This document shows positions 1 to 64,000 of a stretch of DNA of 64,000 nucleotides, piece after piece. The translations under genes and the position numbers were made by a program. The number at the start of each line of letters is the position of its first letter. The stretch's first letter is position 1. Below the pieces are notes generated by a model. The model had not been told where the DNA came from. It did not search any database and worked only from the letters and a program-made list of their open reading frames with translations. The stretch is from a virus: IMG/VR virus record IMGVR_UViG_3300020193_000003; one strand, given 5' to 3'.

Positions 1-3000
1 GCCCTGAGACAAAAGAATTGGGGAAGGTACATATACCTACACGAACGCCCCTACCGCATCGACGCCTTCGAGGACGTCATGGACGAGCTGACGGACCAGG
101 AGTACTGGAGCCGACTCTCGGACATATGGGTGGACAGCGAGAACATCGGGGCGCAACCCGATCGTTGGAGGAACCTGCTACTGAGCGACCGCGGCTCGCG
201 CGAGTCCTTCATGACGGAGGACGAGCGCGCGGAATTCGCGGCGTTGCAGCCACGGTTCACCGTGTACCGCGGTTATTCGGAGAACGACCAGGAGGAGTTC
301 GGAATGTCGTGGAGCACCGACGCGGGAGTGGCCGAGTGGTTCGCCAGGAGATTCGCAAGGGAAGACGAGAAGATCTTCATGGAGGAAATGGAGGTCTCCA
401 AGGACGACGTCTTCGCATATCTCACGCGGCGGGGCGAGGAGGAAATAATCCTCGACATGCGCACCGCGGCTGGTGGGACGGCGAGTAGACGGGAGTTGCC
501 GCGGAAACCCAAGACGAGAATACCCACGAGGAGCAGAAAATTGACTCCCCCGGATGGCGAGGCGGGGATGTCAAGGACAACGGAGAGGGGCGATCTGGTC
601 AGGCTCGGCAGAAACTCGAATTATCCCAGCGGGTTGCAACCCGGATCGCTCGGCAGGGTCGCGAGAGTGGGCCGCGACGGAACCATCTCCGTGGAAATTG
701 AAGGCGAGCTGATAAAACTGACCCCCGGCGAGGACCATTTCCTGGTGATCCCGAGGCAGTTTGACGTCCTGTACGAGCTGACGGACAACGACGGCAACGT
801 GATTTACCTACCAGTCGAGGACGTGACGTACCCCCGGCTCACCAGCGCCAGGGAGGAAGCGGCAAAAGCTGGGTATAGAGAAACAGGAATCATCCGAGGA
901 AACATGCGAACATTTTTTGACGACGCCACGGGTACCTACAAGACGGAACGGACGGAGTTTGAGGTGATCGGCGCACAGAACATCCGGCCGGAAACGACGG
1001 CACCGGTTACGAGGCAATCCACAGACACTCCCGACGGCGAGGCCGCGATGTCCTCCCAAAAAATCCCCAAATTCAACGGCGGCCACAGCAGCAAGGGGAG
1101 GGGGACTCCGTCGGGTGACGGCAAGGACTTGGCGATGAGGGACGTGGCGGACAGCGCCATAGTCGAGTTGGCGAACGACGAGAGGAGCAGTTCGCGGACG
1201 ACGCTCGAGACGCTCGGGTCGTACCGGGCCGGGAGCATGGTCGTGATGCTGGCGAGAAACGGTGAGCTCCGGGGCATCCCGCTGAGGGACGAAACCATCC
1301 AGGCAATAACGAAAGCCCACGACGACGGTGCGATGTTCGTCGTCGGGGACATGCCGGGCGTGGATTCGCAGTTCGTGGAATTTTTGGACAAAATCGGGGC
1401 CGACTACACGATCTACCATGCGGGGAGTTCGCCGAGGTTCCGTCCGCAACCGCCCGACGCGCGCGGGGACGCGCCGTCCGAACTCCTCGCGCGCGTGACC
1501 GACGAGGACGCGCAGCTCAATCTCCTTTACTCGGTCCCCGGGGTCGCCGCCAGCGTCAGGATGAGGAGCACCGACGGTGCGCCCGTCGCCCCGGGCAAGA
1601 ACGCAATCATGAAGCCGTACCTCCTGGCTCCGCACATAGACGTGAACGGTTTGGACGCGTCGGACCCGGCAATCCAGTCCCTTTCGCCGGCACTGAAGGC
1701 CGCCGGGTTGGGAACCTACAAAGTCACCGGGCACTCGACCCCCAAGGTCCAGGGACCGGTGGTGAAGGAGTTCGCGGACAGGCTGATAGGTCCCAGTGCC
1801 GTCGCCGACGCCGTGCTCGGAACGTTCCCGACCGCGGACGAGATGCTGACGATATACGCAGTAAACGCACTCATCAGGGCGAGGGCGGAGTACCTTTCCG
1901 ACTCCGTCCTCAACGCGGACCAAGTAAACGAGGCGATCCTGTTCGGAAATGTCATGCTCGTGGGCCCAAAATTGCCCCAGGACCTGTGGGACATCCCGCA
2001 GGTCGGCACCTCCTTGTACCTCGACCCGTTCAGCTACTTCAAGAACTATTCCAACTTCCTCAAGGCCGTGATCGACGCGTTGCCGGAGCAGGTCAGATCC
2101 AGGCTGGGGGGCGGTCCCGACGACCGTGATGACGCCCAACGGTACTGGGGGGACACCTCGCTCTTCGAGGGCATCATAATCAGGGAAGACGACGACATCT
2201 CCAGAAGGTTCGCCCCCATGATCAGGAAGCAGGCGGGAATAGTGTTGGACCACGCCAGGCGACACGGCGAGCTGACGAGGAAGTGGGCGCAAACCGCCTA
2301 CGACTTGATGAAGGAGGCTGGCCTGACGGACGCAGAGGTGGCTTTCGTTGTCAACGAACACTGGACGAAAGCATCAACGTTCAAACTCGCCACGGTGCAA
2401 CCGGGGAACGTGCTGGGTCACGCGGCGAGGCTGGGCGTGAAGGCGTTCTCCTCGAGGTACTCGCCGATAAGCCGGGCCATCACCAAGCGCATCGAAGCCG
2501 TCCAATCCGGGGGCCTCCGCGAGGAAGAGGATTTCGGCCTGCACGAGTTCTTCCACCACTACCTGGGCCAGGGTTTCACCAGGCACGGGGAGTACGTGGC
2601 GTTCAGGGGTCCGGCCGATCTGATCGATTCCTACCACGGGCACATGCAGTGGGCCTGGAACGACACCGGTCAGCTTGGGATGTTCGTCTCCAGGATCATG
2701 ACGCAGGAGTTCGGCCGCGGCAAGACCGACGAGCCGGAGTTCGGGTATTCGCGCACACTCCATGACGCCATCGGCAGGGCCATCTACGACAGGCTGAAGG
2801 AGATGCTCTCCTCGGCCGAGGACAGGCGAAAAATAATGGATCAGGTGTTCCCGGAATTCCACGGGTCGCCCAGCGAGGACGAGGCGAAGATCAAGGCGCT
2901 GATCCGAAGGCAGTTCGCAGGGCGAGACCTTGAAAGGGTCCGCCAATTTGCGGATTTGATGCCCGTCCTCAGACTGCTCACGGTGCAGGACCTGCTGGTG

Positions 3001-3057
3001 CCGAAGATGTACTACCCCTACGGGGGAACGAGTAAAATAATCGGGGGGAGCAACTGA
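1..3057 (+). CDS. Large multidomain (polyvalent) phage protein, 5'-truncated by the window edge: RSE-type ADP-ribosyltransferase-like domain, DUF4314/SH3-like domain, SLOG-like domain, HExxH zincin-like domain
   Basis: Frame is open from base 1 (ALRQKNWGRY...), so the start is upstream of the window. Motifs: VYRG...SWST...EEE (262-444); GDLVRL...GRVARV...LTPGEDHF (571-760); FVVGDMPGVDSQF; HEFFH (2542). DGEAGM and DGEAAM separators have their ATG at 568 and 1048. Confidence 0.75.
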   Translation, partial: ALRQKNWGRYIYLHERPYRIDAFEDVMDELTDQEYWSRLSDIWVDSENIGAQPDRWRNLLLSDRGSRESFMTEDERAEFAALQPRFTVYRGYSENDQEEFGMSWSTDAGVAEWFARRFAREDEKIFMEEMEVSKDDVFAYLTRRGEEEIILDMRTAAGGTASRRELPRKPKTRIPTRSRKLTPPDGEAGMSRTTERGDLVRLGRNSNYPSGLQPGSLGRVARVGRDGTISVEIEGELIKLTPGEDHFLVIPRQFDVLYELTDNDGNVIYLPVEDVTYPRLTSAREEAAKAGYRETGIIRGNMRTFFDDATGTYKTERTEFEVIGAQNIRPETTAPVTRQSTDTPDGEAAMSSQKIPKFNGGHSSKGRGTPSGDGKDLAMRDVADSAIVELANDERSSSRTTLETLGSYRAGSMVVMLARNGELRGIPLRDETIQAITKAHDDGAMFVVGDMPGVDSQFVEFLDKIGADYTIYHAGSSPRFRPQPPDARGDAPSELLARVTDEDAQLNLLYSVPGVAASVRMRSTDGAPVAPGKNAIMKPYLLAPHIDVNGLDASDPAIQSLSPALKAAGLGTYKVTGHSTPKVQGPVVKEFADRLIGPSAVADAVLGTFPTADEMLTIYAVNALIRARAEYLSDSVLNADQVNEAILFGNVMLVGPKLPQDLWDIPQVGTSLYLDPFSYFKNYSNFLKAVIDALPEQVRSRLGGGPDDRDDAQRYWGDTSLFEGIIIREDDDISRRFAPMIRKQAGIVLDHARRHGELTRKWAQTAYDLMKEAGLTDAEVAFVVNEHWTKASTFKLATVQPGNVLGHAARLGVKAFSSRYSPISRAITKRIEAVQSGGLREEEDFGLHEFFHHYLGQGFTRHGEYVAFRGPADLIDSYHGHMQWAWNDTGQLGMFVSRIMTQEFGRGKTDEPEFGYSRTLHDAIGRAIYDRLKEMLSSAEDRRKIMDQVFPEFHGSPSEDEAKIKALIRRQFAGRDLERVRQFADLMPVLRLLTVQDLLVPKMYYPYGGTSKIIGGSN

Positions 3058-3260
3058 TGGAACCGAACAAACCGACCGACGCGACGCCGATCCTGAGGGT
3101 CGAGATTCCCGCCGCCAAACTCGACGCCATCGGCAGGGCGCTGGCCGGTCCTGATCCGCAGGACGACGACGGGTCGCACGCCGAGGCTCAGGCGGAGTGG
3201 GACATGATAGTTCGCGAGAGGAGCCCGAGGACGACAAGCTACGGCGGTGCCAGTAGCTAA
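3057..3260 (+). CDS. Small acidic hypothetical protein (67 aa), translationally coupled to the upstream giant ORF
   Basis: TGATG stop/start overlap at 3055-3059. Confidence 0.65.
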   Translation: MEPNKPTDATPILRVEIPAAKLDAIGRALAGPDPQDDDGSHAEAQAEWDMIVRERSPRTTSYGGASS

Positions 3261-3328
3261 GAAATATACGTCTATAATTGTTTGATGATTGTCAAATCCC
3301 GTCGCCGGGAATAGAGGATAAAGGGCAG

Positions 3329-6300
3329 ATGTCGCCAACCCCGTTCAGAATTCCGTTCAACGCGAAAATCGTCGCCAGGCACGGAACGACGTCCGTGTAC
3401 GCGCTCAGGGATGGGCGCCTCGCCTTCGTCGACCACACCAAGAACCGCACCTTCTTCGACGGGAGCAGGGACGTCGGGACGGGGACCTACGGGTCCGGTC
3501 ACAACTCGGCGTGGGCCGACTCGCGCATCGTCGCCGTCGCGTCCAAGGGCGGCTCCGCCTCGTTCGCACAGACCAAGGCACTCAAACCGAAACAATCCAG
3601 GGTGCCACAGGAGGCGCCGGACCAGCCGGGGGAGGAGATTCCCGACGAAGCTTTCTCGCGATTGATGCCGATGATCCCGAAGGAGTTCCTCGATTGGGCG
3701 GCGTCGTACGAGATCGGCGACCCGCTGCCCCCGATGATGCCGGGTTACGGCGGGAGGACGCTGTGCAGTAAATCCATAAACGACACCTCCTACTCGCAGG
3801 ACGACTTCGGGGTGGACCAGGTCGTCGAGCGCGTCCTCGCGGACATGGGTTTGCCAGACATAAACCCGGCCCTCGCCTTCGCCCCCGAGATCGAGACCAA
3901 GGGCCTCCCGCGGATGGAGCAGAAGGGCATCCTCGGCAGGGAGATCAGGGACATGGCGCGCAACATCGTCGACTCGATCCTCACGGCGAGGGGCCTGTGG
4001 AAGGACGAGCTGAACAAGATTCGCTGCGGGTCGGGGCCGAACGCCAACAGGTTCACCGACATCTTCGGGACCGGTTGCGACGTGCCGGGCGCCGACATGG
4101 CCGGCAACATCGTCGGCGCGATAAGGGCTGGGGTGGACGTTCCCGGTCCGGTGGACGAGGTGGCGGGGAAGATCGAGGGGGCGAGGGAGAGCGTCGCCGA
4201 CGCGGCCGACGGAATTGACGTCCCGGGCGGAAAATCGTCCCTCGGCGAAAGGCTCAGGATGGCGCTGACGAGGGTCCGGGGCGGGCACACGCCGCACTAC
4301 GTGGCCGACATGCCAGGCGACATTGACCCGGCAGCCGGCATGTCAGACGTGTTGAACAGGAGGTCCGACAAGAGGGGAGGGTTCCTGTTCGTCCGATCTC
4401 TCGTTTCGCGCAACAAACGGCGCGAGCGCGCCAAGAAGGCAGTGGGTCGTTTCGAATCCGCGGAGAAGATGGCCAGGGAGGCCTTCGCCACGCGCGAGTA
4501 CCGCGACTGGGAGCAGGACTTCACGCTGAGAAAAGGCAGGCTGCCGAACCAGGGCGAGAAACTCAACTGGTTGGCCGAGCACATCGGATGGAAAGGACAG
4601 TTCAGGGATGCGGCCGGCAAACTAGTGACGGACGAGCACGGCAACCCGGTGGGAAGCTTCGGGGGGTTGGCCGACACCGCGGTCGTGGACGGGGTCGTGA
4701 CCGACATGACCCATTTCGAAGCGATGGTCGAGCAGATAGTGCGCGACCCGAGATTCGTGGAGGGCGGTAATTTCGACAGGCTGAGCGAGGCCCAGAAGAG
4801 ACGGCGCAGGGAGGAGGTCGCAAGGAACATATACGAGTACGGGCTCCAGACCCTGTTTGCGATGAAGAACGCCGGCGGACCGGAGAAGATAGAGCAGATC
4901 CAACCCGACGGGAGCAGGATCCTGGTAGACAACCCGGAGCACAAGAAACGCTTCGCCGAGGTAATACCGACCCATTTCCGCGTAATTCACCCGACAGACC
5001 CCAGCAACTTCCGTGGACTCGCGGATGCGGCAGTGGTCACCGGGGTCAACAGTTTCGAACCGGGATTTGATGACGAGATCGACTTTGTCCCGTTGCTGGG
5101 GACAGATCGGCGGATGACTGCGGGACGACCGCTCACGGCGGGCGTGCAGCGCCATGGAAGGGTCGCCGGTTCTCTGCCGTTGTACGCGCATGAGAACCAG
5201 ACCCGTGGAGGCGAAATTCCGTTCGTGGCCTCCATAAGCCTGAATCCGGTGTGGTTCACCGACCGGCAAACACAGAAGGACAAGCTCAAGGCCTTCGGCG
5301 GTGACCACCTGGGGATGGACATAAGCAGGGAGGCGTTCTGGGCGCACACCGCCGACCACGAGCTGAACCACGTAGACGACTTCGCCCAGAGACTCGGGAA
5401 CAAGCTCGGATACTGGGGGGAACTCGGCGGCGGCCGGGAGGAGTGGATGCGGAGGCTGTCGCAGCAAACGTACACGCGCACGCCCACGGGTGGTTATTGG
5501 TCGAACGTGATAGACCTCCGCAAGGACGCGGCCAGCTACACGTTCCTCGGGCAGCAGATCGCGGAACTCGACGCCAAACTCGCCGCGGCCACGACGACCT
5601 ACGAGAGACAGAAGGCGATTTGGTTCTTCTACATGCAGAACATGAGGTTCAACGAGCGGACGATGTCCGACTTCGCAAGGTGGATGAACAGATCGGGCGC
5701 CGGTTTCACGCCCGGCAAGCGCCTTTCGAAGGCCGAGCAGGCCGCGATGCTCACAGAGATCTTTGAAAACCTGCGGGCGCGCGGCTACTCCGAGGAGCAC
5801 GGGGTGCCAACCTTCAGTTTCTGGGAAGACATGATGGACACGCCTCTGGGTTACTGGGACCCAGCGACGGGGAAGTTCGAGTTCCCGATGGACCCGCGCA
5901 CCGGGCGCCTGAACCCGTACCCGCTGAACGTGATGAACCTGCAGCCGAAGTGGACGGGAAGAAGAACCCCGGCGAATGTTCCCTTCTCGGAAAACGTGGC
6001 CACATTTGGGATTGAACTCGATCCGGCACGCTTCGGGCCTGGACGGGACCCGTACGGGCAGGCGAGGCTTGACAACTCCGTCTCCAACCTCCTGCACGGA
6101 TACATAGGGGGGACCTACGCCGGCGAGGACGACTATGAATTCGCGGCGGAGCTGAGGACGCAACTGAACAAACAGGGCGCGCTCGCCGACGTCAGGGAGT
6201 TCCTCGCCGACCCCGCCCGCAACATACACCAGCTCACCGAAGCCGACTTCATGACGCTCGTGGCCAGATACGTGGGGACGGACGAGGTGCACAGACTCTA

Positions 6301-9300
6301 CGGGGAACCGGTGCCGGGACCAAGAGCACTTCCCGATGGTGTTATCGGCCCGGGAGGCGGGGCACCCCCGCCACCTGGCGCGGGTGGGCCACCGGGCGGA
6401 GCACCGAGAGGACCGATGATCCCCCTCGGGCCAGGCTCGCCACCAAGGACGCCCCCTGATGGGGGAGGCGGCGCCACTCCGCCCCCAGCCTCCCCCGGAT
6501 CGCGTGGGACCGCCACCGGGCCGACGATTCCGACGGTGCCACGAGCCGACGACCCAGACATTCCCACTCCCGACGATACGACTCCGCCCCCAGCCTCCCC
6601 GCGGTTGCGCGGAACCGCCACCAGGCCGACGATTCCGATGCGTCCGTCGGACGAAGGTCCAGAAGCTCCCGGCGACGCCCCGGAGCCCGAGGCTCCATCG
6701 AGGGTCCGTGGCACGGGAGTCAGGAGACCGACCAGGCCGACGACCGACGACGATCTCGTAGAGCCGACGGTCAGACCCGAAACCGACGCGGATCGCGTTT
6801 CGCCGGAAAGACGCAGAGCCGACGCGGACAGGGAAAGAAGGGTGCGCGAGCTGTTCGGCGACGAAGAAGATCCAGCCGAAAGAGAGCGTTCCGGGACGAG
6901 AACAACCGACTCCGCGGAGGAGACTTCGCCCGATCGCCCGAGAACGACGGCATCTGCCGCGAGGGACGAACTCAACGCCGCTCGAAAGAGGGCGCGCGAC
7001 AGGCGTTTCGCGGAGCGGGAGGAAGCGGACAAAAGGGCGGAAGAAGCATCCCGCAGGATGGCGGAAGCCAGGTATTACGAGGGCGTCTACGGGGACGTCG
7101 AGCAAGCAGTGGAAGATGCAAAACGCAACATCCCGTCCGATAGTCGAATCAACCCTAGAGATCGCGAAAGGCGCGTTCGCACAATGGACGAACAAGTTGC
7201 GGCGAGGCGCAAGGCGCTTGATAAGGCATCGGCCGCGACCGATCCAAAAGAACGCAGGGGGCAGCAAATAGTCGCCGCCGCGCTAGAAGCGGAATTGATG
7301 TATAAAGCTGGGCAAATAGATTACAGAACCAACGAGCGCCGACAAGCGGACCTGTCGGTCCTGGCCGACCTAAACGGAACGCCACTCTACCGGGACGACC
7401 AAGGCATGTTCAAATTGGAAAGCAGCGTTCCGGAATGGCAGAGAACCGAGGGACCCGACTCGATCGACGATTCGGCCGAATCCGTCGCTTCTAGAACGGC
7501 TTTGGCCGAAAGAATGTTCGGAGAGAGCGAAGCCTCGGAACTCTTGGGCACTCGTTCTTCCGAGACCGACGGACCCACCGCCGATTCGCAAGCGGACAGG
7601 TTGAGGCTGAACCAAATTCGCGAGGAACGAGTCAACGCCACGGCGCGCGTAGCGGACGCGGAAACTCGCCACGACGAAGCCCTCAGGAGGGCGAGGCGCA
7701 CGGGATCCGATCCCGACAGGGGAGGGGACGGCGACCCGGCGGCGTGGGCGGATTACAGGGCGGCCTACGAAGAATTGAACGAGGCGGACGCCGAGAACGC
7801 CAGGCTGCTGCGCGAGTCCAGGGAGCTCGAGGATCGGATACCGAAGAGCGAGACACCGACGCCCGCCACGACCAGGGATCCCTCCAGGAGATCGTACGAG
7901 CGACCGGAAACTCCCGAAGGCATCATCGTGGAAGGCGAAACCCCGCAACGGCAGATACGAATGATCAACCAGACCACGGGGGAAATAATTTACGTGGATC
8001 CGAGCAACGCTCGCATCATGGATGAAGTCAGGGCAGAGGGCTTCGCTCCGGACGTGAGGCAACCCACCGCTCCCGCCAGGAGACAGGCCAGTGGGCGAGA
8101 AAAACCGCGAACGAAACCCGCACGTGAGCCCGATTGGGTGAGACGCGAGCGGGCCCGACGTGATCGGGCGGGATTGGCCGACGATATTCCCGGATACGAC
8201 GACGAGCCGGATGTGGGAATGGCGCCTCCGGTCAGGAGGGGATCGGATTCCGACGGGGTGAGGGAGTTCCTGGAGGAGGGCGACGGGGCCTTCATGACGC
8301 CCGAGCAGGCCCGCCTGCAAAGGGACGGAGCCGTCGAGCGCCGGGAGTCGGCCATCTCGCAGCGCGAGAGGTTGATAAACGAGAGGGACGGGGTTGAGAA
8401 CGGCGTCGTCGGACGCAACCTGACGGACGATCAGGCGCAGAGACGGGTTGAGGAGCTGAACCGCCAGATAGCCGACCTGGAGAGAAGAATAGACGACCAC
8501 GAGAGAACCGCGGAGTTGTTCTCGGAGCACGCACGGAAACTCGAGGAGGGAATCCCCATCAGGGGGAGACGAGGCGGCGACGCTGAAGCAGGGATGGCGC
8601 TTTACAGGCCGAAGAACGTCGTCACAACGACGAACGACCCACCGACTTCAATGAACCCGGGAACGATAACCTCGGACGGAGGATTCCAGGCTTACACGTT
8701 TGATTTTGCGACTTACGAATTCGACGGGCCCGACGGCATGGAACGAATAATCTTCGAGGACCCGAATCTCGTCAACATGGACGATCCCTCGATTCGGGTC
8801 ATCCCGAGAAATCCGTACGCGATCACCGGGACCGACGAGTTGAGCGAAGAGGGTCGGAGCTTGGCGCGCAGGTACCATCTCGCAAAGGCCGGTTTGATGG
8901 AGAGGAACCGTCTCGCTGGCGAGAAGGACCAGTACGATGTTGACGGCTACGTCGATTCCCTGCTCTACAGGGCCTCGATGGGTGACCCGGAAGCCGAAGC
9001 GCTAATTGCTGAGTTGTCGGATCTTGGCGAACAAATTCGGGAAGAGGCGAGGGCACGGAGAATAGCGAAAGACCTAGATGACAGCTTCGGCGAAATAGCC
9101 CAGTCGGAGATAGACGGGTCCAAGGGTGCCGCGACGCTGAAGGCTCTGACGCCCGATAAATTGGCCCTGGTCCACGAGACGAAATACGAACCAAGAGTTC
9201 TCCCCGACGGCACCCTGGAGATCCAGCCGTTGGCCGATTTTCCGACGAACCCGCCTTCCGAAGGTCTCGACACGATCGACGGGAAACCGACCTACCCGAA

Positions 9301-12300
9301 CGTAAACTACCCGCGTCACACCGTGCACTTTGGGGTCGGCGGGTTGGCCGGTGGCCACGTTCAAAGACAGAGCCCCAAGGACATTGACCCGAACCAACGG
9401 GTGTGGGTGGTGGTGACCAATTTCGGTGAGGCCATGGATGCGAATCCCGGTTCCGTCGAAACGATGCGTCTGGAAGACACGAGTCTCACCCCGAGAGCCG
9501 GGGAGGGACTGAGATTTCCCCCGGGGACCTTCCGGATCTTGGAACTCACGGGGGACAAGAAGGCGGATTTCGCCACGATGAACGGGGCGATTCTGGAGGT
9601 CGGCGGAACCCCACTCCCGGCAGACATGGACTATTCAAGGTACGGCGGCTCGGCCAGGTCCCGGAGGATATCTCAAATGGCCGCCGAGTTGGGTTTCCCC
9701 TCCGTTCTGGATGTCGACCATCCGAGCTCCCTGGGCCATCGGGGCTCAATGCGAAGGGGTAATTTCATCGATCGGCGCGAGGCTTTCGCAACGGCGTTGC
9801 CGATCGAAGAATCATCGCTCTCGATGCTCAGCGACAACAGTCTCGAGCGAATCAGCACCTCCACGCACACGTACGGCGGCGGGGTCGTTCGCTACGTGAA
9901 TGATTCGGACACGTACATCGAGCTTTTCCCGCCGGACCTACAGGAGCGAATCGACCAGGGGCTCATCAGCAAGCGCGACGCACGCAGAGAACTAACTGGC
10001 AGAGTTGAAGCCCGCAGGGCGGCACGGGCTCAATCCGCCGACGGGCCGAGCGCCGGCATGGCGAGGGGGACGAGCGAGGAAATCTTCATGCGACCCGACG
10101 GAACCTTCGACATCGGCCCGGACACGGGTGGGCGCTCCGCCCTGCGACCGAGTCGCATTGACGAAGAAGTTGTGAACCAGGCAGTGATCCAGGCTAGGCA
10201 GGAGGTGGTCAGCGAGGTTCTCGACAACCCGTTCGCAACCGACCAAGACTTCGGGCGCGCCTCGCAGGCGATCGACCTGATGGAGGATGCGATCGGCGCG
10301 GACGCTGCCGAGCGGCTCAGGAACAGACTCGCGAGGGCGCGGGCAAGGCGAGACAGAAACAGTCCCCAAACGATGCCGGAAATTAGACCGTACTTGATCA
10401 GGCCCCCGCAATACGGCGACGACTCGTTCGGGAACCGCAACCGCGTCGGCGACATGGCGCGCGCCATGTCGCGCCCCGACGACCCGAGGAATCCGCCTCG
10501 CACCGCCACGGCGAGATTGGCGCACATGGACACCGCCAACTCGTCCGTCGCAAGGGACATAACTTACGACCCGCAAAACGGAGACCTCACGGTCACCTAC
10601 AACGACGACAGGGTCGTCACGTTCACCGACGTGCCGTACGAGCGCGTGCGCAAGGCGGGTTTCGACGACCTGCCGGACGACCTGATCAGCGAACTGGAGA
10701 ACGAACAGAACCAGATGCGCAGCAGGCCAATCGGCAGGATGTCCGACGGCAACCGGGCCCGCAGGAACGTCTCGGGCCCGAGACGATTGCTCTCCGAGGG
10801 GAACTTCCGGTCCAACGAACGACGGCAACCACCCGGCGCTGAGCAGTTCGACGATGGGCCGTCGGCCGGCATGGGCCGAACGTACGAAACCCTGGTCGGC
10901 ACGCACGCCAACGTCGTCTCCAGAAAACGAGACGAGTTGGCGAAGGCGCAACAAACGCTTGACGGGATAGGCACCCGCAGGGACAAGGGGTTGGTGACCG
11001 AGGACGAGGCCAAGGCGGTCGCCTCTGCGTTCGCGGACCTGTTCTCCGGGGACATGAGGGTGCAGAGCAATTTTGAGGGGAGACTGAGGACGGAGTTGCT
11101 CAGCGACGGTCGCACCATGGTCAGGTTGGATGCGCAAGTGAACTGGGAGGAGATGGTGCAGGTCCAGGACCTGACGAGCATCCCCATAACCATGCAAATA
11201 AAGTCCGCCGACGGAAAAACGATTTACGGGTACGCCTCAAGGAGGCTGGAGATAGGCGAGGACGGAATCACCGTCCATCACGGTTCCCTCACCATCTCGC
11301 CGGAGTACCGCGGCAAGGGGATAGCCAGCGAGTTCAACGCAAGGAACGAGAACCTCTACAAAGCCCTCGGGGTCAGGAGCATAACGACCAGCGGATCCTC
11401 CTCCTCGGTTACGAGCACAAACAACCCGTTCGAGGACCAGGTGATCGGAACCGGCGCGACCCACTGGGCCCGCAACGGGTTCACCTGGAGGGACGATGAC
11501 GCGAAACAAAAATTCATCGGAATCATAGACTCGGCATTGTCTAGGAAGCCGGGAATCTTCTCGGACGAGGAGAGGCAGAGGATATCCTCCCTGTACAAGA
11601 GGGGCCGATCCGGGGACTTTCAGACGTCGGCGACCGCGGAAGAGCTGGTTGATTTCGAGGCCGCCGACAGATTGTTCGCCGAGGAAGGCGCGATCATCGG
11701 GTACAGGAGGGACCTGGCGCCCGCCGAGATTGCTGCTCCGAAACCGTCGAGACTCACCAGGATCGCCGACAGGCTCGGCCGGCGCTCCCGAAACCGGCGC
11801 GACGAAACGGACGGTCCGTCGTTCGAGCCGCCTCCCTGGGACCCGGATGCCGAGCTGGAGGAGGCGCTGGATGACAGGCGGGCCCGCCGAATCGCGGAGT
11901 CGCTGGCGGCGGCCGAGCTCCCGGATTTCGTCAGGGATTGGGACCCGGAAGCAGGGATGGCGGAGACGAGGAGGGCGAGATCGGCAGCGAAGAGACGAAA
12001 CGCGGCCATGGCGAGGAACGTTGGCCCGGCACTCAAAGGGGACACGGATGTCAAAGAGAAAAGCGTGGACCCGGCGCCGCCGCCGTTCTCGCGAAGGGAC
12101 TCGCAGAAATTGACCCAGGTGACTGCGGATTCCGACGCGCTCAATGCGTCGATCGTCCAGCAGAGAAAGGCCCTCGTCGACAAGTACGCACCGGGCAGGC
12201 ACGGAGAGCCAGTTGAGTCCTATGCGGACGAGCTCATGGACAGCATGGGCGTCGCGCGCGAGACGGGCCTGAAGGGCAAGCCCATGACGTTCGGCGAGCA

Positions 12301-13873
12301 ACTGGACCAAGCCATGGACTTCTTCCTCAGGACAGCCGAACAGGACGGCAAAGAAGATCAGGTCGCCGACCCGAGGGACAGTCTTGAGGACAGGGATGTC
12401 TCCTTCATGAAGGGGGCGGCCAAACTGGCGGCCCTCGAGCTGGCCCAGACCGAGGAGGGAAGGAAGAAGGTCAGGGAGGCGATGGCGACGGCGATTCTCG
12501 ATACTTTGGCTGGGGCCGAGCCAGCACTGGAGAAGGACCCGTCACTGAGGCGGGCCACGACCATCAGAATCCACATGAACGACAGGTCGGATCTGAGAAA
12601 GTTCGCCGGGTACGCAAGTTCGGAGATCGATGGGGATGGCAGGGTGGGGCTCGTCGTATCGCTGGTTCCCAACGTGCTGGTCTTTGACTCGAGCTTGTTC
12701 GTAGGATCCGACGAAGGCCCGTTGTCCAAGGGGCAGGGTCTGTCCGAAGTTTTCCGCTTCGCCGGCTCCGACGATTATCACTTCGGGCTCGGCGTGCACG
12801 AGTACGCGCATTTGGAGCACTACAGGTCGTGGTACGCGAGCCTCGGGTTGCGGGTCGGACGGGACGCGCCACCGTTGTCGGCGCAGCCGAAAGGTCGCCT
12901 CGGCGACAGCCTGATCGGGGCGGAAATATCCCGGAAACACAACTTTCCGATGGATGCAACCTGGGACGAGGTTCGCGAGACGTTCGCCAAGACACTCGGC
13001 AACCAATGGGATGCGCGGCAATTGGCCGACCAACACAACATCATGCATATCTCTCATGCCCCCAGCCTCGACGATTCCATCTACGAGATAGTTGAACAAA
13101 TTTCCCATGGAAGCAAAAAGGAACAATTACGACAAATAAGGGGAGCCTGGTCCAAAGACATTGGCGGACAAATAACGGATGTTTTGACCCCGGCTGGAGC
13201 AACCAACTACAGGGCGCAGGATTTCGGCGCCATGCTCAGCGCGCTGACGAGCTACGAAAGAAGCCTGGAGAATCCGTTTTTGGGCATGAATCCGGAGAAC
13301 CTGACAGAGGAGCAAAAGCGGTGGGTAATCGAAAGGATAAAAATGCCGGAAAAAATTGGTAGCAAATTCCTCGCGTTGGAAGGCAGGGATGGGTGGGACG
13401 ACGAAGTGAAGTTCCTTGACGCCCCGGCGGTGAGAAAGATCGTGAACGATGTGCTTGAGGGGCAAACGCCGGAAGAGTTCCTGGCCGAGCACAAGAGGAT
13501 CATGGACCAGGTGCTTGGTTACGACTCCGGGTTCGCCTCGACGCTTGGCGTGCCGACCGACGAGGTCATGCGGGTTCTGGGCAGGTCGTCGCTGTACGGG
13601 CAGACGAACATCATGGAGGCCGTCGCCGAGGCCCGAGTGGTGACCCTCTATGCGGAGCGTTTCCGCGAGTCGCTCAGCATCAAGCAGCTTGAGCAAGTCG
13701 AGGAGATGAGGGAAATGCTGGAACGGGTGCTCCCGGACCCGTCCGGCGGCGTGGCGGTTCGGAACCTGACGCCGGAGGCGAAGGAACATTTTGCTAGACT
13801 GGCGAGGATGTTGGGCAAACTTCCGATACTGAAACTCGACCCTGAAGCACTCAAAGCGGCACTCAGGGCGTAG
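3329..13873 (+). CDS. Giant polyvalent protein (~3514 aa): Cys motif, two zincin-like HExxH domains, Pro-rich and coiled-coil linkers, KTSC domain, GNAT acetyltransferase-like domain
   Basis: Uninterrupted 10.5 kb ORF; ATG 3329 follows GAGGA (TTG 3278 is an alternative start). HELNH (5357) with distal YAGEDDYEFAAE; SSVARDITYDPQNGDLTVTYNDDRVVTFTDVP (KTSC-like, ~10538-10650); ISPEYRGKGIA (GNAT motif A, ~11300); HEYAH (12797) with SLYGQTNIMEAVAE. Six AGM-type separators. Confidence 0.85.
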   Translation: MSPTPFRIPFNAKIVARHGTTSVYALRDGRLAFVDHTKNRTFFDGSRDVGTGTYGSGHNSAWADSRIVAVASKGGSASFAQTKALKPKQSRVPQEAPDQPGEEIPDEAFSRLMPMIPKEFLDWAASYEIGDPLPPMMPGYGGRTLCSKSINDTSYSQDDFGVDQVVERVLADMGLPDINPALAFAPEIETKGLPRMEQKGILGREIRDMARNIVDSILTARGLWKDELNKIRCGSGPNANRFTDIFGTGCDVPGADMAGNIVGAIRAGVDVPGPVDEVAGKIEGARESVADAADGIDVPGGKSSLGERLRMALTRVRGGHTPHYVADMPGDIDPAAGMSDVLNRRSDKRGGFLFVRSLVSRNKRRERAKKAVGRFESAEKMAREAFATREYRDWEQDFTLRKGRLPNQGEKLNWLAEHIGWKGQFRDAAGKLVTDEHGNPVGSFGGLADTAVVDGVVTDMTHFEAMVEQIVRDPRFVEGGNFDRLSEAQKRRRREEVARNIYEYGLQTLFAMKNAGGPEKIEQIQPDGSRILVDNPEHKKRFAEVIPTHFRVIHPTDPSNFRGLADAAVVTGVNSFEPGFDDEIDFVPLLGTDRRMTAGRPLTAGVQRHGRVAGSLPLYAHENQTRGGEIPFVASISLNPVWFTDRQTQKDKLKAFGGDHLGMDISREAFWAHTADHELNHVDDFAQRLGNKLGYWGELGGGREEWMRRLSQQTYTRTPTGGYWSNVIDLRKDAASYTFLGQQIAELDAKLAAATTTYERQKAIWFFYMQNMRFNERTMSDFARWMNRSGAGFTPGKRLSKAEQAAMLTEIFENLRARGYSEEHGVPTFSFWEDMMDTPLGYWDPATGKFEFPMDPRTGRLNPYPLNVMNLQPKWTGRRTPANVPFSENVATFGIELDPARFGPGRDPYGQARLDNSVSNLLHGYIGGTYAGEDDYEFAAELRTQLNKQGALADVREFLADPARNIHQLTEADFMTLVARYVGTDEVHRLYGEPVPGPRALPDGVIGPGGGAPPPPGAGGPPGGAPRGPMIPLGPGSPPRTPPDGGGGATPPPASPGSRGTATGPTIPTVPRADDPDIPTPDDTTPPPASPRLRGTATRPTIPMRPSDEGPEAPGDAPEPEAPSRVRGTGVRRPTRPTTDDDLVEPTVRPETDADRVSPERRRADADRERRVRELFGDEEDPAERERSGTRTTDSAEETSPDRPRTTASAARDELNAARKRARDRRFAEREEADKRAEEASRRMAEARYYEGVYGDVEQAVEDAKRNIPSDSRINPRDRERRVRTMDEQVAARRKALDKASAATDPKERRGQQIVAAALEAELMYKAGQIDYRTNERRQADLSVLADLNGTPLYRDDQGMFKLESSVPEWQRTEGPDSIDDSAESVASRTALAERMFGESEASELLGTRSSETDGPTADSQADRLRLNQIREERVNATARVADAETRHDEALRRARRTGSDPDRGGDGDPAAWADYRAAYEELNEADAENARLLRESRELEDRIPKSETPTPATTRDPSRRSYERPETPEGIIVEGETPQRQIRMINQTTGEIIYVDPSNARIMDEVRAEGFAPDVRQPTAPARRQASGREKPRTKPAREPDWVRRERARRDRAGLADDIPGYDDEPDVGMAPPVRRGSDSDGVREFLEEGDGAFMTPEQARLQRDGAVERRESAISQRERLINERDGVENGVVGRNLTDDQAQRRVEELNRQIADLERRIDDHERTAELFSEHARKLEEGIPIRGRRGGDAEAGMALYRPKNVVTTTNDPPTSMNPGTITSDGGFQAYTFDFATYEFDGPDGMERIIFEDPNLVNMDDPSIRVIPRNPYAITGTDELSEEGRSLARRYHLAKAGLMERNRLAGEKDQYDVDGYVDSLLYRASMGDPEAEALIAELSDLGEQIREEARARRIAKDLDDSFGEIAQSEIDGSKGAATLKALTPDKLALVHETKYEPRVLPDGTLEIQPLADFPTNPPSEGLDTIDGKPTYPNVNYPRHTVHFGVGGLAGGHVQRQSPKDIDPNQRVWVVVTNFGEAMDANPGSVETMRLEDTSLTPRAGEGLRFPPGTFRILELTGDKKADFATMNGAILEVGGTPLPADMDYSRYGGSARSRRISQMAAELGFPSVLDVDHPSSLGHRGSMRRGNFIDRREAFATALPIEESSLSMLSDNSLERISTSTHTYGGGVVRYVNDSDTYIELFPPDLQERIDQGLISKRDARRELTGRVEARRAARAQSADGPSAGMARGTSEEIFMRPDGTFDIGPDTGGRSALRPSRIDEEVVNQAVIQARQEVVSEVLDNPFATDQDFGRASQAIDLMEDAIGADAAERLRNRLARARARRDRNSPQTMPEIRPYLIRPPQYGDDSFGNRNRVGDMARAMSRPDDPRNPPRTATARLAHMDTANSSVARDITYDPQNGDLTVTYNDDRVVTFTDVPYERVRKAGFDDLPDDLISELENEQNQMRSRPIGRMSDGNRARRNVSGPRRLLSEGNFRSNERRQPPGAEQFDDGPSAGMGRTYETLVGTHANVVSRKRDELAKAQQTLDGIGTRRDKGLVTEDEAKAVASAFADLFSGDMRVQSNFEGRLRTELLSDGRTMVRLDAQVNWEEMVQVQDLTSIPITMQIKSADGKTIYGYASRRLEIGEDGITVHHGSLTISPEYRGKGIASEFNARNENLYKALGVRSITTSGSSSSVTSTNNPFEDQVIGTGATHWARNGFTWRDDDAKQKFIGIIDSALSRKPGIFSDEERQRISSLYKRGRSGDFQTSATAEELVDFEAADRLFAEEGAIIGYRRDLAPAEIAAPKPSRLTRIADRLGRRSRNRRDETDGPSFEPPPWDPDAELEEALDDRRARRIAESLAAAELPDFVRDWDPEAGMAETRRARSAAKRRNAAMARNVGPALKGDTDVKEKSVDPAPPPFSRRDSQKLTQVTADSDALNASIVQQRKALVDKYAPGRHGEPVESYADELMDSMGVARETGLKGKPMTFGEQLDQAMDFFLRTAEQDGKEDQVADPRDSLEDRDVSFMKGAAKLAALELAQTEEGRKKVREAMATAILDTLAGAEPALEKDPSLRRATTIRIHMNDRSDLRKFAGYASSEIDGDGRVGLVVSLVPNVLVFDSSLFVGSDEGPLSKGQGLSEVFRFAGSDDYHFGLGVHEYAHLEHYRSWYASLGLRVGRDAPPLSAQPKGRLGDSLIGAEISRKHNFPMDATWDEVRETFAKTLGNQWDARQLADQHNIMHISHAPSLDDSIYEIVEQISHGSKKEQLRQIRGAWSKDIGGQITDVLTPAGATNYRAQDFGAMLSALTSYERSLENPFLGMNPENLTEEQKRWVIERIKMPEKIGSKFLALEGRDGWDDEVKFLDAPAVRKIVNDVLEGQTPEEFLAEHKRIMDQVLGYDSGFASTLGVPTDEVMRVLGRSSLYGQTNIMEAVAEARVVTLYAERFRESLSIKQLEQVEEMREMLERVLPDPSGGVAVRNLTPEAKEHFARLARMLGKLPILKLDPEALKAALRA
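6476..6637 (+). repeat. Two imperfect intragenic copies of TPPPASPxxRGTATxPTIP in the Pro-rich linker
   Basis: actccgcccccagcctcccc...gccgacgattccga at ~6476 and ~6581. Confidence 0.75.
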
Positions 13874-13885
13874 GGGGGTGGCACC

Positions 13886-14092
13886 ATGCGCGAGCGCGTT
13901 TTCGTCACGGACCGGCGTCATTTTTACATCATGTCCGAGGACCAAAAAGAGACGTGGTACAAGGTGGTGGTGCGAAACTCCACCCTCGAGCCGCACGAGT
14001 GGGCCTGGCTGCAGCTCAACGAGCCCGAGGAGAAGCCGACGACCATAGACGACGACAATCTGGAAGAATGGCGCAAAGTCTGGAATAGCTAG
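13886..14092 (+). CDS. Small acidic hypothetical protein (68 aa)
   Basis: Starts 12 nt after the giant ORF stop, preceded by a G-rich RBS-like stretch. Confidence 0.65.
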   Translation: MRERVFVTDRRHFYIMSEDQKETWYKVVVRNSTLEPHEWAWLQLNEPEEKPTTIDDDNLEEWRKVWNS

Positions 14093-14182
14093 ACAATTGA
14101 CTGGCTCGTCGCAACCCGTCAATGGGGTACAATCAAATAGCCAGCCTCAGGTGGCCATCCACGGCAAGGGCGTAAGTTACCG

Positions 14183-16933
14183 ATGACTCGTAGAAAGATA
14201 GGTTTTGGGCGCAGGGGTCGCGACTCGTTCGTCGACGACAAGACCGACGTCGCCCTGTCGTCCGTGACGCAGCTGGCGGAGACCTTGAGGACGAAGGTCA
14301 TGCGACCCATCGGCGCCGGGCTCCTCCCCCCGCCCCACCTGGTGAGGAACGCCGACTCGGACCCCTACATCTACGAGGGGATCCCGTGGATCAACAGGGG
14401 CCGCGGGATAATCGACCCGACGCCAGGCAACGTGCAACCACTCAACAGAAGGCTGAGAAGGGAGGCGCAGGCAAACCTCGGAACCCCGGCGCGAATCGTC
14501 GCGATGCGACCAAGTCCCATGGTCACCATGAGCCACGCGGACGGGCCCGTGGCGGCCATGGTCGATCCGAGAATTCTGTCTCGCCCAGAGAACATCATCC
14601 CGATCGACGAATTCTCGGGGCCGATGCAGGAGATTGAAACCCGCGTCGACGCGATTCTCGGGCCCAAACCGGCGACGCTCAAGGAGGCGACGGACAACCT
14701 CAAGAAATTGGAGAACATCGTCAATTCGGGGGTCGCCAACGGCAACAACTTCCTGCTTGACCTCCCGTATTTTGCGGCGCAAATGCAACCAGGGTTGGCT
14801 CGGGTCAGCCCCAGGTTTGCCGGGCCGGCCACGCCGATGTCCAGTTACGACTACGGGTTGTACTACGGGATTGCGGTCAACCTGATCGATTATCCCGAGG
14901 CCTTCAGGGATGTTCATTTGACGATCACGACGATCAACAATCCCGACGAGCAAACCCCAGAAACAATTGGGGCGAACACGGCGTCCCCGCCGTCCTACTT
15001 CAAGATTTCCCCGAAATCCGAGTCCAGGAGGGAAGTTCCGGGAGGAACGCCCATGATGCTCCTGAGTCAGGTCAGGGCGGACACCGGTGTCAACGACATG
15101 TCGGGAGCCAAAATTCACCCAACCGGAGGGAAAGCCACCACCGGCGCGCGCCTGCCGCAAATCGTTTCCTTTCCCACATACAAGAGCGACGGCCAGAAGG
15201 CAACCAAATTGATGTACGGCCAACAAGCCATCCACGAACTTGAAATTCCGGAAGATTACATTGAGAAATTGGAGCAAAATCTGGCTTTTTGGGAAAAGGT
15301 CCTTGCGGCGACGGGGGTGGCGCGACAATCGCTCATCGACTCCACGGTCTCGTCCGTGGCGCTGGGTTATTTGCAGGAAATGCAAAACCTGCAAGGGAAA
15401 ATATCGCAACTCAAAGACATGACGTCCCAAACGCCCCATCCGAACGCCCTGCAGTCGGTCCGGGCGCTGGAACAGAGAATGTCGGAACTCTACTCCGAGT
15501 CCCAAAAAGCGGTCGCGATGGTGACGGCGATGCACGAAATGGGCCACGTGCTCGACTATGTGGGCGAGTACAGAAGCTCCCCGGACTATTTGAACGCAAT
15601 CGCCCAGACGTCCAGTGGCTTGAACAGCCAGTACGAGATGGATCGCGACTTGGGCGTCGCCCAAGCAATTGCACAGGGTTTGGACCACCCCATAAAGGCG
15701 GACCTAGCGGAAAATCTGTCAAGGAAGTTCGTCAAGGAAAAACTCCTGCAAATGATTGGGATCATATCCAGGAGGAAATCATTGCCGCAGGTGCGGGCGA
15801 TGGCGCAGGTCGTCGGAGACGGGCTCATGGCGATGGATGCCTCCCTGAAGGGCATGCTCCGCAAGCGGGCTTCCCCGGCCGACACCGAATCCGACGTCAA
15901 AATTGTCACTCGCGTTTGGTACGACATCCTCGCCCGCGAAGTGGGCGACATCAACAGTAGAATTATGCCGGGAACGCTGATCGCGCCGCTTGTCAACTCG
16001 CAAGTTATTGAGCCCAGGCTGGTGTCCGATCCAGCGAAATTGACGAAGATGGCCGAACAGGCCATAAGCCAGATCAGGAAAATAGGGGAGGACAGCATCG
16101 CCGCGTTCGCCGACCCCGGGGCCAGAGAGCAGTACGACTTCTACGTTGAATCCATAGATGCCCTCATCAAGGCGGCGGAGGAAAGAATCAGTCTCTTTCC
16201 TCGTCCCCAACAACGTGCGATCGCACTGGCGGTGACGGCGATAGCGGCCCACAACAGCTACCTGGAAGGGTTCAAAGCCTTCATGCTCAACACGAGCCAG
16301 GAGATGAATGATCTAGCGCAGGAAGAACAAGCTCTCGCGTATCTAGCCCCCTGGTTCGGGAACAACGTTACCCAGGAGGACATGGACCAGGCAGTCCTCA
16401 ACAACGGCAGGAAGATCATGACCGATTTGTTGACCGTCAACCCCGCGATGGTCCGGGAGTTCATGGAGATCTACGGACGCAACGAAGGCAAACCGTGGTT
16501 TGACGGCGCCGGAGCGTTTGATGCGACCGAGTACCTGAAGGACATCCTGGGGGGTGGGCCAAACAACCTGAAGGGCATAACTTTTGCCGAGCTGGTGATG
16601 GTGATAAACCAATGGCACGGAACCCAAGGAACCAACGGTTGGAAGAATCTCACCGACAAGGAGATAGGGCTCATTCGGTCCGCCGTTGACAAACTCACCG
16701 AATACGGCGGTCCGGCGGATTACGATTTCGTGATTCCTTTGCCAAAGTTCCAAATGTCAACCAACAAGGAAACCTACGCCGAGCTGCATCCGATGATCCT
16801 GATGAGAATGGAGCGAATGTTGCAAAGGCTCACCGCCGAGGAGAGGCGAGCGGTGGAGCGTCTGTACGAAGAGATGATCGCAAGGGCCAGAGCCGTCATA
16901 AACCGCACCAACCAGGGAGGCACAACGCCATGA
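14183..16933 (+). CDS. 916 aa protein with the shared N-proximal NADSDP...DPTPG motif and a zincin-like metallopeptidase domain
   Basis: HEMGH at 15533 with distal NKETYAE; PPPHLVRNADSDPYIYEGIPWINRGRGIIDPTPG at ~14327-14428. Confidence 0.8.
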   Translation: MTRRKIGFGRRGRDSFVDDKTDVALSSVTQLAETLRTKVMRPIGAGLLPPPHLVRNADSDPYIYEGIPWINRGRGIIDPTPGNVQPLNRRLRREAQANLGTPARIVAMRPSPMVTMSHADGPVAAMVDPRILSRPENIIPIDEFSGPMQEIETRVDAILGPKPATLKEATDNLKKLENIVNSGVANGNNFLLDLPYFAAQMQPGLARVSPRFAGPATPMSSYDYGLYYGIAVNLIDYPEAFRDVHLTITTINNPDEQTPETIGANTASPPSYFKISPKSESRREVPGGTPMMLLSQVRADTGVNDMSGAKIHPTGGKATTGARLPQIVSFPTYKSDGQKATKLMYGQQAIHELEIPEDYIEKLEQNLAFWEKVLAATGVARQSLIDSTVSSVALGYLQEMQNLQGKISQLKDMTSQTPHPNALQSVRALEQRMSELYSESQKAVAMVTAMHEMGHVLDYVGEYRSSPDYLNAIAQTSSGLNSQYEMDRDLGVAQAIAQGLDHPIKADLAENLSRKFVKEKLLQMIGIISRRKSLPQVRAMAQVVGDGLMAMDASLKGMLRKRASPADTESDVKIVTRVWYDILAREVGDINSRIMPGTLIAPLVNSQVIEPRLVSDPAKLTKMAEQAISQIRKIGEDSIAAFADPGAREQYDFYVESIDALIKAAEERISLFPRPQQRAIALAVTAIAAHNSYLEGFKAFMLNTSQEMNDLAQEEQALAYLAPWFGNNVTQEDMDQAVLNNGRKIMTDLLTVNPAMVREFMEIYGRNEGKPWFDGAGAFDATEYLKDILGGGPNNLKGITFAELVMVINQWHGTQGTNGWKNLTDKEIGLIRSAVDKLTEYGGPADYDFVIPLPKFQMSTNKETYAELHPMILMRMERMLQRLTAEERRAVERLYEEMIARARAVINRTNQGGTTP

Positions 16934-17298
16934 ACGACGAGGAATTTATCAAAATAAGACGGGAAATAGAGTCGATGACCAAAGACGATATCCACACCAA
17001 ATTCAATTTGCCCAGAGAGATGGACTTGAGCGAGTTGCCGATGATAGACGCGACCGCGGACAGGTTCTTCCCACCACGCGTCCATCCGTTGGCGAAACAG
17101 ATGGTTGCACGCCTACTGGACCATTCGATTCAAAATGGAGATAGTCCGTTGCAAACAAGGATAACTATGTCAATTGCTGTACCGATTATCGCAAAAGCGT
17201 TCGCGGGCGGAAACGAGGCGACCTCGGTCGACCTCGAGATTGACGAGCTTGAGCGAATCGGCGACAAAATACGGAGGTTGATCGACGATGAAAACTGA
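16930..17298 (+). CDS. Small acidic hypothetical protein (122 aa)
   Basis: ATGA overlap with the upstream ORF. Confidence 0.7.
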   Translation: MNDEEFIKIRREIESMTKDDIHTKFNLPREMDLSELPMIDATADRFFPPRVHPLAKQMVARLLDHSIQNGDSPLQTRITMSIAVPIIAKAFAGGNEATSVDLEIDELERIGDKIRRLIDDEN

Positions 17299-17863
17299 TG
17301 ACACGGGAGTGAAGGCGGATCCGCTTGGCGGCCTGCTGCCGCAGGAGGTCGTCACCGGCGACATAATGCGCGGCTACGGCCCGCGGCGCGGGAACCTCGA
17401 GCGGTTGCTGCGCTACTGGAGACCGATAATGAAAAAGCCTGGCGGCTTCCGGAGATGCAGGGTGATCCTGGCGAACCACCCCGAGCTCTACCCGCTGAAC
17501 AACATCTGCGCCTGGTTGCACCACGAGACGACGGGCCTCTGGCCCAACGAGGGTTGCCACCACCCGGGGATGAAGAACTGCAGGAGGAAGTTGCGCGGAG
17601 TGGTGAACGGGTCGCTGTGGAGCGACTCGGATTTTGACGACCGCATCAGGAAGCTGACGAGGAGGGTGACCAAGAAGAAGGACCTTCGGTCCAGCGGTGG
17701 AATCGACGCGGCGCCACCGTACGAGCCGTTCGTCCCCGTCATCACCGACGACGACTGGGACCACGCCTGGAAGGTCATGGACGACTTCGTGAAGATGGAG
17801 ACGAAGTTCGTCGCATTCGTGTGCGACGACAACAACTGGGAGATGTTCGACTCGGATGTATGA
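17288..17863 (+). CDS. Head-region protein with a Cys/His motif (LxRYW...PGGFxRC...CAxLHxxxTGxWP)
   Basis: Overlaps both neighbours in the operon; the motif resembles, from memory, one in actinophage head-module proteins. Confidence 0.65.
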   Translation: MKTDDTGVKADPLGGLLPQEVVTGDIMRGYGPRRGNLERLLRYWRPIMKKPGGFRRCRVILANHPELYPLNNICAWLHHETTGLWPNEGCHHPGMKNCRRKLRGVVNGSLWSDSDFDDRIRKLTRRVTKKKDLRSSGGIDAAPPYEPFVPVITDDDWDHAWKVMDDFVKMETKFVAFVCDDNNWEMFDSDV

Positions 17864-19949
17864 CCTTACGAAGGCGACCGAGTGCTGTCCCGGCAAGGAG
17901 ACGGTGACCAGGACGATCCTGCCGTCCATCGCCGTCTCGAGGGACAGCGTCTACACCCTCCCGTTGTCCGTGGCGATGAGCAAGCAACATGCGGTCGACT
18001 TCAAGTGCTACCAGCTGGTCAAGGTCGGGCCCCACGCGGAGGTGTACGACCACAGAATCAAGTTCAAGGCCGGTCTCGTCAGGTCGGACAATCCCGCCGT
18101 GCGCGCGGCGCAGGCCGTCGCCGGATCGGTGATCCCGGGCAACCTCTCCAGCTTCAGGAGCCCCGGGCGCTCGGCGATGTGGTCGGCGCTCACGCCCGGG
18201 GGGAGTTCGCCGATCCCGAGGGCTGGTCCCAACCCCCTCGCCAGGGCCGCCGCCGTCGCGTTCCCGAAGCCCGACAGGGGGTTCCGTTGCCCGGAGGGAT
18301 TCCAGTTCGGTGGGCAGTTCACCGACAAGTATTTCTCGACGTGTGGCAAGAAGCTATTCGTCCTCGCCGTGTCCATGCTGACGGGTGGCCCGCAGCAAAT
18401 TCCTCTGAGGTCGCCGCGTCTCACGAGGGAGCTGAACATATCCGGCATCCCGCTCGTCCCGATAGGCAACGCGGGTCAGGTGTCGTTCACGAGGAGCCCC
18501 GACATAGAGATACCAAAGGTCGGCTCGACCAACTTTGGCTCGTACAAGCAGGCGATCAAGAACGTCGCCTCCGAGATGACCGAGAGCACGAAGCCCGTCG
18601 CCAGGCTGGTGAGGAGGGACGGCGTCGTGCTCACCCCGCTGGTATCCCCATCCGTCCTGAGGACCGTACCCGACAACAGGAACATGGAGGATGCCGCTTA
18701 CATCTCCTACGTCGTGAAGCCGACGCAGATCGGTGGGCGGGAGCTGGGGATGTTCTCTAACAGCGGAATCAACTCGCTGGTGTATGTGCTCCCCAACGGT
18801 GGGACGCTCACCCTGAGGAAGACGCGCAACCTGAGCAACGGTGAGAGACGCAAGCTCGGCAAGCTCGTGGCCGAGGCGGAGAGGATGCAGAATGGCTCAG
18901 ACGCCGCCGCCAGGATCGAGCACATCGTTGCGGAGATGGACGGTCCGATCTCGTACGAGCAATCCTTCGGCGACCTGCGCGGGCCGAACGACATGATCAC
19001 GATAATCGATCCCAAGACGAAAAGGCAGCGACAGATACGGCGCTGGTACAGGGACGCATTCATGCTCGACAAGGCCCCCAGCCAGACCTCCTCCCGTACA
19101 ACGCAGATAGAGGACGAGGCCGGGATGGTCGAAGACCTCAGCTCCGCCATAGGCATGCTGAACCAGGGCGGCCAGATCGGCAACATATCCCCAGAGTTGC
19201 GAATCCCCGCGATGGACATGAGCAGGGTCGCCGAGAGCAGGCGCCTGAACAACCGCACGACCAACTACAGGATCGGGGACGAGACATTCATCGCCGTCAC
19301 TCCCACCGTCGCCAACGAGCACATCGGGGTGATGGTCGCCGCCGAGGTCCAGTCGCAGCTCGGGGCCCTGTCGCCGGAGGTGTGGTTCGCCGGGTCCGGA
19401 TCGCGCAGGCCGTACATCATCTCCTACCCAGACGACTCCGAGTCGCTGGGACGGTTCGCCAGGAGCACCGGCATGGACCTTGCCGACCCCGAGGACATGG
19501 TGAGGTTGATGATCGCCGACGTGCTCACGGACGTTCGCGATCGCAACCCGTCAAACCTCTTCACGGTCGGCGACACTTTGCGGAAGAGGACCTTCGCCGG
19601 ACCTGTCGCATCCTCCGGTGGGGCTGGCCTGACGCGCGACGAGCTTGGCAGGAGGGTGAACGCCCCGAAACTGGTGGTGCTGAACGAGATCGAGAACTCG
19701 ATGTACCGGGATTTCTTCATGCGGCTGCGAAAGGAGCAGAGGAGGCGCGCGGAGGCGCTGCTCGAGGAGTTGCTTGAGCGGGCGAGGAGATTCGATATGG
19801 GAGAATTCTTCAGGCGCATGGCGATAGACGGAAGGCTCTCGGAGGCTGAGCGCAGGCACATGGACATAGTCAAGGCAATATACGAGAACAGGGTGAGGAT
19901 CCTCTCCGGCTCCCTCAAGTTCGTGAGGAACGTAATAAATGGAATCTGA
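17856..19949 (+). CDS. 697 aa protein: N-terminal RCPxG...FTD...C motif and C-terminal HipA/PI3-4-kinase-like domain
   Basis: EHIGVMVAAEVQSQLG...MIADVLTDVRDRNPSNLF (DRN at 19539, like the DRHxxN catalytic loop); EDEAGM separator (ATG 19125) directly precedes this module. Confidence 0.7.
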   Translation: MYDLTKATECCPGKETVTRTILPSIAVSRDSVYTLPLSVAMSKQHAVDFKCYQLVKVGPHAEVYDHRIKFKAGLVRSDNPAVRAAQAVAGSVIPGNLSSFRSPGRSAMWSALTPGGSSPIPRAGPNPLARAAAVAFPKPDRGFRCPEGFQFGGQFTDKYFSTCGKKLFVLAVSMLTGGPQQIPLRSPRLTRELNISGIPLVPIGNAGQVSFTRSPDIEIPKVGSTNFGSYKQAIKNVASEMTESTKPVARLVRRDGVVLTPLVSPSVLRTVPDNRNMEDAAYISYVVKPTQIGGRELGMFSNSGINSLVYVLPNGGTLTLRKTRNLSNGERRKLGKLVAEAERMQNGSDAAARIEHIVAEMDGPISYEQSFGDLRGPNDMITIIDPKTKRQRQIRRWYRDAFMLDKAPSQTSSRTTQIEDEAGMVEDLSSAIGMLNQGGQIGNISPELRIPAMDMSRVAESRRLNNRTTNYRIGDETFIAVTPTVANEHIGVMVAAEVQSQLGALSPEVWFAGSGSRRPYIISYPDDSESLGRFARSTGMDLADPEDMVRLMIADVLTDVRDRNPSNLFTVGDTLRKRTFAGPVASSGGAGLTRDELGRRVNAPKLVVLNEIENSMYRDFFMRLRKEQRRRAEALLEELLERARRFDMGEFFRRMAIDGRLSEAERRHMDIVKAIYENRVRILSGSLKFVRNVINGI

Positions 19950-22900
19950 GACCTTCTTCTCCACGATCACCGACTCGGCGACCAACACGACGTTCGCCGT
20001 CGTCGTCGTCGACGGGGGGAGGGTCACCGCGCACGGGTCCATGAAGCAGGGCAAGGACTGGGCGGACTGGGTGAACCGGGGCAAGAAGTCGTTGGACCAG
20101 GTCTCATTGTCTCTGGATCCCTCGTTGCGCATGTCGAAGTTCGTCCCGTTGACGAGGGATAACCTGATGTCGAGGTACTCGTCCTTCGGCCCGACCACCG
20201 TCAAGGGGCTGGCCAGCATCATAGAGAGCAAGTCCGTCCCCGAGCCCCTCGCGACGAAGTCCGGAAAGCAGGACGCCAAGGCGGCGGAGGTCAACGAGGA
20301 GAAGGCTCCGTCGACGGAGCCGGAAAACGAGCCGGAATCCGAGCCGATAGCGACGTGGCTGCTCGCCGACGTCGGGATAAGCATGTTCGACGTCCAGATC
20401 AAGGCGGAGGCAATCAACTTCAAGGCGAGGCAATTCGCGAGGAACATGGACTTCGCCTCTTTCGTGACCTGCGTCAAGGGGTCGAGGGCGACCGTCTCCG
20501 AAGGTCGTTGGAGGACCATGCCCGTGGTCGGCCGGCAGGTGTCGGACGTTCTCAACAAGTTCGACAGGAAGATCAAGACGGGCGCTTTCGCGCATCTCGA
20601 CAAGCAGGGGTACTTCGAGAAGTTGCTACCGATAGGTATGGCAAACCTGCCCCCGCCGCACCTCGTGCGGAACGCTGACTCCGACCCGTTCATATACGAG
20701 GGAATTCCGTACATAAACGCCGGGAGGGGGATACTTGACCCCACTCCGCCGGGGACCAATCAGGTCGTTCGCGGCATCAGGTCCGTCGGCGGGGTTCTCG
20801 CAGAGATAGTGGACAAGCCGTCGAGGGTCAGAAGAATGACGAGGCGCGAAGACGAGGCGGACCGCCTGAGGTCCATCACCGCGACGACGAACGACCTCAA
20901 CCGGATAATCCCCGACGCGCGGAGCGAGGCGACAGGGCAGAGCAGGCTCAGGAGGAGGTTGTCGGCGCTCACGGACGCAATAGAGCCGGCGAACGTCTCG
21001 CCGTTACGGCTTGATCGCCCGGCGACGAGCAGGGAGAGAAGGAGGGTGCTCGAAGGTCAGGCCCGCATCGCCACGCAGGAAAACCGAACCAGGCGCAATT
21101 TCGCGGCCGACGCAGAGGCCGCGATGAGGAATGAGAGGGGTGACTCCCCGGAGACGCCCTCGGTGGTCAGGGCTGCTGAGCAAAGGACGCCGGGCGAGGT
21201 TGTGCCCAGCTCGGGTGACCCGACGCGCGGCGAGAGGGGGAGCGACCCGGGCGGGAGCGGGGGCGGCCTTCTCAACAGACTCTCCAGGCGATTCTCCAGA
21301 ATCTCCAATCGGATCGCCACCGGCGAAGACAAGACGCCAGAGCCAGACTTCGACGACAGGACCGAGATACCGTCCGCGCCAGTCGAGACGCCGCGCGTGG
21401 TGTCGGAGGACCCGTGGGTCATGGACAGGGACACGAGGGAACGCTTGCTCGCGGCGTTGGTCAAGGCCGTTCAGCCGGGCACGTACGCGACGTTCAGCTC
21501 CAGATTCGGGGAGGACGAGGTGGACTGGCCGGATTTCACGCCGTCCGAGCAGTCGGCGCTCCTGCGCGAGCTTGGGTATCGCCGCGACGAATTGCTCAGC
21601 AACGTAGCGGAACTAATGACTCCCGAGTTTTCGGCGGACAAGGACTACAGAAGCGACGGGGTTGTCACCCCGGAATCGGTGATGGAAGCCATCGCGAACG
21701 ATTTCGTGTCGTTGAGGCCGGGTGGGGTGAACCTGTACGCCGACGTGATGTCTCTCGTGGCGATCAACGACATGCTCTCCTCGAAGGACTTCGAAACAGA
21801 AGCAAGGGCGTCCGCGTGGAGGATGATCGACAACAGGAACAGGAGCGTCGTGTCCAAGAGAGCGGACATTCAGCGCAGGGACGTCAGGGATGCGGGCTCG
21901 ACGAGAATTCAGGGATCAATCGGGGAGAGGACCGTCATAGCGGGGGAACCGCCGAAACAACCGTCTCCAATCAGGCCAATGCTCTCCCTCAGCAAACTCC
22001 AGCCGATGAGGCTCAGGTACCAGCCGGAGAAGCCGGCCGGGATGAAAGAACTGTCCGAGTACTCCGATGTGGAGCGAGAGGCGATACTGAGAAGCGCCAT
22101 AGAGATGAGGGGCAACATCGTTGACTTCCTGCGCCAGAACTTGGGCATCCCGGCTGACACGGAGTTGACCGAGGACATGCTGGCGGATTGGATGTCAAGG
22201 CTGGACGAGCAGACCGCTAAGCGGGTCGGCATGTACGCACACAACCTGATCGTCCTTGACGGCATGATACCCCTGGTCATCGGCTCCGACAAAAATAACG
22301 CAGATGTTCAGTGGTCAAGTCTCACCGAACCGGCGAGGAACAGGATCCTCTCGAATGCGAACGTGGGGCTGGTGCCGCAGGTTCCCAAGACGAACGTCCG
22401 CAAGACCAGAACGCGGCCGCCGAAGCCGCCATCCGCACCGCAGACCAGTGCGACGCCGTCACCAGATGCTCCGACAACAGTGCCCGGCGTGTCCGTGCCG
22501 ATCGGTATGTCAACCGCACCAGGGAAGCTTGACGCCTACAAGGGCGACGTCGTCGGCGACTCACTCGACGTTCTGGATGTCACGGACCAGGTCGTTACCT
22601 GGACCCTCGAGGACGGAACGCAGGAGACCAAACCGATCGCGTCCCTGGGCGCAAACAATCAGTACGACCTAACCAACGCGATCATTCAGGACGGCATCAC
22701 CTACGTGATGGAAAGAAACCTCGGCATCTACAGGGACCCGGCGTCCGGGCTGTACCTGACCGACTACTCGAGGGTTCCGATATCGGTGGACACGACGATA
22801 ACGCCCGCGTCGAGGCTGCTACCGGTGCAGAAATCAAGGAACATGCCGGTGCGAAGCTATCCGCAGATCACCCTGAGGGAGGCGGACGCCAACAAACCCT

Positions 22901-25488
22901 ACGGCCTCAACACAAACATGAAAAAGACGCAGATTGAGATGTTGAGCGAGGTGCTCGGCATAGACGCCCGGCAGGCGCAGGAGCTGGTCGGCAAGGTCAT
23001 CTACTTCGCCCCCAACGTCTCCCCGTCTAGGTCAATGGACAACTTCCGGCAGGCGGCGATGCTGCTGCTGAACGTGTCGTCAATCGGCACGGGGATACCC
23101 GACAGCGAAAAACTCAACTTGCAGTTGCTCGACGTCGTGGACATCCCAGAAGGCTCGGATCAGATCGAGGCCTACCTAAATCACATCGGGAGACCCGACA
23201 TCGCCAACGCCTACGTCGCCGCCGGGAGACCAGCGGATTTCCTCTCGTGGAACAGCTCCGCCAGGAGCGCGGCCAACATACCCGAGTCGCAGATACTCCC
23301 GCAGCACCTAGAGGGGGCTAGGTCAAATACGTACCACCGACGTCGTATGACCTCGATATTCGACCAGGACAAGGACGTCCCGGGAGAAGACACCACCGTC
23401 CTCGTCCCGGGAATGACAGCTGCCGCAAAGCCGAGAGTTCGCAAGATGATCGTCCTGTGGAGGCACCCAGACAACTACATCAGCAAGTCGGGTCGTTACT
23501 ATTATTCTCCCACAAAGACGCAAGCGATCGAGGTGGCGGCGGTCGTCAACAGGGCACTGGCGACCGACGATTCTCGGGACTGGTACCACGCATTCGAGGT
23601 GGTTCGCAGCACCTACGAGACGGCCAAGGCATCCCGCGACGCCTCCCTGAGATCGTGGGAGAGCGCCCAAGGGAATACGAGCAGGACGCCGAGACCGCGC
23701 CGGGAATTCGTCTTGGCCGGCGACCTCGTCGAGCAACTCGAGACAATCATCGCCGACATCTTCGGGCCGAACATGCACAAGGTCGCAGACTCGGTCAGGC
23801 AAGAGAAGGGCCTGCGGGCGAAGATCGCGAACGACATGGGGCGCATGCGCAAGCGGGCGAAGGCTCTCGGTGTCCGGAACGTCGTCGGCCTCGAGGATGG
23901 GGCCCTCATCCCGCCGGTCGACGCCACCGGCAGCCCGCTCCCGCCTCGCTCGCCGCAGGAAATCCTCGCGATGCTGGAAAAGCACCAGTCGCTCGGTTTC
24001 CTGCCGCACATCCCAAGGGACCTGGGGCCCAACGATGCGCTGGAGATATCCGAAATTTCCGATGAGGCGATAAAGACGCTCGCGGCGATCGCCTTCTCCG
24101 TCGAAATGAAGCTGGACCCGGAGACGGGCAGACCGCTGCAGGAAGTGACGCCAGAAACAGTCGACAACAAGTACCTGTTGCACAACGCCATCCAGTTTTT
24201 GACAGGGAACAAGGGGCGCCCGATCACGGTGACCGCAGAAGAATTCCAGCTCCTCGGAACCTCTTTCCTCCCAGACCAAACCGAGAGCGTCGCGCCGGCA
24301 AATTTCCCGTACAACTTCTACATAGTGCGCAGGGGAATCGCACGCTCAAAACGCGGCAAGACCGCCAATGCCATGGCGGAGGACCTCATCAATGGGCCGC
24401 TTTACACCAAGATCGACAGCGGCACCGCCGGCGGCTACGGCCTCAACTTCGCAAGGCCCAACGCTGGAATGGTCGACGGTTACGGGGGCAACGACCCGTT
24501 GGGGGACTTGGTCTTGGCCGCCGTGCCCAAGACGGCGCGCGTCGACAACAGAGTCAGGATGACCGTGCTGTACGCGGAATTGCAGGAGATGTTCGGAGCC
24601 TTCTTCACCAACATCACGCACTTCAACGGAACCGAAAAAACGATGGCGATCGACCTTGACGCCACCAACGACCCGGACTGGAGCGCCGACGACCAGAAAA
24701 ATCCGTTCTTCAGGAGGAGCAGACCGAACAGGGCGCACGCCTACTACGTGCCGCACGGTGGGGAATCTGTTACGGATCACAGGGGCCACCGCGCCTTGGG
24801 CGAGGAACTGACCCTACTTGCGAAAGAAATGGGCGTCACCATCCCGAAAGTAGACACCGCCGATCCCGAGGCGATTAGGGGGCTCGGTAATGTGATCATG
24901 CTCCTTGCCGCCGAGAAATCACGGAGGGAAATCGCAAGAGGGGCTGGCCCGTTCGTAGAAAACGCCACCGCCACCGACCGGGCAATGGACAACCTTGCCG
25001 GGCCGCAATGGTGGAACGCCACGAGGGCGCAGGTCTTCGGATGGATGATCCAAATGGAAATTCTCAAGTCGATGGAGATAGCGAGGATGAAGGCCCTCGG
25101 CAAGGTTCCGTGGAACGACAGAATAGCCGAACTCGTCGCCGCCCAGGAAATCATGACTTACTGGAACGACGAAATCATCCAGGCGATGCTGTTCGGCGTG
25201 GACGTCGGCGCCGCCGACGACAGTTTGCCCCTCACCATGAACCCGGCGAGAATCTTCAGGGGTTACGGAATCGGCAGCCACGTCATGGTCTACAACCGGT
25301 CGGCATTGGTTTTCGTCTCCCGGCCACTCACGCGATCCGGCGAGCTGGCTATCGTGGAGTTGGTGAGGGACCCGAGGATAAGGAAGCCCGGAGAGCCGAG
25401 CATGGTCTGGAACTCCTTCCACGGAAAATGGATAAAGGACCCGGACTACAAATCCAGCGCACCCGCAGACGACGAGGACGGAACATGA
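19939..25488 (+). CDS. Giant protein (1849 aa) with the NADSDP...DPTP motif and a possible C-terminal ADP-ribosyltransferase-like domain
   Basis: Long ORF overlapping the upstream gene; motif at ~20617-20754; DAEAAM (ATG 21124); YIVRRG...GGYGLNFA...VMVYNRSALV (24319-25314). The ART-like call is tentative. Confidence 0.75.
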   Translation: MESETFFSTITDSATNTTFAVVVVDGGRVTAHGSMKQGKDWADWVNRGKKSLDQVSLSLDPSLRMSKFVPLTRDNLMSRYSSFGPTTVKGLASIIESKSVPEPLATKSGKQDAKAAEVNEEKAPSTEPENEPESEPIATWLLADVGISMFDVQIKAEAINFKARQFARNMDFASFVTCVKGSRATVSEGRWRTMPVVGRQVSDVLNKFDRKIKTGAFAHLDKQGYFEKLLPIGMANLPPPHLVRNADSDPFIYEGIPYINAGRGILDPTPPGTNQVVRGIRSVGGVLAEIVDKPSRVRRMTRREDEADRLRSITATTNDLNRIIPDARSEATGQSRLRRRLSALTDAIEPANVSPLRLDRPATSRERRRVLEGQARIATQENRTRRNFAADAEAAMRNERGDSPETPSVVRAAEQRTPGEVVPSSGDPTRGERGSDPGGSGGGLLNRLSRRFSRISNRIATGEDKTPEPDFDDRTEIPSAPVETPRVVSEDPWVMDRDTRERLLAALVKAVQPGTYATFSSRFGEDEVDWPDFTPSEQSALLRELGYRRDELLSNVAELMTPEFSADKDYRSDGVVTPESVMEAIANDFVSLRPGGVNLYADVMSLVAINDMLSSKDFETEARASAWRMIDNRNRSVVSKRADIQRRDVRDAGSTRIQGSIGERTVIAGEPPKQPSPIRPMLSLSKLQPMRLRYQPEKPAGMKELSEYSDVEREAILRSAIEMRGNIVDFLRQNLGIPADTELTEDMLADWMSRLDEQTAKRVGMYAHNLIVLDGMIPLVIGSDKNNADVQWSSLTEPARNRILSNANVGLVPQVPKTNVRKTRTRPPKPPSAPQTSATPSPDAPTTVPGVSVPIGMSTAPGKLDAYKGDVVGDSLDVLDVTDQVVTWTLEDGTQETKPIASLGANNQYDLTNAIIQDGITYVMERNLGIYRDPASGLYLTDYSRVPISVDTTITPASRLLPVQKSRNMPVRSYPQITLREADANKPYGLNTNMKKTQIEMLSEVLGIDARQAQELVGKVIYFAPNVSPSRSMDNFRQAAMLLLNVSSIGTGIPDSEKLNLQLLDVVDIPEGSDQIEAYLNHIGRPDIANAYVAAGRPADFLSWNSSARSAANIPESQILPQHLEGARSNTYHRRRMTSIFDQDKDVPGEDTTVLVPGMTAAAKPRVRKMIVLWRHPDNYISKSGRYYYSPTKTQAIEVAAVVNRALATDDSRDWYHAFEVVRSTYETAKASRDASLRSWESAQGNTSRTPRPRREFVLAGDLVEQLETIIADIFGPNMHKVADSVRQEKGLRAKIANDMGRMRKRAKALGVRNVVGLEDGALIPPVDATGSPLPPRSPQEILAMLEKHQSLGFLPHIPRDLGPNDALEISEISDEAIKTLAAIAFSVEMKLDPETGRPLQEVTPETVDNKYLLHNAIQFLTGNKGRPITVTAEEFQLLGTSFLPDQTESVAPANFPYNFYIVRRGIARSKRGKTANAMAEDLINGPLYTKIDSGTAGGYGLNFARPNAGMVDGYGGNDPLGDLVLAAVPKTARVDNRVRMTVLYAELQEMFGAFFTNITHFNGTEKTMAIDLDATNDPDWSADDQKNPFFRRSRPNRAHAYYVPHGGESVTDHRGHRALGEELTLLAKEMGVTIPKVDTADPEAIRGLGNVIMLLAAEKSRREIARGAGPFVENATATDRAMDNLAGPQWWNATRAQVFGWMIQMEILKSMEIARMKALGKVPWNDRIAELVAAQEIMTYWNDEIIQAMLFGVDVGAADDSLPLTMNPARIFRGYGIGSHVMVYNRSALVFVSRPLTRSGELAIVELVRDPRIRKPGEPSMVWNSFHGKWIKDPDYKSSAPADDEDGT

Positions 25489-25925
25489 GAGATCCCGACG
25501 GAAACCCGAGAGACCCCAACGCAATACGCATGACGGAGCCCGAGCAGTTGGAGATGATGTCCGACTATGCGTCGGTGGCCGAGGACGCGAAGTATCCACC
25601 GTTCACGCTGCCGGGCAACACGAAGGACGAAGATTTCCTTTTGATCCTCTCCAGGGAGTACGACCATTTCCTTTACGGCGAAAAGCCCTACGACTCATTT
25701 CGGGCCGTGCAGGAGGCATACTCGGATGAGCTGGTCGAATCACGCGCGTGGAGGTCGCTTGCGTACTCCCCGCAGGAAGCGGCCATGGAGGTCATCACGC
25801 GATCCCTGAGGGACGCCAGTGTCCCCGCCGAAGAAATCGAGTATCGTGCCGAGAGGCTGTACATCTCGCATGCCAAGACGCAGTACATGGGCGATCTTGA
25901 ATTTTTGCCGTGGGAACAGCTGTGA
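25485..25925 (+). CDS. Small acidic hypothetical protein (146 aa, MRDPDGNPRD...)
   Basis: ATGA overlap at 25485-25488; C-terminal part of track ORF 25008..25925. Confidence 0.7.
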   Translation: MRDPDGNPRDPNAIRMTEPEQLEMMSDYASVAEDAKYPPFTLPGNTKDEDFLLILSREYDHFLYGEKPYDSFRAVQEAYSDELVESRAWRSLAYSPQEAAMEVITRSLRDASVPAEEIEYRAERLYISHAKTQYMGDLEFLPWEQL

Positions 25926-26857
25926 GAGAGAAGGCCACCAGGGAGGACGCCCTCAAGATCGCCCGCTACATGGGTTGCCGAGGGGCTCATCAGGGCGAGA
26001 ACGGGGATTGGTTGCCGTGCGCCGACGCCGAGACGCTCAGTCGTCTGTCCTCGGCAGCGGAGGACGACGCGTGGTTGCTGCGCTTTCAAAAGGACGTGCA
26101 TTCGGGGAACGGACCCGTCGGGGGCGTGGCGGCGAACGTGGACATGAACGGCAGGAGGAAGAGGGGCGTGAGACCGTTCGACGTGCCACCCCCGGAGTTC
26201 GGGGATGGCAAGTCGGCCAACAACTACACGAAGCCGAAACTGAGGGGGAGCATCAAGAATCGCATCATGGCGGGCTCGCAGGGGGGCAAGCCAGGGCAGT
26301 GGTCGGCGCGCAAGGCACAGCTCGTCGCGCAGGAGTACAAGAAGCGCGGCGGAGGGTACAGGGGAAAGAGAACCAAGAAGCAACGCTCACTCTCCAAGTG
26401 GACCAAGGAGAAGTGGACGACATCGGACGGCAAGCCGGCGATACGCCAGGGCGGGACGAGGCGCTACCTGCCAGCCAAGGCCTGGTCAAAGCTGAGCCCG
26501 TCCCAGAGGGCCGCCACCAACAAGAAGAAGCGCGAGGGCAACAAGAGGGGACGACAGTTCGTTGCCAACACGGAAGCCGCGGCGAGGGCAAGAAAGACCT
26601 CCACCAAGTCCGGTTACCCAATCATCGTGAAAAAGACGCTCGTGATGCAGAGATTCACGGAGACGGAGGGTCGCGGACCAGGGCCGCGTCGCAAGAAGAG
26701 GGGCAAGAGATGGGAGAAGCTCACCGAAAGGGGTCCCTCCCAGATCGTTTCGACCCCGAACTTCGGCCTCACATCCAAGTCGCAGTCCATTGATCTGCAA
26801 AAGATCGGCACGGAAGTGAGACAAGTGTTGACGACCTCAAGATTTTTGGCGGACTAA
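25922..26857 (+). CDS. Basic protein with an N-terminal GCxG...WxPC motif and a DUF5872-like domain
   Basis: GTGA overlap start; YTKPKLR...GGKPGQWSARKAQLVAQEYKKRGGGY...RYLPAKAW, recalled as DUF5872. Confidence 0.7.
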   Translation: MREKATREDALKIARYMGCRGAHQGENGDWLPCADAETLSRLSSAAEDDAWLLRFQKDVHSGNGPVGGVAANVDMNGRRKRGVRPFDVPPPEFGDGKSANNYTKPKLRGSIKNRIMAGSQGGKPGQWSARKAQLVAQEYKKRGGGYRGKRTKKQRSLSKWTKEKWTTSDGKPAIRQGGTRRYLPAKAWSKLSPSQRAATNKKKREGNKRGRQFVANTEAAARARKTSTKSGYPIIVKKTLVMQRFTETEGRGPGPRRKKRGKRWEKLTERGPSQIVSTPNFGLTSKSQSIDLQKIGTEVRQVLTTSRFLAD

Positions 26858-26931
26858 CGTCCCGGACGCTTACCTTGAAGTATCCTTATCGGTACTAAAA
26901 GCGCGCCCAAAACGCGAGCGGATGGGAAAAG

Positions 26932-29900
26932 ATGGACGACTCAACAGAACAGGGCGATTGTTGTCCTATCTCGGGGGGGGAAATAGAGCAGAAGGACATC
27001 GCCTTCGGTCCCAGGCGGGTCCGTCCGGATAGTTTTGACGCATACGTTGACAAGGAATCGGCCCGCGCAAGGGCGCGGATGCTTGGGTGCATCGGAATAC
27101 GACAATACAGCTCGACGGCGGGCGGGACCGTCTGGATGCCGTGCAGCAACGAGTCCGACTACAGGAAGGTGACCGGCCAGGACAATTTGTCGCGGAGACA
27201 GCGCAGGAGGATGCTAAAAGCCGCCTTCGCCGACGACCTGGAGACCAAGGCCCTCGGCTCAACCATCGGGACAGTCAGCGGTCAGGTGAACATGAACCCG
27301 TTCACCGCCATAGACGCAGACCTGGACGGTCTCGTACTCGAGGGCCTGCCGCAAATCAACATGGGTCGCGGGGTGCCCGACCCGACGCCGGGAAGGGCGG
27401 AAATTCCATCGGCGCCGACGTCACCCCTTAGGCGGATGGACTGGTCTCCGTTCGATATGGCGCGGCCGACGCAGGAAGTTCCAACGCCGCCCGTTCGCAA
27501 GCGCGATCAGAGGATGAATCGTCCGAGTGCGAAGCTGCGAATGGAGCAGTTCAGGGACAACGTGGAGGCGGCGCTGAAGGACGACCTGTTCGCCAATTCC
27601 TGGCAGAATGCCGTCACGGATTTTATCAACTCGGACATATTGGGGGACGACGACTCCGACCAATATCTCAACCAAAACCTGTACTCCATCGTGGAGGACG
27701 TCGCCTCGAGGGTTGAGTCGGTGGTCGACGAGCAACCAGAGTTTTCTGTGCCGAGGGGTCGCACCCGAAGGGACGCCGCGGACGCAACTTCGGCGCGCCT
27801 GACGGCAAAGGTTCTCGGAACGGTGTCCGAATTGATGAACAATCCGCCGGACGCCATGACCGGGAGGGACGACGTGGTCAGAAGACTGACATCGTCGTTG
27901 TTGGAATCTGGAGCGAGGAGGGTTGCGGACACGGGCGGAAAGCCAGGCGTGTGGGCCTTCCTGATACAGGCGATACTCGGGGGCGCAATCGGAGTCCAGG
28001 GAGGCTGGGAGTTGCTGGCGAGAGTATTCGGAATAGAGAATTCAACTGGCTGGATCCCTCACCCAACCGGGCGCAGTCTCGAAATCCTGTCACCCAGCCT
28101 TGCCAGACAAAGGTCCAACGAGGCAAGGTCGAGGGCCCTCGAGAGGGTCACGAGGACCATGGACGCCCTGCGCAACGCCGGTTTCGCAATAGCCGACGCC
28201 GGGGACATCCCGTCCGTCGCCGACGACATCGCAGAGGTCTTGGACGGAGACAGGTCAACCGACCTTCCGGGTGACCTGTTGCCCAAGGACACCGCCAAGT
28301 CCAGCTCGCTTGACGAAGTGATCAGGAGGATGAGGGAAGCCACGGGCATCAAGGACAGCGTGGCGACCAGGAGGCGCCGAGATACGCGGACATATGTGGA
28401 GGAGGATTTGATCACCAGGAATCGCATGGATCTCGTCGGCATTCCCACTGGGATCCTCGACGTCTTTGATTCCTCGTCGGTCCCCGCACCGACGCCGTCC
28501 GACGGTTCGGCTGCGAGATTGATCACGTCCGGTGGGGTCGACGGTCTGAATCCGATGAACGCCAAACTGCTGTACGACGCCATGAGCGACCAAAACTTCC
28601 TGCGAACCTTCGTCGCCCCGGCCGACTCGCCGTACGCTGCGCAACTGGCGACCCTTATCGAGCAAGGAAGGCTGCCGAAGGTGGTGGCGGCGATACTCGA
28701 GATGTCACCGGAATCAGTGGAGGATTTCCTCGCAGTCAACCCGAGACCACTGATCATGTCGGCAAGATCAGCCAGGAAGAAGTTGAGACCCGCCGGCTCG
28801 TGGATGGCCCGCATAGACCACGATCCGTTTGAGGTCGCGGCCCACCTCATGCGGGCGAAGGACTACCACATTTCGGCGATAGCGAACGGCTCGGACTCGC
28901 CCGTCCTCCTCGACGCCGTGGACGAGCTGGTCGGCAACAACGCCTCCGAGACCTCCGCCATCTTCTCGTCGATAGTGGCCAACAACAAGCAGAGATTGGC
29001 GGACGCATACGACGGGTCGTTGCAACTGGCGCGGTCGGGGAACGGGCTCCTGATGGCGGCGAGAAACCTGATATCAAATGCGACAGAGAACGATTCCACA
29101 TGGAGTGCCTCACGCAACGCAATATCCGACGCGTCCCGGGCGATGGTCTCCGCAGAGGACGTCTCTGCGGGCATGGCGAACACTGCCTCAAGGTACGGAA
29201 GGAACTACCCGAGGCACAGACGCAAGAGCGGCGACTGGTCGCCAATAGCCAACAAGATACGAGACTCGATCAGGCGCTACAAGTCCCGGTATGGCGCCCC
29301 AGCGGCGAACTCGGCGGACTTGGCGAGGTTCGTGGACTTCTCCTACCCCGAACTTCTTGACGAGGCGGCCGAGCTGATTGACCTGATGAAGCAAAAAATA
29401 GAATTCGGATCCCTCGCCATGGCCGATTACGCAAGCGACGGGTGGAGGAACAGGGATGTCGCCGAGCTGGCCCTTGACGAGTTTGACCCGACGAACCTTG
29501 AGTCCATTTTTGACCCGGGTAGCAGGATGGGCCTGCTGAAGGCGATCGGCGTCAACCTGGCGGCGGCGGCCAAGATGGCGCCGTCGCGATCCGAGCGAGA
29601 CGGAGTGATGGACATCCTCGACGAGGTGAACTCCTGGAGCTTCACCGTCCTCCCGCTGTACACGGAGCCGAGGTCCGTGACATCGCGTCGCAGAGGAATT
29701 TTCCCAAGCGTCTCCAGCGACGCCGAGGCTGGCATGACGGTCAACAGGGGGGTCCCGGAGGACATCAGGCAAACGCTCATGTCAAGATCCGCACCGCTCG
29801 GATCCGAAACTGAGGGTACGCCGAAGATCCGCATGAGAAGAAAGTTGATCGAGAGGGCCAACGAGTTGCTCGCGGCAAAGCAGTCAGACGACCTCGTGGA

Positions 29901-47278: not shown

Positions 47279-47481
47279 GAGACGCGGACAAGACAGACCT
47301 CGACGAGAGGTTCGAGGCCATGGAGAAGCGCATTTCGGAGCTGGAGGCGCTCGTGGCGTCGCTCTCCCGACCGAAGGAGAAGAGCGACAAACCGCTGCCG
47401 GAGATGCCGAAGTTCGACTGGCGGAACAACCTGGGCATCGCCACCGTCTACGACATCTACAGCGGCAAGGCCAACCTCTAG
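47275..47481 (+). CDS. Small coiled-coil hypothetical protein (68 aa)
   Basis: GTGA overlap at 47275; LDERFEAMEKRISELEALV. Confidence 0.6.
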   Translation: MRDADKTDLDERFEAMEKRISELEALVASLSRPKEKSDKPLPEMPKFDWRNNLGIATVYDIYSGKANL

Positions 47482-48086
47482 GCGATCTCCCTCAGGGGGA
47501 GGAGGAAGCTTCCCGCCTCCCACATCAACCCGATCGAGGCGTACCCCATCACGTCCACGACATTGTCCGTGATCGACTCGTTCTTGGGGTCGTCGGTCGC
47601 ACCCCTCGCCACGAGGTTCTCGAGGCGCGCAACCTTGTCCTGGATCCTCACGATCAGCCCGACCCTGCCGAACCTCCTGATGTTTTCGTGGCCGTAGTCC
47701 ATCTGCTTCCTGACCAGAACCCCGTGAACGTGGTCGGCGATGTTGGTGCTCGACATCATGGACGCCGGGCACACCTGCGAACCGAACATCCTCGCGTAGA
47801 AACCCACCTGTCTCCACGCCTCGGTCACCGCGACGACGGGCGCTGAGTTGCGCGACACGATGCCGTTCTCGTTGAACTGCAGGTCTATGAGGGAGTTCAC
47901 GGAGCTCCTGAGCATCTTGAGCGTTCCGTCCACCCCGTAATCCTTCGTGTTGATCATCGGTCGGTAGTGATTGAGATTGAACGGCCTGCACACGTACTGC
48001 CCGCTCGCGTTGGGAAGGAACAGCAGGAGCGCGTTCATCGCGGCATCGTCCCATGTTGAAGCCGTCACCGGATCAAACCTATTCAA
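47478..48086 (-). CDS. Nucleotide-modification-associated domain 1 (DUF1599-like) protein
   Basis: KQMDYG...RIQDKVARLENL...ESITDNVVDVMGYA. Confidence 0.75.
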   Translation of the reverse strand: MNRFDPVTASTWDDAAMNALLLFLPNASGQYVCRPFNLNHYRPMINTKDYGVDGTLKMLRSSVNSLIDLQFNENGIVSRNSAPVVAVTEAWRQVGFYARMFGSQVCPASMMSSTNIADHVHGVLVRKQMDYGHENIRRFGRVGLIVRIQDKVARLENLVARGATDDPKNESITDNVVDVMGYASIGLMWEAGSFLLPLREIA

Positions 48087-49614
48087 GGACGGCCCCGTAC
48101 TTCCTCGCGATCCACTCCGCGACGGGGGCGGCGACGCCGTTGCCGCACTGCTTGTACCTGTGCGTGTCGCTGACTTCCTCGCCTTCGTCAGTCCACCTCG
48201 TGTGGTCCCTCGGCCATCCCATCAGCGCCTCGCACTCCGATGGCATGAGCCTCCTCACGACCATGTTCTGCACTACGCCGCTGGATTGCTTCGTCCCGGC
48301 GCGCAACGAGTGGTGGATCCCGCCGTCCACGAGCCTGTTGTTGTACTCGTCGTACGCGACGGCGCCGTCGGGCTCGATGACGAGATTCTCGCCGCGCGAC
48401 GACGGCACGCCGCCGTCACCGCCGGACCTGAGGGTCATGGCGAGACCGTCGTTGACGTCCGTGTGGGCCACGGCGTGGCCGGCGCCCCCGGTCCTGAGCG
48501 TCGGGAAGGCGATCTCGGACGGCTGGGCGTCGAGGCACTGGGTGTGGGAGAAACCGATTGCCTGTGCGACCATCGGGGTGTTCAGGCCACCCGTGCCCAT
48601 GAACGCCGTGAGCGTGTTCACCGTGTCCCCCTGCATCCTCACGCCGTCCTGCCGGTGCGCGTGGAAGACCATCGTCTCCGGGTACTCGTAGGCGACCAGG
48701 GTCTCGCTGCCACCGCCGATGTCCCCGCCGGCTGCGCGGAGGGTGCCGATCCCGTCTACATACTTGGAGAAGCTCGACTGCGTGAACACTTGGGCGCCCG
48801 ACACGACGAGATCGGTGGCGTCCTTGTGGTCGCGCGCCTTGATGGCGGAGGCTGTCTCGTCGGAGGCGTAGTCGCCGAAACCGCGCATCCTGAACCCCTC
48901 CTGGTCATGCTCGGTTTCTAGTCCGAAGTCGAGTTGCCCTTGTCCCGGTCCTGGTTCTTGTCCACGACCGCCTGCAGCGCCGCCTTCAGCCGGGGAGGAA
49001 GCGTCTTGTTTCTCCTTATCGCCCTTCTTAGAATGCCTGCGCAAGCCCTCGCCGACAGGTAATATCGGGAAGGTACTTCGCTCTGCGGCGCCAGAATCGA
49101 AGAGAGAACACACGAAGATGCGCCTTCGTCGCTGGGGGATTCCGAAGTGCTGCGCATCCAGCACTGCCCACTCGACAGCCACAGCCCCTGCGTCAGCCAT
49201 TTCGTCGAGGACGACCCCGAAGTCAGCGCCTTTGTTGGAGTTGAGGGCTCCTGGGACGTTCTCCCATATTGCCAGTCTTGGAAAAGTTCCGTTTGTTGCA
49301 TCGCGCATCTCCCTGATAATCCGCATTGCCTCGTGAAACAAACCGGACCGAGAACCAGTGAGACCAGCCCTCTTCCCGGCGACGGAAAGATCCTGGCATG
49401 GAGAGCCGAAGTTTATTGCGTCGACTGGCTCCAGCAACCTCCCGTTGACGTCCTTTACGTCGTAGTGCTTCGGAACGTCCGGCCAGTGCCTGCGGAGGAT
49501 CCGCTGGCACTGCTCGTCCCATTCCGCCTGCCATCGGCAACGCCAGCCGGCGGCCTCGAATCCGAGATCGAAGCCACCGACGCCGGCGAAAAGACTGCCG
49601 AAAGTCAGGGTCAG
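48079..49614 (-). CDS. C5 DNA cytosine methyltransferase (511 aa if it starts at CTG 49614)
   Basis: Motif I SLFAGVGGFDLG lies in frame upstream of the track start; IV GSPCQD; VI ENV; VIII PQRRRR; IX RRLMPSECEALMG; X YKQCGNGV. Confidence 0.9.
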   Translation of the reverse strand: MTLTFGSLFAGVGGFDLGFEAAGWRCRWQAEWDEQCQRILRRHWPDVPKHYDVKDVNGRLLEPVDAINFGSPCQDLSVAGKRAGLTGSRSGLFHEAMRIIREMRDATNGTFPRLAIWENVPGALNSNKGADFGVVLDEMADAGAVAVEWAVLDAQHFGIPQRRRRIFVCSLFDSGAAERSTFPILPVGEGLRRHSKKGDKEKQDASSPAEGGAAGGRGQEPGPGQGQLDFGLETEHDQEGFRMRGFGDYASDETASAIKARDHKDATDLVVSGAQVFTQSSFSKYVDGIGTLRAAGGDIGGGSETLVAYEYPETMVFHAHRQDGVRMQGDTVNTLTAFMGTGGLNTPMVAQAIGFSHTQCLDAQPSEIAFPTLRTGGAGHAVAHTDVNDGLAMTLRSGGDGGVPSSRGENLVIEPDGAVAYDEYNNRLVDGGIHHSLRAGTKQSSGVVQNMVVRRLMPSECEALMGWPRDHTRWTDEGEEVSDTHRYKQCGNGVAAPVAEWIARKYGAVLE

Positions 49615-50099
49615 AAGGGTTCTTCTCCGTCGAACGCAGGCTGGTTCGAGCCACCGACCCTCGCAGGTTGCTTGGACTGCGACGAGGTGGTGCCACGGAC
49701 ATTGCCGCGACCCTGCTCCTTGCCGTTGCCTTCGCCCTGTTGGCGCTGCTTGCGGTCAAACTTCTCGATGGAGCGGACCGAGATCCCGATCTCGTCGGCG
49801 AGCACGTGGATGGCCGAGCGCTTCTTGCCCGTCTCCTTGTCGTCCCAGCTCTCCTGCTCGAGGCGGCCGGTCACGGTGACCCGGACTCCCTTGGCGAGGA
49901 TTCCGGCGCCGTCCTCGGCGAGGTTCCTCCAGGCGACGACGTTGAAGAAAGAGGTCTTCTCCTGCTTCTCGCCCTTGGCGTCGGTCCAGTAGTTGTTTAC
50001 CGCGACCGAGAACTGCAGCTTGGCAGTCCCCGAATCGAAGTACCTCACCTCGGGGTCGGCCGTGAGGTTTCCGGTGATTGTTACAGGCGCTAGTGACAT
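49611..50099 (-). CDS. ssb: Single-stranded DNA-binding protein
   Basis: VTITGNLTADPEVRY...FFNVVAWRNLAE...VTGRLEQ; acidic tail DGEEPF; GAGGAGG RBS before ATG 50099. Confidence 0.95.
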   Translation of the reverse strand: MSLAPVTITGNLTADPEVRYFDSGTAKLQFSVAVNNYWTDAKGEKQEKTSFFNVVAWRNLAEDGAGILAKGVRVTVTGRLEQESWDDKETGKKRSAIHVLADEIGISVRSIEKFDRKQRQQGEGNGKEQGRGNVRGTTSSQSKQPARVGGSNQPAFDGEEPF

Positions 50100-50138
50100 G
50101 TCAGTATCCTCCTCGTGTCGGTTGAATTCGCCACTCGC

Positions 50139-50187
50139 AGCATACCACCTCCGGCGGTTTGCGTCAAGGACAATCCCGTGATAGTCT
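50139..50187. promoter_or_regulatory. Overlapping divergent sigma70/SigA-type promoters
   Basis: Minus strand TTGACG-N17-TATGCT (towards ssb); plus strand TTGCGT-N17-TAGTCT ending 7 nt before ATG 50195. Confidence 0.65.
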
Positions 50188-50194
50188 GATGGGT

Positions 50195-50473
50195 ATGAAC
50201 GCTGGCCCAATGACGCCCGAAAAGGCGCGACTGTACGTGATCGACCAACTCCAGGACGCCATCTTCGAGATGTCGTTTGACCCCGAGGCGGCCGAGTCCG
50301 AGCAGCAGGAGTTCTTCGATCGTTGCGGAGACGTGGCTCGAGGCATCATTGAGCTCACCCAGGCCGAAGTCACGGCTGTGGACGAGGACGGCAACGCCCA
50401 CCTGAAGTTCTTGCTCGCGCACCTGACCGACGGGAAGATACCGCCCAGGGACGGCAAAAAGGTAGCCTCCTGA
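50195..50473 (+). CDS. Hypothetical protein
   Basis: Acidic ORF with a probable leaderless start at 50195. Confidence 0.6.
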   Translation: MNAGPMTPEKARLYVIDQLQDAIFEMSFDPEAAESEQQEFFDRCGDVARGIIELTQAEVTAVDEDGNAHLKFLLAHLTDGKIPPRDGKKVAS

Positions 50474-50484
50474 TTTCCCCCGCA

Positions 50485-50721
50485 GTGAAGGACGAGAACA
50501 GCCTTGATCCGGCTTTCGTCAAATCGGAATTGGACGAAGCGGAAAAGAAGATCAACAACATCGTCTGCGAACATCACTGGTTCGCGTCGGAGTTCGCTTT
50601 GTATTCGCCACTACACCCCAACGGCGGAGAAGAGGACGAGTTTCTTCACGCCCTCGGAATGGCTCACGATTGGCTGAGACAGGCGATGGTTTACTACGAC
50701 GAAATGCACGAAGACGAATAG
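50485..50721 (+). CDS. Hypothetical acidic protein (78 aa)
   Basis: Fills the gap up to the tmRNA 3' end. Confidence 0.55.
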   Translation: MKDENSLDPAFVKSELDEAEKKINNIVCEHHWFASEFALYSPLHPNGGEEDEFLHALGMAHDWLRQAMVYYDEMHEDE

Positions 50722-51101
50722 TGGAGCTGGGGGGAATCGAACCCCCGTCCGAGCGGATACCGAAGAGATTGCTACGACCGTTCCCGTTTCGGCGCTGACG
50801 CTGCGTCGCCGACGGGTCGGCCGCCTAGTCGCCTAGGCCGCGTCCCGTCTTTCCGGGATGTCGTCGGGCTTTCGTTCCCCGAGGTCAACGGTCTTTCCCG
50901 TCGTCGTCCCCGCTTCTGTTGCCGGGCTGCGGTGGATCGGCCCCGTGTGACCTTGCGGCTCACGAGTGCTCTCCTACCGCTTGATTAGGCGGCGAGAGCG
51001 AACTGCTTGTTGGCAGTTGTTTGGTTGCCCTGTTTTGCGAGTCTGAGCAACTCGGGTCGCACCCTCCACGGACAGACCGATCGTCGAAACCTGTCAGCCC
51101 C
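50722..51101 (-). ncRNA. ssrA: tmRNA, tag peptide (A)ANKQFALAA
   Basis: 5' GGGGCTGACAGGTTTCGAC; 3' GGACGGGGGTTCGATTCCCCCCAGCTCCA; tag frame 51014-50985; TATAAT upstream at 51123-51118. Confidence 0.95.
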
Positions 51102-51158
51102 TTGAGATTGCGTCTTCATTATAGCGCATTGTCTATATTGAGTTTCCCCGCGGTGGGA

Positions 51159-53102
51159 TCACTTGTCGCCCAGTCCCCTCTCCAGCAGCGACATCACCAG
51201 CTGCTCGACGCCCTCCCTCTCCAGTTCGTCCGTGGTTCCGTCCACGGCGGCGTTGACGATCTCGCGCTTCGACTCGATCAGCCTGTAGATCCTCTCGTCC
51301 ACGGTTCCGTCGGCGATCGAGTAGGTGACCATCACGGACCCCTTCTGGCCGAGCCTGTGGCATCGGGAGTAGAGCTGGTCGACGTCGGCGGGCGTCCACG
51401 GAAGCTCCACGAAAAGGACCTTCTGCGCGGCGGTGAGCGTGTGGCCCGTCTTCGCAGCCTGGATGGACAGCACGATGGCCGGGGCCTCCTCGACTGGGAG
51501 CGTCTGGAACTTCCTCTTCGCCTCCTCCACCTCCTCCACCTTCATGCCGCCCTGGATCTTGAGACCGCCGAACTCGGCGGCCAGCTCGTCAACGACGTCC
51601 CTGTGGTGGGCGGCGATGACGACCTTCTGGCCGGCCTCGATGTTCGCCTGCACCCACTCCTTGATGGATTCCATCTTCGCCTTGGCGGCGAGCCTGCGGA
51701 GCACGGAGACCTTCACGAGGTGCAGGTGCGACTCCGTCCTCATCTTGGCCGCGACGGCGGCGGACCTCGGGGACTTGCCGAGCTCCCTGGCGATCTCCTT
51801 GGCCCTCTCGACGAGGTACTCGACGATGTCGTCCTCGGCCTTGGCGTACTCCTTGGCGTGCTTCTCGCTCATGCCCACGTGGTACATGTCGTGAACCACG
51901 TCGGGGAGCTCCGCGAGCACCTGGTCCTTGGTCCTCCTGATGTAGCACGACGACCGGAGCCTGTCGTTGAGCTCCTCGAGGTTGGACGCGCCGCTGAGGA
52001 TCCAGTGGCCGAACTTGTCCTTGAACGCGTCGCAGTAGCGGCGGTAGAAACCCCACTCTCCGCCGAGCTCGTCCAGTCGCCCGATTATGCCGAGCTGGCT
52101 GGCGTACTCCATGGGCCTGTTGGTCACCGGGGTCCCCGTCAGGCACAGGACAATACCCGTGCCTATTCGCTTGGCTATCTTCGTCGCCGCCCTGGTTCGC
52201 TGCGCCTCCTTCGTCTTCAGGTAGTGGGACTCGTCGCAGATGAGGCTCTGGTAATCGATCAGGGCCCTCACCCAGTGGTGGATGTTTGAGTACCCGAGGA
52301 CGAGAACGTCGTGCTTCTCCTCCGGGAAGTTCTTCCTGTCGGTGACCACGGAGACGCTGCGATGCGGAGCCCACCTCGCGTACTCGGCCTTCCAGTTCAG
52401 GACGAGGTTCGGGGGGCAAACGACCACGACCGGGAACACCGAGCACCCGTTCTGCTCGGCGTATTCCAGCGTCGCTATCGCCTGGAGCGTCTTGCCGAGC
52501 CCCATGTCGTCCGCGATGAAGCACCGGCGGGCGTTGAACGCGTAGCTGACGCCCGCCAACTGGTAGGGGAGCAGCTTGCCCTTGATGCCGTCTATCTTGA
52601 TGTCGGCCGACTCGGCCCTTGACGCCTCGTTCATCGTCTTGCTCTCAAGTTTCCGGGACTCTGCGTACGCGCGCAGGTAGACGGGCACGCCCATCTTGAA
52701 CGACTCGGCGAACCCTATGACCTCCATGGCCGAGCTCATCGGGACCTTCCATGCCTTCGTATCCGAGTTCCACGTGACGCCAGGGATCTTCTTGACCTGC
52801 CGCACCTTCACCTCGTCCCAACCGAAGTCGATGTACGCCCAGTTGTCGGTGCATGTTATTCCGCCCGGGTCGTGGAGCCGGCTCGGTGCGTCGAACCTCA
52901 TGACCGCTGGGTCAATCCTGAACCCCCTCGCGGAGGCGAAGTCCCTCGCCTCCCGGATGCTCGTGGCGGGGAAACGCCAGACCTTGCCGACCTTGTCCCA
53001 GCGCGCCCCCCGGATGCACTTGACCGCCTGCACGTCGGACGCGTCGTAGGGGAAGTCCATCACGAGCTCGCCGTCCCCGAGCCACAGGTACTTCTGGCTC
53101 AC
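51159..53102 (-). CDS. SNF2-family (SMARCAL1/HARP-like) helicase/ATPase
   Basis: ADDMGLGKT, DESH, LTGTP, SRCHRLGQ; two N-terminal W-rich HARP-like repeats; GTGA overlap with whiB gives the start at 53102. Confidence 0.9.
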   Translation of the reverse strand: MSQKYLWLGDGELVMDFPYDASDVQAVKCIRGARWDKVGKVWRFPATSIREARDFASARGFRIDPAVMRFDAPSRLHDPGGITCTDNWAYIDFGWDEVKVRQVKKIPGVTWNSDTKAWKVPMSSAMEVIGFAESFKMGVPVYLRAYAESRKLESKTMNEASRAESADIKIDGIKGKLLPYQLAGVSYAFNARRCFIADDMGLGKTLQAIATLEYAEQNGCSVFPVVVVCPPNLVLNWKAEYARWAPHRSVSVVTDRKNFPEEKHDVLVLGYSNIHHWVRALIDYQSLICDESHYLKTKEAQRTRAATKIAKRIGTGIVLCLTGTPVTNRPMEYASQLGIIGRLDELGGEWGFYRRYCDAFKDKFGHWILSGASNLEELNDRLRSSCYIRRTKDQVLAELPDVVHDMYHVGMSEKHAKEYAKAEDDIVEYLVERAKEIARELGKSPRSAAVAAKMRTESHLHLVKVSVLRRLAAKAKMESIKEWVQANIEAGQKVVIAAHHRDVVDELAAEFGGLKIQGGMKVEEVEEAKRKFQTLPVEEAPAIVLSIQAAKTGHTLTAAQKVLFVELPWTPADVDQLYSRCHRLGQKGSVMVTYSIADGTVDERIYRLIESKREIVNAAVDGTTDELEREGVEQLVMSLLERGLGDK

Positions 53103-53347
53103 GCCGCCGACCTCTTGGCCTTCTTCTTGATTCGCTTGCGCTCGCTCTCGGTCTTGCCTCCCCATATGCCGTGCTCTATGTCGTTGTCGAGGGCGTACTG
53201 GAGGCACTTCTTGCGGACGAAGCAGATCGAGCACGCCTGCAGGGCCTTCTTCGGTTTCTTCCTGCCGATCGGGAAGAAGTCGTCCGTCTGCGGGATCGTC
53301 GCACACCTTGCTTTGCGTCGCCAGGACTCGCCTGATATGTGGATCAT
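53099..53347 (-). CDS. whiB: WhiB-family Fe-S transcription factor
   Basis: W...C...FFP...CSIC...C...GIWGG...ER; AAGGAG RBS before ATG 53347. Confidence 0.92.
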   Translation of the reverse strand: MIHISGESWRRKARCATIPQTDDFFPIGRKKPKKALQACSICFVRKKCLQYALDNDIEHGIWGGKTESERKRIKKKAKRSAA

Positions 53348-53376
53348 GTAGGTACTCCTTGTAAGTAGCAAGGTGC

Positions 53377-53420
53377 AGACTACGGCGCGTCTGGACGAAT
53401 TGCAACCTCCGGGGTAAAAT
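53377..53420. promoter_or_regulatory. Divergent promoters for the whiB-helicase operon and thioredoxin
   Basis: Minus strand TTGCAA-N17-TAGTCT; plus strand TGGACG-N17-TAAAAT ending 6 nt before ATG 53427. Confidence 0.65.
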
Positions 53421-53426
53421 TTCATC

Positions 53427-53744
53427 ATGAGGAAGATAGACGAGGCGGAGTTCAACGAGCTGGTGGCCCAGGGCGGGCCGATGGTCGTGGACATGTGGGC
53501 CGAGTGGTGCGGGCCGTGCAGGGTCATGGGACCGATGCTTGACAACATTTCCCGAGCCTACGAGGGGTCGGTCGCCTTCTACAAGTGCAACGTCGACGAG
53601 AACCCCCAGCTGGCGAGGCGCTTCAATGTGATGAGCATCCCGACGCTGCTCATGTTCCGCGACGGCAGGAAGGTCTCGTCGATCGTCGGAGCCACCGGCC
53701 CGGACAGGGTCGTGTCGGCGGTTGACGAAGCATTCGGGGACTGA
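53427..53744 (+). CDS. trxA: Thioredoxin
   Basis: WAEWCGPC active site; SIPTL. Confidence 0.95.
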   Translation: MRKIDEAEFNELVAQGGPMVVDMWAEWCGPCRVMGPMLDNISRAYEGSVAFYKCNVDENPQLARRFNVMSIPTLLMFRDGRKVSSIVGATGPDRVVSAVDEAFGD

Positions 53745-53745
53745 C

Positions 53746-53822
53746 TGGCGTCCTCGGCAGGAGTCGAACCTGCGACCTGCGGCTTAGGAAGCCGTCGCTC
53801 TATCCAGCTGAGCTACGAGGAC
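53746..53822 (-). tRNA. tRNA-Arg(CCT), reads AGG
   Basis: 77-nt cloverleaf GTCCTCGTAGCTCAGCTGGATAGAGC...TTCCTAA...GGTTCGACTCC...GAGGACGCCA with encoded CCA. Confidence 0.93.
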
Positions 53823-53843
53823 AGAACTACGTCGACGTAGTAT

Positions 53844-53896
53844 GAAGTCGGCCCCCGGGGTCGGAAAAGGGAGGGAGATCCCAGGGGCCGAACTTC
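53844..53896 (-). terminator. Hairpin downstream of the XRE gene
   Basis: Imperfect inverted repeat gaagtcggcccccggg / cccaggggccgaacttc. Confidence 0.45.
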
Positions 53897-53903
53897 AACT
53901 CGG

Positions 53904-54128
53904 TTAGATTCCCCTGAGGAACGCCGAGAGCTTGGTGCCCAGCGCCGAGCAGAGACGGGTGAGCGTCTCGAGGCTGGGCGAGAAGTGTCCGCACTCAATT
54001 CGGTTGATCGTCTTGCGCTCGACGCCGGCGGCGTCGGCGAGGGCGTTCTGCGACATGGCCGCCTTCTGTCGGGCCGAGCGGAGTCGCTTGGCGACCTCTT
54101 TCTCGACGATGCTGATGGTTTTCTTCAT
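53904..54128 (-). CDS. XRE-family HTH regulator (74 aa)
   Basis: LRSARQKAAMSQNALADAAGVERKTINRIECG...PSLETL; AGGAGG RBS. Confidence 0.9.
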   Translation of the reverse strand: MKKTISIVEKEVAKRLRSARQKAAMSQNALADAAGVERKTINRIECGHFSPSLETLTRLCSALGTKLSAFLRGI

Positions 54129-54148
54129 GTTGGTCCTCCTGACCTTGG

Positions 54149-54448
54149 TTATATTGCTCCTTCGTTCACCACGGAGATGTCTCCCCCGCGGTGAGCGTAC
54201 TGGTACATCGCAGCGCCTATGGTGTGGCAGTAGTCGCCTCGCGTGAATGTGATTCCGTCGCCGCGGTAGGTCGCGGACTTCTCGCCCGACTCGCCCCACT
54301 TGGCGGGCGCGGCGTCCCACACGACGTACGGCATGAAGTCGTTCCACCTGATGCACAGGACGAGCCACCCGTCCTCCCTCGCCGTGAAGGCCACGATCGT
54401 TGCCCGTTGCTTCTCGAGCGGCATGCCGACCCTCATGATCTGACTCAT
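54149..54448 (-). CDS. Hypothetical protein
   Basis: ATGA-coupled start MSQIMRVG after AGGAG. Confidence 0.6.
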   Translation of the reverse strand: MSQIMRVGMPLEKQRATIVAFTAREDGWLVLCIRWNDFMPYVVWDAAPAKWGESGEKSATYRGDGITFTRGDYCHTIGAAMYQYAHRGGDISVVNEGAI

Positions 54449-54693
54449 CGCTCCTCCTGGACGGTCGCCTCGGCGAGGTAGCCACAACCGTTGCCCTCGG
54501 GGTCGGCCATCGGCACGAAGGCCGTTCCGTCCTCGAACTCCACGACGACGGCGAACGCCTGGTGGTCGTAGGTCCACCCCATCTCGTGGCACTCAAGGCG
54601 CGTCAGGGGTCGGACCCGGGCGATTTTCTTGCCCGCCATCCACCCGTAGGCCTTGGAGACGAGCTCGTTTCGGGCGTCGATCTTCGTCGTCAT
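54445..54693 (-). CDS. Hypothetical phage protein
   Basis: ATGA-coupled start MTTKIDAR; ends ...PMADPEGNGCG... Confidence 0.65.
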   Translation of the reverse strand: MTTKIDARNELVSKAYGWMAGKKIARVRPLTRLECHEMGWTYDHQAFAVVVEFEDGTAFVPMADPEGNGCGYLAEATVQEER

Positions 54694-55091
54694 AGGGTCT
54701 CCCCATCTGCGACGAGGTAGGTCTTGTAGAACGAACCCGAGCCCTTGGCGGTGACCACCCATCCGAGGATCCGCGTCTTGTCGCCGTGGGTGTACAACTT
54801 CAACGAGTTGCGCAGGTAAATGCGACCCTTCCTGGTGATGTTGGTGTCGGTGAGCTCCTCGTACACGGTCCAGACGGCCCCGCGCTCGTTGAGCACGAAA
54901 CGCATCCTGGCGTCCACGCCCTCCATGTGACGGAACCGGTCGAGGGTCGCCTCGGTCGGATTGCCGTCGTCGCCGCGCTCGAACTCGTTCAGCTGACCAA
55001 TCGGGCCCCACTCGGCGCGCAGGTCGGCGAGCGTCCCCACGCCGTCGGCGTGCTGGCTCATGAACTCGGCGGTCTCGGTCCTAACGGTCAT
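54690..55091 (-). CDS. Hypothetical protein (133 aa)
   Basis: Member of a tightly packed operon. Confidence 0.6.
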   Translation of the reverse strand: MTVRTETAEFMSQHADGVGTLADLRAEWGPIGQLNEFERGDDGNPTEATLDRFRHMEGVDARMRFVLNERGAVWTVYEELTDTNITRKGRIYLRNSLKLYTHGDKTRILGWVVTAKGSGSFYKTYLVADGETL

Positions 55092-55094
55092 CGC

Positions 55095-55151
55095 TCAGGT
55101 CCAGAGCCAGGTCATGAAACCGCAGAACGCGAAGAAGGAGAGCTCCCACAT
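55095..55151 (-). CDS. 18-aa hydrophobic micropeptide MWELSFFAFCGFMTWLWT
   Basis: TGATG coupling; paralog at 61986-62042. Confidence 0.6.
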   Translation of the reverse strand: MWELSFFAFCGFMTWLWT

Positions 55152-55564
55152 CAGGCGTCAACCTTGGTCTCGAGCTGGGTCACCATCACGGACACGACGG
55201 TTGTGGCCTCGCTGGCCTGGTCCACCGTCGCCTGGTCGATCACGTTCATCAGGAGGGCGCTTGCGACCAACTTCTGGTCGACCTCCTCCACGACGAGCTT
55301 CTTGAGCACCGCCGGCTTGACGAGCTTGCGGAGCTTGTCCAGGATGATCTTGGTGCGGACCGTGCGGCGCACGAACACCTTGGACGAGAGGCCGGCGTCG
55401 TCGGTGATGACCGAGAACTCCACGCCCTCCTTGGCGCACGCCTCGATGAAGTTCTGCTCGGCGAGCTTCTTGGCCTTGACCGCCTCGTCGTAGCACGACT
55501 TCGCTTCGGCGAACGCGCGGGCCGCCTGCATCGCGCTGGCTGGCTTCTTCTGCTTGTCTTTCAT
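55151..55564 (-). CDS. Hypothetical protein (137 aa)
   Basis: AAGGAG RBS before ATG 55564; first gene after a TTGCAA promoter. Confidence 0.7.
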   Translation of the reverse strand: MKDKQKKPASAMQAARAFAEAKSCYDEAVKAKKLAEQNFIEACAKEGVEFSVITDDAGLSSKVFVRRTVRTKIILDKLRKLVKPAVLKKLVVEEVDQKLVASALLMNVIDQATVDQASEATTVVSVMVTQLETKVDA

Positions 55565-55602
55565 GTCTTCTCCTTGGTAGGTAGTTGGATAACTTATGGG
55601 AC

Positions 55603-55631
55603 ACACTACGGACCCACGGGTGGTATTGCAA
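55603..55631 (-). promoter_or_regulatory. Promoter TTGCAA-N17-TAGTGT
   Basis: Exact 17-nt spacing; same family as the sites at 53377, 62972, 63783 and 63847. Confidence 0.7.
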
Positions 55632-55876
55632 CCCCAATCGCAAGTTTTTTCAAATGGCTACGCAGAAATTGCCGTGACATGAGTCACATCATTTTTACCG
55701 AACGTTCGTCCGTTCATGTCGTCAGATATAGGTGAGACGTCGGGGGCGGCGCCTTTCCCGTCCTCGGCGTCTCGTGAAGCCTTTCACTTGCGTTCGTTGC
55801 GTTTGGAACCACGAAACGGTAGTGCCTGGGGAGCCGAAACGGGAGCGTCACCGAGAGACGGGCATCCCCACCGATA

Positions 55877-56320
55877 TCAGAACAGGTCGTCCTCTTTCCC
55901 GGCTCCCAGCGCCCTCAGGAGCGCCCCGAGCCTCCTGATATCGCTGGTCTCGGCGACCTTGGCCGGGACGATCACGAGGAGGTTCCTGTTCTTGACTTTT
56001 GTCTTTGCCACGAGCCCGGCCGCCACGAGCTGGTCCACCGACTTCCTGATGGCCCCCTCGCTGACCCCGAGGAACACGGCCAGCGACCTCTGCGTCGCGT
56101 CGGGCGTCTCGGCCAGCGCCACCAGCAGGCGACCCGCCGCGCTGAGGAGGGTTATCTCGTCCGGGGACGAGTAGTAGATGAGCCTGTGCTTCTCCAGCTG
56201 CTTCATCACCGTCTCCGCCAGCTTGCGCGCCTCGGCGTCGTCCCCGACGCTACCCCTCAGCGCCTTGGCGAGGGCGTCGTCGATCGCGTGCTTTCTGTAT
56301 TCCCCGGTTGCCATCGACAT
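55877..56320 (-). CDS. Winged-helix (MarR-like) DNA-binding protein
   Basis: PDATQRSLAVFLGVSEGAIRKSVDQLVAAGLV. Confidence 0.75.
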   Translation of the reverse strand: MSMATGEYRKHAIDDALAKALRGSVGDDAEARKLAETVMKQLEKHRLIYYSSPDEITLLSAAGRLLVALAETPDATQRSLAVFLGVSEGAIRKSVDQLVAAGLVAKTKVKNRNLLVIVPAKVAETSDIRRLGALLRALGAGKEDDLF

Positions 56321-56374
56321 ATCCTATTGCGCGAACGCACCCCCGTGATGTAGGGTTGCTCGCAAGGAGGAGAT

Positions 56375-56728
56375 GTGGCCAAGGACACCAAGAAGACGAC
56401 AAAGCAAAGCCGCGCGATCGACAGGAAAATCGACGTGCTCTCTGAGAGGCTGAGGAAGATAAGGAAGAACTCGAACGAGGATGCGCAGCACCTCGTATGC
56501 CCAATGGCGAAGCTCATCTACAAGCTCGAGGAGCAGGACCACGAGACGGGCCAGTGCCTCTACGACGCGCTGAACGACGAGCTCACCTCGACCAGCGACA
56601 TAATACGCGAGATGAGGGCGTCGGGCCACCGCATATCCCGCCAGACGATTTACGACTACCGCAAGAGGGTGTGCGCCTGCGCCCACGACGACAAGTGCGG
56701 ACTAGACGAGAAGTTCGGCGGCGAGTGA
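56375..56728 (+). CDS. Hypothetical protein with a Cys motif (CP...CAC)
   Basis: AAGGAGG RBS before GTG. Confidence 0.7.
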   Translation: MAKDTKKTTKQSRAIDRKIDVLSERLRKIRKNSNEDAQHLVCPMAKLIYKLEEQDHETGQCLYDALNDELTSTSDIIREMRASGHRISRQTIYDYRKRVCACAHDDKCGLDEKFGGE

Positions 56729-56740
56729 ACGGGAGGAACA

Positions 56741-57967
56741 GTGAAAAGGGACAAACCGAACCAGAAGAGGCTGGCCGAGGGCATGAGACGGATCAAGGAG
56801 GGCTCCGAGGACAGGGCCCGCTCCAAGAAGGTCCTCAACGCCATCGAGGAGATGATCAGGGCCAAGGGCATAGACCTCGCCGACATCGGCTCGGTGAAGA
56901 AGGTGTCGATCTACCAGCAGGTCACCAAGGACGCCGAGGGCGAGTTCCAGGTGCACGACCTGCAGGCGATCCAGTTCTCCCCGGCGTGGGAGGAGGGGCC
57001 GAAGTGGGAGCTCCCCAAGCCAGGACCCTCCGTGCAAATACAAAAGTCCGAGGTCAAGGCGAGGTCGTCTAGGGGCAGGAAGACGGCCGTCATCGTGCCC
57101 GATATACAGATCGGGTACTTCCGCGACGTCGACAGCCAGCTGATCCCCACCCACGACGAGAGAGCTATCGCCATAGCGATGGCGATGATCAGGGACATCC
57201 AGCCCGACCAGGTGGTGATGCTCGGCGACAACCTGGACCTGCCCGAGTTCGGCAAGTACAGGCTCAGCCCGGCGTTCGCCCTGACCACGCAGGCGTCGAT
57301 CGACAGGGCGACCACGCTGTGCGCCGAGATCAGGTCGGCCTCGCCCAAGTCCAAGGTCGTGTGGCTGGCCGGCAACCACGAGGAGAGGCTCACCAACTAC
57401 ATCCTTGACAACGCCAAGGCCGCCTTCGGCATCACCAAGGGCAACACCCCGCAGACCTGGCCCGACATGTCCATCCCGTCGCTGTGCAGGATGGACGAGT
57501 ACGGCGTCGAGTTCGAGAGCGGCTACCCGGCCGGGCGCTACCTGATCAACAAGCAGCTGGCCTGCATCCACGGCAACAGGGTCCGCTCGAAAGGCTCCAC
57601 GGCCCACATCTACCTCAACGAGCAGAAGCTCTCGGTGATATACGGGCACATCCACAGGATCGAGCTGGCCTACAGGACCCGCCACGACTGGGACGGGGCC
57701 CGCACCATCATGGCGGCCAGCCCCGGCACGCTCGCCCGCATAGACGGCGCCGTGCCTTCCACCAAGGGCGGGGTGGACGCGTGGGGGCGCCCGAAGACCG
57801 TCGTCGAGGACTGGCAACAGGGCGTCGGGCTCGTCACCTACGAGGAAACCGGCAAGAACCTGTTCAGCTACGAGGTGGTGACGATCTACGACGGCTACGC
57901 CATATTCAGGGGCAAGGAGTACGACGCCCGCAAGGCCAAGGCACCCAACCTCAAGCAGGCCTCATAG
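56741..57967 (+). CDS. Calcineurin-like metallophosphoesterase
   Basis: PDIQ, GDNLD, GNHE, HG and GHIH motifs in canonical order. Confidence 0.88.
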   Translation: MKRDKPNQKRLAEGMRRIKEGSEDRARSKKVLNAIEEMIRAKGIDLADIGSVKKVSIYQQVTKDAEGEFQVHDLQAIQFSPAWEEGPKWELPKPGPSVQIQKSEVKARSSRGRKTAVIVPDIQIGYFRDVDSQLIPTHDERAIAIAMAMIRDIQPDQVVMLGDNLDLPEFGKYRLSPAFALTTQASIDRATTLCAEIRSASPKSKVVWLAGNHEERLTNYILDNAKAAFGITKGNTPQTWPDMSIPSLCRMDEYGVEFESGYPAGRYLINKQLACIHGNRVRSKGSTAHIYLNEQKLSVIYGHIHRIELAYRTRHDWDGARTIMAASPGTLARIDGAVPSTKGGVDAWGRPKTVVEDWQQGVGLVTYEETGKNLFSYEVVTIYDGYAIFRGKEYDARKAKAPNLKQAS

Positions 57968-57982
57968 GGGGCTCCAGGGGGT

Positions 57983-58021
57983 GGCGTGCTTGTCCACTAG
58001 GCCGACAAGCGCCCCTTTTTT
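57983..58021 (+). terminator. Rho-independent terminator
   Basis: ggcgtgcttgtc / gacaagcgcc stem followed by a T tract. Confidence 0.6.
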
Positions 58022-58078
58022 CCCTCCTTGTGAGACCGTCCCAAAGAAGCAACCAGCACCAGACACGGGGAGGAACAG

Positions 58079-58726
58079 ATGACCACCATAATCGCCGTGC
58101 AGGGGGAGGGCTGGTGCGTGATCGGGTGGGACTCCCGGATCTCCAACACCTCCGACGACGGGGACTCCGAGACCCACGTGCTGTCGGACAGCCAGCGCAA
58201 GGTCGTCCAGAACGGGCCCTGGCTCATCGGGGCGGCTGGCGACCTGAGGGCGATCAACATCCTCTCCCACAACTTCACCCCGCCCGTCCCCAGGCCGACG
58301 CTCGTCGGCTCGGCGCTCGACAAGTTCGTCTCCACCGACTTCGTCCCCGCCCTCAGGGACGTGATGGAGAAGTCGGGCTACGCCCCGATCCACAAGGAGT
58401 CCCCGGGGAAGTGCGAGTTCGAGAGCGAGCTGATAGCCGCGGTGAACGGCAGGATCTACGGGGTGGACGGCGACTACAGCTGGATCAACGAGGCCTCGGG
58501 CCTCTACTCGGTGGGCAGCGGATCCCGCTACGCGCTGGGGGCGATGGCGGCGACCGGGTGGGGCAGGTCCCAGCTGGCCGCCCGCAACGCGGTCCTGAAG
58601 GCGCTGTCGGTCGCAAGCAGGTTCGACCCGGGCACGGGGGCGCCGTTCCACGTCGCCACGCAGCAGACGAAGGAGCGCGACGAAAGTAGCGGCAAGAAAA
58701 TTAGGCGCACCAAAAAGAGTCGCTAG
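58079..58726 (+). CDS. HslV/proteasome-beta-like Ntn (N-terminal threonine) protease
   Basis: MTTIIAV...DSR...K...GAAGD...GSGSRYALGA. Confidence 0.8.
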   Translation: MTTIIAVQGEGWCVIGWDSRISNTSDDGDSETHVLSDSQRKVVQNGPWLIGAAGDLRAINILSHNFTPPVPRPTLVGSALDKFVSTDFVPALRDVMEKSGYAPIHKESPGKCEFESELIAAVNGRIYGVDGDYSWINEASGLYSVGSGSRYALGAMAATGWGRSQLAARNAVLKALSVASRFDPGTGAPFHVATQQTKERDESSGKKIRRTKKSR

Positions 58727-58781
58727 CCAAAGCAGGAATTGACCCGTAGCCAGCCGGTAGGTTTGCCCCTAGGGAGGCGAC

Positions 58782-59147
58782 ATGCCGAGGAAGAGGGAGC
58801 CCGAGGAGGGCAAGCGGCCGAAGAGAACCGCGCCAGCGAAACCGGCGTCTGCGCCGGCGGGCGTCGATATGCCAAGAACCGAGTGGATGGCGAGGGCCAG
58901 GTGCAAGGGGGAAACCGACAAGATGTTCCCCAAGGGGCACAAGGACATCAGCTACATCCAGGAGGCGCGCGAGATGTGTGCGAACTGCACGGTCAGGCAC
59001 CACTGCCTGGACTACGCGCTGGAGTTCCCGGCGGCCGACATGCACGGCGTGTGGGCGGGCCTGACGTCGAGGCAGCTGGCGGCCGAGCAGAAGCGCAGGA
59101 GGATCCAGCCGACGAGGCCGACGCTCAGCCAGATGTGGGGCGAGTGA
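58782..59147 (+). CDS. whiB: Second WhiB-family transcription factor
   Basis: WMARARC...MFP...CANC...CLDYAL...GVWAG; GGAGG RBS. Confidence 0.9.
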   Translation: MPRKREPEEGKRPKRTAPAKPASAPAGVDMPRTEWMARARCKGETDKMFPKGHKDISYIQEAREMCANCTVRHHCLDYALEFPAADMHGVWAGLTSRQLAAEQKRRRIQPTRPTLSQMWGE

Positions 59148-59348
59148 ATCCGCCCCGGCCCGGAAACGCGCAAGGGCCGCCGCGGTGGCGGTGCGGGCGG
59201 TTATCGTTGATTTTGTAGTTGCTAGGAAACCGGCCGGAATGTAAGTAGCCGGCCAGAAGCGGCGAAAAAAAAATTGAAACTACGCGTGCGCGAGCTGATT
59301 TATGCGAGACTATCGGAAAAAAATACACGCCCGGGCGCGCGTCCCGAT

Positions 59349-59690
59349 TTATCCGACGCGGATCCCGCACTCGTCGCAGAACTCGTGGCCGTCCAGACGC
59401 ACCAGCCTCTGATCGCACCTGGTCCTCCCGCAGGGCCTGGTGAGCTTGTCGCCGGTTGCGTAGGCGGCGAGCACCTCGGCTATCGTCGGGTTGGGACGGC
59501 CCTCCGGCGGGGACGGCAGCCCCCTGTCGGCCCTCTCGGCCTCCCTGATCGCGTTGGAGACGAGGGCGTTGAGCGAGATGTCCTCGCGCTCGCAGATGGC
59601 CAGCACCCGGCCCTTCAGCCAGCCCGGTATCCGCACGCAGATCTGGTGGAGCTCGTCGTCGCCCCTAGGCGGCGTCGGTTGGCGGGGCAT
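59349..59690 (-). CDS. Ribbon-helix-helix protein with a C-terminal Zn ribbon
   Basis: ICVRIPGWLK...EDISLNALV; PC...C...CDEC. Confidence 0.7.
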   Translation of the reverse strand: MPRQPTPPRGDDELHQICVRIPGWLKGRVLAICEREDISLNALVSNAIREAERADRGLPSPPEGRPNPTIAEVLAAYATGDKLTRPCGRTRCDQRLVRLDGHEFCDECGIRVG

Positions 59691-59850
59691 CCCTGAGCAC
59701 CAGTGCCTTGAGGTAGTCGGTGATCGACATGTCGTAGCCGTCGGACACCTCGACGAGGTGGTTCTTGAACCAGGCGGGCACGCGGATGGTCACCGTCGCC
59801 CAGTCGCCGTCGGCCCTCTTCGCCGGTCTGCCACCCCTCCCGATCGCCAC
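59665..59850 (-). CDS. Ribbon-helix-helix protein
   Basis: VTIRVPAWFKNHL...MSITDYLKALV. Confidence 0.7.
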   Translation of the reverse strand: MAIGRGGRPAKRADGDWATVTIRVPAWFKNHLVEVSDGYDMSITDYLKALVLRDAPPTDAA

Positions 59851-59869
59851 GCGCGCGAGGCTACTACGG

Positions 59870-60343
59870 TCAGTCCGATTGCGAGGGAACCCCGAAGTTC
59901 TCCGTCTCCCAGTCGGCGAGCTTGTCGCGGTACGCGCGGAAGAAGAGCTCGCGGTCGCCGTTGGTGTGCAGCTCGAGCGCCTCGCGCCCGCCGAGGGAGG
60001 CCAGCGTCGCGGCGACGACGGGGTGCATCCTCTCGACGGAACCGACGCCCGTGCGCGACCCGTCGGCGATCCTGCGGAGCTGCGCCCACGCCTCCCACTC
60101 CCTGGGTGGTTGGTCGCCCCTGGTCGACAGCGCGATCCTGCGGACGGTGCCGGGCCTCGGGAGCCAGTTGGAGTCCTGCGCCACGAGGCGGCGGTATGCG
60201 TGGCGGGCCTCCTTGACGCTGACGTCGGACAAGAAGCGGGCCCAGGTGGAGAGCAGCTCGTCCCAGTCCGTCCCCTTGGGGATGCGCTCGTTCCAGGCGT
60301 TGTAGAAGGCCACGACCACCCTGCCGGCGGAGTCCTGGTCCAT
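59870..60343 (-). CDS. Probable helicase loader/inhibitor-like replication protein
   Basis: TGATG-coupled start MDQDSAG; W...L.D...P...I...EAW...F..AY pattern; position after a replication-initiator-like gene. Confidence 0.55.
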   Translation of the reverse strand: MDQDSAGRVVVAFYNAWNERIPKGTDWDELLSTWARFLSDVSVKEARHAYRRLVAQDSNWLPRPGTVRRIALSTRGDQPPREWEAWAQLRRIADGSRTGVGSVERMHPVVAATLASLGGREALELHTNGDRELFFRAYRDKLADWETENFGVPSQSD

Positions 60344-60723
60344 CAGAAGTCGGTGCCCTTGGGCCTCGAGCGGTTCTCCCTGGCGATCTCGCAGAACCTC
60401 TCGATCTTGGCCGCGTCGCGCAGTATGAGCTCGACGTCGTCGTACTTGCGCCCGCGGTCGTTGTCGCCCTGGTGGAAGGGGCTGAGCTTGCAACCGGCTA
60501 TCGCCTCCAGGCACGTTGCGACGCCGTAGGTGACCACGGCCCACGAGATCCTCTCGCGGCGCTCCTCGGTGAGCTTGACCCTGTTCTCCTGGCCGGCGCG
60601 GTGCACGCGCACCCACTCCTCCCACACGGTCCTGACGTCGTCCTGGTCGGCCGACTCGCTGCTCTTCCTGCGCCGCGCGTACTTGCGCTGCGCGTGGTTC
60701 CTCCTGGGTTTCGGCTCCGTCAC
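60343..60723 (-). CDS. Phage replication-initiator C-terminal-like protein
   Basis: VWEEW...KLTEERR...AIAGCKLSPFHQGDNDRG...ELILRD; start uncertain. Confidence 0.55.
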   Translation of the reverse strand: MTEPKPRRNHAQRKYARRRKSSESADQDDVRTVWEEWVRVHRAGQENRVKLTEERRERISWAVVTYGVATCLEAIAGCKLSPFHQGDNDRGRKYDDVELILRDAAKIERFCEIARENRSRPKGTDF

Positions 60724-61607
60724 GAACAACACCCCCTGCACGGGAAGATCATAGGCCACCCGGGCCGCCGAATCAAGCCCGATTGCGCGCCCGTTTTTGC
60801 ACAGAGCCCCACCGAACTGCTGCGAACGCCTCGCACGGACCCTCTGTAGAGAATACGTACCATTCGTTGTACTTAAGGTCATCCGATCGCACACGGAGTC
60901 ACCCAGGTCGTATCGCAACGAACCTTTGTTCGTTGCAGTACGACGAACGAACCGACCCTTCGGCTCCGTCGTCCACGAAGGAGGGCAGGTATCACGACTG
61001 ACTTTTTTTGAACTCTTCTAGCGCGAAAGCGCCGCCCATGTCAAGGGCCTTGGTGGTCTTTTTTCGGGGATCGCGGGCGGAGGGGGGTCCCGTGGGCTAC
61101 AATCGGCTTCGCTCGGTCTCAACCCCCCTTGTCCGAGCCGCGGGTCGCCGCCCGGGTCTTTTCTCCTTTCTTCCCGCGGCGGCGGCTCGCTCATCCGCCA
61201 CCGTCGCGGCCCCCGGCCACGCGCCGGCCCGTCATCCGCCACCGTCGGAAGGCCTGGTCAAAGCGGTCGCCCCGCGCGACGCTCTGCGGTCCCGTATCCC
61301 AATCGCCACTCCGGAGCCCCGAGGGGGTTCGTCTGGGGGGGGGCAGGGGGGGGCTGGACTCTGGAACGACGCGTGGGGAGCCGGATCCCGACGGCTCGCG
61401 ACGCCCGCAGGGGCTGGACTCGGGAGCGCCGCGGACGGTACGCAGGAGGCGCCGGTACGGCCGTTTCGGTACCTGCGCGGGGCCCGGCTGGACTCAGGAG
61501 CGCGCCGCGAGTCGCGTTCTGGTACGGCCGTTAAGCCGTTTCGGTGCAAAAAAAGGACCCCGGGGTCCTTTCGGTACCCCGGGGCGGAAAACGGCGGCGA
61601 AGGGGGG

Positions 61608-61721
61608 CTACGCGTCGTTTCCCTTGCGCGCGAAGATTCGCACGCAGGCCCTCGCGACGACCACCACGGCCGCCAGTGCGCAGACCGCCACCACGGCGGT
61701 CACGTTGATCCAGAACTCCAT
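61608..61721 (-). CDS. 37-aa single-pass membrane protein
   Basis: MEFWINVTAVVAVCALAAVVVVARACVRIFARKGNDA; starts 2 nt after the upstream stop. Confidence 0.55.
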   Translation of the reverse strand: MEFWINVTAVVAVCALAAVVVVARACVRIFARKGNDA

Positions 61722-61723
61722 GG

Positions 61724-61960
61724 TCAGCCCTTCCTCTTGTTGCTCAGCTGCACGTTGTGGAACTCCACCCACCTCGAGCCCCTGCCGGCCAGTGGCCTGA
61801 CCTGCAGGTCCAGCCTGCCGTACCTGAACCGCTCGGCGACGACCCTCACGGCGACGGATATGTCGTCGATCGAGACGCTGCCGACCCTGCCCACCACGGA
61901 GCGGTGATCCCTCTTGTCCTGTGCGGAGAATGTCCGCGCCTTGTTTCGTTGCTTGCTCAT
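61724..61960 (-). CDS. Hypothetical protein (78 aa)
   Basis: Operon member on the minus strand. Confidence 0.6.
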   Translation of the reverse strand: MSKQRNKARTFSAQDKRDHRSVVGRVGSVSIDDISVAVRVVAERFRYGRLDLQVRPLAGRGSRWVEFHNVQLSNKRKG

Positions 61961-61985
61961 CCGATCATCCTATCTTCCGCCACCG

Positions 61986-62042
61986 TCATGTCCACAGCCA
62001 GACCATGAAGGTGCAGAAGGCGAAGAACAACAGCGTCCACAT
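61986..62042 (-). CDS. 18-aa hydrophobic micropeptide MWTLLFFAFCTFMVWLWT
   Basis: TGATG coupling; paralog at 55095-55151. Confidence 0.6.
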   Translation of the reverse strand: MWTLLFFAFCTFMVWLWT

Positions 62043-62590
62043 CAGGCGTCCGCCTTGCCGTCGGCCGGCGGGTAGGACTTCAGCTGCTGGAGCATCTTCT
62101 GGAAGCGATCCATCTCGCCAATGGACGCGAGGCGCCTCTCGGTCGGGGTGACCGTCTCGTCGCCCCAGGATCGTCGCTCCTCCCTGACGAGGAGTTTGGA
62201 GTCCTTGAAGTCCCAGCGGTAGCGGTAGCAGTCCTCGCCCACCCACTCAACGAAGCTGCCGTCCTCCACCCAGCGGGCGATGGCCTCCATCAGGAGGTCC
62301 TCCTGGCCCTGCTTGTCGCCGTGCCAATTGGTGAGGCATATCCACCCGTCCGTGACGATGTGCTCGAACCCCATCTCGTTGAGGAGTTGGCCGAGCGACT
62401 CGTACTCGGAGAAGTCGGCCCTCATCCAGGAGAACCACTTCTCCTCCTTGCCGTCCTCGCCCACGGTGCCGCCACGCTTCATCGCGGGCGGGCACTCGGC
62501 GTTGAACTTCCTCAGCGCGGCGAGTGCGTCGTCGGCGTCCTGGGACTTGATGCGCACCGACATCTCGGTGACGTTGACGTAGTAACCCAC
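62042..62590 (-). CDS. Hypothetical phage protein (182 aa)
   Basis: MGYYV...KWFSW...GSFVEWVGED; operon member. Confidence 0.7.
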   Translation of the reverse strand: MGYYVNVTEMSVRIKSQDADDALAALRKFNAECPPAMKRGGTVGEDGKEEKWFSWMRADFSEYESLGQLLNEMGFEHIVTDGWICLTNWHGDKQGQEDLLMEAIARWVEDGSFVEWVGEDCYRYRWDFKDSKLLVREERRSWGDETVTPTERRLASIGEMDRFQKMLQQLKSYPPADGKADA

Positions 62591-62596
62591 GACGCC

Positions 62597-62941
62597 CTAC
62601 TTCCGGCGGCGGTTGATCTTGCGGGTCCGCCTGATGATCGTCTTGACGTCGCACACGCTGAAATCGGCGCGCTTCTCCTCGTCGAGGCCCGCTGGATCCT
62701 CGACCTGGGCGTGGATCGCGCAGGAGAGCCTGTCGACCTCGGCCTCGGTGAGGCGGCGGTCGGCCGAGAACGACACGGTCGCCACGTAGGTGTTGGCCGC
62801 CTTGTTCTTGACGATCGGCTGCGTCTTGTTCTGCAGCGCCCCCATGATCCGGGAGAACTCGTTCTCCAGGCTCGTGACGCGGCGTGAGAGCGCCCGCGTC
62901 GTCCGCTTGGTCTTCTTCTTGGTTGTCTTCTTCCTGGGCAC
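62597..62941 (-). CDS. Basic hypothetical protein
   Basis: AAGGAGG RBS before GTG 62941. Confidence 0.65.
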   Translation of the reverse strand: MPRKKTTKKKTKRTTRALSRRVTSLENEFSRIMGALQNKTQPIVKNKAANTYVATVSFSADRRLTEAEVDRLSCAIHAQVEDPAGLDEEKRADFSVCDVKTIIRRTRKINRRRK

Positions 62942-62971
62942 GGTGGCCTCCTTATCGTTGTTCGTGGTTAC

Positions 62972-63000
62972 ACGATACGGCGACATGTGGTCCCTTGCAA
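62972..63000 (-). promoter_or_regulatory. Promoter TTGCAA-N17-TATCGT
   Basis: Member of the TTGCAA family with 17-nt spacing. Confidence 0.65.
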
Positions 63001-63003
63001 CCC

Positions 63004-63183
63004 CTAAGGAGTGTCATCCGCCACCGTCGTTTCCCTGGGCAGGAGTTTCCCGATGTCGGTCGTCATCTCGTCGAGCCTCCGCAGGATCGCGGGGACGTCC
63101 CTGTCGGAGACCTCGTGGCCGAGTTCGGCGACGTCGTCGGCGATCCTCTCCCAGAACATCTCGGTCAGCTGCCTGCCGGTCAC
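63004..63183 (-). CDS. Small acidic hypothetical protein
   Basis: GTGA-coupled start. Confidence 0.55.
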   Translation of the reverse strand: MTGRQLTEMFWERIADDVAELGHEVSDRDVPAILRRLDEMTTDIGKLLPRETTVADDTP

Positions 63184-63434
63184 TTCCGCTTCCCGCGCTT
63201 CCTCTTCGTCGAGAGCATGCGGCGCAGGCGTCGGCCCAGGTCGGCGTCCCGGTCGGCGACCTTGCCCTTCTTGGGGACGCGGAGCCAGCCCTGCTCGCCC
63301 AGGACCCCGTCGTGATAGACCGACTCGACCTCGTAGAGGGGTCGGTCGTCGAAGCGGATCATGAGGGTCTCGTCGTCCAGGACGAAGCCGTCCCGCTCGG
63401 TCCACTTGACGACGAAGTAGTGCTCGATGCTCAT
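63180..63434 (-). CDS. Hypothetical protein
   Basis: ATGA-coupled start MSIEHYFVV. Confidence 0.6.
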   Translation of the reverse strand: MSIEHYFVVKWTERDGFVLDDETLMIRFDDRPLYEVESVYHDGVLGEQGWLRVPKKGKVADRDADLGRRLRRMLSTKRKRGKRK

Positions 63435-63775
63435 TGGGCGCCCTGCGCGATCAGGCGCACGAAACCCGCGTTCGGGTCGGCCTCGTCGTGCCACACCGCC
63501 GACACGAATCGCAGCGGGCAGGATTCCTCCCACCAGGCGACCACCATGTCGTACATCTCGTCGGGCGACCCCGAGAACTTCTCCGAGAACCCACCCGTCC
63601 TCCGGCGGAACCACTCCGCCTCGGTCTCGTCCATGGCCAGGTAGATCTTGTGGCACCCGTCCCAGGCGACCAGGACGGCCCCCTCAGCGTACCTCCGCAC
63701 GGCGTGCAGGCCCTCGGCCACGCTCCCGCTGTCGTGCGAACTCTCGTAGTCTCGTCGCAGCGTCGTCTTTTCCAT
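63431..63775 (-). CDS. Hypothetical phage protein with WDGCHKIY...SCPLRF motif
   Basis: Probable leaderless ATG 7 nt after a -10 box. Confidence 0.7.
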   Translation of the reverse strand: MEKTTLRRDYESSHDSGSVAEGLHAVRRYAEGAVLVAWDGCHKIYLAMDETEAEWFRRRTGGFSEKFSGSPDEMYDMVVAWWEESCPLRFVSAVWHDEADPNAGFVRLIAQGAQ

Positions 63776-63782
63776 GGGCGTC

Positions 63783-63875
63783 ACGCTACGGCGCGCACGG
63801 GCACCTTGCAACCCGCAAGGAGGTGACGTGTGCCACTTCTTGCGGGTTGCAACCCGCAAGGATCGGCGGTAGTGT
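63783..63875. promoter_or_regulatory. Divergent leaderless promoter pair with a 22-bp perfect palindrome
   Basis: Minus strand TTGCAA-N17-TAGCGT-N7-ATG; plus strand TTGCAA-N17-TAGTGT-N7-ATG; palindrome cttgcgggttgcaacccgcaag at 63839-63860. Confidence 0.75.
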
Positions 63876-63882
63876 TTGGGGC

Positions 63883-64000
63883 ATGGAAAAGGAAACGAAC
63901 ACGCTCACCGACGAGCAACGATGGCATTTGGACGAACTCACCCAGGAGTTGGAGCGGGCGATCCGCTACTACCGGGCGATCCTGGACGCGATCAGCGGGG
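63883..64000 (+). CDS. Hypothetical protein, 3'-truncated by the window edge
   Basis: MEKETNTLTDEQRWHL... is open to the window end and follows a promoter. Confidence 0.55.
   Translation, partial: MEKETNTLTDEQRWHLDELTQELERAIRYYRAILDAISG

Follow-up and report, generated by a model that had tools for sequence, protein, structure and literature searches.

Head-incorporation signals are, to our knowledge, defined in only a few model phages (T4, P1 and HK97), and we know of no account of the route by which giant polyvalent proteins, some of more than 5000 residues, enter phage heads. In HK97, the maturation protease gp4 is reportedly encapsidated through the part of the chain behind its protease core, as Duda, Oh and Hendrix are said to have found in 2013. 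Encapsulins use cargo-loading peptides, which are short and disordered, and which dock cargo to the inner face of a shell having the HK97 fold. The T4 internal proteins IPI-IPIII share a short capsid targeting sequence (CTS) that can carry foreign cargo (PMC9026906). Polyvalent proteins, which phages and conjugative elements encode, are presented in the pertinent passages of Iyer et al. (2017, PMC5512222) as giant multidomain chains that are predicted to be packaged and injected.

The locus treated here lies in a window of 64,000 nucleotides, this being the whole stretch of viral DNA that was analysed. A preliminary description had drawn from it a motif shared by four proteins, N-proximal in each and beginning always at a lysine, and had proposed it as a portable capsid-targeting tag. 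The four-copy motif is real: the peptides translate exactly as quoted, in frame, within long open reading frames of the plus strand (Table 1). The lysine begins every copy and, across the family defined below, is 96% conserved where the first block of the motif is present. The N-proximal placement holds both in the window and family-wide, where the first copy stands at a median relative position of 0.11. Copy D, whose span had been given as 45333-45445, is placed here at 45324..45479.

Table 1. Motif copies, the genes that carry them, and the capsid gene (positions in the window).
Feature	Position	Strand	Description
Carrier gene A	14183..16933	+	916 aa; no Pfam/PHROG match
Motif copy A	14291..14428	+	Variant type; residues 37-82 of 916-aa protein A
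Carrier gene B	19939..25488	+	1849 aa; no Pfam/PHROG match
Motif copy B	20617..20754	+	Variant type; residues 227-272 of 1849-aa protein B
Carrier gene C	26932..42663	+	5243-aa polyvalent protein; DUF3721-like N-terminus
Motif copy C	27244..27393	+	Residues 105-154 of 5243-aa polyvalent protein C
HK97-type major capsid protein	42959..44362	+	Pfam Phage_capsid E 6e-44; HK97 gp5 chain 3qpr_A E 1.5e-51
Carrier gene D	44508..46877	+	789 aa by longest ORF; encoded just after capsid gene
Motif copy D	45324..45479	+	Classical type; residues about 273-324 of 789-aa protein D

In translation, copy A follows the pattern K-V-M-R-P-I-G ... N-A-D-S-D-P-x-I-Y-E-G-I-P-x-I-N-x-G-R-G-x-x-D-P-T-P-G, copy C the pattern K-A-L-G-S-T-I-G ... 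D-A-D-L-D-G-L-V-L-E-G-L-P ... G-R-G-x-x-D-P-T-P-G, and copy D the pattern K-A-L-G-A-T-I-G ... D-R-D-S-D-G-M-I-F-D-G-T-P-D-E-Q-P. When the 12 large plus-strand proteins of the window are compared by all-against-all blastp, the motif segment is the only stretch that any of them share. It joins A to B (69% over 51 aa, E 8e-18) and C to both (A-C, E 1e-5; B-C, E 6e-5); copy D is missed by this search.

Against an independent family profile, built from 226 copies that all come from unrelated database proteins outside the window, copies C and D are significant members of the family, with D the best-scoring of the window copies (41.5 bits, E 6e-15) and C behind it (22.7 bits, E 4e-9). Copies A and B have diverged, scoring 3.3 and 1.6 bits, and are linked to the family by way of their blastp matches to C and of intermediate forms in three loci (L009, L010 and L025). 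When all six frames of the window are searched with a profile made from the four copies, these four alone are recovered, and no further copies were found in window proteins E and F or in the visible part of the first open reading frame. The 12-residue core [DN]xDxD[GP]x[ILV]x[ED]G occurs four times in the window and not once in any of 200 dinucleotide shuffles.

These peptides are the local form of a widespread linear motif in two parts. Its full form runs K-[ASG]-[LI]-G-x-x-[IL]-G, followed, after a spacer rich in Arg, by (F-D-P-x-A-x)-D-x-D-x-D-G-x-[VI]-x-[DE]-G-T-x-x-E-R-P. The conserved core has ~26 residues, with D, D, D, [DE] and G invariant; family-wide, the acidic core shows D 100%, D 97%, D 100%, G 89%, V/I 97% and D/E 100%. 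The first block, which holds the lysine, is present in about half of the copies only, and in the classical form an Asp (70%) and a Pro (77%) are conserved directly before the DxDxDG loop. The cores of C (D-A-D-L-D-G-L-V-L-E-G) and D (D-R-D-S-D-G-M-I-F-D-G) fit D-x-D-x-D-G-x-[VI]-x-[DE]-G; that of A and B, N-A-D-S-D-P-x-I-Y-E-G, departs from it twice (N for D, P for G). The tail of the motif exists in two variants, G-T..E-R-P and G-[IL]-P.I-N.G-R-G..D-P-T-P-G.

A profile search of 1.84 billion representatives found the motif in 947 protein clusters at E<=1e-3 and in 147 at E<=1e-10, and its spread covers at least 480 viral contigs and at least 947 clusters. Of the 150 motif proteins with the best scores, most are 600-3300 aa long. 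No Pfam or NCBIfam family covers the motif at relaxed thresholds in short carriers and window segments, and no PDB entry covers it in a profile search, which returned insignificant EF-hand loops only. The motif was not found in the literature searched, where full-text matches to 'DGDGDG' came from unrelated nucleic-acid papers, nor is it described in the main-text passages of PMC5512222 that the search covered.

The motif is absent from 50,697 cultured phage genomes searched by tblastn with the window copies and a classical copy. Gordonia phage DalanDe and Brevibacterium phage Cantare, the nearest cultured phages by capsid (45% identity), are without it, and their head proteins have no tblastn match in the window. 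Species-representative genomes gave seven matches only, all of them in metagenome-assembled genomes. The carrier phages are a large uncultured group with an HK97-type capsid and protease, and contigs of this group come from freshwater samples; their hosts are probably Actinobacteria.

A check named in the preliminary description was to search with a profile and ask for enrichment beside head genes. Non-virion proteins are not among the homologues so found, which do lie in head proteins and in genes of the portal-capsid interval. They include portal fusions, HK97-type (S78) prohead proteases, MuF proteins and polyvalent effector proteins. Among 35 carriers, Pfam recognises Phage_portal (5), ART-PolyVal (4), GNAT (4), NUDIX (3), Zeta_toxin (2), Phage_Mu_F (2), Peptidase_S78 (1) and a lethal-factor-type zincin (1). 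Prohead proteases of the S78+DUF6321 type have exactly one copy, directly after the conserved core, in 54 of 120 cases (~45%).

Gene order gives a similar picture. On a 109-kb contig, the motif is in 5 of the ~13 genes between portal and capsid, the S78 protease included; on four large contigs, selected by motif alone, 14 of 18 motif matches fall within the portal-capsid interval, which occupies 21-33% of each contig. The close relative G002 has eight motif ORFs that span from the S78 giant to the orthologue of D, and all 89 motif matches in 96 loci lie on the capsid strand. In the window, carriers A to D flank the capsid gene, all on the plus strand, and many relatives keep the motif in the gene after the capsid gene, at the position of D. 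Judged by these contexts, the motif is a hallmark, widespread and undescribed in the literature searched, of the proteins that are built into phage heads. Three carriers that were looked up (P0024, P0012 and P0109) adjoin replication genes, with no head gene in the sequence examined, which was a short contig of 17 kb for P0024 and 15-22 kb of contigs of 20-24 kb for the other two.

Carrier C is a polyvalent protein by its C-terminal NUDIX and zeta-toxin (Zeta_toxin) domains, its ten separators, and the capsid gene adjacent to it. Carrier D consists of a Cys-rich N-terminal domain, the motif, and a long basic, Pro-rich tail. The window capsid protein, which has at least 285 relatives, possesses an N-terminal scaffold (delta) region and is without the motif. 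None of the window proteins scanned gave a match to an S78 protease domain, which close relatives encode in a giant ORF upstream of the region that the window covers.

The motif is portable, as had been claimed, in that it follows at least four unrelated N-terminal modules or stands at the very N-terminus. The modules ahead of it are the S78+DUF6321 protease core, a ~210-aa family, a DUF3721-type family, and portal domains. The four carriers had been called otherwise unrelated. Within the window this is so, but B, C and D each have an N-terminal module from a conserved family, and the motif stands at the end of that family's sequence. The N-terminal 200 aa of B are homologous to the ~210-aa family, which precedes the motif in 22 database representatives (E down to 7e-8), and the DUF3721-type module of C is homologous to 17 representatives (E 4e-27). 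Residues 19-168 of D match residues about 315-453 of the S78+DUF6321 prohead proteases (E 4e-38), a region that stands just before the motif of those proteases. In about a quarter of carriers the first copy lies within the first ~17 residues, with no module ahead.

In orthologues of A, B, C and D, the motif is a local peak of conservation. Copy A is the most conserved 40-aa stretch of its protein among orthologues (87-95% identity), and C, which shares 75-82% identity with its orthologues over residues 121-160, drops to 7-17% over residues 161-200, immediately behind the motif. The motif is located in a flexible linker that borders a conserved N-terminal module and variable cargo. AlphaFold gives it no fold when modelled alone (pLDDT 57.6) and a coil inside its own S78 protease protein (pLDDT 32-61), with no sign in the prediction of docking onto that protease; it is predicted to behave as an exposed peptide.

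A simple picture would give every protein one address tag. Each window giant does have one copy, but other lineages have 2-5 copies between the domains of one polypeptide, also after portal domains, and this fits a processing junction or a per-module junction equally well. The window's lineage has, besides, a genome-specific separator, D-x-E-A-G-M, in 16 copies over five proteins. The motif comes before the single D-x-E-A-A-M separator of B (residue 393) and before the first (residue 932) of the ten D-x-E-A-G-M separators of C; carrier A has no EAGM separator. As a family-wide partner of the motif the separator was rejected, since one such site occurs among 144 other representatives.

The acidic block had been likened to a calcium-binding DxDxDG loop. 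The acidic core is the invariant part of the motif, but its likeness to EF-hand and Excalibur sequences is not significant: Pfam Excalibur matches at E 1.6-1.8, and the loops of calmodulin and other EF-hand proteins, the best matches when the PDB is searched with a profile, at E 0.5-2.4. The ligand pattern of a calcium loop (D1, D3, D5, G6, hydrophobic 8, acidic 10/12) is seen family-wide. Within the window, C and D fit it, and A and B fit it in part; unlike calcium loops, the latter have N at position 1 and P at position 6. The Excalibur domain has the pattern D-x-D-x-D-G-x-x-C-E. Like the loops of EF-hand and Excalibur, the motif has (near-)invariant Asp (positions 1, 3 and 5), Gly (6), hydrophobic (8) and acidic (10) residues; unlike them, it is without flanking EF-hand helices and without the Excalibur Cys. 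The pattern suggests that the DxDxDG block is probably metal-binding.

The best explanation, offered tentatively and somewhat short of being probable, is that the motif is a prohead-docking (cargo-loading) element at the junction, with a probable metal-binding DxDxDG loop. Here, as we infer from sequence, the block D-x-D-x-D-G-x-[VI]-x-[DE]-G, probably with a divalent cation, and the block K-A-L-G-x-x-I-G would together make a docking peptide. This would bind a conserved component of the prohead interior, the best candidate being the scaffold (delta) region or the inner face of the capsid protein. Co-assembly inside the shell would then take in the protease as well as cargo, both fused to the portal and free. 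In the window's lineage, which has one copy in the first segment of each giant, the downstream modules would ride in with that segment and would then be separated at the D-x-E-A-G-M sites.

Several observations argue for docking, among them the specificity and spread of the motif, its carriers, its place among the head genes, its predicted exposure and its peak of conservation. The ~26-residue core is longer than usual protease sites and is shaped like a DxDxDG metal loop. Where the first copy lies within ~17 residues of the N-terminus, there is no preceding module to do the targeting or to be cut off. The original proposal of a capsid-targeting tag is partly supported: the portability of the motif, its association with head proteins and portal-capsid genes, and its invariant acidic core speak for it, and multi-copy proteins speak against a simple scheme of one tag for each protein.

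Other observations argue against docking. Copies between every module of multi-copy proteins fit a separator at least as well, and in most single-copy carriers the conserved N-terminal module ahead of the motif could itself target. Where cargo is fused to portal or protease, it has its tether to a head component already and would need no tag. Copies A and B carry N and P where a metal loop needs D and G, and the three looked-up carriers adjoin replication genes. Held with still less confidence is the docking reading in its general form, in which a metal-stabilised acidic loop and a short hydrophobic block would be a cargo-loading peptide of HK97-type proheads at large, anchoring the protease, and cargo either free or borne on the portal, to the capsid protein's scaffold region.

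The strongest alternative, although on balance unlikely, is that the N-terminal modules (portal, S78 core, ~210-aa, DUF3721-type) carry the protein in, and that the S78 prohead protease has in the motif its recognition or cleavage site, or a docking exosite, and then sets the cargo free. The conserved lysine may be the residue before the cut (K|A-L-G), just as HK97 gp4 cuts gp5 between K103 and S104 (PMC10275583). The motif does stand exactly at the border between constant and variable parts, after portal and S78 domains, in an exposed, flexible linker, with copies between every module of multi-copy proteins. The lysine is 96% conserved where block 1 exists; yet this block is present in about half of the copies only, and cuts at N-terminal copies would free just a few residues.

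In gp5, the motif profile has its best local match at the cleavage site of HK97, N-K|S-L-G-S-D-A-D-S-A-G, and capsids of this family, in a junction alignment of 63 relatives, keep an E-F-K-[SA]-L stretch in the scaffold/N-arm region. However, that match is not significant (-0.7 bits), and in the alignment with HK97 the window capsid shows T|S-M in place of K|S-L at the cut. Since the profile finds no significant match in gp5 or gp4, the motif is not claimed to be a copy of the gp5 cleavage site. An invariant acidic block of 26 residues also exceeds what a cleavage site needs, and the window's lineage already owns a separate, genome-specific separator.

An improbable third reading makes the junction passive. 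Here, the motif would be a flexible, metal-binding hinge and a conserved stretch for the recombinational swapping of cargo cassettes, much as in the demarcation motifs of polymorphic toxins, with no specific protein partner. The sharp fall of identity between close relatives right behind the motif, where they are far less conserved than in the modules ahead, would be expected from this, as would the DxDxDG pattern and the predicted disorder. But conservation at the protein level, over 947 clusters and in several unrelated contexts, speaks for selection that acts on the peptide as such, the invariant G-T..E-R-P is not called for in a hinge, and the restriction to genes of the head module would be left unexplained.

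Less probable again is a role after assembly, the motif being a signal on each module, either to leave by way of portal and tail or to act once inside the infected cell, for example by binding a host factor. The carriers are polyvalent effector proteins, which the relevant passages of PMC5512222 predict to be injected with the DNA, and multi-copy proteins have one copy per module. The prohead protease and the D-type proteins, however, carry the motif without being obvious injected effectors, and searches of Pfam, NCBIfam and the PDB gave no similarity to known host-interaction motifs. Finally, it seems far-fetched that calcium binding triggers autocatalytic cutting of an Asp-Pro bond before the loop (F-D-P-N-A-x-D-G-D-G-D-G), as in the calcium-dependent Asp-Pro self-processing module of FrpC: Asp and Pro are conserved there in the classical form (70% and 77%), but Asp-Pro is missing there from all four window copies, such a module is much longer than the motif, and Pfam and PDB searches found no similarity to a known one.

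To return to docking, a peptide common to prohead protease, portal fusions and cargo is a concrete candidate for the step by which heads are loaded. Those who annotate metagenomes gain a marker for head-internal and injected proteins. Were the motif a docking tag, it could load proteins into HK97-type shells.

Among known systems, the T4 CTS is likewise a short peptide common to otherwise unrelated head-internal proteins and near their N-termini. The CTS is tied to processing by the prohead protease (PMC9026906). It comprises the first ~10 residues and is neither acidic nor loop-like; its binding partner is the scaffolding core, and a gp21-type protease cuts it off after Glu. The motif, in contrast, has ~45-55 residues in two parts, is usually internal (residues 37-330 in the window), and is sometimes present several times in a protein; placement in the first ~10-20 residues, as in T4, is not seen in the window, where copies A to D start at 37, 227, 105 and about 273. 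Motif phages, further, have an S78 protease and an HK97-type capsid, and the two peptides have no sequence similarity.

The signal of HK97 gp4 belongs to the same capsid family (window capsid against gp5, E 1.5e-51) and the same protease family. In both cases, entry into the prohead would depend on a stretch that follows the protease core, and in 54 of 120 proteases the motif is found there. However, the C-terminal tail of gp4 has no similarity to the motif, and gp4 has no cargo behind it. The carriers are themselves chains of the polyvalent kind, with NUDIX, zeta-toxin, ART-PolyVal, GNAT and zincin domains, although the motif is a feature of their linkers and not a catalytic domain.

Polymorphic toxins have demarcation motifs, for example VENN in CdiA and the Rhs junction. 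Here too, a conserved short motif stands exactly where a constant N-terminal part gives way to exchangeable C-terminal modules; those proteins, however, are secreted toxins with other motifs, whereas the present context is the phage head. With the peptides of encapsulins, which are usually C-terminal, short and of a different consensus, the likeness is an analogy of function only. Should the general form of the docking reading hold, the motif would be to phages what those cargo-loading peptides are to encapsulins, and a portable handle with which proteins of choice could be packed into such capsids.

Four plus-strand proteins of the window, called here A, B, C and D, share a peptide, and that observation is confirmed. 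The translations agree with the four peptides quoted in the preliminary description and, as it claimed, the proteins are otherwise unrelated: when the large proteins are compared all-against-all by blastp, the motif is the sole common segment. Over this segment, A matches B with an E-value of 8e-18, A matches C at 1e-5, and B matches C at 6e-5; D has no blastp link to A, B, or C. In six frames, a profile built from the four copies finds no further copy in the window. There, the 12-residue core pattern occurs four times, versus zero in 200 dinucleotide shuffles.

Features of the window, with their positions and strands
Feature	Position	Strand	Remark
5'-open ORF	ends at 3057	+	in a row of very large genes
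D-x-E-A-[AG]-M separators	79-42663	+	16 sites in five proteins
Gene of a 3531-aa protein	3278-13873	+	in the same row
A, 916 aa	14183-16933	+	carries the motif
Gene of a 697-aa protein	17856-19949	+	in the row of very large genes
B, 1849 aa	19939-25488	+	carries the motif
Small gene between B and C	25910-26857	+	DUF3721-like Cys motif
C, 5243 aa	26932-42663	+	carries the motif; NUDIX and zeta-toxin domains at its end
HK97-type major capsid gene	42959-44362	+	Pfam Phage_capsid, E 6e-44; HK97 gp5 (PDB 3qpr_A), E 1.5e-51
D, 789 aa	44508-46877	+	carries the motif; downstream of the capsid gene
Cys-rich segment of D, residues 19-168	44562-45011	+	resembles S78+DUF6321 proteases
C5 cytosine methylase, SSB, SNF2-type helicase, HTH protein	48079-54596	-	replication-type genes after D

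The DNA is phage-like, with a G+C content of ~62%. A head block is followed by a strand switch to replication-type genes, and the capsid gene has no adjoining tail genes in the window. By their capsids, the closest cultured phages are Brevibacterium phage Cantare and the Gordonia Bendigovirus phages (~45% identity). When the capsid protein is aligned to HK97 gp5, Lys, Asn, and Glu are kept at the presumed cross-link positions, which we take to be K169, N356, and E363 in our own numbering; because of this, the window capsid may form chainmail. Another stretch, E-F-K-[SA]-L-x-G-G-[RK]-N-G-A-N-M, is conserved across its family in the scaffold/N-arm region.

Comparison with related viral contigs shows that the version in the window is one local form of a broader, two-part motif. 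In 226 copies, block 1 reads K (96%)-[ASG]-[LI]-G-x-x-[IL]-G and is present in about half; an Arg-rich spacer then leads to block 2, F-D-P-x-A-x-D (100%)-[GA]-D (97%)-x-D (100%)-G (89%)-x-[VI]-[QYF]-[DE] (100%)-G-T-x-x-E-R-P-A-x-P. The tail of D is of this classical type. A, B, and C have G-[IL]-P-x-I-N-x-G-R-G-x-x-D-P-T-P-G in place of G-T..E-R-P. Scored with a profile of outside sequences, D is the best window copy (41.5 bits) and C follows at 22.7 bits; the A and B copies have diverged, and are joined to the family through C and intermediate forms on other contigs. Two S78+DUF6321 prohead proteases (P0223 and P0271) carry another tail variant, D-G-D-G-D-G-x-I-T-N-P-x-T-G-R-D-E-x-P, at the same site after the protease core.

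Searching 1.84 billion representative proteins with a profile returned 947 clusters at E<=1e-3, 147 of them at E<=1e-10, and at least 480 relatives occur in IMG/VR. Species-representative genomes gave only seven matches, all in metagenome-assembled genomes, and no motif was found in cultured phages. Actinobacterial hosts are hinted at, since the name of one homologue of the motif-associated protease family refers to an Ilumatobacteraceae MAG.

What, then, does the motif adjoin? Against orthologues, it is the local peak of conservation, and in C identity drops from 75-82% to 7-17% immediately behind it. It separates a constant head part from variable cargo. AlphaFold predicts no fold for the motif, either alone (pLDDT 57.6) or within an S78 protein, where it is coil between folded domains (pLDDT 32-61, 64-sequence alignment); it therefore acts like a linear motif within a flexible linker. 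Among 35 carriers, Pfam assigns Phage_portal to five, ART-PolyVal and GNAT to four each, NUDIX and DUF7178 to three each, Zeta_toxin, DUF3721, and Phage_Mu_F to two each, and Peptidase_S78 and a lethal-factor-type zincin to one each; other families also occur. The regions preceding the first copy group into few families, portal domains among them: the S78+DUF6321 core, with 26 representatives; a ~210-aa family (22), to which the N-terminus of B is homologous; and a DUF3721-type family (17), to which that of C is homologous.

A Cys motif similar to the N-terminus of C recurs in the product of the small gene between B and C, which matches two PHROGs of unknown function. The Cys-rich segment of D is 48-65% identical to residues ~315-453 of the S78+DUF6321 proteases (E down to 4e-38), the domain immediately preceding their motif. 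D resembles a copy of the protease core's rear half that lacks the protease but includes the motif, with a long, basic, Pro-rich tail behind it.

Across 96 loci, the capsid strand holds all 89 profile matches. A 109-kb contig runs terminase, portal+MuF, S78+DUF6321 with the motif, large genes, and capsid gene, with six motif copies in five of the ~13 genes between portal and capsid. Four large contigs, chosen by the motif alone, have a common order of portal, S78 ORF (in which the motif follows the protease domain by ~1 kb), two to three large one-copy ORFs, and capsid gene. The portal-capsid interval, 21-33% of each contig, holds 14 of their 18 matches; of the other four, two fall within a giant ORF beyond the capsid gene and two are weak, partial, and elsewhere. 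Among the window's close relatives, an ORF of 4384-5469 aa begins with the S78 domain; this ORF is located upstream of the stretch that the window covers, and a motif follows ~370 residues behind the domain. One relative, G002, has eight motif-bearing ORFs. With the S78 domain at the N-terminus of this open frame in G001, G002, and G004, the protease of that clade heads a giant polyprotein. Three carriers that were looked up adjoin replication genes, with no head gene within the 15-22 kb examined. Overall, homologous motifs do not sit mostly in non-virion proteins, the finding that would have spoken against a capsid-targeting tag. A 135-aa ORF with the D-x-D-x-D-G core only (E ~1e-10; G008:C1:51418-51495 and G009:C1:64666-64737) lies upstream of the portal gene, on the strand opposite the head genes.

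The separators behave differently. The first ORF and the 3531-aa protein have two each, the 697-aa protein and B one each, and C ten; A, D, and the capsid protein have none. Both B and C have the motif in their first segment, ahead of the first separator. Among 144 representative carriers of other lineages, only one such separator occurs. Separators therefore seem lineage-specific, while the motif is common to several lineages. At one locus of G002 (L119, G002:C1:41500-42500), a degenerate, motif-like D-A-D-P-D-G-L-I-Y-E-G directly adjoins an A-G-M separator; at the corresponding site, the window orthologue (3531-aa protein, residues ~1750-1780) has lost this stretch.

The motif may, tentatively, be a prohead docking peptide. 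Its target would be a conserved part inside the prohead, and this binding would load the protease, the portal-borne cargo, and the free cargo. This is favored by the long invariant core with its metal-loop shape, and by N-terminal copies with nothing ahead of them; in about a quarter of carriers the first copy starts no more than ~17 residues from the N-terminus. Further, 54 of 120 S78+DUF6321 proteases have a single copy each, located around residue 500-530 and immediately behind the conserved core, which is where the HK97 gp4 encapsidation signal reportedly lies.

Alternatively, the S78 protease might cut at the motif, a processing-junction reading that we consider somewhat less probable; the data fit both. 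The block 1 Lys is conserved, and the motif follows portal and protease domains and stands between all modules of multi-copy proteins (one order being portal, motif, motif, GNAT, ART, motif, zincin). HK97 is cut in an unstructured stretch, at K103|S104 (PMC10275583). However, the motif profile gives no significant match to this cut site, and the window capsid lacks a Lys at the aligned position, although E-F-K-[SA]-L lies nearby in its family.

The tag interpretation of the preliminary description is thus partly supported: the motif is portable and characteristic of the head module, and targeting, calcium binding, and cleavage after the Lys would be its candidate functions. No Pfam or NCBIfam model or solved structure covers it, the sole resemblances of its D-x-D-x-D-G part are insignificant matches to Excalibur and EF-hand loops, and a term search of the main text of the polyvalent-protein paper (PMC5512222) found no mention of it in the 12 of 27 matching passages listed. 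We class it with the head-incorporation or junction peptides, as a so far undescribed member. Docking and processing do not exclude each other: in T4, the capsid targeting sequence has a targeting role and is also cleaved (PMC9026906).

Follow-up and report, generated by a model that had tools for sequence, protein, structure and literature searches.

The giant open reading frame that runs without interruption from an ATG at position 26932 to a stop at 42663, on the plus strand of the 64-kb window (the whole stretch of phage DNA that was analyzed), encodes a candidate punctuated polyprotein of 5,243 aa, roughly 580 kDa. Short peptides separate its 12 segments, and these linkers most likely represent a cutting signal through which one gene would supply a dozen virion-carried proteins. 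The reading that we favor, with a probability of about 0.55, is that the giant protein is a polyprotein that is loaded into the capsid and that a protease of the phage cuts at the linkers, for delivery along with the DNA; we infer the packaging, the cutting, and the injection.

The gene lies within the head module of a phage of the portal-terminase type, directly upstream of the capsid gene. Its 3' end is 295 nt upstream of the gene for an HK97-fold major capsid protein whose N-terminal domain is scaffold-like (42959 to 44362, plus strand; PF05065, E = 6e-44), so that the earlier description of a single 15.7-kb ORF adjoining the capsid gene was accurate. The continuity of the ORF, on which the earlier note relied, was borne out by the unbroken frame and by 14 colinear homologues (4,885 to 5,330 aa) of near-equal length and module order; the four homologues that were fetched were colinear with it from end to end. 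Because the 14 homologues come from JGI, ENA, and Logan assemblies, it is very unlikely that the ORF is an assembly chimera, and a read-through artifact likewise has next to no probability. A megablast search of phages gave no match to the query DNA, and the four C-terminal modules, searched with tblastn, had weak matches to NUDIX sequences and no others.

Ten canonical separators of the form D-[ASIG]-E-A-[GA]-M were found in the giant ORF, all on the plus strand. Seven read DAEAGM (29719 to 29736, 30961 to 30978, 34735 to 34752, 36814 to 36831, 40321 to 40338, 40783 to 40800, and 41704 to 41721), and the others are DSEAGM (30229 to 30246), DIEAGM (32947 to 32964), and DGEAAM (39802 to 39819). 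An 11th separator, D-V-S-A-G-M (29158 to 29175, plus strand), is degenerate, and its position is kept in four homologues as x-A-A-M. The 11 separators and 12 segments previously counted were thus recovered, with exact segment coordinates. From composition, 0.02 copies of the motif are expected, and none of 1,000 shuffles had more than one. When the pattern D.E[AG][GAS]M was sought in the six-frame translation of the window, all 15 copies fell in plus-strand coding frames, in four ORFs of the head module. One separator shows turnover: at 34735, three other lineages are without the motif and bear one just downstream, which the window has lost. In AlphaFold2 (AF2) models the pLDDT was below 50 around the separators, including the modeled linker at 40321, compared to 80 to 87 for the Clp-N module, and the low-confidence stretches that bear the separators are probably disordered.

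The positions of the linkers are kept in homologues at 41 to 92% identity, and their sequence is specific to the lineage. The variants EAGM, [NDS]AGM, SASM, PTASM, and GP[IV]GKM occur among these homologues, and ISGRM, ITGAM, TGSM, GLTGA[MVIL], RLSSG, and LRSSG occur in more distant relatives. Several different giant head-module proteins of a genome share its variant, including the one that starts with an S78 protease domain. Genome G004 has 13 copies of [TV]ASM in at least five ORFs, and G003 has 22 copies of [ED]AGM. The complete 137.8-kb relative G010 has 17 sites that fit [IVLAS][ST]G[RK]M, most of them ISGRM, and 16 of the 17 fall within a run of plus-strand head-module ORFs. Because the linker changes in concert across the proteins of one genome, it points to a shared trans-acting reader. 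No such linkers were seen in the cultured relatives Cantare and DalanDe.

The Met codons might in principle be internal translation starts, relic or working, of genes that were once separate, and the modules would then also be made singly. In the window lineage the Met of each separator is invariant, a small residue comes next, as it does at true N termini, and in the window GAGG stands 5 nt before each ATG. The zeta module of L035 forms an ORF of its own, with the Met of an IAGSM motif as its first ATG. However, no Shine-Dalgarno sequence precedes the linker in the PTASM and GPIGKM lineages, and the true gene starts of the window look different. The equivalent codon in the GLTGA lineage can be ATT (Ile) or CTT (Leu), and RLSSG and LRSSG end without Met or another hydrophobic residue. 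No stop codon precedes any linker Met, and ribosomes therefore read through. Internal starts thus have only a slim chance of explaining the motif, and internal ribosome-binding sites were rejected on the missing Shine-Dalgarno sequences, the non-start codons, and synonymous variation within the motif. Because the codons of the motif vary synonymously, Shine-Dalgarno sequences are missing from the PTASM and GPIGKM lineages, and the last residue need not be Met, the separator is, as judged from sequence comparison, a peptide-level signal.

A peptide-level signal might also be one that is never cut. The linker could be a docking or tethering motif, comparable to capsid binding in encapsulins, or a flexible spacer, and the product would then be one "polyvalent" chain. 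Encapsulin shells have the HK97 fold, and cargo-loading peptides dock on their inside. GLTGAM, RLSSG, and ISGRM loosely resemble encapsulin targeting peptides, and the stretches around the linkers are modeled at low confidence and are probably disordered. However, ORFs that carry a protease have the motif too, behind the protease domain, and the capsid protein is 87 to 88% identical between lineages whose linkers differ, so that there is no evident covariation between linker and capsid pocket. If the motif were just a spacer, it would not change together at 13 to 22 sites per genome. We therefore regard an uncut chain as distinctly unlikely.

The exchange of modules between phages is also consistent with linkers that mark boundaries. 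In relatives the NUDIX and zeta modules are ordered differently and flanked by different neighbors, and modules have been reshuffled among phages, in many cases with a separator near the module edge. The zeta match begins within about 15 aa of the local linker in five relatives (L011, L040, L063, L068, and L032). Reordered modules and linker-adjacent starts support the proposal that the ORF was built as a cassette array.

The linker-cutting enzyme, if there is one, is probably supplied in trans. A protease carried by the giant ORF itself was rejected, since the ORF has no similarity to S78 proteases (queries from Cantare and DalanDe), no match to a peptidase family, and no HExxH. The S78 protease of this genome lies outside the 64-kb window, and the enzyme is known here only from relatives. 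An S78 domain (PF04586) was present in 7 of the 10 related records searched, and the other three are fragments of 44 to 65% estimated completeness. In all seven of the records that bear it, the domain starts a long open frame (785 to 4,580 aa), and the lineage's own linker motif follows the protease domain in five of these seven ORFs.

The capsid proteins may bear on S78 specificity. In all lineages a [KR]-S-[IL]-G, located ~96 residues into the protein, is constant and resembles the HK97 maturation site. Both this site and a capsid G-A-N-M are constant whatever the linker variant; G-A-N-M was rejected as a linker-like site because it does not follow the code. Since the maturation-like site does not track the lineage linker either, S78 may have a different, conserved specificity.

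That the capsid site does not follow the lineage code is one point in favor of another cutter, a zincin-like metallopeptidase module of the neighboring giant head proteins, which might act in place of S78 inside the head or, as has been proposed for the MPTase domain of polyvalent proteins, only after ejection. Three HExxH motifs are encoded at window positions 2542, 5357, and 15533, and the homologues from G003 and G004 keep them. Downstream of the third, a Glu is invariant (HEMGHxLDxV...GLNSxxExxRD), and a similar HEAGHTVDF is present in a motif-bearing 1,721-aa ORF of G010. Thermolysin-type zincins prefer a hydrophobic residue at P1', which suits the invariant hydrophobic residue of the linker (Met, or M/V/I/L in the GLTGA lineage). 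Iyer et al. have proposed MPTase processing of polyvalent proteins (PMC5512222). However, neither Pfam nor PDB-profile searches supported a peptidase in the HExxH modules, and the A8 profile, which represents an HExxH module, was found in one of five distant relatives, compared to S78 in all five. The terminal hydrophobic residue is missing from the RLSSG and LRSSG lineages. A zincin cutter thus seems unlikely, though less so than an uncut chain.

Entry into the head might be directed by the N-terminal region of the giant protein. A conserved Cys-containing domain spans aa ~24 to 100 (27001 to 27231, plus strand), of which aa 40 to 74 resemble DUF3721 (PF12518, E = 1.6e-5, below the cutoff). 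A tblastn search located this domain immediately before the capsid gene at 54 loci, in more than 50 relatives. A paralogous copy is present in the preceding plus-strand ORF (25910 to 26857; 315 aa, paralogous DUF3721 plus DUF5872), which two relatives, L062 and L063, have as a fusion to the giant ORF at its N terminus. The domain is followed by an "address" string, K-ALG-x-TIG ... IDADLDGLVLEG ... GRGVPDPTP (27247 to 27390, plus strand), that is conserved in homologues P0002 to P0013. Similar strings are found near the N termini of the ORFs at 14183 to 16933, 19939 to 25488, and 44508 to 46877, with the consensus K-ALG-TIG...DxDxDG...GRGxxDPTP across head-module proteins. The address string is a candidate capsid-incorporation tag.

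The content of the giant ORF comprises a Clp-N domain, a NUDIX hydrolase, a zeta kinase, HTH-like units, and at least seven segments without a known function; all segments are on the plus strand. The modules that the earlier note had read as a Clp-N-like double helical repeat, a NUDIX with an intact Nudix box, and a P-loop kinase with zeta-like motifs were each confirmed by profile or structure comparisons. Segment 8 (39817 to 40335, 173 aa) has the predicted fold of a ClpC N-terminal domain (NTD), the double four-helix repeat typical of ClpA/B/C. A five-sequence profile matched ClpC2 and ClpC NTDs in the PDB (E = 6e-7), and an AF2 model with pLDDT of ~80 to 87 matched ClpC1-NTD in Foldseek (E = 3e-6; TM by target, 0.75 to 0.83). 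PF02861 was precomputed on the giant protein P0001 and on 11 of its 13 homologues, whereas a Pfam search of the giant ORF at E < 0.01 did not find Clp-N. The stand-alone ClpC2 of mycobacteria, a homologue of ClpC1-NTD (PDB 9p2p, 8b9o, and 8ad9), was the best PDB sequence match, at ~20% identity, and segment 8 would be a free Clp-N domain if released. Because the best PDB matches are stand-alone ClpC2 and ClpC1-NTD, the suggestion that the module might serve as a ClpC decoy or adaptor is a reasonable lead.

Segment 10 (40798 to 41718, 307 aa) has a NUDIX hydrolase domain at 41068 to 41460 (PF00293, E = 1.2e-10). Its box, G-LKDEG-E-DFMTTAA-RE-T-A-EE-V-G-V, matches GX5EX7REUXEEXGU, and its nearest solved relatives are an uncharacterized MutT/nudix protein (2fml) and the Nudix moiety of a NadM-Nudix enzyme (2qjt). 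Segment 11 (41719 to 42660, 314 aa) is a zeta-toxin-type P-loop kinase with its domain at 41959 to 42477 (Zeta_toxin PF06414, E = 2e-20). The module profile aligned with zeta 1gvn_B (E = 8e-5), and the catalytic residues are kept: the Walker A Lys (GxxGxGK[ST]), the DPDD Asp equivalent to zeta D67, and the equivalents of Arg158 and Arg171 were invariant in seven sequences.

Segment 6 (34750 to 36828, 693 aa) starts with ~107 low-confidence, probably disordered residues, followed by two helical regions with HTH-like units. A sigma-r4-like unit (aa 138 to 205), a wHTH (aa 586 to 630), and an HTH (aa 646 to 674) were discerned, all with subthreshold matches or middling Z scores. The Pfam matches were all below the cutoff (CENP-B_N in five of five members, HTH_36 and GntR in four of five, and HTH_23 with a best E of 2e-4). 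VIA Z scores of the model to sigma region 4, LuxR, and resolvase HTHs were 5.2 to 6.6, a range common for helical models, and Foldseek gave no match at E ≤ 0.001.

Segment 7 (36829 to 39816, 996 aa) is an orphan module. A search of 1.84e9 proteins gave eight matches, six giant proteins (5,244 to 6,391 aa) and two of about 340 aa. Homologues of 547 to 1,743 aa were also sought, and none was found; there were no relatives outside the giant-protein family among these 1.84 billion proteins. An Atlas look-up with a fragment gave viral hypotheticals only and a poor model. Segment 9 (40336 to 40797, 154 aa; 51 to 73% identity, pLDDT 60 to 80) had no convincing fold match, and the Foldseek list for a model of segments 8 and 9 was filled by Clp-N matches. 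PDB profile searches of segments 6, 7, and 9 gave nothing usable. Segments such as these may hold the new effector folds that the earlier note proposed.

The remaining segments are without a known function. Segment 1a (26932 to 29172, 747 aa) contains the N-terminal domain, the tag, and a further region, with no family beyond DUF3721. Segments 1b (29173 to 29733, 187 aa), 2 (29734 to 30243, 170 aa), 4 (30976 to 32961, 662 aa), and 5 (32962 to 34749, 596 aa) are likewise unassigned. Segment 3 (30244 to 30975, 244 aa) starts with a perfect tandem repeat, 3.1 copies of a 45-nt unit (DDEPRAIVEPMPEFP) at 30252 to 30390, of which the 92%-identical homologue P0002 has two copies. An NCBIfam search of the unassigned segments gave no match.

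The favored reading of a cut polyprotein would proceed as follows. A single precursor of this size would be translated late, and its first ~150 residues, the Cys-containing domain and the tag, may bring it into the assembling prohead. Each D-A-E-A-G-M linker would then be cut by a protease of the phage, either at its invariant Met or beside it. The most likely cutter is the prohead protease of the S78 (HK97-type) family, which forms the N-terminal domain of a different punctuated giant protein; the conserved HExxH module of neighboring giant proteins might act instead. Met and small N-terminal residues are stabilizing under the bacterial N-degron rule. A cut before or after the Met would leave Met or a small residue as the new N terminus and might thus stabilize the products. 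The ~12 released pieces, among them the ClpC-N-domain look-alike, the NUDIX hydrolase, the zeta-type kinase, and a putative multi-HTH protein, would be retained in the head and pass into the host along with the DNA. The earlier proposal of an injected host-takeover or antidefense payload fits, because of the position in the head module and the precedents of T4 internal proteins, phiKZ and SPN3US ejection proteins, and polyvalent proteins. The anatomy and the cassette idea of the earlier note stood; what it had missed was the lineage-specific code common to other giant head proteins, the location of the sole recognizable prohead protease in another giant ORF, and the conserved ~150-residue N terminus with its shared tag.

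Several known systems have features in common with the giant ORF. Polyvalent proteins of phages and conjugative elements have 2 to 15 unrelated effector-type domains and are proposed to be packaged, delivered, and processed; their 2017 description by Iyer et al. mentions NUDIX associations as well as fusions of zeta-like kinases to head proteins (PMC5512222). The giant ORF is similar in having many unrelated effector-type domains in one chain, encoded among late or virion genes. However, it is larger, with 12 segments, whose joints are marked by a fixed linker peptide specific to the lineage; the polyvalent-protein paper (PMC5512222) does not use the word "linker" in its text. None of the polyvalent hallmark domains (MuF, MPTase, ArdC-N, and others) was found in the giant ORF by Pfam, PHROGs, or NCBIfam.

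In phiKZ and SPN3US, the prohead protease acts on many head and ejection proteins, at several sites per protein; the motif is AXE in phiKZ, 201phi2-1, and SPN3US and LxE in T4, the protease itself is cut, and the N-terminal parts are capsid-targeting propeptides (PMC10052503). These phages resemble the present one in that a single short motif is repeated across many of their head proteins. However, the cuts in T4, phiKZ, and SPN3US mostly remove propeptides from single-function proteins, whereas here the motif lies between about a dozen unrelated modules. The motif of the giant ORF also differs from those of T4/phiKZ-type phages in changing wholesale between close lineages, and the protease family in its relatives is S78 rather than S77 or S80.

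In HK97, gp4 is an S78 protease and the scaffold domain of gp5 has 103 residues (PMC10275583). Relatives of the window likewise encode S78, and their capsid protein is of the same fold with an N-terminal scaffold-like domain. However, HK97 is not known to have cargo polyproteins, whereas in the giant-ORF clade S78 is fused to giant cargo chains. Polyproteins also occur in eukaryotic viruses, including the double-stranded DNA virus ASFV, whose pp220 and pp62 are cut by the viral protease, so that one gene gives several virion-core proteins (PMC10308890). Such polyproteins are cut at a short consensus, and their products are structural core-shell proteins. The giant ORF differs in belonging to a phage, in the protease family, and in having enzyme-like cargo instead of core-shell proteins. 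A limited literature search found no published description of a system such as the one proposed here.

If the favored reading is true, the released modules would offer leads on early host takeover, namely a free ClpC N domain and a recurrent pair of NUDIX and zeta kinase. The orphan modules, segment 7 and others, are defined, independently bounded units for structure and function screens. If the linkers are cut, tailed double-stranded DNA phages would have polyprotein expression, with ~5,000 residues and 12 products per gene and several such genes per genome. A lineage-private cleavage code would then provide a sequence-only rule to delimit hundreds of virion-delivered metagenome proteins and would represent a natural case of protease-substrate coevolution. 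For the clade as a whole, large, uncultured, contractile-tailed phages that are probably actinobacterial, we put a true polyprotein strategy at slightly short of an even chance. Dozens of cargo modules would be carried in a few giant head genes, with a private, fast-evolving cut peptide, a coevolving protease, and cassette swapping, and ~12 proteins, among them a ClpC N-domain mimic and orphan folds, would be delivered per 15.7-kb gene.

The window (G+C, ∼62% by composition) comes from a large uncultured phage and contains a giant open reading frame (26932-42663, +) that runs for 5,243 codons without interruption. Between its end and the start of an HK97-fold major capsid gene (42959-44362; PF05065, E value of 6e-44) are 295 nt. 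The earlier note had allowed for the possibility that this ORF was an assembly chimera. However, a word-index search recovered 14 proteins of 4,885 to 5,330 aa that came from JGI, ENA, and Logan assemblies and had the same Pfam content; the giant protein of the window is encoded on a 142,224-bp contig. All four relatives that were compared whole were colinear over the full length (40 to 81% identity per segment). These like-sized proteins and colinear relatives make a chimera very unlikely.

A regular-expression scan of the giant protein detected 10 strings of the form D-[ASIG]-E-A-[GA]-M. An 11th string is degenerate (D-V-S-A-G-M, nt 29158-29175), and its counterpart in the alignment of four full-length homologues is x-A-A-M. 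Thus, the 11 separators, 12 segments (1a, 1b, and 2 to 11), and segment coordinates given in the earlier note were correct. The number of copies expected from composition was 0.02, and 1,000 shuffles yielded one copy at most. Six-frame translation of the window gave 15 matches to D.E[AG][GAS]M, every one in the coding frame of a + strand ORF, with five located in other large ORFs (1-3057, 3278-13873, and 19939-25488). A perfect 45-nt tandem repeat (3.1 copies, 30252-30390; peptide DDEPRAIVEPMPEFP) directly follows the third separator and is present in two copies in P0002, a homologue with 92% identity.

Separator positions were nearly all kept in the four colinear homologues and in one more distant homologue, and the separator sequence differed by lineage: EAGM, [NDS]AGM, PTASM, or GP[IV]GKM, with SAGM or SASM in further homologues. 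More distant relatives were collected via the capsid protein, a relative of which is encoded by 285 IMG/VR stretches, and these have their own recurrent peptides upstream of the capsid gene (ISGRM, ITGAM, TGSM, GLTGA[MVIL], RLSSG, LRSSG, and STRS). One variant marks many different giant proteins within a single genome. The related record G003 has 22 copies of [ED]AGM, and G004 has 13 copies of [TV]ASM across at least five ORFs, in both cases exclusively on the coding strand. In G010, a complete 137.8-kb relative, the pattern [IVLAS][ST]G[RK]M, usually as ISGRM, occurs 17 times, and 16 of these occurrences fall in the + strand run of head-module ORFs flanked by the protease and capsid genes. 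One ISGKM in this genome (L107) is in a 1,698-aa ORF (7419-12512, -) that is not part of the head module, and the code may mark a protein beyond the head module too. Individual sites also turn over: DAEAGM at aa 2602-2607 of the window and the related stretch L087 is absent there in three other lineages, which carry a motif in the stretch just downstream; the window has lost the motif in that downstream stretch. Many unlinked sites rewritten in concert, and single sites that turn over, are what would be expected of a short linear motif with one trans-acting reader.

Judged from sequence, the separator is a signal at the level of the peptide rather than the nucleic acid. Different synonymous codons encode the Ala and Gly of the motif in the window, and the Leu and Ser codons of the linker vary freely in other lineages. 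The GAGG found 5 nt before each linker ATG in the window could pass for a ribosome-binding site for internal initiation at the linker Met codons. However, these sites do not resemble the true gene starts in the window, and no such sequence precedes the linkers of the PTASM and GPIGKM lineages. Furthermore, the codon for the final linker residue in the GLTGA lineage may be ATG, GTG, ATT, or CTT, and linkers of the RLSSG and LRSSG lineages lack Met altogether. The lack of GAGG in the PTASM and GPIGKM lineages and the non-Met final residues elsewhere led us to reject internal initiation as a general explanation. In the related stretch L035, the zeta module has an ORF to itself (8618-9682). The first ATG of that ORF encodes the Met of an in-frame IAGSM linker, and 75 nt upstream is the end of the ORF before it; this arrangement would be either a recent fission or an assembly frameshift.

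The NUDIX module proposed for segment 10 was confirmed (PF00293, E value of 1.2e-10), and its Nudix box, read directly in the segment, is complete (G-x5-E-x7-RE-T-A-EE-V-G-V). Among solved structures, its closest relatives are the MutT/nudix family protein 2fml, which is uncharacterised, and the enzyme NadM-Nudix (2qjt) in its Nudix part. Segment 11 is a zeta-type kinase, as the earlier note had claimed: it matches PF06414 (E value of 2e-20), and a seven-sequence profile aligns to the zeta toxin 1gvn_B. The Walker A lysine and the arginines are invariant, as is the Asp of DPDD that corresponds to D67. Clp-N had no Pfam match in segment 8 at an E value of <0.01. A five-sequence profile matched the N-domains of ClpC2 and ClpC (E value of 6e-7), and an AF2 model (pLDDT of ∼80 to 87 across the module) superposed on the M. 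tuberculosis ClpC1-NTD (Foldseek E value of 3e-6; TM by target, ∼0.8). PF02861 is precomputed on the window's giant protein and 11 of 13 homologues, and the assignment as Clp-N-like stands. The HTH-like elements reported in segment 6 recur in four to five of five homologues (a winged HTH at aa 586-630 and an HTH at aa 646-674), but all of these signals are subthreshold. VIA matches of this segment to the HTHs of sigma region 4, LuxR, and resolvase had Z values of 5.2 to 6.6, which are common for helical models. For segment 7 (996 aa), an orphan, a profile search of 1.84 billion representatives matched eight proteins: six giant proteins of 5,244 to 6,391 aa and two short ones of ∼340 aa, at least one of which is a fragment. 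No family or solved relative was detected for segments 1b to 5 and 9.

Model confidence fell below a pLDDT of 50 around separators (residues 162-179 and 312-327 of the model of segments 8 and 9; residues 1-58 and 679-693 of segment 6), in contrast to the Clp-N module, which was folded at high confidence. In five distant relatives (L011, L040, L063, L068, and L032), the zeta match begins ∼15 residues or less from a local linker, and the NUDIX module stops 20 to 60 residues ahead of a linker in L040, L074, and L063. NUDIX and zeta are neighbors in the window's giant ORF and have three other modules between them in L040. Many relatives have, upstream of the capsid gene, a gene of just ∼245 aa or one with only one or two cargo modules. 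The constant element is the N-terminal part, with a ∼75-aa, Cys-containing, DUF3721-like domain (aa 24-100) that 54 loci have upstream of the capsid gene. We infer that this part is the piece that would carry the chain into the prohead. Paralogous, Cys-containing, DUF3721-like mini-domains are present in two genes that lie in tandem ahead of the capsid gene (25910-26857 and 27001-27231). In L062 and L063, the ORF at 25910-26857 is fused to the giant ORF; this ORF also contains DUF5872, the core of which is 63 to 66% identical in the two relatives. Following the DUF3721-like domain, the giant protein has the string K-ALG-x-TIG...IDADLDG...GRGVPDPTP (27247-27390). The string recurs near the N termini of ORFs 14183-16933 (at 14399), 19939-25488 (at 20722), and 44508-46877 (45336-45440), so that four head-module proteins share the pattern K-x-[LP]-(I)G ... 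[DN]-x-D-x-D-[GP]-x-[IV]-x-[ED]-G ... G-R-G-x-x-D-P-T-P. The K-[AS]-L-G start of the string resembles [KR]-S-[IL]-G of the capsid proteins, located ∼96 residues from the start in the whole clade.

Family and similarity searches and an HExxH scan recognized no protease in the giant ORF. The S78 family of prohead proteases (PF04586) was matched in 7 of the 10 related records searched, the other three being fragments (44 to 65% estimated completeness). The S78 domain was at the start of a long open frame (785 to 4,580 aa) in all seven, and in five of these ORFs it was followed by the linker of the same lineage (ASGRM, SSGRM, VTGAM, RLSSG, or DAEAGM, the last ∼735 residues into the G003 ORF). In phages phiKZ and SPN3US, AXE is the site at which a single prohead protease processes itself as well as many head and ejection proteins, with several sites per protein (PMC10052503). 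The arrangement in the related records favors S78 as the reader of the code and agrees with these phages; as putative cutter, S78 is placed ahead of a zincin-type candidate at roughly 2:1. The cutter could instead be the candidate zincin-like HExxH modules of neighboring giant proteins (HEFFH, nt 2542, ORF 1-3057; HELNH, nt 5357, ORF 3278-13873; HEMGH, nt 15533, ORF 14183-16933). All three motifs are kept in the G003 and G004 homologues, HEMGH with an invariant downstream Glu, and a similar HEAGHTVDF occurs in a linker-bearing ORF of G010. These modules could be zincin-type peptidases like MPTase, the enzyme by which polyvalent proteins are processed in the proposal of Iyer et al. However, neither Pfam nor PDB profiles recognized these modules, and their own profile matched only one of five distant relatives. 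The assignment of S78 as reader calls for caution because of the conserved HExxH motifs nearby and because the capsid [KR]-S-[IL]-G is constant despite the change of linker, being kept in all lineages independently of the code. In position and sequence, this capsid motif is like the end of the HK97 scaffold domain. The HK97 scaffold domain is 103 residues long (PMC10275583).

The window also contains a minus-strand block with a tmRNA (50719-51101; Rfam RF00023, 97.6 bits; ARAGORN tag peptide, ANKQFALAA) and a tRNA-Arg(CCT) (53749-53822), adjoining genes for a C5 DNA methylase (48079-49437) and an SNF2 helicase (51159-53405). Proteins of 697 aa (17856-19949) and 191 aa (17288-17863), neither with a Pfam or PHROG match, are kept in many relatives at 30 to 60% identity.

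Polyproteins that are cut by a viral protease are made by eukaryotic viruses, including the dsDNA virus ASFV. The giant protein is set apart from known systems by a fixed, lineage-private linker peptide at every joint, with cassette-like exchange of modules, and by one linker peptide common to several giant head genes of one tailed phage. A limited literature search found no published description of such linker-punctuated giant head proteins. In mechanism, the nearest system is the processing of head and ejection proteins by prohead proteases; in concept, it is the polyvalent protein (PMC5512222).

A single precursor of roughly 580 kDa would enter the prohead via its N-terminal part and be cut at the linkers into ∼12 pieces, which would stay in the head and then go into the host with the DNA. 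The host is probably an actinobacterium, because the nearest cultured capsid proteins are those of Brevibacterium and Gordonia myoviruses (44 to 46% identity) and the Clp-N module belongs to the ClpC1 type. The roles suggested for the pieces come from family knowledge. The best solved match of segment 8 is the stand-alone mycobacterial ClpC2, and a ClpC N-domain set free from the chain could compete for the adaptors or substrates of ClpC1. It is possible that the multi-HTH segment 6 binds DNA or the transcription machinery. The commonest cargo in the clade, the pair of NUDIX and zeta kinase, points to a predicted nucleotide or cell-wall-precursor chemistry.
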